Virus record (IMG/VR): IMGVR_UViG_3300025018_000289
Coordinates: 1 to 38,177 of that record
From: a virus
Lineage: Duplodnaviria; Caudoviricetes
DNA: 38,177 nt
Reading direction: 5' to 3' (one strand)
Shown: piece by piece, positions 1 to 38,177 of the stretch
How the letters are laid out: every line of letters begins with the position of its first letter
Numbering within the stretch: position 1 is the stretch's first letter
The notes under the pieces: model-generated
Databases searched by the model: none
The model's input: only the letters and a program-made list of their open reading frames with translations
Told to the model about the DNA's origin: nothing
Position numbers and translations under genes: made by a program

Positions 1-182
1 CAGGCGCCCTCACGGCCTTGATCGTCGCCAACCTTGCAGCGCGATATCCAGGATATGTCCGGCCCATCACGCAGCGGCCCCGCTGTGAGAATAGGCGCTT
101 CCTCAGACGAAAGCAACAACCCGCCGTTACGAGTATCAACGTTTAACATTGGGGACCTCCTCCGTTACGGGATCCAGCATCT
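1..182 (+). repeat. Terminal direct repeat, left copy
   Basis: Identical to 37996..38177 except T56 versus C38051. Confidence 0.97.
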
Positions 183-282
183 TGGGCACAGGATAGCGCT
201 CCCTCAATACTTGCTTCTTGTGCGACGAGGAGCAGCCGGCCAGCACGCCGCAGATTAAAAGCGCAAATAGAACCTTTTTCAT
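136..282 (-). CDS. Small lipoprotein, 48 aa (not in the ORF track), possibly spanin-like
   Basis: Hand translation MKKVLFALLICGVLAGCSSSHKKQVLRERYPVPKMLDPVTEEVPNVKR*. Has an LAGC lipobox and an ATGA overlap with the stop of the upstream ORF. Confidence 0.8.
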   Translation of the reverse strand: MKKVLFALLICGVLAGCSSSHKKQVLRERYPVPKMLDPVTEEVPNVKR

Positions 283-482
283 TTCATCCTTTCTTTTTCG
301 TCGTCCGTTCGCGTCCGCAATAGCCCGACCGCCTTCGCCGACGATCTCAATACAGGATCATTGCGCAGCTTCTTAAGAGCCTTTATCTCGATTAACCTCA
401 CGACATCCACGCTTAATCCAAGCGCGGCTGCGGTCTCTTCCAGTGTGTGCACTGCTAACATAAGATCCACCCCCGTCCGCAT
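279..482 (-). CDS. Stand-alone sigma70 region-4-like HTH protein
   Basis: TLEETAAALGLSVDVVRLIEIKALKKLR matches the sigma 4.2 pattern TLEEIG..LG(V/L)S.ERVRQIE.KAL.KLR. Confidence 0.8.
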   Translation of the reverse strand: MRTGVDLMLAVHTLEETAAALGLSVDVVRLIEIKALKKLRNDPVLRSSAKAVGLLRTRTDDEKERMK

Positions 483-835
483 ATGGTGGTAATAGACTCA
501 TCGCCGAGAATGCGCCGAATAGAGCAAATTATTTGGTCAATGCTCCGGGTAATGATCCTATTGCCCGCCTCACCGTACAAGATCACCATCATCTCATCCC
601 GTGTGATAAGAGTGCCGCGGTTATCAACCAGGGCGTCGAGGACATTCGCCTGGGAGCGCGTGAGCTGCACGGATTTACGCTTGAACGCGATCGTGCCGCA
701 GGCGCGGTTATATACTCCGGATCCTATTTTCACGGGCGTGTTCTCTGCCGCTATTGCATCGGCAAGCCTGCACAAATCCGCCGCGATCTTGCGGATCTGC
801 ACTGCAATTGGGCTTATAGATGGTTTGCGTTTCAT
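455..835 (-). CDS. OmpR/PhoB-type winged-helix DNA-binding protein with no receiver domain
   Basis: VQLTRSQANVLDALVDNRGTLITRDEMM...RSIDQIICSIRRILG..ITTICGRGW fits Trans_reg_C. Confidence 0.85.
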   Translation of the reverse strand: MKRKPSISPIAVQIRKIAADLCRLADAIAAENTPVKIGSGVYNRACGTIAFKRKSVQLTRSQANVLDALVDNRGTLITRDEMMVILYGEAGNRIITRSIDQIICSIRRILGDESITTICGRGWILC

Positions 836-1491
836 TGGTTGAAGATCCTTACATTGATTGAGTGAAAAAGGTTGCTAGCGGCAACCACGGCAAAATCCAC
901 GCGCCCGGTCGGCAGATCCATGATCGGGATAAAATAAGAGTTGGTCAGGTCCGGGCTGGCGATGGTGTAAAGCTGAGTGTAGCTGACCCCGCCGTTCGTG
1001 GAGATTGCGATATCCACATAATCAAAGCCCGCCTCGTGCCAGACAAATTCCTGATATCCCGGCTGCAGGACGGCCTGGCCGTTGGTGGGCGAGACCCATC
1101 GCACGCCGCAGATCGCGAAATCAGCCTTAGACATGGCGCCTTCCCAGAAATCGATCTCATCGGATGTGCTGCTCCATAGCGTACGCAGACCGATCCGCGC
1201 GTGCTCAGTCCAGAGATCCGGAGTTACGCGGAATGAGTAGTTGTAGACATTGGTACCCCAGGCTGCGTCCAGTCCATTGGCTATCCGCTTATGCCAGTTG
1301 GTCCCGCTATTGAGAGAGAGATCGAGATTCACCCGCGCGACCTCCCCGAAGTTTGTCGCGAAATAGGGCGTATAGGGGCGGGTGAATTCGATGGTGCGAT
1401 CGAGTACGTAATTGAACGGATCAAATGCCGCCGCTACAGTGAGCGCGCTCAGCATAAGCATTGCAATAATCCGGATATGCGTTACGGCCAC
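832..1491 (-). CDS. Signal-peptide-bearing, beta-rich (Ig-like) protein in the tail module
   Basis: N-terminus MAVTHIRIIAMLMLSALTVAAA|F. Two similar V(N/D)(L/I)xxSxNxGxx(W/Y) segments. Confidence 0.7.
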   Translation of the reverse strand: MAVTHIRIIAMLMLSALTVAAAFDPFNYVLDRTIEFTRPYTPYFATNFGEVARVNLDLSLNSGTNWHKRIANGLDAAWGTNVYNYSFRVTPDLWTEHARIGLRTLWSSTSDEIDFWEGAMSKADFAICGVRWVSPTNGQAVLQPGYQEFVWHEAGFDYVDIAISTNGGVSYTQLYTIASPDLTNSYFIPIMDLPTGRVDFAVVAASNLFHSINVRIFNQ

Positions 1492-3605
1492 GTCTGACTC
1501 CAGTCGTTTGTCGTGATTCCAAAAGCCCGGTAAATCACTTGAGTGGCGCCGTAGATGGCTAGCTCATCACCAACCCAGCGCGGCGTGATAAGGGTCGGAG
1601 CATCGTTGGTGGATGACTGAGGCGCGGTCAACGTAACAGTGGTGCGATAATTCATTATATCGGCGCCAGTGGCGCCGTCGCTCCCCACTTGCCACTTCTT
1701 GCCGCTTGAGGCAAGCAATGTTGCGACTTGACTGACCTCGTCCATCGAGACCGCAAACATGCTGCCTGTAGTGCTGATGTCTAGCGAGCCAAGTATATCC
1801 TGGATAAACCCAACTCCGCCAATTTCCACCACATCTACGATCGCCGTCGAGGCATGCACATTGGCCCATCTCTGACTGCTAGAGCCTAGAGACATTGAAC
1901 TTGAGTATTTCGGAGACATGGCGCTGGGAGTGAAATCGTATTGGTTGGTACTCGCCCCAAACATCACATAAAACTCATCGTTGACATACAGGAACGCGTC
2001 GCCTTTTACGGCAGTGGGGAAGTTAGTCCCGTACAGTGCAAAATAAGCGCTTGAACCGGATTTGCCTAATGTAGTTAAGCCGCTGGCATCAATGTTGTAA
2101 AACTGAAATGATCCGGTGTTGCCGGAGACCGCGCCTAGATTGGTTATGGATTGCCCTCCAGCGTTCTGCGAGCCGGTCCACGCGACAGATCCATTTGCAA
2201 GTATATAACCCACAATAGAGTGATCGCCCCAGCCGTAAGCAGTGTCCCAGTTGCCGGTGTTGCTGAGATCCGGCGTATTGGCCAGCCAACTGTAATCCAA
2301 CCCAAAGAACTGCTTGCCGGACTCAAGGTGGATGCCATCCGCCGCCCAGTACCAGACCCGGTTGCTTTGAACCGTAAAACCCTCCGCATAGTCGCCGTTG
2401 TAGCTAAACCGATACTTCCCCAGGTCCCGGTCATCCCCCCATGTGTAGGCCGGGGCTGTAACGGATCCATCGTACGCGGCCGGATTGACCGCCAGCACGT
2501 CCGAGAGCAGATGCAGGGATCCGGCTTTAAGCGTCAACCCGAGCAAATCGAAATATGCAGTCTCGTAGCCGCCCACATTAAGCACCATCGAAGGCAGGTT
2601 GCCGGGCCGCAGGATGCGATAGGCGCCGACCTCGCTGATTGATACATCGGTGCTTGCCGCGACATCACTCAAGATCAGGATATTGCTGATGCTTGTCCCC
2701 TCCGTTGCTACCGGCCCGAGCAGCAGGGACCCAGTTGCGTGATCGTACTTGAGCCCGTAGCCGTCCTCTTCCAGGCCGGGCAGTAATTCGCTCACTGGTA
2801 CCGATCGGATCTTAACAACCGCCGCGTTGGTGCTGGGCCCTGATACGTCCCCGCCCATAGTAGCCATACCCTGAGCGGCATCGATGCCGGCCTGCAGGAC
2901 CGCATTACTGGACTGCCAGCTGGTGATGTCCACTTTAGCGGTCTGCAGCACGCCTATAGCGTCGGCATTGGCCGTTATTCCGGCCTGCAGCACGAGATTG
3001 GATCCCTGCCATGCGGCAATGCTCACTTTGCCGGTGCTGAGCACTTCCAGCGCGGCGATGGTGATTGCGTTGGTTGCATCGAACACTGATCGCTCGACCA
3101 TCCCGGTGATGGATGCCTCGACGGCCGCAATCTGCGCCTCAACCCACGCGACGGTTGCATAATTGGACGAGTTCCACGCCCAGCTGTTCACGGCCGTAGT
3201 GCCTGGGCTGTCGAGGATATCGAACTCGCCGCGGATCCACTCCTGGATTGAGCCCGTGGTGTTAGTTACGATGATTTGCGCGAAGTACTCACCCGGTACC
3301 GCTGTCTGGTCAGAGGTGAGCGTCCACTCAAGATAGTCAAGCCCGCTGCTGGTATTGGTGACGGCCATGCCGACCTCGTCTGTGGCGTTCGACGAGAAAT
3401 AGAATATAGCTCCGAGGTTACTGACAGACGTGTAAGCGCTGCCATTCTCCCGGATATAAGCGCGGAGGGTAGGGGTAGTCTGTTCTGCCGCCTCAAATAG
3501 AAAGTCTCTGTTCTTCTTGCGCAAATCAGCTTCGGTTGACTGGATCTGCTGAGCAAAGGCATGCGTCGCGAACACGAGCCCCAGAATTATGCCTGACCAC
3601 CTCAT
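1482..3605 (-). CDS. Tail fibre / receptor-binding-like protein with an N-terminal signal peptide
   Basis: Follows the distal tail genes. Baseplate-anchor-like N-terminal beta domain, internal repeat (KVSIAAWQGSNLVLQAGI / KVDITSWQSSNAVLQAGI), fibre-like motifs NWDTAYGWGDH and LGSSSQRWANVH. Begins MRWSGIILGLVFATHAFA|QQ. Confidence 0.7.
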   Translation of the reverse strand: MRWSGIILGLVFATHAFAQQIQSTEADLRKKNRDFLFEAAEQTTPTLRAYIRENGSAYTSVSNLGAIFYFSSNATDEVGMAVTNTSSGLDYLEWTLTSDQTAVPGEYFAQIIVTNTTGSIQEWIRGEFDILDSPGTTAVNSWAWNSSNYATVAWVEAQIAAVEASITGMVERSVFDATNAITIAALEVLSTGKVSIAAWQGSNLVLQAGITANADAIGVLQTAKVDITSWQSSNAVLQAGIDAAQGMATMGGDVSGPSTNAAVVKIRSVPVSELLPGLEEDGYGLKYDHATGSLLLGPVATEGTSISNILILSDVAASTDVSISEVGAYRILRPGNLPSMVLNVGGYETAYFDLLGLTLKAGSLHLLSDVLAVNPAAYDGSVTAPAYTWGDDRDLGKYRFSYNGDYAEGFTVQSNRVWYWAADGIHLESGKQFFGLDYSWLANTPDLSNTGNWDTAYGWGDHSIVGYILANGSVAWTGSQNAGGQSITNLGAVSGNTGSFQFYNIDASGLTTLGKSGSSAYFALYGTNFPTAVKGDAFLYVNDEFYVMFGASTNQYDFTPSAMSPKYSSSMSLGSSSQRWANVHASTAIVDVVEIGGVGFIQDILGSLDISTTGSMFAVSMDEVSQVATLLASSGKKWQVGSDGATGADIMNYRTTVTLTAPQSSTNDAPTLITPRWVGDELAIYGATQVIYRAFGITTNDWSQTWP

Positions 3606-3625
3606 GACAATGGCCAGAGAATCAA
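3606..3625 (-). promoter_or_regulatory. Putative late promoter motif, copy 1 (TTGA-TTCTCT-GGCCAT-TGTC-ATG)
   Basis: Directly abuts the ATG at 3605; one of 7 copies with identical spacing. Confidence 0.7.
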
Positions 3626-3629
3626 GCCC

Positions 3630-4901
3630 TCACGTATAAGACCAGTTCCAGGTAATCACCCAGTATGTTTCCTTGTTCATCTGGCATCCGTGCCACGGAA
3701 TATCTTTGCCGCCCGAAGTTTGGTTGTCGTAAACATCGCCGCCATACCCAAAAAGGTTATATTCCGATGACGCGTGAGCAGGGAAAGCCAGGCTCGGGTT
3801 GAAGCTGTAGTTATGACTTGCCGACGACGATGACGCAAAACTCTGGACCTTGACGAATCGACCTGCAGCGGATACGCGCCCGGCGTAATTTATGGGCTTC
3901 CATGTGACGTTCGCAGGTGCGTCACCCGGCGGCGGAACGCCGTAATCGATCCAGTATTTGCCTGCCGTCAGGAAACTGCCTGTTGCGTATTCGATTTCGG
4001 ACATAGTCACTTCATCGCAAACAAGATACAGATCCGCGCTGTGCGAGATCGATGTGGGCAGCCCGGTGATTTGCACGAATCCAGCCTCGGTTACGGACGC
4101 AACGACATGTCGAGCAACCAAAGCAGATCCGTAGTACGTCCGCAGCATCACGCCCATGCGGTTTGTGATGACGCTGGATTCAAGCGCATTCTCGGAGATG
4201 TTTCCCGCGTGGTCATAAGTGTTTGTGTAATGACCTGTGGTCCAGTCGTGATTCATCCTTGCGGCGTCGTAGTCGGTCGATGTGCCGCCCGTGCCGCCGG
4301 AATGATTGCGCCCCCAGTAAATGCGCCAGGGGGCATAAGTTTGCAGGTGATACGTTCGGTCATCAGGAGTGCCGCTGTTGTCCCACTGCAAAGGGGGTTG
4401 ATACAACACGCTGCCATTTTTGACTGCAAGCGTGTATTTGAGCTTCTTCAAGGCAAGCTGCATATCCGTGATCAACCACGGCCCGATCGCGTCCCCTGTG
4501 ACGTGCCGCCCGTACGTCCATGCGTTAGCGGATGTGTATCTCCTTGGACCGGATGAGCTACCGACCGCGGCCAGCCATAACGCGCCCACGTCTGCAGATC
4601 CGTTGTAAACCGATATCGACCCCTCTGCCGTGTCCTCATAATCCGGGATCGTGCCGGTCGTTTGCAGAAAATAGCTATTATTCGCAGCCGCGTCGCTGAG
4701 TAGAGTCGAAAGCCTGTCGTACCACGCTTTCCAAAACGCATTGTCCTGTAAATTTACGCCCGCTGCAATGCTGTTTGCAGGCAAGCACCAGCTCGGAGTT
4801 GCAGCCGGGCACATCACCTGATAGCGCTCATAGAATGCGTTTTGAAGTTCCTGAAACAACTCTTTCGCTTGGATCGTTGTGGCTGTCGTAAACGCTGCCA
4901 T
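3630..4901 (-). CDS. Tail-associated structural protein; start reassigned to MAAFTT at 4901
   Basis: TAATG coupling with the upstream stop; tail-module position; G/S/T/Y-rich. Confidence 0.65.
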   Translation of the reverse strand: MAAFTTATTIQAKELFQELQNAFYERYQVMCPAATPSWCLPANSIAAGVNLQDNAFWKAWYDRLSTLLSDAAANNSYFLQTTGTIPDYEDTAEGSISVYNGSADVGALWLAAVGSSSGPRRYTSANAWTYGRHVTGDAIGPWLITDMQLALKKLKYTLAVKNGSVLYQPPLQWDNSGTPDDRTYHLQTYAPWRIYWGRNHSGGTGGTSTDYDAARMNHDWTTGHYTNTYDHAGNISENALESSVITNRMGVMLRTYYGSALVARHVVASVTEAGFVQITGLPTSISHSADLYLVCDEVTMSEIEYATGSFLTAGKYWIDYGVPPPGDAPANVTWKPINYAGRVSAAGRFVKVQSFASSSSASHNYSFNPSLAFPAHASSEYNLFGYGGDVYDNQTSGGKDIPWHGCQMNKETYWVITWNWSYT

Positions 4902-6016
4902 TAGACAGTCCTCACCCAATCCCATTCGATATCGTAATTCGTGGCGCTGGCCTTTTGCAGGACCATGCTCGTGGAGCCGCCGGTCGGCATGCTGGTAGGT
5001 GCATCGATCCACGAAAAGGTTCCGCTTGCGTTCTGCAGGATCTTCGTGCCTGTCGGTTTACTGAGTACCGCCCACGCGCTCCCATTGTGAATTATCATAT
5101 CGCCGCCAGTGCCGCTAGGGATCGACCCGGATGCATCTTCCCATGTCGCCAGCCAGCTGCCAGCCGACGAGTTTAGCGTCAACACCTGTCCGTCAGATTT
5201 CGTTCCACCGGAGCCCAATTGCGTTCCGATGCAATAGGCCATTTCCTTTGCAACAAAAACCTGATTTGCCCCGGCGGGCGCATACAGCATCACGGGGCCA
5301 ATAAATGTGTCTGTAATAGTCGTGATGTTTGAGTCAATCAGGCTGGCGGTCATCCGGAGATAAGTACTGAAGGTGTTGGCTGTATCATTCCAGCGCACAA
5401 AGCCCGTACCTACTCCCTCAAGCACATCGTAGATATCGGATGGACCATCCGCCCAGCTCGCGACCGATCCGTCTGTTGTCAGGAACTTTCCGCTATTGCC
5501 AGTTTGAGCGGGAAGCTGATCCGGGATCTCGGCCCACGCAGGAACGCCCGAAACGATCGACAATACTGTTCCCTCAGCTCCAACGCCTCTTAACTGCCAT
5601 TCACCAGCGGTATTGTTCCACACCAGCAACTGCCCCTCGGCTGAGCCGTTACCTAACTGTTTGATCGCCTCCCAGCTGGCCGCTGTGCCGTTTGTCGTCA
5701 GAAATTTGCCGTCATGCCCCGATTGTGCGGGCAGCACCGACGCAAGCTCCTGCCATGTCGGAGAGTCAGTACCATTTGATACCAGCGCAAAACCGTCAGT
5801 AGACGCGTCGTGAGGAGGGATTGTTTCGAGCTCAAGCGACGGCAAGTTGACTATAACCTGCCATGGATTCGCCTCACTGGGCGCTGCTGTTTTTTCGATC
5901 AGGCAATTAACGCCGCCGATATTGTTGAGAATGGCCGAAACGGTCTCAAACCATTCGAGCGGGATCTGGGTGATCGGACCGCCCGGCGCAAACTTCTCCT
6001 GTAGAGGCCACGTCAT
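4901..6016 (-). CDS. Tail fibre-like protein with repeated LPAQxGxxGKFLTT(N/D)GxxASW units; start at MTWPLQ (6016)
   Basis: Two copies of the repeat, typical of phage fibre shafts; lies downstream of the tape measure gene. Confidence 0.7.
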   Translation of the reverse strand: MTWPLQEKFAPGGPITQIPLEWFETVSAILNNIGGVNCLIEKTAAPSEANPWQVIVNLPSLELETIPPHDASTDGFALVSNGTDSPTWQELASVLPAQSGHDGKFLTTNGTAASWEAIKQLGNGSAEGQLLVWNNTAGEWQLRGVGAEGTVLSIVSGVPAWAEIPDQLPAQTGNSGKFLTTDGSVASWADGPSDIYDVLEGVGTGFVRWNDTANTFSTYLRMTASLIDSNITTITDTFIGPVMLYAPAGANQVFVAKEMAYCIGTQLGSGGTKSDGQVLTLNSSAGSWLATWEDASGSIPSGTGGDMIIHNGSAWAVLSKPTGTKILQNASGTFSWIDAPTSMPTGGSTSMVLQKASATNYDIEWDWVRTV

Positions 6017-6017
6017 T

Positions 6018-6311
6018 TTAAGCCCACGCCCCTTTGACATCATACGTCGCGGTCACGGAGTACGCGCCTGCGTCATTCTGCCGGTCCGCATGCACGTCTG
6101 TTATGTTGGCTGCTGAGCTCAAAGAGGCGGCCAGTGCCTCGGCGACCGCCTGAGTCATCGCGGAATAGAATTGCGTGTAGATTGTGCGGGATCGCGTCAA
6201 TTCGCCTGTCACGTAAAATTGCCCCTCAAAGAAGTAACCGGTCCAGCGCCTTTCGGTGATGTACTTCTTTGTCGTTGTCCACGGAGTTGGTGCTGCTGTT
6301 AACCAGGCCAT
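6018..6311 (-). CDS. Small tail protein (distal-tail position)
   Basis: Immediately after the tape measure gene, TAATG-coupled. Confidence 0.6.
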   Translation of the reverse strand: MAWLTAAPTPWTTTKKYITERRWTGYFFEGQFYVTGELTRSRTIYTQFYSAMTQAVAEALAASLSSAANITDVHADRQNDAGAYSVTATYDVKGAWA

Positions 6312-7975
6312 TATTTCATCCTCATAAGTTCTTCGAGCAGCTTCCTTGTTGCCGCCGTGTTTTCTGCGATCTCCCCCAAAGCTTTCTGCGCTGCTTCCTT
6401 CTCTTTCTCCGCATTCATCACGCGCTGAGCCGCCTGCTCCTGATCCGTGAGCTGCATTCCCGCCGCAACCTTGAACCCGACGCGCTCCTTGTCTTTTGCG
6501 AACTGGTCCCGCATAGCCTTGTCCTGCGCTTCCGCCTCTTTGCGCTGTTTGCGCAGTTCGGGATCTTTGTATTCCGCCCAGGCCTGAGATGCCGCCTGCT
6601 CTGCGCGAGACAGACGATCCTGCTGCTTTGACTGCTCGTCGCCCAGTTGCGAGATTGCGGCCCGCTTCAGGTTCTTTTCCTCTTCGACCAGCGCCCTCAT
6701 GTCCTTGGCACGCTGGTCAGCTAACTCCTTGTCAGCTTTCTCTTGAGCCTTCTTCGCTTCCTCGGCTAATTTAGCGGCGGTCTTTTCGTCTTTCTGCGCC
6801 TGTGCTAGCTTCAGGTCTTTGGTTCTAGCCTGTTCCTCAGTTATCTTTTCATCCTCGGCCTTCTTGGCTGCCTGCGCATTCTCCTCTTTGGCAGCTGCAC
6901 GGATCTTGCTGGCTCTCTCGCCAGTGTAAGACTCCTTTGCGGTCGTTTTGGCCACTCCCCATGCGTCTTTAAGCCCCATTCCTGTTGTTAACGCACCCGC
7001 ACCCGCCATGGCACCTTTGATAGCGGCAATCTGGGCCTTGTTCACTGTCATCGCGGTATCAACTGTGAGTTTAGCGCCAGACCATTTGTATGCAAATTTC
7101 AACCCCTTAGAGACGGTCTGGATTGTAATGGCAAGGTCTTCAAGCGACGTTTTTACCTGATCCGCCCATACCTCAATGCTGCCGTTCTCTTTCAGTTCTT
7201 CCATCATCTTGATCAGTAGTTTGATCTCGTTCTTTGCGATATCTTCAAAGGATTTGCCAAACTCAGCCAGCGTTAGATTCCAGTTATCCTTCATAGTCGA
7301 AAACAAGCCCTCGCCCGTAGTGGACAACTCTTCCATGCCGCCCTTATACTTCTCCATAGACTCTTGGAGCTTAGCCCACACCTCTGCGTTAGTCGCGCCT
7401 TCAGCCTGCAACTTTTCCATCTCGGCGCGCACATCAGGAGTAATGATGCCCAGCTCCATGAGGCGCTGCGCCGCTTCGCCGAACGGTCGCCCTGATTTGA
7501 TGGCGCCGTAAGCACGTCCGACCCATGTGGCCAGCTCGCCTATGTTTGCCCCAGTCGCAGTGGCGGCATCACCGACTAACTCAAGGGACTCTTTTGCCCC
7601 CATGACTCCGTTAGTCATCACGATCAGCGTGCGCGATGCCTGAGCGATATCTCCGAATTCAAGCGGAGTACTAGCAGAGAAGTTTTTCAATTCCGCGATA
7701 TGCTGCTTTGCCTTCTCCAGGCTCCCGAACAGTACTTTGAACTGCACCTCATACCGCTCAAACTCAAAGGCTGACTTGATGGAGCTGGTAAACAGTTTCA
7801 GCGCGCCCGCGACACCAGCTGTGACGCCAATAATCCTGGCCATGCTGCCCATCATGCTCTTGATGCTGCCGCCAACTTTACCAGCCAAGCCTTGGAAGTT
7901 CTGACGGACCTTGCTGAGGCCGGCCTTAGTGGAATCTTTGGCCCTTATGATAAATTCTAGGATCTTGCTACCCAC
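6311..7975 (-). CDS. Tail tape measure protein
   Basis: LEFIIRAKDST start, tape-measure motif (FSASTPLEFGDIAQASRTL...LVGDAATATG), long Ala/Lys-rich helical body, AGGAGG RBS upstream. Confidence 0.9.
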   Translation of the reverse strand: MGSKILEFIIRAKDSTKAGLSKVRQNFQGLAGKVGGSIKSMMGSMARIIGVTAGVAGALKLFTSSIKSAFEFERYEVQFKVLFGSLEKAKQHIAELKNFSASTPLEFGDIAQASRTLIVMTNGVMGAKESLELVGDAATATGANIGELATWVGRAYGAIKSGRPFGEAAQRLMELGIITPDVRAEMEKLQAEGATNAEVWAKLQESMEKYKGGMEELSTTGEGLFSTMKDNWNLTLAEFGKSFEDIAKNEIKLLIKMMEELKENGSIEVWADQVKTSLEDLAITIQTVSKGLKFAYKWSGAKLTVDTAMTVNKAQIAAIKGAMAGAGALTTGMGLKDAWGVAKTTAKESYTGERASKIRAAAKEENAQAAKKAEDEKITEEQARTKDLKLAQAQKDEKTAAKLAEEAKKAQEKADKELADQRAKDMRALVEEEKNLKRAAISQLGDEQSKQQDRLSRAEQAASQAWAEYKDPELRKQRKEAEAQDKAMRDQFAKDKERVGFKVAAGMQLTDQEQAAQRVMNAEKEKEAAQKALGEIAENTAATRKLLEELMRMK

Positions 7976-8093
7976 GGGCGAGCCTCCTGGCTTTGCGCCG
8001 GTAGTAGCGGCCCTCTATTTCGCCCAGGACGCGTCCGCAGCCCTTAGCCACAAGAACACCCACGACAAGTACTATTCGGCCCACCATCCTCAT
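7968..8093 (-). CDS. Small hydrophobic/basic peptide, 41 aa (not in the ORF track)
   Basis: MRMVGRIVLVVGVLVAKGCGRVLGEIEGRYYRRKARRLARG*. ATGA-coupled to the upstream ORF and fills the gap before the tape measure gene. Confidence 0.5.
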   Translation of the reverse strand: MRMVGRIVLVVGVLVAKGCGRVLGEIEGRYYRRKARRLARG

Positions 8094-8896
8094 ACTGCAT
8101 CCTCCTGTGGTTGCTCTGTGCGGTGCGCCTCTATGATGGCCACGATTGCATTCCGGAAATTCTGGATTGCGATACCCAGCGCATCGAGCGGGCTGGGCCC
8201 TTCACGGTGCTGCCGCGCCCGCTCAATCATGCAGGCGTTGAGATAGGCACGCATGGTCTCATCCTTGCTCGTGCGGGTCCGCCAGTAATCCGGATCCGTT
8301 CCGGACAGCGCCGCCAGACTATGGACGATGTCATCGTAGTTGGTACCGCGGTGTACAGGCTCGTCATCTTCGTCGCCCTTTTTCTTCAGATGCTGTGCCG
8401 GCATGACGACATCGAAGGCGGCCGAAAGTTCTGCTTCTGTTGCGCCGGTGGCCAGAATCCACTTTTTGATCGCTTCTATAGCTTCGCGTCGATCAAGCAA
8501 GTCCTTCAGCGTGCGCTCCTCCTGAACGTTCAGGAGGCGGCGAAGCAGACGTTCAAACCATCCGCGACGAGCTGTATCCGGAATGGGTTGGCCGCGGCCA
8601 TGCGCAAGGGCGAAGGTGAGAGCGTAGAACGTGTACAGCTTTGAAGAGACAAACCACGTGCAGGCGTAATTGCGGTACCATTCAGCCGCCATTATGGTCA
8701 TGGGCCACAGGAATGCAGAACCTGCTTGTGCAGGACCTTCGAGGATTCCGTCGATTTTGCCTGCAGCCTCCTGGATCTTCCCCAGTTCGTGCAGCCAGAT
8801 GATCTCGTCGAGAGTGGGCTCTATCCCAAAATCAGACCGCAGCTCCCGAATTCCCGCTTCCGCTACTCGGCTTAGCTTTGGTCTTAATGTCGGCAT
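8090..8896 (-). CDS. Putative tail assembly chaperone
   Basis: Helical protein between tail tube and tape measure genes (synteny only). Confidence 0.55.
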   Translation of the reverse strand: MPTLRPKLSRVAEAGIRELRSDFGIEPTLDEIIWLHELGKIQEAAGKIDGILEGPAQAGSAFLWPMTIMAAEWYRNYACTWFVSSKLYTFYALTFALAHGRGQPIPDTARRGWFERLLRRLLNVQEERTLKDLLDRREAIEAIKKWILATGATEAELSAAFDVVMPAQHLKKKGDEDDEPVHRGTNYDDIVHSLAALSGTDPDYWRTRTSKDETMRAYLNACMIERARQHREGPSPLDALGIAIQNFRNAIVAIIEAHRTEQPQEDAV

Positions 8897-9008
8897 GTGC
8901 TTTCACCTTTTTCTCGATGATTTCAGTAAGTTCTTTGCCCTGCTCGGGAGTCAGGGATTGAATGTTGCAGGTCAACATGCGGCGTATGCGTTTGATGTGT
9001 ATCTCCAT
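8832..9008 (-). CDS. Small protein, 58 aa (MEIHIKRIRRMLTCNIQSL...)
   Basis: GGAGG RBS upstream; fills the gap after the tail tube gene. Confidence 0.55.
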   Translation of the reverse strand: MEIHIKRIRRMLTCNIQSLTPEQGKELTEIIEKKVKAHADIKTKAKPSSGSGNSGAAV

Positions 9009-9012
9009 GAGA

Positions 9013-9708
9013 TTAAACCTCCCGTGTTATGTGGTGTTCCCACTGCCTCGATGCCGTTTCAGCAGCGGTATTAGATCTGGTAGCGCCGTCGGTCATCTCA
9101 TCCCAGCCGGCTGCTATTGTCACGGCTGACGGGTCCTTCGTGAACTCACAAGCAAGCGTCTCGACACCGTCGCGGTTCTCGCCGGCCAGGTGATTGCCTG
9201 AGCCATCCGGCTCGTCCTGATGCTGACAGCTAAGAGTGTACGTCATACCGCGCATCCCGGCCTCTACATCATCCAAGCTGAACGCTGTACCTATAGCAAC
9301 CAGGGCAAGCGTCCTCGGAATACCGTAACCTGCAGGAAAAACGATGGAAGGCGCATACTCGTTGAAATCGCCGTCTACATGAGCATTGTCATCATGCTGG
9401 TGGACCGTGACAGTCAGCTGAGGCCAGCCGGTTGCTTGCGGGGTGAGGGAGATGCTGTCTATGTGGTAGCCGCCTTTAACGCTGCCGACATTCGGAAGGA
9501 CCAGATTGCCCGCGGAGGCAAAGCATTCGTATTTGATAGTTCCGGCCGTCTTGCCGTCGTGTAACTGGTTTGCGGACTCATCACCGTTCGCCGCGAGGCC
9601 CTGCGCGCGCTGATTGGAATCGGCAAGCCCATCATCCTGCACGACCCAATCGCCGCCCAGGCTCAGAACGTCGGAGGGATTGAAAAACGGTACTAATTTG
9701 TCAGACAT
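9013..9708 (-). CDS. Putative major tail (tube) protein
   Basis: Acidic beta-rich 231 aa protein between tail terminator and chaperone/tape measure; AGGAG RBS; preceded by a copy of the late motif. Confidence 0.65.
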   Translation of the reverse strand: MSDKLVPFFNPSDVLSLGGDWVVQDDGLADSNQRAQGLAANGDESANQLHDGKTAGTIKYECFASAGNLVLPNVGSVKGGYHIDSISLTPQATGWPQLTVTVHQHDDNAHVDGDFNEYAPSIVFPAGYGIPRTLALVAIGTAFSLDDVEAGMRGMTYTLSCQHQDEPDGSGNHLAGENRDGVETLACEFTKDPSAVTIAAGWDEMTDGATRSNTAAETASRQWEHHITREV

Positions 9709-9741
9709 GGCTTATCTCCTGAGCTTAGTTAAAGACCTCAT

Positions 9742-9761
9742 GAGAATGGCCAGAGAATCAA
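9742..9761 (-). promoter_or_regulatory. Putative late promoter motif, copy 2 (TTGA-TTCTCT-GGCCAT-TCTC-ATG)
   Basis: Nearly identical to copy 1; upstream of the tail tube gene. Confidence 0.7.
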
Positions 9762-9765
9762 TCTG

Positions 9766-10203
9766 TCACAGACGGCCGCCTGTGCTGAACACAAGTTCGC
9801 ACTGCATGTTCAGCGTCCATGCCAGCACCTTTTTGGCTTCGTTCGCTACCGGCACGAAATCCGCTTGCGGCTCAGGGAAGCCCCCCATTTTGATGCGGAA
9901 ATTCTGAACATTGCCGCTGTTCAGGATTGGCAGCGCCTTGACGATCTGCATACTGAAGACGAGCGCATGCGGGCGCTGCGCGAAAGCTGCCTCGATGCGT
10001 GCAGCTATATGAACCGAAACCACATCCGGTGCCCAAGTCGTCTGTTCGTTGCCGCCAGGTCCACCAGTATAGAGAGCCCAAGCATTTACTATTGGAGGTA
10101 TATATCCCCGAAAGGCCTGCTTGCCTTCAACGCTGCCGGTCGCCTTGCAAAGCGCATTAAATACCGTGCTTTCCGCCTCAACCCATGCATTGTCAAAGTT
10201 CAT
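9766..10203 (-). CDS. Putative tail terminator / tail completion protein
   Basis: Size and position before the tail tube gene. Confidence 0.55.
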   Translation of the reverse strand: MNFDNAWVEAESTVFNALCKATGSVEGKQAFRGYIPPIVNAWALYTGGPGGNEQTTWAPDVVSVHIAARIEAAFAQRPHALVFSMQIVKALPILNSGNVQNFRIKMGGFPEPQADFVPVANEAKKVLAWTLNMQCELVFSTGGRL

Positions 10204-10726
10204 ACCAGCCCGCCCTCCTATGTTCTGCTTTGATGATGTCGAGAATCTTGCCTTCGTTGTCCACTATCGCCCGCTTAATGAACTTGTCGTCAGCCCTTGC
10301 GCCCTTTGCTATGGTACCGGGCCCGCGATTGCGCCAACTCTTCCCTTTTGCGTCATGGATCCGGCCAGCGTACTTTCCGGCCGCCGAATTCGAAGCGACA
10401 AAGATCCGGGCTGAGTCTGATGTGACCTCGCGCTCGATGGAGCGTTCCAGGCCGCCAGGGGAGGGCCTGTAAACGGTGCGATCTTTTGCGATCTTAAATA
10501 ATCGACCATCCTTGCCCTTTTTCCAGCCTCGTCTACCTTTTGTTTTTCTGGCTTTATTGAGTAATGATGCGCTAGGGGACTTAGGCGCATTCTTCTTGGC
10601 TTCACGCTGCACCAGGATGCCGATCGCCCTCAACGCCCGCAATGATGCTGCAGGGCCGTCTTTTGCGACTCGGTTGAGGGTCTGCAGGGCTTCTCTGACG
10701 CCTTTGAGTTCTATTGCCACGTCCAT
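10193..10726 (-). CDS. HK97 gp10-like neck/tail completion protein
   Basis: VAIELKGV..A start, REAKKNAP, GGLERSI, YAGRIHD and FIKRAI motifs. Confidence 0.8.
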   Translation of the reverse strand: MDVAIELKGVREALQTLNRVAKDGPAASLRALRAIGILVQREAKKNAPKSPSASLLNKARKTKGRRGWKKGKDGRLFKIAKDRTVYRPSPGGLERSIEREVTSDSARIFVASNSAAGKYAGRIHDAKGKSWRNRGPGTIAKGARADDKFIKRAIVDNEGKILDIIKAEHRRAGWYEL

Positions 10727-10746
10727 GACAATGGCCGGAAGATAAA
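10727..10746 (-). promoter_or_regulatory. Putative late promoter motif, copy 3 (TTTA-TCTTCC-GGCCAT-TGTC-ATG)
   Basis: Abuts the ATG at 10726. Confidence 0.7.
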
Positions 10747-10751
10747 GGCGC

Positions 10752-10780
10752 TTGACCCGGCATCAGTTGATTTGTAGGCT
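10752..10780 (+). promoter_or_regulatory. Sigma70-type promoter TTGACC-N17-TAGGCT driving a plus-strand sRNA
   Basis: -35 at 10752-10757, 17-nt spacer, -10 at 10775-10780. Confidence 0.7.
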
Positions 10781-10786
10781 ATTCAT

Positions 10787-10863
10787 AGATGCTGTAAGGG
10801 TTCTGGGTGTGGATCGTCCCTGCAGCTAGACGGATCGGGCACTCACGACCACCGTCTACTTTT
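10787..10863 (+). ncRNA. Candidate ~75-nt structured sRNA convergent with the MuF-toxin gene (putative RNA antitoxin)
   Basis: Stem 1 at 10791-10800/10818-10826. Stem 2 TAGACGG/CCGTCTA at 10827-33/10852-58, followed by CTTTT. Loop complementarity TGGGTGT (10804-10) with GCACTCA (10839-45). Confidence 0.6.
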
Positions 10864-12451
10864 CCTCTGGCCAGGACAGCCAATTCCTAATGTTTCGCCG
10901 TGTTGATACCGGCAACCATGACGCAACGGTTCCTGATATCCCAACAAAAGCAACAACGCCGTGTTTGCCATCGGCTTCTATGTCAGTATAAGCGCGGGTT
11001 CCGCCAGGACGCACTCGCACGGTGCCCGTTTTGACAGCCTTGATAGCAGAGTTGATAGCAGCAAACCTGCCATCCATATCCTTGGTTGTTTTGTTTGCCT
11101 TTTCCCAATGCGCGACAGTTCTGCTACTAAAAACAACATTCCGCCCGCGAGAGTCACGAATGGTGCCGATTTCGTCAAGGGCGGTTTTTGCTGTTGTAAA
11201 CCTTATTTGCCGCCCGATCTCTTCAGGCTTGATATTATCGCGGTCAATCTTGATTACGCCACCCAGCGAGCTCTTGCGATTTGATGCAATTTGACCAGTA
11301 GCTAAATCGCCTTTCTTTGCATATTCGAAGCGAGGAATCTTATCCATGGGCAGCCGATCCAGTACTGCTGGCGGTATCTTGTCGATTTCGCCGGCATGTT
11401 CTCCGATAAGGCCTGCGCTTAACTCCCGCTTGATCTTGTCCCGCTTGAGGTCCCGCTCGGCATCTTTCGCGTTCATCCCCGCATCGCGCTTGCCTTGTAT
11501 CCGGATGTCGTCATTGTATTTCTGGACCTGCTTAGGATCCGTCCAGTCCGCACCTGGCTGCTTTCGTTGCCTGTCGATCTCTGGTCCATCAATCTCCGGA
11601 ATTACCGCTTCCAGATTGCACCCGCAATTCGGATGTCCCCAGCCGCCATCGTAGGCCTGCGAGAGGCTGGGGTAGTGGGTCCGCTGTTTCCCGCTGATAT
11701 CAACGATCAGCCCAGCCCAGGCCCTGCAATACTGACACGGTTCACCATCGTCCACGATCCGGGCCAGCTCGTAGCCCTCCTTTACAATACCGTCCACATA
11801 GCTTTCATTGGATACGCGCTGGAAGGTAGTGCGTGTAAGCATGTTTAAATAGTCTGCGTTTGCCCAGGGACGCCCCGTAGCATCGACAAACCTGTCGCTC
11901 CGCAGATTCTTCGCGAGCCGATCCCATCGCTCCTGCAGCTTCTTGTGTGTCTCTCTAGCTGTCCATCCCTCTATGGTCTGCTGTCGGAACGTGTCCAGGA
12001 AGGCTGATCTCAGATTGCGGAGGTCAGAACCAGTCATCTGCTGCGTGAAGACGCCAGCCAGATTCTTCGTATTCTTACCGTGGACTATCTCCCAGTATCG
12101 CTTGACTAGGCGTCGGTCGAATGCGACCAGGCTGCCGACCTTTGCGCCGGCGGCTTTTAGATCCTTTTTTGCCTGGCTGTGCCACTCAATTGCAGTCTGC
12201 TCAACCTGATCCTTCATCCAGGAGTCAATGCCAGCTGCAGCTAAATCGTAGACGCCGGTCACTTCGGTATACAGGGCATTCCTGGCCGCCGCACTGGTAG
12301 CTGACTTGGTTCGGGCTGCCACCGCCTCAATCTTGGCCGCCACGGCCTGCTGAGCGCGTTTAAGGCGTGTTCTGAGCTCTACCGTAGCCATGACCTCGCG
12401 GCGCTTAAGCTTCGCTATAAGCTCTGCTGGCGTTGGTTTCTTGCGGGGCAT
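10856..12451 (-). CDS. MuF / phage minor capsid protein with C-terminal extension, probably a BECR-fold (PBECR-like) RNase toxin domain
   Basis: FVDATGRPW...Y..ML.RT, PCQYC, SL..A...G.GHPNCGC motifs. C-terminal ~110 aa reads IRDSRGRNVVFSSRTVAHW...DMDGRF..I..A..AV...RAY...GVVAFV....VASW. Confidence 0.75.
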   Translation of the reverse strand: MPRKKPTPAELIAKLKRREVMATVELRTRLKRAQQAVAAKIEAVAARTKSATSAAARNALYTEVTGVYDLAAAGIDSWMKDQVEQTAIEWHSQAKKDLKAAGAKVGSLVAFDRRLVKRYWEIVHGKNTKNLAGVFTQQMTGSDLRNLRSAFLDTFRQQTIEGWTARETHKKLQERWDRLAKNLRSDRFVDATGRPWANADYLNMLTRTTFQRVSNESYVDGIVKEGYELARIVDDGEPCQYCRAWAGLIVDISGKQRTHYPSLSQAYDGGWGHPNCGCNLEAVIPEIDGPEIDRQRKQPGADWTDPKQVQKYNDDIRIQGKRDAGMNAKDAERDLKRDKIKRELSAGLIGEHAGEIDKIPPAVLDRLPMDKIPRFEYAKKGDLATGQIASNRKSSLGGVIKIDRDNIKPEEIGRQIRFTTAKTALDEIGTIRDSRGRNVVFSSRTVAHWEKANKTTKDMDGRFAAINSAIKAVKTGTVRVRPGGTRAYTDIEADGKHGVVAFVGISGTVASWLPVSTRRNIRNWLSWPEEK

Positions 12452-12454
12452 GAG

Positions 12455-12838
12455 TTACCCCCTGGCAAGATGGATCATTGGCCCAATCCCTAGCCATCGC
12501 ATAGCTTCAGGGGATATCATAGCTTTCTGAGAATCTCTTGCGTTGTCCGGCTTTTCAGGATCGGAGGCAATGAACGCAGGTGCTGATTGTTCGCCGTTAG
12601 CAATCACGCCGTTTTCTAGCATCCAGAGGGCCTGCTCGTAGACCGCGTAGTCTGGGCGAAAGGAGTAATCGGTAGTATCAACGGGCTCGTTGTCTATGTC
12701 AGAGTTGATTGCCCTATTGAGGACCCGCTTAGCGTGTGCAATGGCCGCTGTACGCTGAGGATCCGCAAAGCCGTTCCAGACCTGCGCCCTCATGTGCTGA
12801 GAAAAGTAACTGGTTGCGCCTGTAACATCTATGCTCAT
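12455..12838 (-). CDS. Head-tail connector/adaptor protein; start at MSIDVT
   Basis: A..YF..H....W.....QR.AA...A.R and AVYEQALWML...ISPEAMRWL pattern; GGAGG RBS. Confidence 0.7.
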   Translation of the reverse strand: MSIDVTGATSYFSQHMRAQVWNGFADPQRTAAIAHAKRVLNRAINSDIDNEPVDTTDYSFRPDYAVYEQALWMLENGVIANGEQSAPAFIASDPEKPDNARDSQKAMISPEAMRWLGIGPMIHLARG

Positions 12839-12861
12839 ATTGCTGCCTCCGTAAAACGGCA

Positions 12862-12892
12862 CGCCCCTCGGCAAGGAGATAACCGAGGGGCG
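12862..12892 (-). terminator. Perfect 10-bp hairpin after the capsid operon (possible weak terminator or mRNA stabiliser)
   Basis: CGCCCCTCGG-N11-CCGAGGGGCG, followed on the minus strand by TGCCGTTTT. Confidence 0.5.
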
Positions 12893-12914
12893 CTAGACGT
12901 GTCTGCACACAGCG

Positions 12915-13226
12915 TTAACCGTTTTTAGCTACTTTGAAACCTTGCTTTGTGAAATGATCAACATCAACCCTCGCACAAGTGCGCTGCCTAATCATCTCGC
13001 CGTCGCGATTGTATTTCTCAATCACAACAACATCTTTGGATTCTGCATCACGCTTTGCGGCCTCGGCTCTCTGCTTGGCTTCGCGCTCTTCGCGGGCTTT
13101 CTGCAATTCAGCCCTTGTCGGGGCGCGGGTCGAAAGCTTCGCCACTTGCTCAGCCAGTTCAGCATTCTTCTGCTTCAGGGCTTCGATCTCAGCCAGGACT
13201 TCCTTGTTCTCTTTTTCAGGTGCCAT
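12915..13226 (-). CDS. Small coiled-coil protein downstream of the major capsid gene
   Basis: AGGAGG RBS; position. Confidence 0.7.
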   Translation of the reverse strand: MAPEKENKEVLAEIEALKQKNAELAEQVAKLSTRAPTRAELQKAREEREAKQRAEAAKRDAESKDVVVIEKYNRDGEMIRQRTCARVDVDHFTKQGFKVAKNG

Positions 13227-13291
13227 AACTCAATTCCTCCTGCTCTCCCGAGCGGGGATTAACCCGCCCAGGAATTGCAAACAGTTAAACA

Positions 13292-14152
13292 TTAGGCCAG
13301 CAATGTGGCGTTCAGGTTGATGTCAATAACATTGGCCGGCTTGTAGACCTTGGCCCCGGCCGTCACTCTTGCACGGATACCATCCGCCCAGAAGCCTTCC
13401 AGCCTGATCTTCTCAATCGTCGGGCTGATCTGTACAGCCAGAGCAAGTCCGTCGCCCTTGACGCCCGCCAGGCCATGCAGGGTGCTTGATCCCTGAACAT
13501 TCCTCGACCCGTACACGCTGAATCCGAACAGATCCTTCGCGACAAGCCCGTTCTGGTGCATCTGGTCGCCCAGGTTAGTGGCCCGGCTTCCGTAGTACAG
13601 CCTGATTGCCTGAATGGCAACATTCGGGAGCGTCAGGAACCGACCTTCTGCAGGGGCATCAACATCATCCAGCCCTTTGTGCACAGCGGCGCAGAACTTA
13701 GGCCAGTCGGAGGCATCAGATCCCCACTGCCATGGTGTTGATCCTGTTTCGAAGCTGTCGCTGCCTGCGTTGGCATACTGCTCCATGACAAGCACATCGA
13801 CATCGCCGTTCAGGACATACATCATACGCGACGCCAAGGCGCCTTCCAGTGACTGGCGTCCGCATTCGATCTCGTGCATATCCCTGTCATGCAACTTGAC
13901 CGAAATAGTCTTGTCCAGCGTGATGGTCAGCGTGCTCGCCGTTGTGTCGACATCGCTGTACGTCATCGGGTTGGCTTCGTCTGTGTTTGCAGACGATACA
14001 TCGCCCTCGGTGTTGATCGTTACCTGCTTGCCTTTCTGCGTCAATCCTACACCCAGGCCAAGGTTGCAGAATTCTGATCCGACCAGGTTCTTGCGGGCAA
14101 GAAGGATCATCTTTGCCAGCATCAGTGTTGATTTGAAGTTCTCGAATGACAT
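13292..14152 (-). CDS. Major capsid protein (P22-coat/HK97 fold, no delta domain)
   Basis: G..VTIN, LTITLDK, LDDVDAP.EGRFL, G.....FGFSVY.S.NV and GAKVYKP motifs; GAGGT RBS. Confidence 0.85.
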   Translation of the reverse strand: MSFENFKSTLMLAKMILLARKNLVGSEFCNLGLGVGLTQKGKQVTINTEGDVSSANTDEANPMTYSDVDTTASTLTITLDKTISVKLHDRDMHEIECGRQSLEGALASRMMYVLNGDVDVLVMEQYANAGSDSFETGSTPWQWGSDASDWPKFCAAVHKGLDDVDAPAEGRFLTLPNVAIQAIRLYYGSRATNLGDQMHQNGLVAKDLFGFSVYGSRNVQGSSTLHGLAGVKGDGLALAVQISPTIEKIRLEGFWADGIRARVTAGAKVYKPANVIDINLNATLLA

Positions 14153-14197
14153 GTGAATTACCTCGTTATATGTTTTGTCTCAAACTGTGATCTCTAT

Positions 14198-14217
14198 ACA
14201 AATGGCCTCGATTTAAA
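14198..14217 (-). promoter_or_regulatory. Putative late promoter motif, copy 4 (TTTA-AATCGA-GGCCAT-TTGT-ATA), upstream of the major capsid gene
   Basis: Same spacing as the other copies. Confidence 0.65.
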
Positions 14218-14220
14218 GCC

Positions 14221-14829
14221 TTAGTAGTCGCCCAGGTTTATCCAGGTGATCTCCGTTGTTGCGCTAAAAGTCAGTGTTGCGTTGTTTGTGACATCATCAG
14301 CATCCACAAGGAAGTTTACATAAACATCCTTCGCTGTAGTTGTGCCATCGAACTGCGCAGATGCAGCCAGAGCCGCAGATGTTACGTTCGTAACAGCGTC
14401 AATGCTTGTTGCGGGACAAAGATCCACGCCTGTGGTCTCAAGGGCCGCGCCAGCCGCGACTGTAGTTCCGAGCGAGAAGTCGCCGCCATCAGTCACGGAG
14501 AATCCATTAGCCGCAACAGGGATGACTGTCATGTCTTTAACGGTTACGCCTAGAACGAGAATCCGGCCTTCAGGCATATCGTATACCTTCACGCCGCCGA
14601 CAGAATTCGTTCCCGATCCGCCGTAAGTGATTGTTGCAGGCGTATCAGTACACGTGACAACTGTTTTGTGAACCTCGCCGTATGACTGCGTTGCCGCAAC
14701 AGTGGTCCCGTTCACAGCGCCAGCTGTCGTGCTGTCAGCCTTGATGTATACGGGGATTATCTCGCCAGCCGCATACAATATGCCCACCATAGCCATCGCT
14801 GCAAGTGATGCCAGAATCAATTTCTTCAC
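14221..14829 (-). CDS. Putative head decoration protein with a Sec signal peptide
   Basis: Between scaffold and capsid genes; beta-rich, Thr/Ala/Val-rich; begins (GTG) MKKLILASLAAMAMVGILYA|AG with GGGAGG RBS. Confidence 0.7.
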   Translation of the reverse strand: MKKLILASLAAMAMVGILYAAGEIIPVYIKADSTTAGAVNGTTVAATQSYGEVHKTVVTCTDTPATITYGGSGTNSVGGVKVYDMPEGRILVLGVTVKDMTVIPVAANGFSVTDGGDFSLGTTVAAGAALETTGVDLCPATSIDAVTNVTSAALAASAQFDGTTTAKDVYVNFLVDADDVTNNATLTFSATTEITWINLGDY

Positions 14830-14858
14830 TATGAGCCTCCCAAACGCCTAAAGCGTTG

Positions 14859-15566
14859 TTAGTTTATTGTCAATGTTCCAGCCATGTCGGCCTGCTCCAT
14901 CTTCGCGAGCTCTTTTTCCACATCTTCGATAGAGCCGCTTTTCGCCATTTCAATCAGAGCATCGCCCTTGATCGTCGTGGGTGTTGATGTCTCGCGACCG
15001 CCAACGTGAGGAGGTGATCCTGCGCCGCCGCCTGATGCATCGAGAATTGCGGCCTTATTCATCGCCTTCCAGGTGTCAACCTTGACCTTGATGACATTCT
15101 CGTCATCCAGGTTGTCAACGCCCTCAAAGGCTCCGGCAAAGCTTCTCTCGAGCATCTTTTGGTCTAATCCGCCAACGAACTGAATGCCTGCCTCACGGCG
15201 CAGCTCGGAAAGCCGCTGATTCCTCAGCATGCCAGCCTTTTCCTGTTCGGTGGATTGGATCTTGGTCTGCAGATCATTGAGCTGTTTAGAGAGCCCTGCG
15301 ATCTGCCCCTGCGCCTTCTCAAGGTCTGTCTTCCCAGCATTAGCAGCGTGATCAAGCTTGCCCTGCATCTCCTCAAGCTTTTTATTCAGATCCTCGCGCT
15401 CTTTCTCAAGAGCAGCAGCCTTTTCCTCCGCCTTGCGCCTTGCGGCCGCAGCGATATCATTAGCAGCTTTCTCAGGATCATGATCGGCAAGAAACTTCTT
15501 TTCCTCGTCGGTAAGAGCCTCGCCTTTTGCTACTTTTGCCAGAATATCCTTGAGCTTCATTGTCAC
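14859..15566 (-). CDS. Capsid scaffolding protein
   Basis: Long charged coiled coil with GGGAGSPP linker; between portal and capsid genes. Confidence 0.8.
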   Translation of the reverse strand: MTMKLKDILAKVAKGEALTDEEKKFLADHDPEKAANDIAAAARRKAEEKAAALEKEREDLNKKLEEMQGKLDHAANAGKTDLEKAQGQIAGLSKQLNDLQTKIQSTEQEKAGMLRNQRLSELRREAGIQFVGGLDQKMLERSFAGAFEGVDNLDDENVIKVKVDTWKAMNKAAILDASGGGAGSPPHVGGRETSTPTTIKGDALIEMAKSGSIEDVEKELAKMEQADMAGTLTIN

Positions 15567-15642
15567 ATCCTCTTTTCAGGGGTTTACACGGCCCCAGTCA
15601 ACCGTTCATGCCTGATGCGCCCAGACAAGGAGGCGAACTTAC

Positions 15643-15662
15643 AAAAGTGGCCAGCGAATCAA
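15643..15662 (-). promoter_or_regulatory. Putative late promoter motif, copy 5 (TTGA-TTCGCT-GGCCAC-TTTT-GTA), upstream of the scaffold gene
   Basis: Same spacing; immediately after the portal stop codon. Confidence 0.65.
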
Positions 15663-17213
15663 TCAAGCCTGATCATCAGGTGGGATCGGTGGCAATAACG
15701 ACGCGAGCGACGTGAGGTCCTGAATATCCATCTTATCGATCTCGTCGAGGACCGCAGTCATACGGTCTTTCGGGATCGAAACGATAGCCCCCAGGAGCTT
15801 CATGCTGGCCTTCATCACCTCGCGCCGGCCGGAATCAGGCAGTTCAAGGTTGCCCAGCTGAACCAGTGTCGCTATGTCCTGTTCAGGCTCAGGAATGTCG
15901 AATTGACGCGGGTACTCAGGCTTGTATGCCTTGAAGCTGGTGTCGATCAGCTTTGATAACTCCACTGCCTTAGCTTCCGCGTCCTCAAGCTCAATGGCAC
16001 GAGTCCGCATTGTGTTGGACGGGTCAAGGTTGTCCCATGCCTTCGACTTCGCGCTCTGCGCCTGGTTGGTCTCGGGATTAGCCATTGCCAGCCCTACAAT
16101 GTTCATGAGTTCCTTGCGCCTGCGCATGATCTCGTCCGGGATAGCCTTAAGATCACCAGCGGCCGGCGTGAGGTACCTGGTCAATCCGGACGCCTCAGTT
16201 GGCTCTAAGATCGGGTAATTCAGTCCTCGCACCAATTCCAGTGCCTTCTGGTATCCCTCAATCCCATCAAGTTGAGTCAGGCGCATGATGTCCTCGATGA
16301 TGCCATGCGGCAAAACAAGTTGCGGGTAAACCGTCGTGATCAGGTTCTCATTGTGAGCGCTTTCCAGATCCAGCAGGGATGCCTGCACGCGCTCGACATC
16401 ATCAAACCACCAGGGCTTGACGGAGGGTATCCCCATCAGGACAAACGGGACCGCTTGCGCTGCAAATTCAACGCGCTCCTCACTCGCAACCTTCGACCCG
16501 TCTTTCTCGTCAAGAATGAGTCGCGTCATACGGCCGCGCTCCCAAATCGTACGCACCTTCTGCGTGCTCGCCTCAACGGTAAAATCTTCGTTATTGTAGA
16601 CGGCCTGCTCGGTAATCAGCCACTTGAGTTTGCCGGTACCGTCGAAATGCCAGTCAACAATCTCATCAGAATTCCAGAGCATCCAGAAGACACGATCGCC
16701 AACAGCTTCCCTTTGGGCCACTGATCTGGGGGAGGGGAGACCAGTCGCTGGATCTCTTGGCATAACAGCCCGATCCACGCTCAACCAGCACCACTGACCC
16801 GCTGTCAGAGACGCGGACGCTTCCTGCATCAAGCAATTAACTGACAGGCCTGTCTTTGTAGCGTCCACCTGAAATGCCTCATCAATGCCATTACGGATGA
16901 TGTCGCCGCCGAAAACATACTGATTGATCTTGGTGACTATGCGTCGAGCGTAATTGATGCAATAAGCTCGGTCTTTTCGCCCGATGATGCTGCCGCCAGG
17001 CTTTGCCCAGTTACTTGACCACTTCGACTCGTGCACAGATCCCTGCGAGTTGCCGGCCCATGATACATCAGACTCGCAAGGGAAGCGCGTCAGTCGAGCG
17101 TCGATGTAGTCTTTCCCGCCGGCTGCAGCCATGTGGTTGTAGCTCAGCTGAGAGCCGCGTTTTTGAAGGATCTTGTGTCTACGGGTAGCACGAATATCTT
17201 GAATCTTTGCCAT
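15663..17213 (-). CDS. Portal protein; start reassigned to MAKIQ at 17213
   Basis: Follows TerL. R..RAY.INYARRIV, VPFV and QSAKSKAWD motifs typical of SPP1-like portals. Confidence 0.85.
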   Translation of the reverse strand: MAKIQDIRATRRHKILQKRGSQLSYNHMAAAGGKDYIDARLTRFPCESDVSWAGNSQGSVHESKWSSNWAKPGGSIIGRKDRAYCINYARRIVTKINQYVFGGDIIRNGIDEAFQVDATKTGLSVNCLMQEASASLTAGQWCWLSVDRAVMPRDPATGLPSPRSVAQREAVGDRVFWMLWNSDEIVDWHFDGTGKLKWLITEQAVYNNEDFTVEASTQKVRTIWERGRMTRLILDEKDGSKVASEERVEFAAQAVPFVLMGIPSVKPWWFDDVERVQASLLDLESAHNENLITTVYPQLVLPHGIIEDIMRLTQLDGIEGYQKALELVRGLNYPILEPTEASGLTRYLTPAAGDLKAIPDEIMRRRKELMNIVGLAMANPETNQAQSAKSKAWDNLDPSNTMRTRAIELEDAEAKAVELSKLIDTSFKAYKPEYPRQFDIPEPEQDIATLVQLGNLELPDSGRREVMKASMKLLGAIVSIPKDRMTAVLDEIDKMDIQDLTSLASLLPPIPPDDQA

Positions 17214-17233
17214 ATTGATGGCCGGACAATCAA
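17214..17233 (-). promoter_or_regulatory. Putative late promoter motif, copy 6 (TTGA-TTGTCC-GGCCAT-CAAT-ATG)
   Basis: Abuts the portal ATG. Confidence 0.7.
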
Positions 17234-18723
17234 CCGAGGCCGTAAAGATACGGGTTTGCGATCCCAGCCCGCTCTGACGCCACAAAAGAGTGGAACATCA
17301 CCGCCGTAGCGTCACAAGCGTCATCATGTGTACCGCTGGGGAACTGAGAGAACTGTTTCAGCCACTCTTTCACCAGCGGCCCATCAACAACATGCACAAT
17401 GCCGGAATCGAACGATGGTTCTAGTGGCGCCAGCTTCGCGCTCTTGTCACCCGGCAGTTGCGACTTGTGAACCGTGGAAACCCCTGGAAGTGCCTTCTTG
17501 AGCGTGGTGAAAGCATCCTTGTAAGCTCCAAAGGCCTCGACATGTTGGGCCACTGCTGCCCCGTCCCGTAATGCCGTACGCCTGATCAGTTCGTCTCGTT
17601 CTGGTGCCTCAGCCTGGCAAGCCACAAGATCAGAAACCCAGATATGATGCTTCCTCGCGATATCCCCTTGGATCCGGATGGTCTCAGTCTGCACATGCCC
17701 CCGGACGCCCCATGTCCAGTCAGGATCATCTTTGTCCCGCTCCTTCTTGCTGCTAGCCAAGTCCCAGCCCCTTGTTTCCCTCGCTTGTGGCCAGCCTTCT
17801 GTAGACGAGTGGATCACGACCATATCGATACGGAACCGGTTGCCACCCTCGGTGACTGGCTCACAGTCCAGCAGGGCAGAAGCCCAGTACCCCTGCGATG
17901 CATACATGGCCGCGTACCAAGCGTCCGAGTAGCGTTCAGGGAAGATGTAGTCGCCTGCCCATTGTCCGGTATCATCCAGAATCTTGGCAGGAAAGCTCAA
18001 GTGCTCGAACTGCGGAAAACCCACCTCTGTTTTCTCTGCCGTCTTAAGTCGAGCCCGCACGTCATCTACATGCCAGCTGGTGGCTACCAGCATCACGATA
18101 TGGACCGGCGCCAGCCTTGACAGTGCGTCCGTAAACCCTTCCCAGCGCGTCTTGCGGATCTTCTCGGATCGAGCTTCATCCTTGCCCGCAAAGAAGTCGT
18201 CAACAATCAAAATGCTCGCGCCCTTGCCTGTATAAGCGCCGCCCAGCCCCGTGAACGTGTTCTTCCCGTGGCTGCCGTCAACAGCCCAGGAACCTACTGA
18301 ATCCTGCCCATAGCCTGGCATCACTCCGGGAAAGAGCTCTTGGTACCTGGGCGATCGAATGATGCTCTTTACATCCCGAGAGAAGTCATTACTCAAGCTC
18401 GCCGCATAAGACAGCAGCATCACATCAGGCTGATATTCAGCAAGCGCTCCCTGAATGAAGGCTGGAGTTGCCCGGCTGGATAGATCGGACTTCCCGTGTC
18501 TGAACGCAACCTCGATGTCAAGGTACGTGCTGAGGCCCTGCTTGTAGCGCTCGATCGCACGGGTGATCGCAGCTGCTATCTTGGCTGTGTGGCTGCCGAT
18601 GGCTAAAGGCTGTGGCATCCACCAGACATGCTTCAGGAAATCAAGCAGATTGCTTCTTGCTTTCGCCCTCTTCTTTGCCAGCTTTAGGCGTTTGATCTTC
18701 AAGTCGTTTGAGCTCGGCATCAA
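17230..18723 (-). CDS. terL: Terminase large subunit
   Basis: Walker A-like AFRHGKS, TGKGASILIVDD Walker B, RGWDLASS and FPSGTHDDACDA nuclease motifs. Confidence 0.95.
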   Translation of the reverse strand: MMPSSNDLKIKRLKLAKKRAKARSNLLDFLKHVWWMPQPLAIGSHTAKIAAAITRAIERYKQGLSTYLDIEVAFRHGKSDLSSRATPAFIQGALAEYQPDVMLLSYAASLSNDFSRDVKSIIRSPRYQELFPGVMPGYGQDSVGSWAVDGSHGKNTFTGLGGAYTGKGASILIVDDFFAGKDEARSEKIRKTRWEGFTDALSRLAPVHIVMLVATSWHVDDVRARLKTAEKTEVGFPQFEHLSFPAKILDDTGQWAGDYIFPERYSDAWYAAMYASQGYWASALLDCEPVTEGGNRFRIDMVVIHSSTEGWPQARETRGWDLASSKKERDKDDPDWTWGVRGHVQTETIRIQGDIARKHHIWVSDLVACQAEAPERDELIRRTALRDGAAVAQHVEAFGAYKDAFTTLKKALPGVSTVHKSQLPGDKSAKLAPLEPSFDSGIVHVVDGPLVKEWLKQFSQFPSGTHDDACDATAVMFHSFVASERAGIANPYLYGLG

Positions 18724-19201
18724 TCTCCTCCTCAGTCATATCGTCAATGGCTCCGGTGTTCAGATTGCCATTCACGTTCAGATTGTCGGTGAATAGCGCC
18801 AGATGCCGCCCCAAGAGCTCGAGCGCCTTGATTCTGTCGTCAAACTCGATCCGGATCCCGTGTTGAGTCTGGGATATCTTCGAGATGCAGCGGCGGACCC
18901 GTTCGGGCAGCAGATCGGTGTCGGTCACATGCAGAACACCGTTACGGACCTGAAACACCTGAGATCTGTCGAGGTGAGCGATATCAGCCAGATCTTGGAT
19001 AACTTTGTCAGCTACCGCCTCGAACTTCTTGTAGCGTTTCTTCATCGCTTTCCTGATGGCATCACGGATCTCAGGCTTCTGCATACACTGCACGGACATC
19101 TTCGCCCAAGCCTTGTATCCGGCAAGCCTTGCAGCCTGGTGCTGGTTCAGGTCGATCAGGAAATGCTTTATGAAAAGCTGTTCTTTGGGTGTAAGCCTCA
19201 T
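18641..19201 (-). CDS. terS: Terminase small subunit; start at MRLTPKEQ (19201)
   Basis: LTPKEQLF...LIDLN..QAA..AGY and DRIKALELLGRHL.LF motifs. Confidence 0.92.
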   Translation of the reverse strand: MRLTPKEQLFIKHFLIDLNQHQAARLAGYKAWAKMSVQCMQKPEIRDAIRKAMKKRYKKFEAVADKVIQDLADIAHLDRSQVFQVRNGVLHVTDTDLLPERVRRCISKISQTQHGIRIEFDDRIKALELLGRHLALFTDNLNVNGNLNTGAIDDMTEEEIDAELKRLEDQTPKAGKEEGESKKQSA

Positions 19202-19221
19202 GTGAATGGCCGAGACATCAA
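19202..19221 (-). promoter_or_regulatory. Putative late promoter motif, copy 7 (TTGA-TGTCTC-GGCCAT-TCAC-ATG)
   Basis: Abuts the terS ATG and overlaps the recombinase stop codon. Confidence 0.7.
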
Positions 19222-20753
19222 GCAGCCGCAAGCAGCTTCGAAACGGCACGAGCCTCAGAAATGAAGCAAATCAATGTGGTTCGAAGATTTTGAGGTGGTA
19301 CCCCGGAGATTTGCTGGTTCGAATCGGTCATCTGAGCCAAGTGGGCTATAAGGCCGCTGTCTGCGCGAGAGACCATGGCGCCATCCTTGGTGAGCGTGAT
19401 AGGGCCTCCGAATACGCCGTCAACAAACTTTCGGCGCTGGTCGGCGGCCATACCCCAGAAGACCCGAGGCAGATCCGAGAAGAGCTTTTCAGCGAATCCG
19501 AGCGCGGCCTCAGCGTCAAGCTCGTCGATCTGCGAATCGTTTGCCTTGGTCCGCTCCACTGCGAGCTGCATCTCGAAATCGCTTGTTTTGCGCTTGTATG
19601 CCTCGACCGAGATCCCGCCGGACAAGTACAGGTCGAGCAGCTTCTCGATCTGCTGCTCAAGCTTCTGGACGTTAAGCCTTGCGCGTTCGGCGTTGACAAT
19701 GGCATCAGCCTGCAGATCGCGCCACACGTCGCAGACCATCAGCTTCAGGATTGGTAGCAGTTCCGCGCACTCGCGAGCGGAGGCGGCAAGATGCTCGTTA
19801 AACAGCTCCTCGACCGCATCCTGCCTTGCCCTGGTCCCGCACGAGCAGTGATAGTAGCTGTACTGTTTCTGCTTCCGGCCGATCGATGTCGACGCAGATA
19901 GAAGCTTCCCGCATTCGCACTGCAGCGCGCCGCGCAGAGGGTAGGAGTCGGTAGGAATGGACCTCTGAACCTTGCCATTGCCCGCTAGAACAGACTGAAC
20001 CTTCTGGAAGACCCCATCCGAGATTATCCCGTCGAACACAGCCCGCACAGGGCGATGATCGGTTAAACTACTCTTGACGATCCCGATGTACACCGGATTG
20101 CGCAGGATCTTATGCAGCGACTGCCGCCCGATCTTGCGCCCGAGTTGCCCGGAAAGCCATACGGCCGCCGCGCCGGTTGTTGTGTCGCCCTCAGCAACCT
20201 TGCTGAAAAGCCGCCGAACGATAAGGGCCTGATCCGGACAAGGCTCCAGCGCTGCCAGCCCCTTAACCTTGGCCGTCCTGTACCCGATCGGAGGCGTAGT
20301 GGTCCATCCGCCGGCTGCGGCCACTGCCCGCATGCCTGATTTCGTGCGCTCAGCCCGCACATCGTTGTCGAACTGCGCTATCCCGGCCAGCATCGTGGTA
20401 AGTAACTTGCCTGCAGGGGAGTCGCTCAGCGGCTCGGTTACGCTCTTAACCTCGACGCCCGCCTTGGCCAGTACGGCCTGAAATACCGCGTGATCGTAGG
20501 AGTTGCGCGCGAATCGATCGAGCTTCCAGACCACCGCAGCGTCTACCGGGTTGGCGTTGCAGTATGCCACCATAGCCTGAAACTGAGGCCGATCCGCTGT
20601 CTTGGCTGATTCGCCTTTGTCGACGAAGACAGCCGCCACGCGATGACCCTCACGCTCACAGAACTGGCGACAATCACGCTCCTGCTGGTCTAAGCTGGTT
20701 CCCTGAACCTGCTCAAGACTGGAGACGCGGCAATATATCACTGCGCTTTTTAT
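19218..20753 (-). CDS. Large serine recombinase (integrase); probable non-canonical ATA start at 20753 (GTG at 20741 is the alternative)
   Basis: IYCRVSS catalytic Ser, DKGESAK..DRP, KLDRFARN, LRNPVYIG recombinase domain, C.CG...YY.C.C zinc ribbon, coiled coil. Confidence 0.92.
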   Translation of the reverse strand: MKSAVIYCRVSSLEQVQGTSLDQQERDCRQFCEREGHRVAAVFVDKGESAKTADRPQFQAMVAYCNANPVDAAVVWKLDRFARNSYDHAVFQAVLAKAGVEVKSVTEPLSDSPAGKLLTTMLAGIAQFDNDVRAERTKSGMRAVAAAGGWTTTPPIGYRTAKVKGLAALEPCPDQALIVRRLFSKVAEGDTTTGAAAVWLSGQLGRKIGRQSLHKILRNPVYIGIVKSSLTDHRPVRAVFDGIISDGVFQKVQSVLAGNGKVQRSIPTDSYPLRGALQCECGKLLSASTSIGRKQKQYSYYHCSCGTRARQDAVEELFNEHLAASARECAELLPILKLMVCDVWRDLQADAIVNAERARLNVQKLEQQIEKLLDLYLSGGISVEAYKRKTSDFEMQLAVERTKANDSQIDELDAEAALGFAEKLFSDLPRVFWGMAADQRRKFVDGVFGGPITLTKDGAMVSRADSGLIAHLAQMTDSNQQISGVPPQNLRTTLICFISEARAVSKLLAAA

Positions 20754-20765
20754 CTCTCACCTCCT

Positions 20766-20877
20766 GGACAAGGATTCTGGTCACAGAGTACAGCGAATCG
20801 ATGAACTGTTCAAGGGCAAAGTCCGACATGTGCGCGACCTTGTCCCCGAGCTCTTGTCGTGCTCGCTGTACTGTGAC
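20766..20877 (-). ncRNA. Structured 5' leader of the recombinase gene
   Basis: 15-bp stem 20780-20796/20863-20877 with a 2-nt bulge. Alternative 8-bp pairing 20766-73/20838-45 next to the RBS. Confidence 0.5.
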
Positions 20878-20895
20878 TGTTTTGGTCATATCAAG

Positions 20896-21231
20896 CTACT
20901 CACTCGCCTCCAGCTTAATCTTAAGCCGCTGACACATGGCTTTTGTGCTCACAACGGACCCGAGCTGGCACAACAGCCGATCAGCATAGCCGCGACTGAA
21001 CCACAGAATGAGTTCCCGCACCTCATGTGGGCTTGCATAGCCCTGCGTTTTCCGTGTGCTGTAGAGCCAATCATCGACAACTACTTGCCCGTCACGGATT
21101 AGCCCGGCCGCCTGCAGCATGTACACGTCTTCCACGGCCTGAGTCACAATGGCATAAGCCAGCCCGATCAGCGCGTAATCTGTGTCGATCTGTTTGACTG
21201 TTGTGTCGTTGAGCACTTGAGCCGTTATCAT
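20896..21231 (-). CDS. Conserved-looking phage helical protein (LAYAIVTQAVED motif); candidate late transcription regulator
   Basis: Motif resembles small phage proteins found at the end of early operons; function inferred from position only. Confidence 0.6.
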   Translation of the reverse strand: MITAQVLNDTTVKQIDTDYALIGLAYAIVTQAVEDVYMLQAAGLIRDGQVVVDDWLYSTRKTQGYASPHEVRELILWFSRGYADRLLCQLGSVVSTKAMCQRLKIKLEASE

Positions 21232-21267
21232 TCCCCGCCTCGCTGGATTGTGACGTTTTGCTTCATG

Positions 21268-21450
21268 CTATATTCTTCGACCCAACGCCATTACCTTCAA
21301 CGCCGGGCGTCTTGAGTGTTGACGCTGGATTAGTCGCCAATTTTTAGCGTTCTCATCGCGAAAAGAGGCGCGCTGGTTCCTCTCCTCTTTTTCTTCTGCG
21401 ACGCGTTTCAAGACACAGATCCGATCATCGTATGTTGTTGCTGTGTCCAT
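21268..21450 (-). CDS. Hypothetical protein, 60 aa
   Basis: GAGGTG RBS upstream of the ATG. Confidence 0.55.
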   Translation of the reverse strand: MDTATTYDDRICVLKRVAEEKEERNQRASFRDENAKNWRLIQRQHSRRPALKVMALGRRI

Positions 21451-21474
21451 CTCGTCACCTCGCGTTATAGTGTT

Positions 21475-21617
21475 AAAAAATTACCCAGGAGCGGTCTATT
21501 ACCGATCGCCTGGGCTCGACCGTTGAAAGGAGCGGAGCACGTTGCTCCACATCCGCACACACGACGCTGATCCGCATAGACCGCATGGCGGATCGAGCGC
21601 CAGAGCAAGCTGTGTGC
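21475..21617 (-). ncRNA. Attenuator-like structured RNA ending in an intrinsic terminator
   Basis: Hairpin GCACACA/TGTGTGC enclosing GATCCGC/GCGGATC, hairpin GGAGC/GCTCC, terminator CCCAGG/CCTGGG plus U6. 9-nt complementarity between 21576-84 and 21491-99. Confidence 0.6.
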
Positions 21618-21628
21618 GCGTGAAATCA

Positions 21629-22585
21629 TTATTCAGACACGTGGATTACAGACACGCCATCGACCCCGTCAAGCGCTGCCTTGAGCAGAATTAAAGTCGC
21701 TTTGTCACGAACACCAACAGTGATCAGCTCGTCAGAACGAGAAACATAACCAACGACAAGATCGCGCTGCCTGCTGGGCGGGCATGGTCCACCATTTTGT
21801 GAAGGCCATTCGCATAAGGCGCACTGAACGGTGAGTCCAGCCTTACACAGCACGCGAACACTGATGCCCTCCTTGCACGGCGCGCTTATCTCGGGCTCAC
21901 TGGGCTCCTCCGCTACAGCCTCCGCAGCCTCGATCTTGTCCAGGAACACCTCACGCGGCTCCGATCCGTTAGGCGGCCCAATAATCCCTCGTTCATCGAG
22001 GATGTCCATCAGCCTAGCCGCCCGAGTGAACCCGATCCTGAGCCTACGCTGAAGCGCACTGGTTGAGGCTCTGTGCGTCTCCTTGACGATGGATACAGCC
22101 TGCTCGATGTCAGCCTCAGAGACGCCGTCTGGCTTCACCAGCTGCACTGTGACGGGCGCTGAGGGTAGGGCAGTGCCACTTGCTTGCGCCTTTGCTACCA
22201 GGTGCCCCGGTACCGCGTGCAGCTTCTTGACTTCTGATCGGGTCATGTCCGGCCTGATAATGCCCTGAGTGATGCCTCGCTCAAATTCGTCGTCATGCAG
22301 CTCACTGAGCTTGTACAGCGTGTACCAAGAGGGCGGCAAAAGCGAAGCATGCTTCGGGTCTGACAGCCTTGCATCGCCAGTAAGCGCCATCATCATCTGC
22401 GCTGTTCGGGGCGAGAAGGGCAGCTCGTTTGTGACCATCGCCGTGAATTCGCCATGCTTGAGCTTGTCTTTTGCCTCAGCGAGGATCCTGCCGGTCTCCA
22501 TGATCGCTTCGACGCTTTGCCGAAACGTTGTCCGGATCCGTTCGGCGTACTCGGACCCCCGTGTTGCTGTCAATTCAGTCGTCAT
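21629..22585 (-). CDS. DUF3102-like domain fused to an FtsK gamma (winged-helix) domain; start at MTTELT
   Basis: GRILAEAK..L.HGEF......F S.RTAQ..M (DUF3102-like). ASTSALQRRLRIGFTRAARLMD.L...GIIGP.NGSEPREV (FtsK gamma). AGGAGG RBS. Confidence 0.85.
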   Translation of the reverse strand: MTTELTATRGSEYAERIRTTFRQSVEAIMETGRILAEAKDKLKHGEFTAMVTNELPFSPRTAQMMMALTGDARLSDPKHASLLPPSWYTLYKLSELHDDEFERGITQGIIRPDMTRSEVKKLHAVPGHLVAKAQASGTALPSAPVTVQLVKPDGVSEADIEQAVSIVKETHRASTSALQRRLRIGFTRAARLMDILDERGIIGPPNGSEPREVFLDKIEAAEAVAEEPSEPEISAPCKEGISVRVLCKAGLTVQCALCEWPSQNGGPCPPSRQRDLVVGYVSRSDELITVGVRDKATLILLKAALDGVDGVSVIHVSE

Positions 22586-23009
22586 TCTTGTTGCCTCCTG
22601 TTGTTCGCATTTGTATGACCTCACCCAGCACTGGAAACCGTTTCAGTGCCTTCTTGAGCCTGCTGTGTACCGCCTGAACTGTGATCTTGTGCCTACTGGC
22701 AACCACGTTCAGCGGCTTATCAGGCTGTGAAAATCTAAAAGCAACGATGTCCCTGGTAATGGCTGGCAGACTCATGAACTGATCAATGAACCCAGCCAGC
22801 TTCTCGATCCGGGAGTCCATCAGGGCCATTTCTTGAGGTTGCATGGCCTCCTCAGCTTCGACCGCCTCAGACCAGTCACGGCTGACATGAGACTTGCCTT
22901 TGTGCGAGGGATCGTCTGAGAGCTTGCATGTCGAGCATGGCGTCTCTTCCCATGGCAGCCCTGTCAGGGCCGGATCCATGTTGTGTTTGCAGGCGTGACA
23001 ATCAGGCAT
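22575..23009 (-). CDS. Zn-finger plus sigma70 region-4-like HTH transcription regulator
   Basis: CxxC...CxxC N-terminus; SLPAITRDIV.FRF.....L..VA......VQAVHSRLKKALKR C-terminus. Confidence 0.7.
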   Translation of the reverse strand: MPDCHACKHNMDPALTGLPWEETPCSTCKLSDDPSHKGKSHVSRDWSEAVEAEEAMQPQEMALMDSRIEKLAGFIDQFMSLPAITRDIVAFRFSQPDKPLNVVASRHKITVQAVHSRLKKALKRFPVLGEVIQMRTTGGNKNDD

Positions 23010-23018
23010 ATTTTACTC

Positions 23019-23798
23019 CTACTGGTTAGTTTTAGTGAGTTTCTCCGCGTTCCATCGAGATTCGACCATTGCGGCCACGGCCCTTCCGTCGTATGCGAGC
23101 GGCCTCCAAACCGGAGAGTCGCCGATATGCGGGATGTGGATCAGCGCGATCTCAACCGGTTCACCAGCTGAGGGATAACCGCTGTACTCCGGATCCGTCA
23201 GCATCCAGGCATAGGTCGAAAGCTGCAGCTGGTAATGAGCCTGCTTGCTGTCCGGAATGTATTTGATCGGGGGCAGTGCCCACCGGCCGTAAGAATCGTT
23301 GGTGATATCTTCGCACGTTTTCCAGTCCAGCACCGCGAGCGCACCACTTACCCGGTTCCGGGCGACCAGATCGATCATGCCGGCGATCTCGAACAGCGGA
23401 TCGAATACGACCTGTTCGGCGGCAAGGAACTCGTATTGAGCCGATAGGGCGCTCACAGCACGATCTATGATCGCGAATGCGCGTTTCTCCTTGTCCGATA
23501 CAGGGTGAGGGGGCGTTTGCCCGTTTACGAGCGCCTCAGCGTAATTGTGCACGTGCGTGCCATAATCACCCGCGAGGGTTGCCTTCTGGCGCCACTCAGC
23601 AATGATGTCCATTTCGAGGCGTCCCGTTCGAGCGGCAATTCTCGAAGCGGCGGCGATATCGTCGAAGGGCGGAAAGAACGCCTTGACGAACGTTGTCACG
23701 GACGTGTATCGAACGCCGGTATTATCCCGGTACGTGTGATCGGATTCGTTGAAGGTTATCGATAGCGGCAAAGAGGGGTGATCGACGGTTTTGATCAT
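23019..23798 (-). CDS. PD-(D/E)XK exonuclease (RecB/Cas4-like superfamily); start at MIKTVD
   Basis: SVTT, GTHVH..AE, IAGMIDL, LDWKT and Y.LQLS.Y motifs. Confidence 0.88.
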   Translation of the reverse strand: MIKTVDHPSLPLSITFNESDHTYRDNTGVRYTSVTTFVKAFFPPFDDIAAASRIAARTGRLEMDIIAEWRQKATLAGDYGTHVHNYAEALVNGQTPPHPVSDKEKRAFAIIDRAVSALSAQYEFLAAEQVVFDPLFEIAGMIDLVARNRVSGALAVLDWKTCEDITNDSYGRWALPPIKYIPDSKQAHYQLQLSTYAWMLTDPEYSGYPSAGEPVEIALIHIPHIGDSPVWRPLAYDGRAVAAMVESRWNAEKLTKTNQ

Positions 23799-23835
23799 GA
23801 TCCCACCTCGATGTTGCGAAAACCGACAAAAACAC

Positions 23836-24076
23836 TGCTCCAACCTGCTCCATACTGCTCCAAGGCATTTTCTATAGAGGCTGGGCTAATGTGCGCGCGC
23901 GCACGCGCTATCCCTGCTCTATAGGCTACAGCTATGGAGCACCTTGGAGCAGTTGGAGCAAAACGACAAAAAAACGACAAAGAATTATTTTGACCCCCTT
24001 GGAGCACCTTGGAGCAAAAATAAAACTCAAAAGATTTTTTGAAGTGTTCGGAAAACCCTTGGAGCACCTTGGAGCA
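23836..24076. repeat. Putative replication origin with ten TGGAGCA iterons (3 in one orientation, 7 in the other) and A-tracts
   Basis: TGCTCCA at 23836, 23846, 23856. TGGAGCA at 23935, 23945, 23954, 24000, 24010, 24060, 24070. Lies directly downstream of the primase-helicase. Confidence 0.8.
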
Positions 24077-24078
24077 AA

Positions 24079-26472
24079 TCATAGCAATACCTGCACTTCC
24101 TTTTTCGATGTCAGCGCCAGTGTCTTCGGGTTTTCGACCTCTCCCCAGTTCCACATGATCCCGCTCCGACGGCCTTCTCCATGGAAGGGGAAGCGCCGGA
24201 TTTTCGGATCCACCTTCTCAAGCTGCCTCATTTTGGCGAGGTTTCGGACGTGCTGAATCAAGCCGCCCTGATAGCTATACCGGTCCAAAACCTGATCTAG
24301 CCAGTGCTCTAAAACAGGGGTCCTGATAAACACCGTGTGCTGATCCGGATGCAGGCCGATTTCCGCCAGGCGTTCGCGGATAGCGTCCTCGATAACCTTG
24401 GCCTGCTCCTCTTCCACGCTGGTATCTGATTTGCAGGTTTTGAGGTGATTGATTGCTTCCTCGTATTCGTTCAGATCATCGCAGACGGCCTGAAGGATGC
24501 TGGTCTCGAATTCAGGAAAGCGGGTATGAGGATCAGCCTGAAACCCGGCGCCGGCTTCCAGCATCGCGATGATGTCAGCAACGATCTCAAACCGGTGTTT
24601 GTCAACATAAGCCATGATCGCCGGTTTCCAGTCAGGAGAGCGTGACGGCCGCCGCACGTTGATGTAATACGAGCGGTCCGCGATATCGTTGTCCACGTTG
24701 GCCGTGTTGGACGTTATGACAAACACGAGGTTATTCGGGCGGGTTTCTTCTCCGTGCCCGTAAGGTGCCCGACCTGAAATGGATTGAGCCGTGATTAGGT
24801 CGGCCAGTTCAGGGCAGGAGAATTGACCCGTGACGTTATCCACCAGCAGAATGCGCTGTTGACGGCCGTGAGACGAAACCACGCGCTTAATGAGCTCCTG
24901 CACGCCCATGCGAAGCTCTTGCCGGTTGGTCCGGATCGGCTCCCCGCAGTAGAGATGTGCTGCGATTTCCGCCAGCGTGCTCTTGCCGGTACCGGCGCCA
25001 TCCTCGGAGTCGATGATCCAAGAGGGCTTTGGAATGCCGTAAATGTACCAGAGCGGGGCAATCAGGAAGGCCTTGAGCATCGTCCTGTCGGCCGCTGTAG
25101 CCGGCGCGAACGAGTCCAGGAGGGCCGTAAACCTCGACCGATCCGGGCAGGCAGGAGGCAGGCGCTTGTGTGCGTAATACACGTCGCAGCGTTTCGGCCA
25201 GTCCGGTACCAGCGATATTGCCTCGTAACGGATCGCCGCGGCCGCGAGCCCGGCAAAGATCTCGTCTTTGGTCACGCACGCGTCGCCTCGGGTCCATTCA
25301 GTGCGCTGCTTGGATTTGCGTCCGATCCACGCGAAGAGCTCACTGGACTTGTAGAGGTAGCAGATCCGTCCGCTGTCCCGGTCATGATCGAAGAGCTGTT
25401 CGCCGACCTTGCGAGGAAAGCCCAGAAACCGGTGATGGCAGTCATCGATCATCTCGCTGATCAGCCGCGGCTTGCGCTCGATTTCCGGCTTGGCATTGCG
25501 CCGCTTCTGTTTGGCGTCATCCTGGTGCTTGATAGGGATGAAGTTCCGGAAGGGGACCTGGTTAGCCATCTTGGCTGCCCTGATCTCGGGCGATTCAGGC
25601 TCCGGAACGACAACCTCGTCCATGATCTCCACACCGATGCAGGCGGCCTCGCCGATCAGCTGTATAAGCTCGTCGGCGCTGTGCCCCTCATCAATCAGGT
25701 AATTGTAAGCGTCGCCTTTTGGCGCTTCGCTGGTGGGTACAATCCGCACCTCCGCCGCTATCCCGACAAGGCTGGCGGCAATGATGTTCGCATGCTCATA
25801 ACCGGGATCGTCGTTATCAGGCAGCACCGCGACATGCTTACCCTTAAAGGTTTCAGCATATCCGGAATGCCACTTCTTGGCACCTCCGCAGCAGGTTGTC
25901 GCTGGGATCCCCTCCGCGATCAGCGCGTCGGCGGTCTTTTCGCCCTCGACAATGCAGCACCAGGGCAAATCGGTGATTCCCTGCAGGTTGTAGAGGATCG
26001 TCGCGACGTTCTTGAGGCCCCATCCGGCAGGCGTGCCCTGGAGAAATTCTTTCTGTTTCTCGGGGTGTTCTAAACGGCTCGCGAAATGCACCAGATTGCC
26101 GTCCAGATCGTGATACCCGTACCGGGCAACCTCTTTATACCCCTGACGAATAAGCTGGTCGTAGCGGCTGTCCTTGGCCGGCTGAGGGCCCGTTTCCATG
26201 CGCGGCTGCAGGCCGTAGTATTCGCCCAGAAACGCTTGAGCCTGCTGAGTGTTGCCATCGAAACGTATTGCCGCCAGTTCGATGATCCCGCCGCCGGTCT
26301 TCTCAACATGATCGTACCACTTTTCGCGGTCGATCGCCACTGCTTCGGGATTGTCGCCGCCGCGCCAGATCGCAGCGCAGCGCCCGCCGGCAATCCGGCA
26401 TCCAAACACATCCTTGGCAAATGCCGCGCAATCCGCCGCTGCCCGGATATCCTCAAAAGAATAGAATTTCAT
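24079..26472 (-). CDS. Primase-helicase replication protein (Zn-binding-like N-terminus, TOPRIM domain, P-loop NTPase)
   Basis: IVEGEKTAD.L, VLPDNDDPG and KGDA TOPRIM motifs; GAGTGKS Walker A; LLVDN Walker B. Confidence 0.88.
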   Translation of the reverse strand: MKFYSFEDIRAAADCAAFAKDVFGCRIAGGRCAAIWRGGDNPEAVAIDREKWYDHVEKTGGGIIELAAIRFDGNTQQAQAFLGEYYGLQPRMETGPQPAKDSRYDQLIRQGYKEVARYGYHDLDGNLVHFASRLEHPEKQKEFLQGTPAGWGLKNVATILYNLQGITDLPWCCIVEGEKTADALIAEGIPATTCCGGAKKWHSGYAETFKGKHVAVLPDNDDPGYEHANIIAASLVGIAAEVRIVPTSEAPKGDAYNYLIDEGHSADELIQLIGEAACIGVEIMDEVVVPEPESPEIRAAKMANQVPFRNFIPIKHQDDAKQKRRNAKPEIERKPRLISEMIDDCHHRFLGFPRKVGEQLFDHDRDSGRICYLYKSSELFAWIGRKSKQRTEWTRGDACVTKDEIFAGLAAAAIRYEAISLVPDWPKRCDVYYAHKRLPPACPDRSRFTALLDSFAPATAADRTMLKAFLIAPLWYIYGIPKPSWIIDSEDGAGTGKSTLAEIAAHLYCGEPIRTNRQELRMGVQELIKRVVSSHGRQQRILLVDNVTGQFSCPELADLITAQSISGRAPYGHGEETRPNNLVFVITSNTANVDNDIADRSYYINVRRPSRSPDWKPAIMAYVDKHRFEIVADIIAMLEAGAGFQADPHTRFPEFETSILQAVCDDLNEYEEAINHLKTCKSDTSVEEEQAKVIEDAIRERLAEIGLHPDQHTVFIRTPVLEHWLDQVLDRYSYQGGLIQHVRNLAKMRQLEKVDPKIRRFPFHGEGRRSGIMWNWGEVENPKTLALTSKKEVQVLL

Positions 26473-26690
26473 ACAGTCCTCTCTGGTTTCATGAATCGTT
26501 TTTGTGCTTCCTGACGTAACCTCATTAAATTGCGCTGGATGTATTCAGCGACCGGCTCGAATTCGGTGTCGTGCTTCAGCCCTTCAGATTCCCAGAGTCG
26601 CAACAGCTCCATGGCTGGGACTTCGATCATCGGTTCACTAACGTACTTGGATCCGATCGTCATAAGGTCAGTATCCTTGAGCCGCTTCAT
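26469..26690 (-). CDS. Small hypothetical protein
   Basis: ATGA-coupled at both ends. Confidence 0.65.
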   Translation of the reverse strand: MKRLKDTDLMTIGSKYVSEPMIEVPAMELLRLWESEGLKHDTEFEPVAEYIQRNLMRLRQEAQKRFMKPERTV

Positions 26691-27880
26691 GCTGCCTCCG
26701 CTAATTGCTGAATGATCGTTTTCTTGTGGTTGACTTTGTTGATGGCCGCCCAGACCGACGAGAGCTCGCCGACGACGCAGCAGGCTGATTTCGTCCTGGT
26801 TACTCCTGTATACAGCAAGGACCGGTCGAGCAGGCCCCAGCCGTCGCGGTTAAAGCAGCACATCAGGACGTTGCGGTATTGACTCCCCTGCGCCTTGTGG
26901 ACTGTGAGCGCATAGGCAAGCTGCAGGTGCTTCCGGTTGTCCTTCGCAAACAGAACGTGAGACGTGTACACTGCGTTCTTTTCGTCAGTGCTCTTCGACC
27001 AGTCGATTACAGGGATGTCGGTGCGCACCCAGATCCCGCCGTCCTGATCGATCGCGTGCACCGTGCCAGTGGTTCCGTTCCAAACATCCAGATCAGGGAT
27101 GTTCTTGGTGTTGATTACCCGGTCGCCGGTCCGGAATTTGGTCTTTCCATCCCGCGGCGCGATCAAGTCCACGATAGCCGCGTTCAGGCCTCTGATTGTG
27201 CATGCGTCGTTTTCGCTTTCGCCGTTACGAGCGCAGAGGATGATGTCCTGCTCGAAGTCAATCAGCCCGGCCTGAATCCACTGCAGGATCTGGTCCTGTG
27301 TCTGTTTTGCCCCGCCGGTGTTGATCATGGTCCATTTCTCCGATTCCGATTGAGCGGAAAGGGGAGGGCGGCCACCGTTGCGGATAGCCGTTGCCGCCTT
27401 AAACACGGCCTCGGTTGCCCTGTAGCATGTTGTAAGCGACGCGACCAGATCGGCGCGCAGGTTAATCAGATCATGAAACGGCTGGCCTCTTCCAACGGGC
27501 GGCAGCTGGGCCGGATCCCCGACCAGGCAGAGGCGCTTCGGTTTGCGCCTTACGATTTCAGCCATGAGCACGGAGTCGATCATAGACGCCTCATCGATGA
27601 TGATCGATGCGCTGGTCAGATCGCCCGCGGTAAAGGCTTTCCCGTTATAGCCCAGCATGCGGTGAATCGTGCTGGCCGGGTGCTCGCAGGCCTCGCGGAT
27701 CCGCGCCGCGGCCTTGCCAGCGAACGCGGCCAGAGTGACCGTTTCTTTGAGGGATTCGAGTTGCTGAGCGACGGCTTTGATTATGGTGGTCTTGCCGGTA
27801 CCCGCGCCGCCGGTGATGATGCTGATCTGCGTTGTGCAGGCTTTGGTGATTGCTGATTGTTGGGAGGCGTCGAAGTTCAT
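26687..27880 (-). CDS. RecD2-like SF1B helicase, motor (C-terminal) half
   Basis: ITGGAGTGKTT, IIDEASMID, LVGDPAQLPPVG and LAYALTVHKAQGSQY...LLYTGVTR motifs. Confidence 0.92.
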   Translation of the reverse strand: MNFDASQQSAITKACTTQISIITGGAGTGKTTIIKAVAQQLESLKETVTLAAFAGKAAARIREACEHPASTIHRMLGYNGKAFTAGDLTSASIIIDEASMIDSVLMAEIVRRKPKRLCLVGDPAQLPPVGRGQPFHDLINLRADLVASLTTCYRATEAVFKAATAIRNGGRPPLSAQSESEKWTMINTGGAKQTQDQILQWIQAGLIDFEQDIILCARNGESENDACTIRGLNAAIVDLIAPRDGKTKFRTGDRVINTKNIPDLDVWNGTTGTVHAIDQDGGIWVRTDIPVIDWSKSTDEKNAVYTSHVLFAKDNRKHLQLAYALTVHKAQGSQYRNVLMCCFNRDGWGLLDRSLLYTGVTRTKSACCVVGELSSVWAAINKVNHKKTIIQQLAEAA

Positions 27881-28644
27881 GAAAGAACCCTCCTAAACTC
27901 GATTACCCACACCCATGGATTCACGGCCCATCCAAAGCCGCGAGACTCGTTGATGCTGTCCCATAGTTGACCGAACTCATCAATGGGGTTACCGTATATC
28001 CAATGATAGTCTTTGCCACCTATCCCCTCGGATACAGCATCCTGCTCGCTGATATCCTGCACCCGCTCTACCCGTACTCCTGTCACTTCGAGCTGAATCC
28101 GGCTTGCCCAGCGCGGCATATGGATTGACGGACGCCATTTGTCTCCATCAGCGTCACTGCAAGAATTTGAGCAGCTGAATAAACGAAGCCATTTATTGTC
28201 AGGCACCGCCCGCTGCATGGATATAGCCTTATCGGCCTTGTACTGAACATCCATCCAGCCTTGGGGCCAATCCCAGGCAATGGCAGCCCACGTCTCACGC
28301 ACCCAAAGCTGAGAGTTATCCACGCTTATCTGCCATTGTTTTTCTTTCAGATGAGTCTGACCCTCAGCATATGGACACACGAAATCGAACTCTTCCGGTT
28401 TAACGCCAAGCCAACAGCCCTTTGTATCCTTTCCACTAACTGCGCCGCATTGGTTGAAAGTACACTTAGCCTTCTTGCCTTGATTCAATACGCCACCTGA
28501 GCCCAGACCCCAGTCCGCCCTGATTGTCCATCTTGGAACAATCCTGAGCCTGTTAAAATCAACCACTCGCCTTGTCTGCGTCTTGTAGCCTTCGAGGATT
28601 GCGCGCACCATTGGACCGCTGAATAGTATGGGTTTTTCGGTCAT
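27877..28644 (-). CDS. ASCH/PUA-like phage protein; start at MTEKPILF
   Basis: PILFSGPMVRAILEG.KTQTRR, LWVRETW, WRPSIHMPRWASRI.LE and NPWVWVIEF motifs. Confidence 0.85.
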   Translation of the reverse strand: MTEKPILFSGPMVRAILEGYKTQTRRVVDFNRLRIVPRWTIRADWGLGSGGVLNQGKKAKCTFNQCGAVSGKDTKGCWLGVKPEEFDFVCPYAEGQTHLKEKQWQISVDNSQLWVRETWAAIAWDWPQGWMDVQYKADKAISMQRAVPDNKWLRLFSCSNSCSDADGDKWRPSIHMPRWASRIQLEVTGVRVERVQDISEQDAVSEGIGGKDYHWIYGNPIDEFGQLWDSINESRGFGWAVNPWVWVIEFRRVLS

Positions 28645-29615
28645 TACAGCACCTCTGCCATTTTCTCGATCCAACAAGCGAAGCCGTCGCGCTTCTGACT
28701 GATTTCGATCATGAGATCCTTGCCTTCCGGGCTGGTGAGCTTAGGTAGCTCGATATCGAGGATTGTCGAGACAAGCTGCTTTACCTTCTCGCGGTCCGGA
28801 GCTCGCTTTGCCTTAGCCGCGGCAGCCCTGTCGGCTTTCGCCTTTGCATCGGCCTCGGCTTTTTCTTTCGCGATGCGGTCATCTTCCTTGCGCTTCGCCT
28901 CAGCCGTAGCCTTCTCCGCTGCCTCCTTCGCCTTGCGTTCCTTGGCAAGCTCAGCCTCGCGCTCGGCAGCTTCTTTCTTGAGCTTTTCGTTCTCCTTGCG
29001 GATCCGCTCGCGCTCATCGGCCTCAGCCTTTTCGCGGGCGATACGATCCTGCTCGGCTTTTGCCGCTACCGCTGCTTTTTGTTCGCGGTCCTGTTGAACC
29101 ATCTTTAACAGCGACTCGAACATTTCCTCGCTCATGGCTGCGAGGTTGTAAGCGGTTGCGTCATCGGTGGTTAATCCCTCGCATTCAAGCTTCGAGCATC
29201 TATCCTCGACCAGCGCGGCGATCCGGGCGGCCTCCTGGCGCTCTGCATACTGCTCAATATCCAGCAGTTTCTCCTCAACCGGCTCGCAAAGGTATTTCAG
29301 CACGTTGGCAAAGCCGTCGATCGCCTTCCCGCGGCGGAGCGACTCTTCCTTCATCGTCTTACGGATCCGCTCCACGTTGCAGCGAACATCCTTAAGTCCA
29401 AGCCGGATCTCCCGCGCCAGCTTCTGCTGCACAGGATCCTCTACGTCTGTGATCATGGATACCTTACCCCTGAGATCCACGATGCTGTTGTAGTGATCGG
29501 CAAACTGCCCGCGCAGGGCAAGCGCCTCATCCTCGTTAACGCCCGTCTTACTCTCCACCTCGGCAAGCTGTTGTCCGATGACTTCGGGCTCTAATATCTC
29601 AATATCTGTACTCAT
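28644..29615 (-). CDS. Coiled-coil phage protein with an Ala/Glu/Lys-rich C-terminus
   Basis: AREIRL.LK.VR...E..RK.MKEESLR.GKAIDG pattern; coupled to both neighbours. Confidence 0.75.
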   Translation of the reverse strand: MSTDIEILEPEVIGQQLAEVESKTGVNEDEALALRGQFADHYNSIVDLRGKVSMITDVEDPVQQKLAREIRLGLKDVRCNVERIRKTMKEESLRRGKAIDGFANVLKYLCEPVEEKLLDIEQYAERQEAARIAALVEDRCSKLECEGLTTDDATAYNLAAMSEEMFESLLKMVQQDREQKAAVAAKAEQDRIAREKAEADERERIRKENEKLKKEAAEREAELAKERKAKEAAEKATAEAKRKEDDRIAKEKAEADAKAKADRAAAAKAKRAPDREKVKQLVSTILDIELPKLTSPEGKDLMIEISQKRDGFACWIEKMAEVL

Positions 29616-30490
29616 ACCTTTCTCTCCTTGTTAGTTGTTGACTCAATAAATTCCCAAATTGCTGTTTCGGCTTTCCAGTCGGCGGCCAGACTCACGCCCA
29701 GGCAGCCAGGGAACGCCTTGAGCGTGCCTTCCTCGAAAAGCTCGCTGGTGCAGTCTGAAATCATCTCTGCATATCCGCCCAGGAGCGCGATGGTTTGCGA
29801 GAAAAGCTGCTCCCAATCAACGACCGTGTCGCCTGGATCCGTGAGCCTGCGCAGGGAATAGACCACGGACGCCCGAATCCTGCGCTTGTCGTCATCCAGA
29901 ATGCCGTAATTGCGCCGGATCTCGCGGTCCACGTCTTTGAACCCGTACCCGGAAAGCTCAGCCAGCCGGTAGCAGTCGGCATGTACCACGCCCAGCGTTT
30001 CGGCCTTCCACTGTTCCCATGCGGTCGTTGCCATGTTGGTAGTGGCGCCTTTACCCATCAGGGTGGCGATAACCTTGACCTCTTCGGACTTCTCGCGCAG
30101 CGCCTCAAGCTGTAGTTTGAAGTTTGCGTAAACCTTGCCATGGAGCCGCGGGACTTCGCCCTCTGCGATTTCCAGCCACGCCACGCCGGCCTTTTCCCAG
30201 ATCAGCTGTTCGGCTGCGGCTCCGAGCCCTGATGTACGCATACAAACGTAGTGCAGTTGATCGCGTGATTCGGTCGGAACATCCAGCCGGGCAGACTTGA
30301 ACGCAAACTCCCGCTCGCCTTTATAGTTCGCCCATTCGCCATCGAGGATAAGCTGCTCGTTCTCCTGGGGCCGCCACGCCATCCGGCCCTTGCATGCGCC
30401 GTGATCCGTTGCCAGTATGTACCAGGCATCAGGTTCGGACGTTGCAGGCGGATAGGCCACGCGGTTGACTATGACGTTCAGGCTGGGCAT
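29612..30490 (-). CDS. RecD2 N-terminal half (OB-fold plus HhH-like domains) as a separate gene
   Basis: L.GEW..Y.G..F, GLG..A..I.E, YRL..L.GYGFK.VD and D.RRIRA...Y.L......GDT motifs typical of RecD2/TraA N-termini. Confidence 0.75.
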   Translation of the reverse strand: MPSLNVIVNRVAYPPATSEPDAWYILATDHGACKGRMAWRPQENEQLILDGEWANYKGEREFAFKSARLDVPTESRDQLHYVCMRTSGLGAAAEQLIWEKAGVAWLEIAEGEVPRLHGKVYANFKLQLEALREKSEEVKVIATLMGKGATTNMATTAWEQWKAETLGVVHADCYRLAELSGYGFKDVDREIRRNYGILDDDKRRIRASVVYSLRRLTDPGDTVVDWEQLFSQTIALLGGYAEMISDCTSELFEEGTLKAFPGCLGVSLAADWKAETAIWEFIESTTNKERKV

Positions 30491-30493
30491 TGT

Positions 30494-30748
30494 TTAACCC
30501 TTCTTGACCTTTAGCTTGGTTGCTTCGTGGACGTGCTGAATAGTGATGGTTCGACCATTGCAACGTACATAACTGCGATTTGCCCGAATCATGGCCTCAA
30601 GCAAATCGTTCGCGCGCTTCTCAACCCGATCTTTGATCTGGTCCAACTCCTCGAGGGCGGCCGTATACGCGTTCGCCTCACGTCCGACTTCGTCCGGCTC
30701 CGGCATGCCCGGCAGTTCAATAACCGCGTCAACCTTCTTCTTTTTCAT
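30494..30748 (-). CDS. Small hypothetical protein
   Basis: AGGAG RBS; ATGA coupling. Confidence 0.7.
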   Translation of the reverse strand: MKKKKVDAVIELPGMPEPDEVGREANAYTAALEELDQIKDRVEKRANDLLEAMIRANRSYVRCNGRTITIQHVHEATKLKVKKG

Positions 30749-31227
30749 ATATCCAATCTCCTTTTGAAAATCCTCAAAGCTAATCCGGCCGCTAATTGCG
30801 CGTCGCCGGCAAACAACACACTGACACCCATCATGGTTAATTCCGCGATGCGCCGGGCCACAAACGACGGCCTCAGCTGCGGATGGTTATGGGGCGGGGG
30901 AACAAGCACCCCCGCATCCTCACTGAAACAACAATCCGAGAAGTCCCCCTCGACAACCACCACGCGGGCGGGAAAGGCCTCCATGCGCGCTAGCTCGCGT
31001 TGGAAGCGACCAAACCCTGCACTGATGGTGCCGAGGAAGTCATCAAGGCTCTTGCGCTCGATTGCGAAGCGAACAGCAAGCGCTTCACGCCCGCGAACAA
31101 CCTCGCAATCCTGCGCAATCGCATAGTCGCCCGCCACCAGGGCGCGGACCTCTGTGACTGCGTCACTCGGGTCCCACGCCCAGGGCGATTGCTCGCGCGA
31201 ATCTATGACTATGCGTAGCGGCTCCAT
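30745..31227 (-). CDS. ERCC4-domain nuclease (probable Holliday junction resolvase)
   Basis: IDSREQ, L.AGDY, IERKS..D, RF.REL.R and VVVEG motifs. Confidence 0.9.
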   Translation of the reverse strand: MEPLRIVIDSREQSPWAWDPSDAVTEVRALVAGDYAIAQDCEVVRGREALAVRFAIERKSLDDFLGTISAGFGRFQRELARMEAFPARVVVVEGDFSDCCFSEDAGVLVPPPHNHPQLRPSFVARRIAELTMMGVSVLFAGDAQLAAGLALRIFKRRLDI

Positions 31228-31775
31228 TAGAACGGCAGCTTTCCTCTGCCGGCCTTCGGGGCCGCCGCGGCTCCGGGCTGTTTCGCGAAAGGATTACCCG
31301 CCGGAGCGGCCTTTTTTACAGGCGCCGGAGCCGGAGCCTGTGCCTGATGCCCACTGCCGAACAGCGTCGACAAGCGGCTCTGCATTGTGGCTAGATCGAT
31401 TTTCTTCGGGGCGTTACCACTCTCGCCGATGTACTTAACATCGTAATATGCCTTGCCTTCGTGGTCCCGAGCCTTAACGTGGAACGGGACTTCCCGCCCC
31501 ATCAACTGCTCTTCCAGCGTCGACAGATCATCGCCCTCGAATCCGACCTTGCGCAGCGTCTGCATTGTGATTTCAGCCTGCGTCATTGTGGCAAAGTTGC
31601 CCTTGCCATACTCGCCACTCATCTCGCCGCGCCACCAGTCGGACTGATTCGGATCGTCGATCGACGAACCGTGAATGATGATGTCGAACGCGCCCGTGCT
31701 GGCATCTGCGAACTTAGGTTCCGCAAAGCCCACTTCGTCTATTTTGCACATTATCGTGCCTTCTGCTGTGAACAT
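31227..31775 (-). CDS. Single-stranded DNA-binding-like protein; start at MFTAEG
   Basis: Beta-rich core, Pro/Ala linker and C-terminal LPF; position in the recombination module. Confidence 0.6.
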   Translation of the reverse strand: MFTAEGTIMCKIDEVGFAEPKFADASTGAFDIIIHGSSIDDPNQSDWWRGEMSGEYGKGNFATMTQAEITMQTLRKVGFEGDDLSTLEEQLMGREVPFHVKARDHEGKAYYDVKYIGESGNAPKKIDLATMQSRLSTLFGSGHQAQAPAPAPVKKAAPAGNPFAKQPGAAAAPKAGRGKLPF

Positions 31776-31864
31776 AACCGTTCTCCTTTTCCGGTCTCTC
31801 CCGGCTGCCACGCCTACACTGTTAAGCTCAGCCGCGCGGCGTTGACGCGGCCAGGCTCATACCA

Positions 31865-32545
31865 TTAAGCGAACAGAGTCCCGTTAAACCGCTTCCAGAG
31901 CTGCCATGCCAGCCGCGTGTGGTTGATGCAGCCATCCAGCACGGCCGTGCGGCCTGCCTCGGTCTTGATAAGATCCGGCACCTGCTCATAAGGGATATCC
32001 GCGCGGGTTTCGCCCAGCACCAGCCGGGCGATGGTTTCCAGCTTCTCCCAGCCCTGTGTTGACCAGCCGCCCCAGATCTGCATAAGATCGTAATGGCGGT
32101 CCGTGCTGTAGCGCTTTGTCCATGCGCTCAGGGGCGGGGCTCCAAAGTTGCCCGGATCGATTCCGAGGATCATCGCCCGCTTGTAGATCATCGGCAGATC
32201 GAAATTGATCCCGTTAAAGGTCACGATCCGCACGTCTCCTGTGCCGAGCATGTTCATGATCGAATGAATCAGCTTACGCTCTTCGTCGTCCGTCGCCGCG
32301 GCTATGATCTCGCCGTGCTCCTGCTCCCCTTCATGAGTCGGGGCAACCAGCCCGACGCAGCCGTAACAGCACACGCGGGCCGTCAGCGCGTCCAGCGCCA
32401 TACCGTCAATCTGCTTCTGCTTGGCCCCGGCTTTCGCGTCCGCGATCTTGGCCGGGTCCTTGAGTCTGGCGTCGATCGACGGTTCAGGCAGCTTGTCGAT
32501 CATGTCGATGTTTGGAATTGTCTCTATGTCTATTGCGATAAGCAT
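31865..32545 (-). CDS. DnaQ/PolB-like 3'-5' exonuclease
   Basis: IDIETIP, VTFNGINFDLP and HYDLM motifs. Confidence 0.88.
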   Translation of the reverse strand: MLIAIDIETIPNIDMIDKLPEPSIDARLKDPAKIADAKAGAKQKQIDGMALDALTARVCCYGCVGLVAPTHEGEQEHGEIIAAATDDEERKLIHSIMNMLGTGDVRIVTFNGINFDLPMIYKRAMILGIDPGNFGAPPLSAWTKRYSTDRHYDLMQIWGGWSTQGWEKLETIARLVLGETRADIPYEQVPDLIKTEAGRTAVLDGCINHTRLAWQLWKRFNGTLFA

Positions 32546-32547
32546 TG

Positions 32548-33303
32548 TTACTTTCTCCTTTCGATTACCGCGACAATCGCGGTCTTGTGTTTGTCTGTTA
32601 TGCCCGGATTCTTGCTGTCGAATGCGGCCTCAAGCGTGCTGTCATCCATTTCCGACCAGCTAAACCCGCTCAAATCCCCAAACCCTTCCGGGCAGATCGT
32701 GTAATCAGGCTCGGCAGGCGGCAGAGATCCTGCCTCCTGAACGCGTCTGGCCGCCTCTGCAGCGGTGATCGGGGCGGGGGCGGTGCGAGGGGCAGAGTCA
32801 TCGTCGGTCACAAACGTCTCAGCCTCTTCCGCCGTGTAGGAGCCCTTGCAGGCCTGCGGGCATACGGTATGCACCGCATCACTCACCGCACGAGACCAGA
32901 GCGACTGCATCCGCTTTCGAGGCGTGGCGTAGTTGGCTTTGATGGTTTTGCCATCATTCTTAAAGACAAACGGCTCTTCTTTGACCTCTTCCCATGTGAT
33001 CCCGAAAGAGCTTGTCCGCCCCTGAAATTCGATTGTTATCTCGGCTTTCTCGGGGGTGCGGGTCACAACGACATACTTCCCGCCGCGGTCGCAAAACCTA
33101 GCCAGCATCGCATCGGCCTTCATAGATGCGCTGTTGTGCATCCAGTTATAGGTTTCGGCGAAATCGAGGTACGAGATCCCTTCCTGATAGCACAGGGAGG
33201 CGATCATATAACCCGATGAAGGGTTGATTTTCCCGAACATCTCGGACTGAGCGATAAGCTTGCCAGCCTCCACTAAGTCCGCGTGATTCATTAGTATCCT
33301 CAT
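32548..33303 (-). CDS. RecT/Redbeta-like single-strand annealing protein; start at MRILMN
   Basis: MKADAM.A, Y..P...ML-like (RMQSLWSRAVS....CP....G.YT.EE) motif; AAGGAG RBS. Confidence 0.65.
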   Translation of the reverse strand: MRILMNHADLVEAGKLIAQSEMFGKINPSSGYMIASLCYQEGISYLDFAETYNWMHNSASMKADAMLARFCDRGGKYVVVTRTPEKAEITIEFQGRTSSFGITWEEVKEEPFVFKNDGKTIKANYATPRKRMQSLWSRAVSDAVHTVCPQACKGSYTAEEAETFVTDDDSAPRTAPAPITAAEAARRVQEAGSLPPAEPDYTICPEGFGDLSGFSWSEMDDSTLEAAFDSKNPGITDKHKTAIVAVIERRK

Positions 33304-33322
33304 GGTCTCTCCTTTCGTAAGA

Positions 33323-33392
33323 GCCGGGGCCCGTGCCAACCGTGGCGAGTCGCTTATCTCTGTCCAGGAGGGCAGCGACGCCGGGCCCCGGC
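33323..33392 (-). ncRNA. 70-nt branched RNA resembling C4/CI-type antisense RNAs in architecture
   Basis: 11-bp closing stem GCCGGGGCCCG/CGGGCCCCGGC; inner hairpins GTCGCT/AGCGAC and GCCA/TGGC. Confidence 0.6.
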
Positions 33393-33398
33393 AAATTG

Positions 33399-33623
33399 CT
33401 AAAGCGCTTTAATGATCAACCCAGCGCCAACCAGAACCATGCCGACCACAACACAGATCAGAACAGTCGTGGCGTCTGATATATGCCTCGCCGATGGGTA
33501 TCCCGGCAACACGCACGGTCCCCCTCCATTGGTGCACTTGCTGCTATCACGCAGCGTGCAGAGCGCCTTTAGGCACACGCAATCGGGCAGCGCCCGATAC
33601 TGACTCGAAGTTGCTACTTTCAT
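33399..33623 (-). CDS. Small Cys-rich membrane protein; start at MKVATS
   Basis: AAGGAG RBS; C-terminal TM segment VLICVVVGMVLVGAGLII. Confidence 0.6.
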   Translation of the reverse strand: MKVATSSQYRALPDCVCLKALCTLRDSSKCTNGGGPCVLPGYPSARHISDATTVLICVVVGMVLVGAGLIIKAL

Positions 33624-33646
33624 GATTTCTCCTTTTGACGTTTGAT

Positions 33647-33847
33647 TTATTTTCCGAGAACTCTTCTCGCGTTCATCTTCTTCGATCGCGGATCGCGCGC
33701 CGGAAGAGTGAGCTCCTTCTTCTTTTCGAGTTCGACCAGCGCCAGCTCCACGATGGCCGTCATAGAGATTCCGAAACGGGTGCTGAGCTTCGCTGCGCGT
33801 TTGTGTGAGCTGTCGTATACTTTGATTGTCCGTTGGTTTGTTTTCAT
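33647..33847 (-). CDS. Cro-like ribbon-helix-helix regulator, probably leaderless
   Basis: MKTNQRTIKVYDSSHKRAAKLSTRFGISMTAIVELAL: beta strand then two helices; first gene of the early operon. Confidence 0.75.
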   Translation of the reverse strand: MKTNQRTIKVYDSSHKRAAKLSTRFGISMTAIVELALVELEKKKELTLPARDPRSKKMNARRVLGK

Positions 33848-33854
33848 GGTGCGC

Positions 33855-33883
33855 AGTATGCACACCAAGCGAACACCACGCAA
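33855..33883 (-). promoter_or_regulatory. Early (lytic) sigma70 promoter TTGCGT-N17-CATACT with TGGTGT direct repeats in the spacer
   Basis: -10 lies 7 nt before the ATG at 33847; ACACCA at 33862 and 33873 (11-bp spacing). Confidence 0.7.
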
Positions 33884-33894
33884 CAACAAAATAA

Positions 33895-33927
33895 ACACTT
33901 TTGAAAAAGTGTCCACTTTGCTATATT
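33895..33927 (+). promoter_or_regulatory. Repressor promoter/operator: palindrome ACACTTTT-GA-AAAAGTGT and extended -10 TGCTATATT
   Basis: Perfect 8-bp inverted repeat at 33895-33912 overlapping TTGAAA. Confidence 0.6.
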
Positions 33928-33945
33928 GCGGCAAATGGAGGGATC

Positions 33946-34410
33946 ATGAGAACGAAAGGCAATAAGACTGTACGTATCAGCAATCAATCGGTGAGTATCT
34001 TGAACAAGCTATGCACCCGTTTTAATCTTTCTCAGTCGCAGGTAGTAGACTCGGCAGTGTCAGAATTTGAGCGCTGGTACCAAAACGCCCAAAGGGCGCC
34101 TGTTCCTTCCTTCACAAATAGCAATGTTGGTGTTGTTGTTATGGGTGATAATCATGCGGCAATATCTGGTGATGCCTCCAATTTCACGGAAGATCCTATA
34201 GTTGATATGCATGATGATTACGTGGAAAAGATTCATCAAATTGCGGATTGGATGGAAGTCGCTGGTACATCTGTTGTAACTGAGATTTACCGTTTGGCAA
34301 AGAAAAGGGGATATGACGGTAAATCTCCTGTATCTGTGTTGAGATCGCGAAAGAACCTAAATGGGGAAGGTGACAAGAAGTTAGGAGCAAAAACAAAGAG
34401 AGCGAGGTGA
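33946..34410 (+). CDS. CI-position repressor with an N-terminal ribbon-helix-helix domain
   Basis: MRTKGNKTVRISNQSVSILNKLCTRFNLSQSQVVDSAV; divergent from the early operon; GGAGG RBS. Confidence 0.75.
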   Translation: MRTKGNKTVRISNQSVSILNKLCTRFNLSQSQVVDSAVSEFERWYQNAQRAPVPSFTNSNVGVVVMGDNHAAISGDASNFTEDPIVDMHDDYVEKIHQIADWMEVAGTSVVTEIYRLAKKRGYDGKSPVSVLRSRKNLNGEGDKKLGAKTKRAR

Positions 34411-34414
34411 AGAA

Positions 34415-35128
34415 ATGAAGAAACTTTCGATCATAGAGAAGGGTTGCTTTGCCTTGATCGGCCTTGTGATTGTAGCAATTGGGATTTCGCTGATCCCGAA
34501 ACCCAAAGAGCCAAAGAAACTTTCACCGGAGCTGCAAGCTCAATACGAAAAGCGCATGGCGGAGAAGGCTGCCGCCGAAAGGGCGCATGCTGAGCAGCAA
34601 GCTGAACGAGATCAGCAGGAAGCGGAGACGCGGCAAACCGCTGTTTCACGTAAAAAGGATTATGGCATGCCCCCGCCTGCCACAGGCTTGAACGTACCAG
34701 CGTTTTTTGGCCTATCGAGGCAAACATTAGGGGAGAATTCCGCTTTCAGAGGGGAGGGCAACACAATAGAACCTTGCCTTGAATGGAAAAAGGTTATCTT
34801 GAGCTTCAACGAACAAGGCTGCCTGAATTCTATAGCATTTATACCTTACGATCCTATTCCTATTCAGCATGTTAGGACTCTTTCCGAACAATCCTTTGGG
34901 GTGTTGTTACTAGACAAATACATGTTTAAGTCGTCTCTGGTGTGTTCTTTCTCGAAAATGCCTGGCCTCGTGAGAACCGTAAACTGTCATGGGTCAAAAG
35001 ACGAACAGGGAACATTCATGGTTAATTCTATTGGTTATATTTACAACATCGAATGGCGCGAAACGGCAAGCGAAGGCTTGTCAAGAGCACGCCTAGAGTT
35101 CGCGGTTTGGTCCGCGCAGAACCCTTAA
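34415..35128 (+). CDS. Membrane-anchored protein co-transcribed with the repressor (possible superinfection exclusion)
   Basis: N-terminal TM helix, coiled coil, lower GC content. Confidence 0.65.
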   Translation: MKKLSIIEKGCFALIGLVIVAIGISLIPKPKEPKKLSPELQAQYEKRMAEKAAAERAHAEQQAERDQQEAETRQTAVSRKKDYGMPPPATGLNVPAFFGLSRQTLGENSAFRGEGNTIEPCLEWKKVILSFNEQGCLNSIAFIPYDPIPIQHVRTLSEQSFGVLLLDKYMFKSSLVCSFSKMPGLVRTVNCHGSKDEQGTFMVNSIGYIYNIEWRETASEGLSRARLEFAVWSAQNP

Positions 35129-35192
35129 AGAGCTGCGGGAGGTGTAGCGAATGAGTGAGGGGCCACGGAATGAAAGCAAGGAAGGGGAAGGG

Positions 35193-35442
35193 GATGAATA
35201 TTGAAGACAAGATCAAGGATCTTGAACAGAGAATCGATGCTTTATTGTTTATCGTGGGCGCTATTGCCGAGAGGCTTCCCGACAAAGAAGCATCTCAAAT
35301 TTACCTGTATCTGGATTCGGCACTGAGCTCCGGAGTCTATGACCAGAAGCCAGGCGAGAAAGGCGTCTTAAGCAACGTTTGCGACATTTTGCGACGTGCT
35401 CTGGGGGCAGTCCCCGGCCAAGAACCGCCCAGTGACGTTTGA
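35193..35442 (+). CDS. Small hypothetical protein (MNIEDKIKDLEQRIDALL...)
   Basis: Purine-rich RBS; last gene of the plus-strand unit. Confidence 0.5.
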
Positions 35443-35629
35443 TCATTCCCTTAACCACTTCGATGTCTTCCTTGTCGAAAACTATCATCTCAACCTTCAA
35501 TCTCGTCTATGTCGCGTAGAAGACGATTCATCCTTGCTCGCTGTACTGCTGGATCAGCAATCTCATCCAGTAACCGAAAAGCCACCTGATACGCCTGACG
35601 ATACATCTTGCGACGCTTAAAATAGTTCA

Positions 35630-36046
35630 TCATTTCCCCTCCAACATCTGCCAGGCACGGCCGACGACGGCTGTTGAGTACCGCTTTGCGATGAGGGTCT
35701 TAATCAGCGACAGATCCTCGGCCTGCAGGTCAGGCTTATCGTCCTCGTAAATCTTCCTTGCCAGGCACCAGCGCCGGGTCTTCTCCTGGCCGGATAGCTC
35801 AGTTTCATCCTTGTAGACGCCCATGAGCGCCCCACAGGCTGCCTCTCTCAGTGTAAGGGGTGTAGACACCGCCTCAACGGCTTTTGCTAGGTCCTGCGCC
35901 GAGATAGAGGCGTTCAGCGACGCCAGGCGAACGATAGCCTCGGATGCCTTCAGCCCGTCCGGACCGAGTAGCGGGGTGTTGTCGTAATTCGTGATAGCCT
36001 TAGTTACATCGATCTGCATCATGCCTCCTTTATTGATATCCGACAC
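35630..36046 (-). CDS. Hypothetical phage protein (start possibly MMQID near 36022)
   Basis: AAGGAGG RBS before MMQID. Confidence 0.7.
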   Translation of the reverse strand: MSDINKGGMMQIDVTKAITNYDNTPLLGPDGLKASEAIVRLASLNASISAQDLAKAVEAVSTPLTLREAACGALMGVYKDETELSGQEKTRRWCLARKIYEDDKPDLQAEDLSLIKTLIAKRYSTAVVGRAWQMLEGK

Positions 36047-36057
36047 ATGTGTCGTAT

Positions 36058-36444
36058 TTAATGCCTGAAAGGCCGTTTAATCAGTTGCCAGCCGAAAGTA
36101 GCAGAACCCCATAACCGCGCCCGGATCTTGCGGCCCTCAGCTTTTAGAATGTCATGCAGCACCATCGAGCTCTGCAGGACTGTGATCGGCGATCCATCAT
36201 CCCACCGCCAGCGCTCGCAGATCACATCGTGCACCCACCATGCAAAACTCGCCACATCGATCACGCCGGTGGCGCCGTCAGACCAGAACCCCTTGTTAAC
36301 GGTGATCCATTTGCCGTACCGCTCGGAATAATAGCTGACGGTAAGCTCGCATCTGTAGCGGATCTTCACCCTCTTGCCGTAATGCCACCGGTGAATTGAG
36401 TAATGGATCTGCCACAGATATTCGGCTTTGTCAGGTTCCATCAC
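36058..36444 (-). CDS. DUF1353-like protein
   Basis: ITV.KGF.SDGAT...WWVHD..C motif. Confidence 0.7.
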   Translation of the reverse strand: MMEPDKAEYLWQIHYSIHRWHYGKRVKIRYRCELTVSYYSERYGKWITVNKGFWSDGATGVIDVASFAWWVHDVICERWRWDDGSPITVLQSSMVLHDILKAEGRKIRARLWGSATFGWQLIKRPFRH

Positions 36445-36659
36445 GGCGTAACCCCCTCAACAATCATAGCCGCCGGCACCCGGCGCAGCGGGCAGTTCAT
36501 CGGCGGGTCCACGTGTAGCACGCTGGTTTCCTCATAAGCACAGCGGACCGGTTCATTCAGTGTTGCGTACTCACAATCGTAAACCTGGTTGCCGGCACCG
36601 GAAAGCGGGCAGCGCTCAGGATAGTAGCTAATCCCATTATGTTGGGCTTTAATTCTCAT
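36441..36659 (-). CDS. Small Cys-rich protein
   Basis: CPL...C...C...CPL; coupled to both neighbours. Confidence 0.6.
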   Translation of the reverse strand: MRIKAQHNGISYYPERCPLSGAGNQVYDCEYATLNEPVRCAYEETSVLHVDPPMNCPLRRVPAAMIVEGVTP

Positions 36660-37018
36660 AAGTGCCTCAGAAAGGGCAATACATCAAGCGGCGTCAATCC
36701 GACCAGCGCACACCAAGCCATAAACGCAGCCAATACCAGCGCGACAGAAAGAGGGGAGTGCATTGCAACTTTTTTCAGCACAGCGGTCCATGTGACGGGC
36801 GTTATGGCATCAGTTGCGAGCTTGTCATTCAAAAGGCTCAACTCATCAAATATGCTGTTGAGTTTTTCGTATACCAGATCCAGTACCGAGGCCGTGAGCG
36901 TGATTAGAGTGACGACGGCCGCATGATTCTGGTCACTGCAGCCAGGCATCGCCTCGACTCGCTGGGCTGCCTTGCGGAGCTGCTCTAAGGTTAAACGCTC
37001 GTCTGGCATGATAGTCAT
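36656..37018 (-). CDS. Holin-like membrane protein
   Basis: C-terminal TM segment LSVALVLAAFMAWCALVGL; position in the lysis region. Confidence 0.5.
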   Translation of the reverse strand: MTIMPDERLTLEQLRKAAQRVEAMPGCSDQNHAAVVTLITLTASVLDLVYEKLNSIFDELSLLNDKLATDAITPVTWTAVLKKVAMHSPLSVALVLAAFMAWCALVGLTPLDVLPFLRHL

Positions 37019-37530
37019 CTTCTTTCTACCTCCACCGCGGCAGGCAGCCTGCCGCTTGCGTTTATTCGCTCAGCCTTAAACCACCCTGCAGCCTTGCCGC
37101 TCGCATCGTACAGGATGCATGTTGCAGGCTCCACCAGGGCGATAGATAGCGGCATGGTGTAGGAGGGACGCTTACTCCCGTTGTCGCCATCAAACGATCG
37201 GAACTCAGCGCGGTTGCCGTTGGCTAGACAATACGAGCCAGATCCAAGGTTGAGTGTGCGCGCAAAGTACGACGGCCAGCGGATACGCCACGTCTGATCA
37301 TGCTCCTTACGAGCCAATGACCAGTGCTCGCTAATGCTGTTAGGCAAATCCGGCCCAACATCCGGGTTTATTGGTAGCGTGTTGGCGGGCGGCACAGGCT
37401 TTGGATCCGGGGTAATCCAATCCCTAATTGACGCACATCCAAGAGCGCTCAGGCATACGACTCCATAAAGCAGCACGCAATTACGCAGCGCGATAAATAC
37501 CTTCACGCGATCCCCCACATTTCTCGGCAC
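37015..37530 (-). CDS. Predicted lipoprotein
   Basis: Hydrophobic stretch ending LSALG|C, followed by a Pro-rich tether. Confidence 0.6.
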   Translation of the reverse strand: MPRNVGDRVKVFIALRNCVLLYGVVCLSALGCASIRDWITPDPKPVPPANTLPINPDVGPDLPNSISEHWSLARKEHDQTWRIRWPSYFARTLNLGSGSYCLANGNRAEFRSFDGDNGSKRPSYTMPLSIALVEPATCILYDASGKAAGWFKAERINASGRLPAAVEVERR

Positions 37531-38144
37531 ATCGACCGGTGCAGCGTCTCACTCATAACTCCGATCCCATTCCATCCCCATTTGAGCCCCCACGAATTCT
37601 CGATATATACCCACCGCGGTTTCAGCATCCCATTGGGCAGTTTATCGATTGCACCGTGTCCAACGATCAGGACCGCGTGATAACCCCTTGACGGCGTCTT
37701 GACCTGGTGATCCAGACATCCTTGCGCGCTGACTCCATCCCAGGCGCCGGTGATCTCGTATCCAGCAATCAGCGGCTGCGTGGTTAAGGCCGCCAGGGAT
37801 CCGGCCCTGACGAGCGCCTTGGAACCCGGCAGCCAGCCGGCATCGCGGACCGCCGCAAATGCATCAGAGAATGTGAGCCCGGATGTTGTGCGGTTAAGCT
37901 TCCGGAGTGTGGCGGCATAAAGCTCCAGGCAGTCGTTGTTTGAGATAGACTTGCCGTGCATCACCTCGGCCCAGTTGGCAAGGGCAAATATTGCGCAGGC
38001 GCCCTCACGGCCTTGATCGTCGCCAACCTTGCAGCGCGATATCCAGGATACGTCCGGCCCATCACGCAGCGGCCCCGCTGTGAGAATAGGCGCTTCCTCA
38101 GACGAAAGCAACAACCCGCCGTTACGAGTATCAACGTTTAACAT
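37503..38144 (-). CDS. Papain-family (C1) cysteine peptidase
   Basis: DQGREGACAIFA (Gln oxyanion, catalytic Cys), GYHAVLIVG (His) and IENSWG..WG.NG (Asn). Confidence 0.9.
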   Translation of the reverse strand: MLNVDTRNGGLLLSSEEAPILTAGPLRDGPDVSWISRCKVGDDQGREGACAIFALANWAEVMHGKSISNNDCLELYAATLRKLNRTTSGLTFSDAFAAVRDAGWLPGSKALVRAGSLAALTTQPLIAGYEITGAWDGVSAQGCLDHQVKTPSRGYHAVLIVGHGAIDKLPNGMLKPRWVYIENSWGLKWGWNGIGVMSETLHRSMCREMWGIA

Positions 38145-38177
38145 TGGGGACCTCCTCCGTTACGGGATCCAGCATCT
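37996..38177 (+). repeat. Terminal direct repeat, right copy
   Basis: Matches 1..182 with one mismatch. Confidence 0.97.

Follow-up and report, generated by a model that had tools for sequence, protein, structure and literature searches.

The 38,177-nucleotide stretch of tailed-phage DNA analysed here (the window) encodes, in a late operon on the minus strand, three proteins that combine an N-terminal leader with an excess of the dipeptide Thr-Asn (T-N) in their mature parts. On balance, these proteins are probably exported via the host Sec system, modified at Thr/Ser-Asn (T/S-N) by a host envelope enzyme and docked on the head and tail tip at lysis. The T-N excess on leader-bearing phage proteins is a new observation. 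A sequence-only reading had claimed that three structural-module ORFs open with n/h/c signal peptides; all three lie at the positions it gave, and the claim is borne out by our purpose-written n/h/c heuristic (with 15 positive calls among 3200 shuffled late proteins) as well as by the relatives of each protein. By this heuristic, all three combine a basic n-region, a hydrophobic h-region and small residues at -3/-1. The first, a cement/decoration-like protein of 202 aa (14221..14829, minus strand), lies between the scaffold and major capsid genes and has a GTG start with GGGAGG upstream; its 20-codon signal peptide (14770..14829, minus strand; residues 1-20) reads MKKLILASLAAMAMVGILYA before A. 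The second, a fibre-like protein of 707 aa (1482..3605, minus strand), starts with an ATG lacking a clear Shine-Dalgarno (SD) site, and its 18-codon leader (3552..3605, minus strand; residues 1-18) ends in HAFA before Q. The third, a 219-aa protein with two Ig/FN3-like domains (832..1491, minus strand), has a GTG start that overlaps the fibre stop, with GGAG upstream, and a leader of about 21-22 residues ending in VAA before A. Leaders were found in 0 of the 16 other late genes (13 by the heuristic, 3 by reading of the sequence).

The leaders recur among relatives, with calls in 19 of 23 members of the 219-aa family and 13 of 16 of the 707-aa family by the same heuristic, in 53 of the 69 relatives reached by a deeper search with the fibre N-domain, and in 41 among the 120 cement-family matches listed (471 were found). 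Their sequences vary freely while the n/h/c form and register are retained, evidence against mis-called starts and against true starts downstream of the hydrophobic segments, a caveat raised in the earlier reading. It is hardly likely that translation from a downstream start yields a leaderless form from which the virion is built in the cytoplasm, with the leader-bearing form being a side product or having a second role. In-frame alternatives do exist at codons 11 and 13 of the 219-aa gene (both ATGs without an SD site), 12, 14, 15, 18 and 39 of the cement gene, and 11 and 28 of the fibre gene, whose annotated ATG lacks a clear SD site, as noted above; however, none is conserved at the mature boundary across the families, SD sites precede the upstream starts of the other two genes, and T-N sites in the mature parts, if they mark a modification made in the envelope, would serve no purpose in a cytoplasmic protein.

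Leaders of the n/h/c form with A-x-A ends are Sec/SPase I substrates. No lipobox, membrane anchor or barrel was detected in the three sequences; lacking a lipobox or C-terminal anchor, the chains left after cleavage would be soluble periplasmic proteins. The earlier claim of export is strongly supported by the conserved leaders together with the independent T-N excess of the mature regions, which is common to host surface proteins. Hence, the three late proteins are likely to be exported via Sec. Use of Sec is known for other phage proteins, namely the coat proteins of filamentous phages, signal-arrest-release endolysins and spanins; yet these belong to membrane-assembled virions or act in lysis, whereas the three proteins of the window would be soluble outer parts of a tailed particle.

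Within the window, T-N occurs 18 times against 5.7 expected in the three leader-bearing proteins, as opposed to 9 against 11.8 in the 16 other late proteins. For S/T-N the three proteins hold 27 sites against 10.9 expected (Poisson P 2.8e-5), with 17 in the fibre and 7 in the 219-aa protein; the three T-N sites of the 202-aa protein all fall in predicted loops. Two leaderless tail-end proteins of 380 and 423 aa (3630..6043, minus strand) provide an internal control, being rich in T and N without a T-N excess (S/T-N 4 against 3.7 and 2 against 4.4 expected). The same pattern is seen in the families, where the rows counted are related to one another and are not independent events: fibres show 675 T-N against 214 in 58 leader-bearing rows and 19 against 16 in 7 leaderless rows, with TN being the top dipeptide (z 29.7), and the 219-aa family shows 109 against 28 expected. 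In a quick tree of the 120 listed cement rows, of the 471 matches, one clade of 53 rows (SH-aLRT 99) holds 40 of the 41 leader calls and the remaining 67 rows hold 1. Four S/T-N loop sites gained in this clade are present in 45, 29, 40 and 39 of its 53 rows, as against 0, 0, 1 and 1 of the 67 rows outside it, with 6 more at the neighbouring columns 106/109. Thus, within two families the T-N excess follows the leader. Further, six additional phages or prophages of different tail types have 111 T-N against 34 in 16 leader-bearing late proteins and 50 against 63 in 42 leaderless ones. Some leader-bearing proteins have no such excess, including 8 of the 58 fibre rows, which fall under twofold, and P0048. 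Separately, small leaderless tail proteins of phage JG054 have T-N at 1.9-2.9, on counts of 3-5.

The phage likely infects Verrucomicrobiota: a prophage of the same family sits in the Verrucomicrobiota genome G079 and related prophages occur in genomes of this phylum; no capsid matches were found in 28 genomes of the family of G322. A search of sequencing runs listed no RNA data set. Surface-type proteins of the hosts share the signature (T-N 127 against 47.5, 70 against 32, 24 against 9, 17 against 6 and 17 against 6). The host excess is confined to these large surface-type proteins; a strict leader-bearing host set has little of it (1.22, 1.32 and 1.04 in the three best-sampled genomes). The reason for export, which the sequence-only reading had missed, is likely to be a host envelope modification at T/S-N, and this modification is possibly glycosylation. 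It is rather unlikely that export and docking proceed as proposed with T-N representing a lineage-specific habit of loops or composition, or the site of another modification. T-N is often found in beta-turn loops, the bulk of host periplasmic proteins has little excess, and a search of five genomes identified no modifying enzyme, giving a true STT3/PglB in one (G082), a PMT-like gene in another (G322) and neither in the other three, all of which favour such a habit. On the other side, the reversed dipeptide N-T shows no enrichment (0.56-0.88), values for beta-rich proteins of other phyla do not exceed 1.2 (outside controls: T4 gp34 0.8, gp37 1.2; E. coli YeeJ 0.6, Ag43 0.5), 378 leaderless phage proteins taken as outside controls show no excess (396 against 390), and the excess is missing from leaderless members of the families and genomes concerned.

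Two known glycosylation systems resemble a modification at T/S-N. The STT3/PglB/AglB enzymes likewise modify exported proteins in the envelope at a motif of Asn with Thr/Ser, but their N-glycosylation sequon is N-x-S/T, which, unlike T/S-N, shows no enrichment in the leader-bearing fibres (385 against about 355 expected) and is lower in the cement leader clade; we accordingly set N-x-S/T glycosylation aside. The general O-glycosylation system of Bacteroidota also acts on a short motif of exported proteins, D-(S/T)-(A/I/L/V/M/T), which phage fibres accumulate. However, both motif and phylum differ, the relatives of our phage being Verrucomicrobiota prophages; DS and DT lie outside the 12 top dipeptides of the fibres. 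Disulfide-dependent folding is not favoured as the reason for export, the three proteins having 0 (the fibre), 1 and 2 Cys. Among the leader-clade cement domains, 37 of 53 have 0 or 1 Cys.

As to what the three proteins are, their earlier identification as decoration and fibre proteins held for two: the 202-aa protein is cement-like by fold and position and the 707-aa protein is fibre-like, but the 219-aa protein is recognisable as neither. Structure prediction, proposed earlier as a check, gave a cement fold at middling scores and a BppU-like fibre N-domain only by language-model and predicted-structure searches. The 202-aa model is a two-sheet beta-sandwich of the jelly-roll/Ig-like kind (pLDDT 88.9) whose best fold matches are phage cements, namely 7eel_H (Z 8.4, rmsd 3.7, 119 aligned), 8h89_J (Z 8.2, rmsd 4.0, 131 aligned) and 7dou (Z 7.1), although the best chance matches usually come close to a Z of about 8, with TNF/C1q and virus jelly rolls next in line here at Z 7-7.6. 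Foldseek against the PDB returned generic jelly rolls only, and searches of BFVD uncharacterised phage proteins and generic Ig matches. The protein also matches PHROG 11997 (E 2.9e-13). The cements of cyanophage Pam1 (7eel_H), Helicobacter phage KHP40 (7dou) and Ralstonia phage GP4 (gp1, 8h89_J) are similar in fold and in having a capsid-adjoining gene, but share 11-17% identity with the 202-aa protein, which alone has the Sec leader and T-N loops; GP4 gp1 is taken to have no leader because its chain is traced from Ala2. Chain J of 8h89 is the GP4 cement gp1, which forms trimers on the capsid surface (PMC9698820).

Cement-family genes adjoin the major capsid gene in the window, JG054, L001 and L049. 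In Pseudomonas phage JG054 (Nipunavirus), gp07, also of PHROG 11997 and annotated as hypothetical, is 32% identical to the 202-aa protein over 131 residues; it has no leader and 1 T-N, and it directly follows the capsid gene, whereas the 202-aa gene precedes it. In the relative G001 an unrelated leader-bearing protein occupies the scaffold-capsid slot, and the fibres are leader-bearing too; the same-family prophage in G079 has no gene in the cement slot. Taken together, these middling scores and the gene position support a capsid cement/decoration-like protein, whose binding partner would be the leaderless major capsid protein (13292..14152, minus strand; PHROG 267, E 7.7e-14). A complex prediction with two capsid subunits and two mature cement chains scored 0.00 and counts neither way.

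In the fibre, residues 19-156 match a BppU_N cluster at 0.91 by features in a language-model-based protein atlas, with TM 0.48-0.54 to BppU_N models, both sides being predicted models from the atlas. Pfam BppU_N (PF10651) has no match in the window fibre, the best relative reaching 13.1 bits against a cut-off of 23.1 (E 0.079), and a solved-structure search with the profile of this domain returned nothing relevant. At these middling scores, the protein is predicted to start with a domain like the baseplate-docking N-terminal domain of siphophage baseplate and fibre BppU proteins; it differs from these in falling below the Pfam cut-off, in the leader in front and in the mosaic fibre body that makes up its C-terminal half. 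The 219-aa protein is an Ig-domain accessory. Its family has weak matches only, in 6 of 401 Verrucomicrobiota genomes, and the viral_contigs set holds no relatives of it and none of the primase.

We regard it as unlikely that the three proteins, once exported, stay off the virion and act instead, as repurposed virion folds, in the periplasm or on the surface of the host (to mask receptors, block superinfection, adhere or serve as decoys released at lysis). The leader and T-N signature is common to the three and to host surface proteins, the fold of the 219-aa protein is similar to Ig modules found in secreted enzymes, with weak matches to host surface proteins and prophage lipoproteins, and the phage is temperate, judging from its serine integrase gene (19218..20741, minus strand; PF00239 and PF07508; PHROG 95). 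Nevertheless, the three genes are co-oriented in the late operon at cement and fibre slots, with neither an orientation nor an anchor of their own; in sipho-, Mu- and podo-type prophages the corresponding slots hold unrelated proteins that are leader-bearing as well; and the fibre retains its baseplate-docking-like domain. A further point against it comes from gp085-gp087 of Cellulophaga phage phi18:3 (Pachyviridae), where leader-type N-termini like those of the window proteins occur on proteins recorded from the virion, the records citing MS/MS proteomics. These differ in having a Bacteroidota host and no consistent T-N excess (0.7, 1.9 and 0.9), and the record makes no remark on export. No published account of the export of tailed-phage parts, or of such a T-N motif, was found in a search of mostly open literature, in main texts. 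In the accessible parts of the respective reports, P8625 has no signal peptides (PMC4642752), those of RcGTA head spikes are mentioned in the methods only (PMC5026251), and those noted in two Bacteroides phages are on genes not tied to the virion (PMC5723332).

The remaining virion genes carry no leaders, and include scaffold-like, portal, large and small terminase genes (14859..19249, minus strand) and minor head, neck, terminator-like, tube-like, chaperone-like, tape measure and distal-tail genes (6018..13226, minus strand), among which the tube, terminator and chaperone names come from position only. A papain-like peptidase (PF00112, below E 1e-4), a lipoprotein with a lipobox and a small membrane protein (36656..38144, minus strand) form a probable lysis cassette. 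Close to position 280, on the other side of the terminal overlap from this cassette, there is a second, short lipoprotein ORF. We consider it very unlikely that particles meet the exported parts before general lysis, either by crossing into the periplasm or vesicles or with the leaders holding the proteins on the inner membrane until release. Seven cement relatives have long N-terminal extensions ahead of the hydrophobic stretch, like signal anchors, and searches with Pfam and PHROG revealed no classical holin or muramidase; against this, A-x-A cleavage-type ends are kept in most rows, the peptidase, two lipoproteins and small membrane protein make a plausible lysis cassette, and we know of no way for a tailed particle to cross an inner membrane that is still intact.

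Tailed phages are regarded as assembling entirely in the cytoplasm, and cements and fibres are the parts added last in other phages. We phrase the favoured route, that of export followed by docking at lysis, as follows. Leaders and T-N excess are confined to the genes of the cement slot, the fibre slot and the Ig accessory. Sec/SPase I processing would leave soluble mature chains in the periplasm, where T/S-N would be the recognition motif of a host envelope modification reached by export. After holin-type lysis mixes the compartments, cement trimers would bind the matured capsid and the BppU-like domain the distal tail. The exported set may be accessory because the phage also keeps the leaderless, fibre-like 380-aa gene. 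More tentatively, and with some doubt, tailed phages of this Verrucomicrobiota class (sipho-, Mu- and podo-type) might in general send cement, fibre and accessory proteins through Sec for glycosylation at T/S-N by an undescribed host system, the parts waiting in the periplasm to complete the particle at lysis.

If this is true, the phage proteins would have revealed both assembly in two compartments and a new motif of bacterial glycosylation. With the outer parts that are added last being exported, tailed-phage assembly would gain a second compartment as well as a reason for it, namely access to host envelope modification, by which the particle could be coated with host-like sugars or its adhesion or stability adjusted. 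The leader-bearing and leaderless members within one family constitute a natural experiment ready to use, and the T/S-N motif makes a specific prediction that can be tested on the surface proteins of a bacterial class that has been little studied.

Three late genes on the minus strand of the window begin with Sec-type signal peptides (leaders), namely those for a 202-aa cement-like protein (14221-14829), a 707-aa fibre-like protein (1482-3605) and a 219-aa Ig-domain protein (832-1491). All three leaders, first proposed by the sequence-only reading, were recovered by our own n/h/c heuristic, which made 15/3200 false calls on shuffled late proteins; no leader is present on the other late genes of the window (0/16). 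The late genes run from the small and large terminase through the portal, scaffold-like, 202-aa and major capsid proteins to head completion, neck, tail, tape measure, tail-end, 707-aa and 219-aa proteins. Because the first 40 bases recur at 37995, giving a terminal overlap of ~183 bases (1-183/37995-38177; one difference seen), the window, a record of 38 kb, is probably a whole circular genome, despite its record class of linear and 59% complete. It encodes a serine integrase, and the phage is therefore temperate; near-identical DNA occurs in aquifer metagenomes, one of which may be where the window itself comes from. A papain-like C1 peptidase between lipoproteins (36656-38144 and about 94-280) forms a probable lysis cassette, a relative of which (26%) is found in the prophage of G199, a genome of our Verrucomicrobiota sample.

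Leaders were called by the heuristic in 19/23 members of the 219-aa family and 13/16 of the 707-aa family, the uncalled members being fragments or hydrophobic by eye; the leader is kept as a feature and not as a sequence. The related virus G001, whose capsid is 48% identical to that of the window, fills the scaffold–capsid slot with a leader-bearing protein unrelated to the 202-aa protein, so that it is the slot, not the protein, that predicts the leader; the G001 tail end also has fibre and accessory genes with leaders. SD sites occur at two of the three starts, and the fibre ATG is without one, though the starts of its relatives are in register. A rival but unlikely reading is that a leaderless isoform builds the virion.

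The 202-aa model (pLDDT 88.9) comprises a leader helix followed by a beta-sandwich. Against 48,161 chains its best structural matches are phage cements (Pam1 7eel_H, Z 8.4; GP4 8h89_J, Z 8.2), with the KHP40 cement at Z 7.1; PMC9698820 gives 8h89 chains J-R as gp1, a trimeric cement. As TNF/C1q heads and small virus capsids score just below, the predicted match is suggestive, not decisive: the decoration role proposed earlier retains phage cements as its closest models but has generic jelly-roll-type folds close behind. Capsid genes adjoin sequence relatives of this protein, including the leaderless gp07 of Pseudomonas phage JG054. When the mature domains of the 120 matches listed of 471 relatives are placed in a quick tree, one clade (53 rows, SH-aLRT 99) unites 40/41 leader calls, seven long-leader rows and six uncalled rows that by eye look truncated or partial; the 67 rows outside it, among the same 120 of 471, include one leader. 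Adding 81 locus-derived sequences (15 called, one doubtful) produced further scattered leader-bearing branches, implying that leaders were gained or lost repeatedly. The leader was acquired within an ordinary family that also has leaderless members. Seven relatives (P0037, P0038, P0042, P0043, P0045, P0047 and P0077; also L049:9313-10146) have an extension of 45-60 residues before the hydrophobic leader, in most with a D-x-x-x-D-G (EF-hand-like) motif, which could act as a signal anchor or represent a small ORF fused to the gene. Separately, in podo-type phages (L050:8020-8724; L141:2758-3045) a gene with a leader, cement-like or small, immediately follows the portal gene instead of adjoining the capsid gene.

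The 707-aa protein has no match in Pfam or PHROG. The fibre identity claimed for it stands in so far as residues 19-156 resemble BppU_N in language-model features (0.91) and predicted structure, but this match falls under the Pfam cut-off; beyond residue 156 the relatives are mosaic. The 219-aa protein consists of two Ig/FN3-like domains. In two prophages of G322 (L140:354-1169 and L112), the tail region ends with a lipoprotein weakly related to its family, with a small leader-bearing gene ahead of it.

In their mature parts, the three leader-bearing proteins contain 18 Thr-Asn (T-N) dipeptides vs 5.7 expected from composition, while the 16 other late proteins have 9 vs 11.8. All three such sites of the 202-aa protein lie in predicted loops, and the cement leader clade has four S/T-N alignment columns nearly missing from the leaderless clade. 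Among 69 matches to the fibre N-domain (three repeat matches and one unclear row excluded), T-N reaches 675 vs 214 in 58 leader-bearing rows (53 heuristic calls, adjusted by eye) and 19 vs 16 in seven leaderless rows; the excess is at least twofold in 50/58 of the former. T-N ranks far ahead of all dipeptides in this family (z 29.7), S-N is second, and neither N-T nor N-x-S/T is enriched; flanking residues tend to be small or hydrophobic, and charged ones are avoided. In 378 leaderless phage proteins T-N stands at 396 vs 390, and control ratios are 0.8 and 1.2 for T4 long fibres, 0.6 for E. coli YeeJ and 0.5 for Ag43, the exceptions being three small JG054 tail proteins at 1.9-2.9 on counts of only 3-5. 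Leaders and T-N excess are restricted to the outer-part genes of the phage, the latter furnishing a second evidence line independent of leader prediction.

The Verrucomicrobiota name is that of record L041, extended to genomes grouped around it. In a primase search covering Verrucomicrobiota only, the window primase was matched in 9/401 genomes of G322's class (best 54%) and 10/401 of the phylum sample; the fibre domain occurs in 2/301 genomes of the class of G322 and G079, which we guess from gene style may be Kiritimatiellia, and in 0/201 of the class of G168 (with G018, perhaps Lentisphaeria on the same basis). G079 carries an integrated same-family prophage (portal 35%, neck 53%, tube 32%, tape measure 29%); its fibre shares the N-domain of the 707-aa protein and bears both a leader and T-N sites. 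Sipho-, Mu- and podo-type prophages of G492, G322 (two) and G199 repeat the pattern; together with G079 and G001, T-N totals 111 vs 34 in 16 leader-bearing late proteins and 50 vs 63 in 42 leaderless ones, the late genes being chosen by hand from gene maps. The leader and T-N phenomenon is real and conserved. Prophages of G018 and G168 share the window's replication module, and their tail-end genes are leaderless, with no T-N excess. This module (22575-33339: primase, RecD-like helicase, ERCC4-like nuclease, exonuclease) recurs in prophages that belong to two classes of Verrucomicrobiota and differ considerably in their virion modules.

Large host surface-type proteins also show T-N excess (127 vs 47.5; 70 vs 32; 24 vs 9; 17 vs 6 twice). 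In a strict leader-bearing host set from the three best-sampled genomes the ratio is weak (1.22, 1.32, 1.04), which argues against use of the motif on all exported proteins; a non-glycan cause of the excess is a rival here. In host regions of G168 and G018 (L229-L238, L190, L194), leader-bearing proteins are poor in T-N (3 vs about 13) and N-T is raised, on small counts. T-N-rich host surface proteins share short C-terminal tails, G-x-V/I-F/Y-x-I-R-like or R-V-x-L-V-E-like (L152:6056-13747, L149:8038-10491, L147:39-857, L123:10099-12588, L218:6795-7727 and L212:17358-18227), which could be an uncharacterised sorting signal. G082, also of Verrucomicrobiota, encodes an STT3/PglB-type oligosaccharyltransferase (L135:129-2282; motif SWWDNG).

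Such n/h/c leaders belong to the Sec route, with cleavage by signal peptidase I. We accordingly propose that the three proteins would pass through Sec and be cut by this enzyme; the leaders, with the T-N excess in the mature parts, make the export claimed earlier very probable. An enzyme of the host envelope would then recognise T/S-N; a glycosyltransferase is the likeliest candidate, if by a modest lean, and the parallel with Bacteroidota speaks for an O-link to Thr/Ser. The mature proteins would be held in the periplasm until lysis and then attach to the completed capsid and the tail tip. In other phages cements and fibres are added late and bind by themselves; docking at lysis is fairly probable, the rivals being that particles meet the exported parts before lysis or that these serve the host surface or act as decoys. 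A precedent for leader-type N-termini on virion proteins is offered by gp085-087 of the cultured Cellulophaga phage phi18:3 (two heuristic calls, the third by eye), recorded from virion MS/MS. The whole chain, glycosylation included, is a more tentative proposal. In function the window proteins would resemble a cement, a BppU-type fibre and an Ig accessory, as well as substrates of a general glycosylation system; we find no support for assigning them to BppU_N or to the STT3-type or Bacteroidota glycosylation systems. Our searches of the open literature yielded no account of exported tailed-phage parts or of the T-N motif. With virion docking and the sugar as steps that we infer, the proposed export route lies outside tailed-phage assembly as described so far.

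Follow-up and report, generated by a model that had tools for sequence, protein, structure and literature searches.

A predicted kissing-loop RNA in the immunity slot of a MuF gene with a PBECR2-like tip

What takes the part of an immunity protein when a phage gene for a MuF virion protein ends in a toxin-like domain and is followed directly by a structural gene? The question is raised by a stretch of viral DNA of 38,177 bases, with an estimated completeness of 59%, the whole of which was analysed and is referred to here as the window. We think that the short gap behind its MuF gene likely encodes a small kissing-loop RNA, and that this RNA would be an antidote to a predicted RNase at the C terminus of MuF, probably by binding the nuclease. 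We put the probability of this reading at about 0.5.

The MuF gene and its variable tip

According to Pfam and PHROG, the minus strand of the window carries terminase, portal, capsid, MuF, neck, and tail genes, with the capsid, portal, and terminase genes upstream of MuF. A gene for a large serine recombinase (19218-20741, minus strand) lies immediately upstream of the small terminase gene and suggests that the virus is a temperate phage. Prophages related to it sit in genomes of Kiritimatiellia, which is therefore the likely class of its host. The MuF protein would be packaged in the virion. When it was aligned with 17 homologues, residues ~1-410 were common to all while the tips differed. 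The tip types include ART (by Pfam), HxH and zincin-like types (both read by eye), and the type of the window, which is found in P0002 and P0009, with P0020 as a third; papain-like and BECR tips are also present among MuF relatives. Judged from this alignment, the C-terminal tip of MuF is swappable. In P0020, residues ~275-545 form a long insertion at the HPxC motif of the MuF homologue, which we take to be intein-like.

Profile comparison relates the tip of the window protein to PBECR2. It was matched to a PBECR2 alignment by hhalign with a probability of 90% (E 1.6e-6), and an HMM built from the window tip, P0002, and P0009 ranked PBECR2 domains at the top among 7,226 ORFs (E ~1e-4). His448, Arg462, and Ser511 align across homologues. 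The positions of His448 and Ser511 match the active-site configuration described for PBECR domains, a His in the N-terminal helix plus a C-terminal Ser/Thr (Iyer et al. 2017, PMC5512222). The tip gave no direct Pfam match above the cut-off, including to the PBECR2 model PF18810, and PHROG had no name for it either; its Atlas look-alikes among PBECR2/3 stayed under 0.9. An AlphaFold model (pLDDT 82) consists of a helix followed by a meander of 4-5 strands. Its structural matches were weak (Z 3.5-4.2), with CdiA-CT, colicin D, colicin E5, BrnT, and RelE interspersed with unrelated helical matches, and a Foldseek search with the model returned nothing at E 0.001.

The original prediction had read this extra domain as a BECR fold. 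For the last ~120 residues, the profile homology argues for a PBECR2-like BECR domain with active-site-type residues intact and a predicted RNase activity. The domain was expected to span ~110 residues and is in fact ~120 residues long. We consider the tip a likely BECR RNase.

A noncoding unit in the gap

No small immunity ORF follows MuF. As had been predicted, the next gene encodes a neck protein, and the gap, estimated beforehand at ~130 bp, measures 129 bp between the two ORFs and holds no suitable ORF. The features that it does hold are collected in Table 1.

Table 1. Features of the MuF locus and of the predicted RNA unit (positions in the window)
Feature	Position	Strand	Basis
Neck/tail-completion protein, next gene after MuF	10193..10726	-	phrog_5, E 2e-9
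Repeated motif TT(G/T)A-N6-GGCCAT, 4 nt before neck ATG; likely phage late promoter, cassette edge	10731..10746	-	repeats; relatives
Predicted sigma70-like promoter site TTGACC-N17-TAGGCT (-35 at 10752-10757, 17-nt spacer, -10 at 10775-10780), TG before -10	10752..10780	+	sequence; relatives with site at same position
Predicted noncoding RNA, ~75-80 nt, ends inferred	10787..10868	+	folding; no plus-strand ORF; no Rfam match
Hairpin 1: outer stem, 3' bulge, short inner stem; loop arm 10804-10810	10791..10826	+	folding; layout common to relatives
Predicted 7-bp loop-loop (kissing) helix, including G-U, arms 28 nt apart	10804..10845	+	folding, shuffles, descriptor
Hairpin 2: loop arm 10839-10845; stem includes MuF stop codon; probable terminator stem	10827..10858	+	z -3.19
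Short U/pyrimidine tail (4 U, 10860-10863) within last MuF codons; weak terminator tail	10860..10868	+	sequence
MuF (MuF2/Phage_min_cap2) minor head protein, variable C-terminal tip, 531 aa	10856..12451	-	Pfam PF06152, E 1e-11; PHROG minor head protein
PBECR2-like BECR-fold domain, predicted RNase; residues ~415-531; His448, Arg462, Ser511-Trp512	10859..11209	-	profile comparison

The promoter-like site, the two hairpins, and the 7 bp that their loops can form all lie where the original prediction had placed them. The U-tract, which was said to end on the MuF stop codon, does not; it is hairpin 2 that ends there, and the tail of 4 U sits inside the last codons. The promoter-like site matches the consensus at 8 of 12 positions. 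In a promoter matrix built from E. coli frequencies it scores 10.8 bits, more than any of 40 shuffles of the region. A standard scanner called neither the promoter nor the terminator of the window, and the whole window holds 12 sites of at least 9.5 bits, so that the promoter-like site by itself is not decisive.

The late-type motif was also found back to back with the -35 element, at a distance of 5 nt, as had been proposed. It recurs in the window at six minus-strand sites (19221, 17233, 14217, 10746, 9761, and 3625) versus none on the plus strand; it precedes late genes, with an ATG 4 nt after the motif in five cases, and is kept before the neck genes of relatives. This suggests a phage late promoter that would yield leaderless mRNAs, and a sigma70-region-4-like protein encoded at 22575-23009 is a candidate for its activator. 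The contig of a close relative follows the neck gene and diverges from the window at 10748, which makes the promoter-RNA unit look like part of a swappable cassette.

The folding energy of the gap as a whole is unremarkable (z -0.51); hairpin 2 alone is more stable than that (Table 1). The kissing fold is favoured by 5.8 kcal/mol in an approximate model that applies a fixed penalty; in two runs, this gain was equalled in 1 of 150 shuffles and in 0 of 60. Kissing requires an alternative inner stem in hairpin 1 that lies ~1.7 kcal/mol above the minimum, and with minimum-energy loops alone the kissing test returned p 0.52 for the window. A kissing-hairpin descriptor found a single match in the whole window (both strands), at 10804, a result that is partly circular since the descriptor was designed after the family RNAs had been seen. 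On the minus strand, an 11-bp stem could link the MuF stop region to the bases before the neck ATG (10727-10858; whole-region z -0.72).

Rfam covariance models at gathering score matched neither the window gap nor 32 related loci. A mir-92 match on the window (E 5.9) and a weak CPEB3-ribozyme match on L156, at 22.5 bits where the cut-off is 35, were dismissed as chance. Close DNA relatives of the window RNA were not found in viral contigs (searched by protein and by pattern), the fetched loci, the phage collection, plasmids, or genome contigs (searched by MuF alignment). Contig coverage from four DNA runs did not span hairpin 1. The sequencing runs listed included no RNA holder, which has no bearing on expression.

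Recurrence among relatives

To compare relatives, the 240 nt after each stop codon were scored on the opposite strand with a threshold of at least 8. A convergent promoter-like site was present after 22 of 28 BECR tips. It followed 3 of 25 tips of other types, all three at related zincin loci, and none of the 9 MuFs that lack a tip. On the sense strand, 2 of the 28 BECR tips attained a score of 8. The enrichment at BECR tips has a Fisher p of 1e-6, uncorrected for kinship, in a sample from which duplicated loci had been removed with some near-duplicates left and to which four PBECR3 tips were added after their spacers had been seen. The expectation that a convergent promoter and a structured RNA accompany the tip is supported by this comparison, with specificity for BECR tips. 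A later search with PF18812 found 11 of 391 genomes and nine new domains, which with the addition of L081 gave ten PBECR3/polyvalent domains; eight of these score at least 10, six of them inside the coding sequence of polyvalent proteins. In the tip-less MuFs L015, L020, and L039, the gap to the neck gene is 14-19 nt. In MuFs with papain-like tips (L049 at 5938-6337, L072, and L085), we noticed by eye that a convergent promoter-like site precedes a small ORF encoded on the opposite strand; these ORFs are candidates for antisense-encoded immunity proteins. In L008 (5968-6090) and L029, the RNA unit is separated from the neck gene by a further noncoding segment, which bears a late motif of its own as well as a strong terminator.

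The kissing gain was determined for 20 PBECR2-like RNAs. It exceeded that of every or almost every shuffle in 11 of them (the window, L076, L127, L132, L134, L137, L140, L141, L078, L131b, and L008) and was not above shuffles in the remaining 9, nor in 4 of 4 PBECR3 RNAs. Long RNAs were compared with only 4-12 shuffles each, and the search demands unbroken helices, overlooking the mismatch-bearing helices visible by eye in L075, L080, and L135. The sequences of the loop arms vary among lineages. Of 19 pairs tabulated, some of them chosen by eye, 14 have their arms 28-32 nt apart, versus 23 of 125 in shuffles. Over 503 kb, the descriptor, which was built from these RNAs, had 28 matches, of which 12 fell at 10 BECR cassettes. 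When minimum-energy loops were swapped, own loops outdid every foreign loop in just 4 of 24 cases, which leaves specificity of the loops unsupported.

The divergent RNAs could not be aligned by MAFFT. Four cultured phages located by protein search alone add to the comparison. In Thermus phage Riverbug, TTGCAC-N17-TAGAAT faces MuF and the kissing arms are 32 nt apart, with none of 30 shuffles as good. Meiothermus phage MMP7 has no good promoter by the matrix (5.5 bits), and its kissing gain was equalled by 1 of 30 shuffles. Between these two sequences, 23 of 23 pairs are kept, with five compensatory changes, one of them in the kissing helix (12 of 500 shuffles). Rhizobium phage RR1-B has a promoter of 10.2 bits and arms 31 nt apart (0 of 20 shuffles as good); for Rhodobacter phage RcapMu the values are 13.7 bits and 34 nt (2 of 20). 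The kissing architecture proposed for the window hence recurs in relatives, and in phages otherwise unrelated to it, with different loop sequences and compensatory changes. The covariation comes from Riverbug and MMP7, whereas the window RNA, whose closest tips are those of P0002, P0009, and P0020, shows no close-sequence covariation of its own.

Each domain comes with its own RNA, even where two domains occur in one genome (L158, L169). The RNA unit is missing from several domains that lack the His (L148, L151/L152, and L153/L157) and from the truncated L144. In the His-less domains of a gut phage, Pseudomonas phages, and Ralstonia phages, the gap is absent or contains a single hairpin. A single query yielded all the cases that lack both the His and the RNA, and they may belong to one lineage; L146 and L070 are counter-cases that lack the His yet keep the RNA. 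In L077 (1904-2680), L093, and L131, extra tip cassettes adjoin the main gene. Every one of them has a separate RNA and promoter-like site and resembles an orphan toxin-immunity pair.

A different predicted antisense RNA follows PBECR3-type domains (L088, L089, L092, L093, L098, L103, L104, and L110). It carries the conserved motif GUUUCGGACGUAUGG and has no Rfam match; in a pattern scan, at least 4 of 28 viral loci had the motif behind a similar domain. Polyvalent proteins (L081, L104, L110, L158, L159, L161, L164, and L169) have an antisense promoter-like site and RNA inside their coding sequence, right after the domain. In the proteins, this arrangement gives rise to recurring linker peptides, for instance 'HTSET' and 'IP....VN/VK'.

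Possible roles of the RNA and related systems

The presence of one RNA per domain, its location in the immunity slot, the restriction to BECR tips, the conservation of shape over sequence, and the frequent loss of the RNA together with the His are best explained if the RNA neutralises the nuclease by binding it. The host sigma70 polymerase would transcribe the RNA early after DNA entry and in the lysogen. The RNA would adopt a compact loop-loop pseudoknot, and the nuclease would be blocked by this shape and not by the sequence of the loops. Such an RNA could protect the producing cell during late MuF synthesis as well as lysogens and newly infected cells that receive MuF with arriving virions. 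Speculatively, the toxin may cleave tRNA or mRNA, and an antidote that works without being translated would be well matched to it. The suggestion by Iyer et al. 2017 (PMC5512222) that PBECRs are possibly aimed at mRNA or CRISPR RNA instead of killing counts against an antidote.

Alternatively, the RNA could exert cis-antisense control, as in convergent type I systems, by pairing with late mRNA at its 3' end or through colliding transcription; leaky MuF would be lowered, and the fold would only stabilise the RNA. The original prediction called antisense silencing unlikely, and this dismissal was too quick. The overlap of the RNA with the MuF coding sequence is ~10 nt and further complementarity depends on the mRNA ends, but the full length of the RNA is complementary to any late mRNA running through the gap, and in the polyvalent genes L081, L158, L159, L161, L164, and L169 the equivalent of the RNA lies wholly inside the coding sequence. 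Hairpin 2, moreover, can fold on both strands. Even so, antisense control leaves the restriction to BECR tips, the conserved loop-loop geometry, the one RNA per domain, and the family-specific motifs unexplained, and an antisense RNA would be unable to protect against injected protein. We regard it as unlikely.

Possibly, the RNA and the domain form a ribonucleoprotein that has a different function. The RNA would be a partner of the domain, or its substrate or product, and might act, for example, as a decoy, a tRNA-like sponge directed against host defence, or a cofactor, the domain being non-toxic to the host. The tight linkage of domain and RNA and the conserved tertiary fold would suit any ribonucleoprotein, L146 and L070 retain the RNA despite the loss of the His, and non-lethal, RNA-binding roles have been proposed for PBECRs (PMC5512222). 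On the other hand, the unit occupies the immunity slot, where the papain-like tips of L049, L072, and L085 have a promoter-like site and a small ORF, and several His-less domains have lost the RNA. We think such a role improbable. That the hairpins are mere terminators or mRNA-stability elements before the late promoter, with an incidental promoter match and loop pairing, would agree with the weak folding of the region and the many promoter-like sites of the window, but seems very improbable given that the minus strand has no U-tail after either hairpin, that tip-less MuFs meet the neck gene at such short gaps, and that the promoter enrichment, the kissing statistics, and the compensatory change in the kissing helix oppose it.

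Returning to the antidote, the proposed system resembles MuF toxins in its delivery domain, and type III systems and AbiF in its proposed action, yet fails the defining gene layout of both. As in the MuF polymorphic toxins described by Jamet et al. 2017 (PMC5576092) and for Apk2 (PMC12226406), there is a MuF2 delivery domain in the head module with swappable tips and extra downstream cassettes; unlike in those accounts, the immunity slot of the window holds a predicted convergent, noncoding, structured RNA. With PBECR domains (Iyer et al. 2017, PMC5512222; Pfam PF18810, PF18812), which occur fused to MuF, portal, and polyvalent proteins and in up to 26% of polyvalent proteins, the tip shares the helix His and C-terminal Ser/Thr. 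It is too divergent for a direct Pfam match, and the description of PBECRs given there mentions no partner RNA. Like the type III systems ToxIN, CptIN, and TenpIN (PMC5086642), the window would combine an RNase with a pseudoknotted RNA. Type III antitoxins, however, are described as tandem repeats upstream of the toxin in one operon, in contrast to a single downstream, convergent RNA with its own promoter and a loop-loop fold, and the candidate toxin of the window, unlike theirs, is a BECR domain on a virion protein. The comparison supports a predicted pseudoknot of the loop-loop and not the H-type.

In AbiF/RCd22 (10.1101/2025.04.15.648962), a prophage toxin has a linked structured RNA that acts in cis and neutralises it by binding it directly, as is proposed for the window; the AbiF toxin is Abi_2/HEPN-related and not a virion protein, and the window gap has no abiF Rfam match. 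The DUF3800, drum, and skipping-rope motifs (Weinberg et al. 2017, PMC5737381) offer a parallel in that unrelated structured RNAs with 3' terminators accompany one protein domain in either orientation. They belong to another protein family, the RNAs found here have no Rfam match, and MuF is not named in the main text of that paper. In convergent type I systems the toxin is usually small and hydrophobic (PMC6563280), in contrast to a 531-residue virion protein with a soluble alpha/beta tip. In a literature search judged from listings, with subscription papers mostly outside its scope, we found nothing that links PBECR or MuF to an RNA partner, and the literature yielded no experimental test of PBECR domains. 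The Lalka phage preprint (10.64898/2026.04.20.719267), in its accessible part, reports no such RNA.

In conclusion, the comparison of sequences indicates that the promoter-RNA-nuclease module is real, recurrent, and uncatalogued, and its predicted RNA fold, two hairpins plus a kissing helix at near-constant spacing, is uncatalogued as well. If the binding model holds, the module adds a new version of RNA-antitoxin logic. More tentatively, and as a possibility that we rate below even odds, PBECR domains across phages may constitute a widespread and hitherto undescribed group of virion-delivered RNase toxins with a family-specific folded RNA as the immunity factor, expressed from a convergent host promoter even inside polyprotein coding sequence. 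The question is accessible in cultured phages, namely, Thermus phage Riverbug (T. thermophilus HB8) and RcapMu (R. capsulatus SB1003). If the antidote reading is true, RNA immunity would join the biology of polymorphic toxins and PBECR domains would gain a function. If the wider reading is also true, the antidote would be available only from intact incoming phage DNA and without translation, so that a cell that destroys this DNA would be left with the injected RNase.
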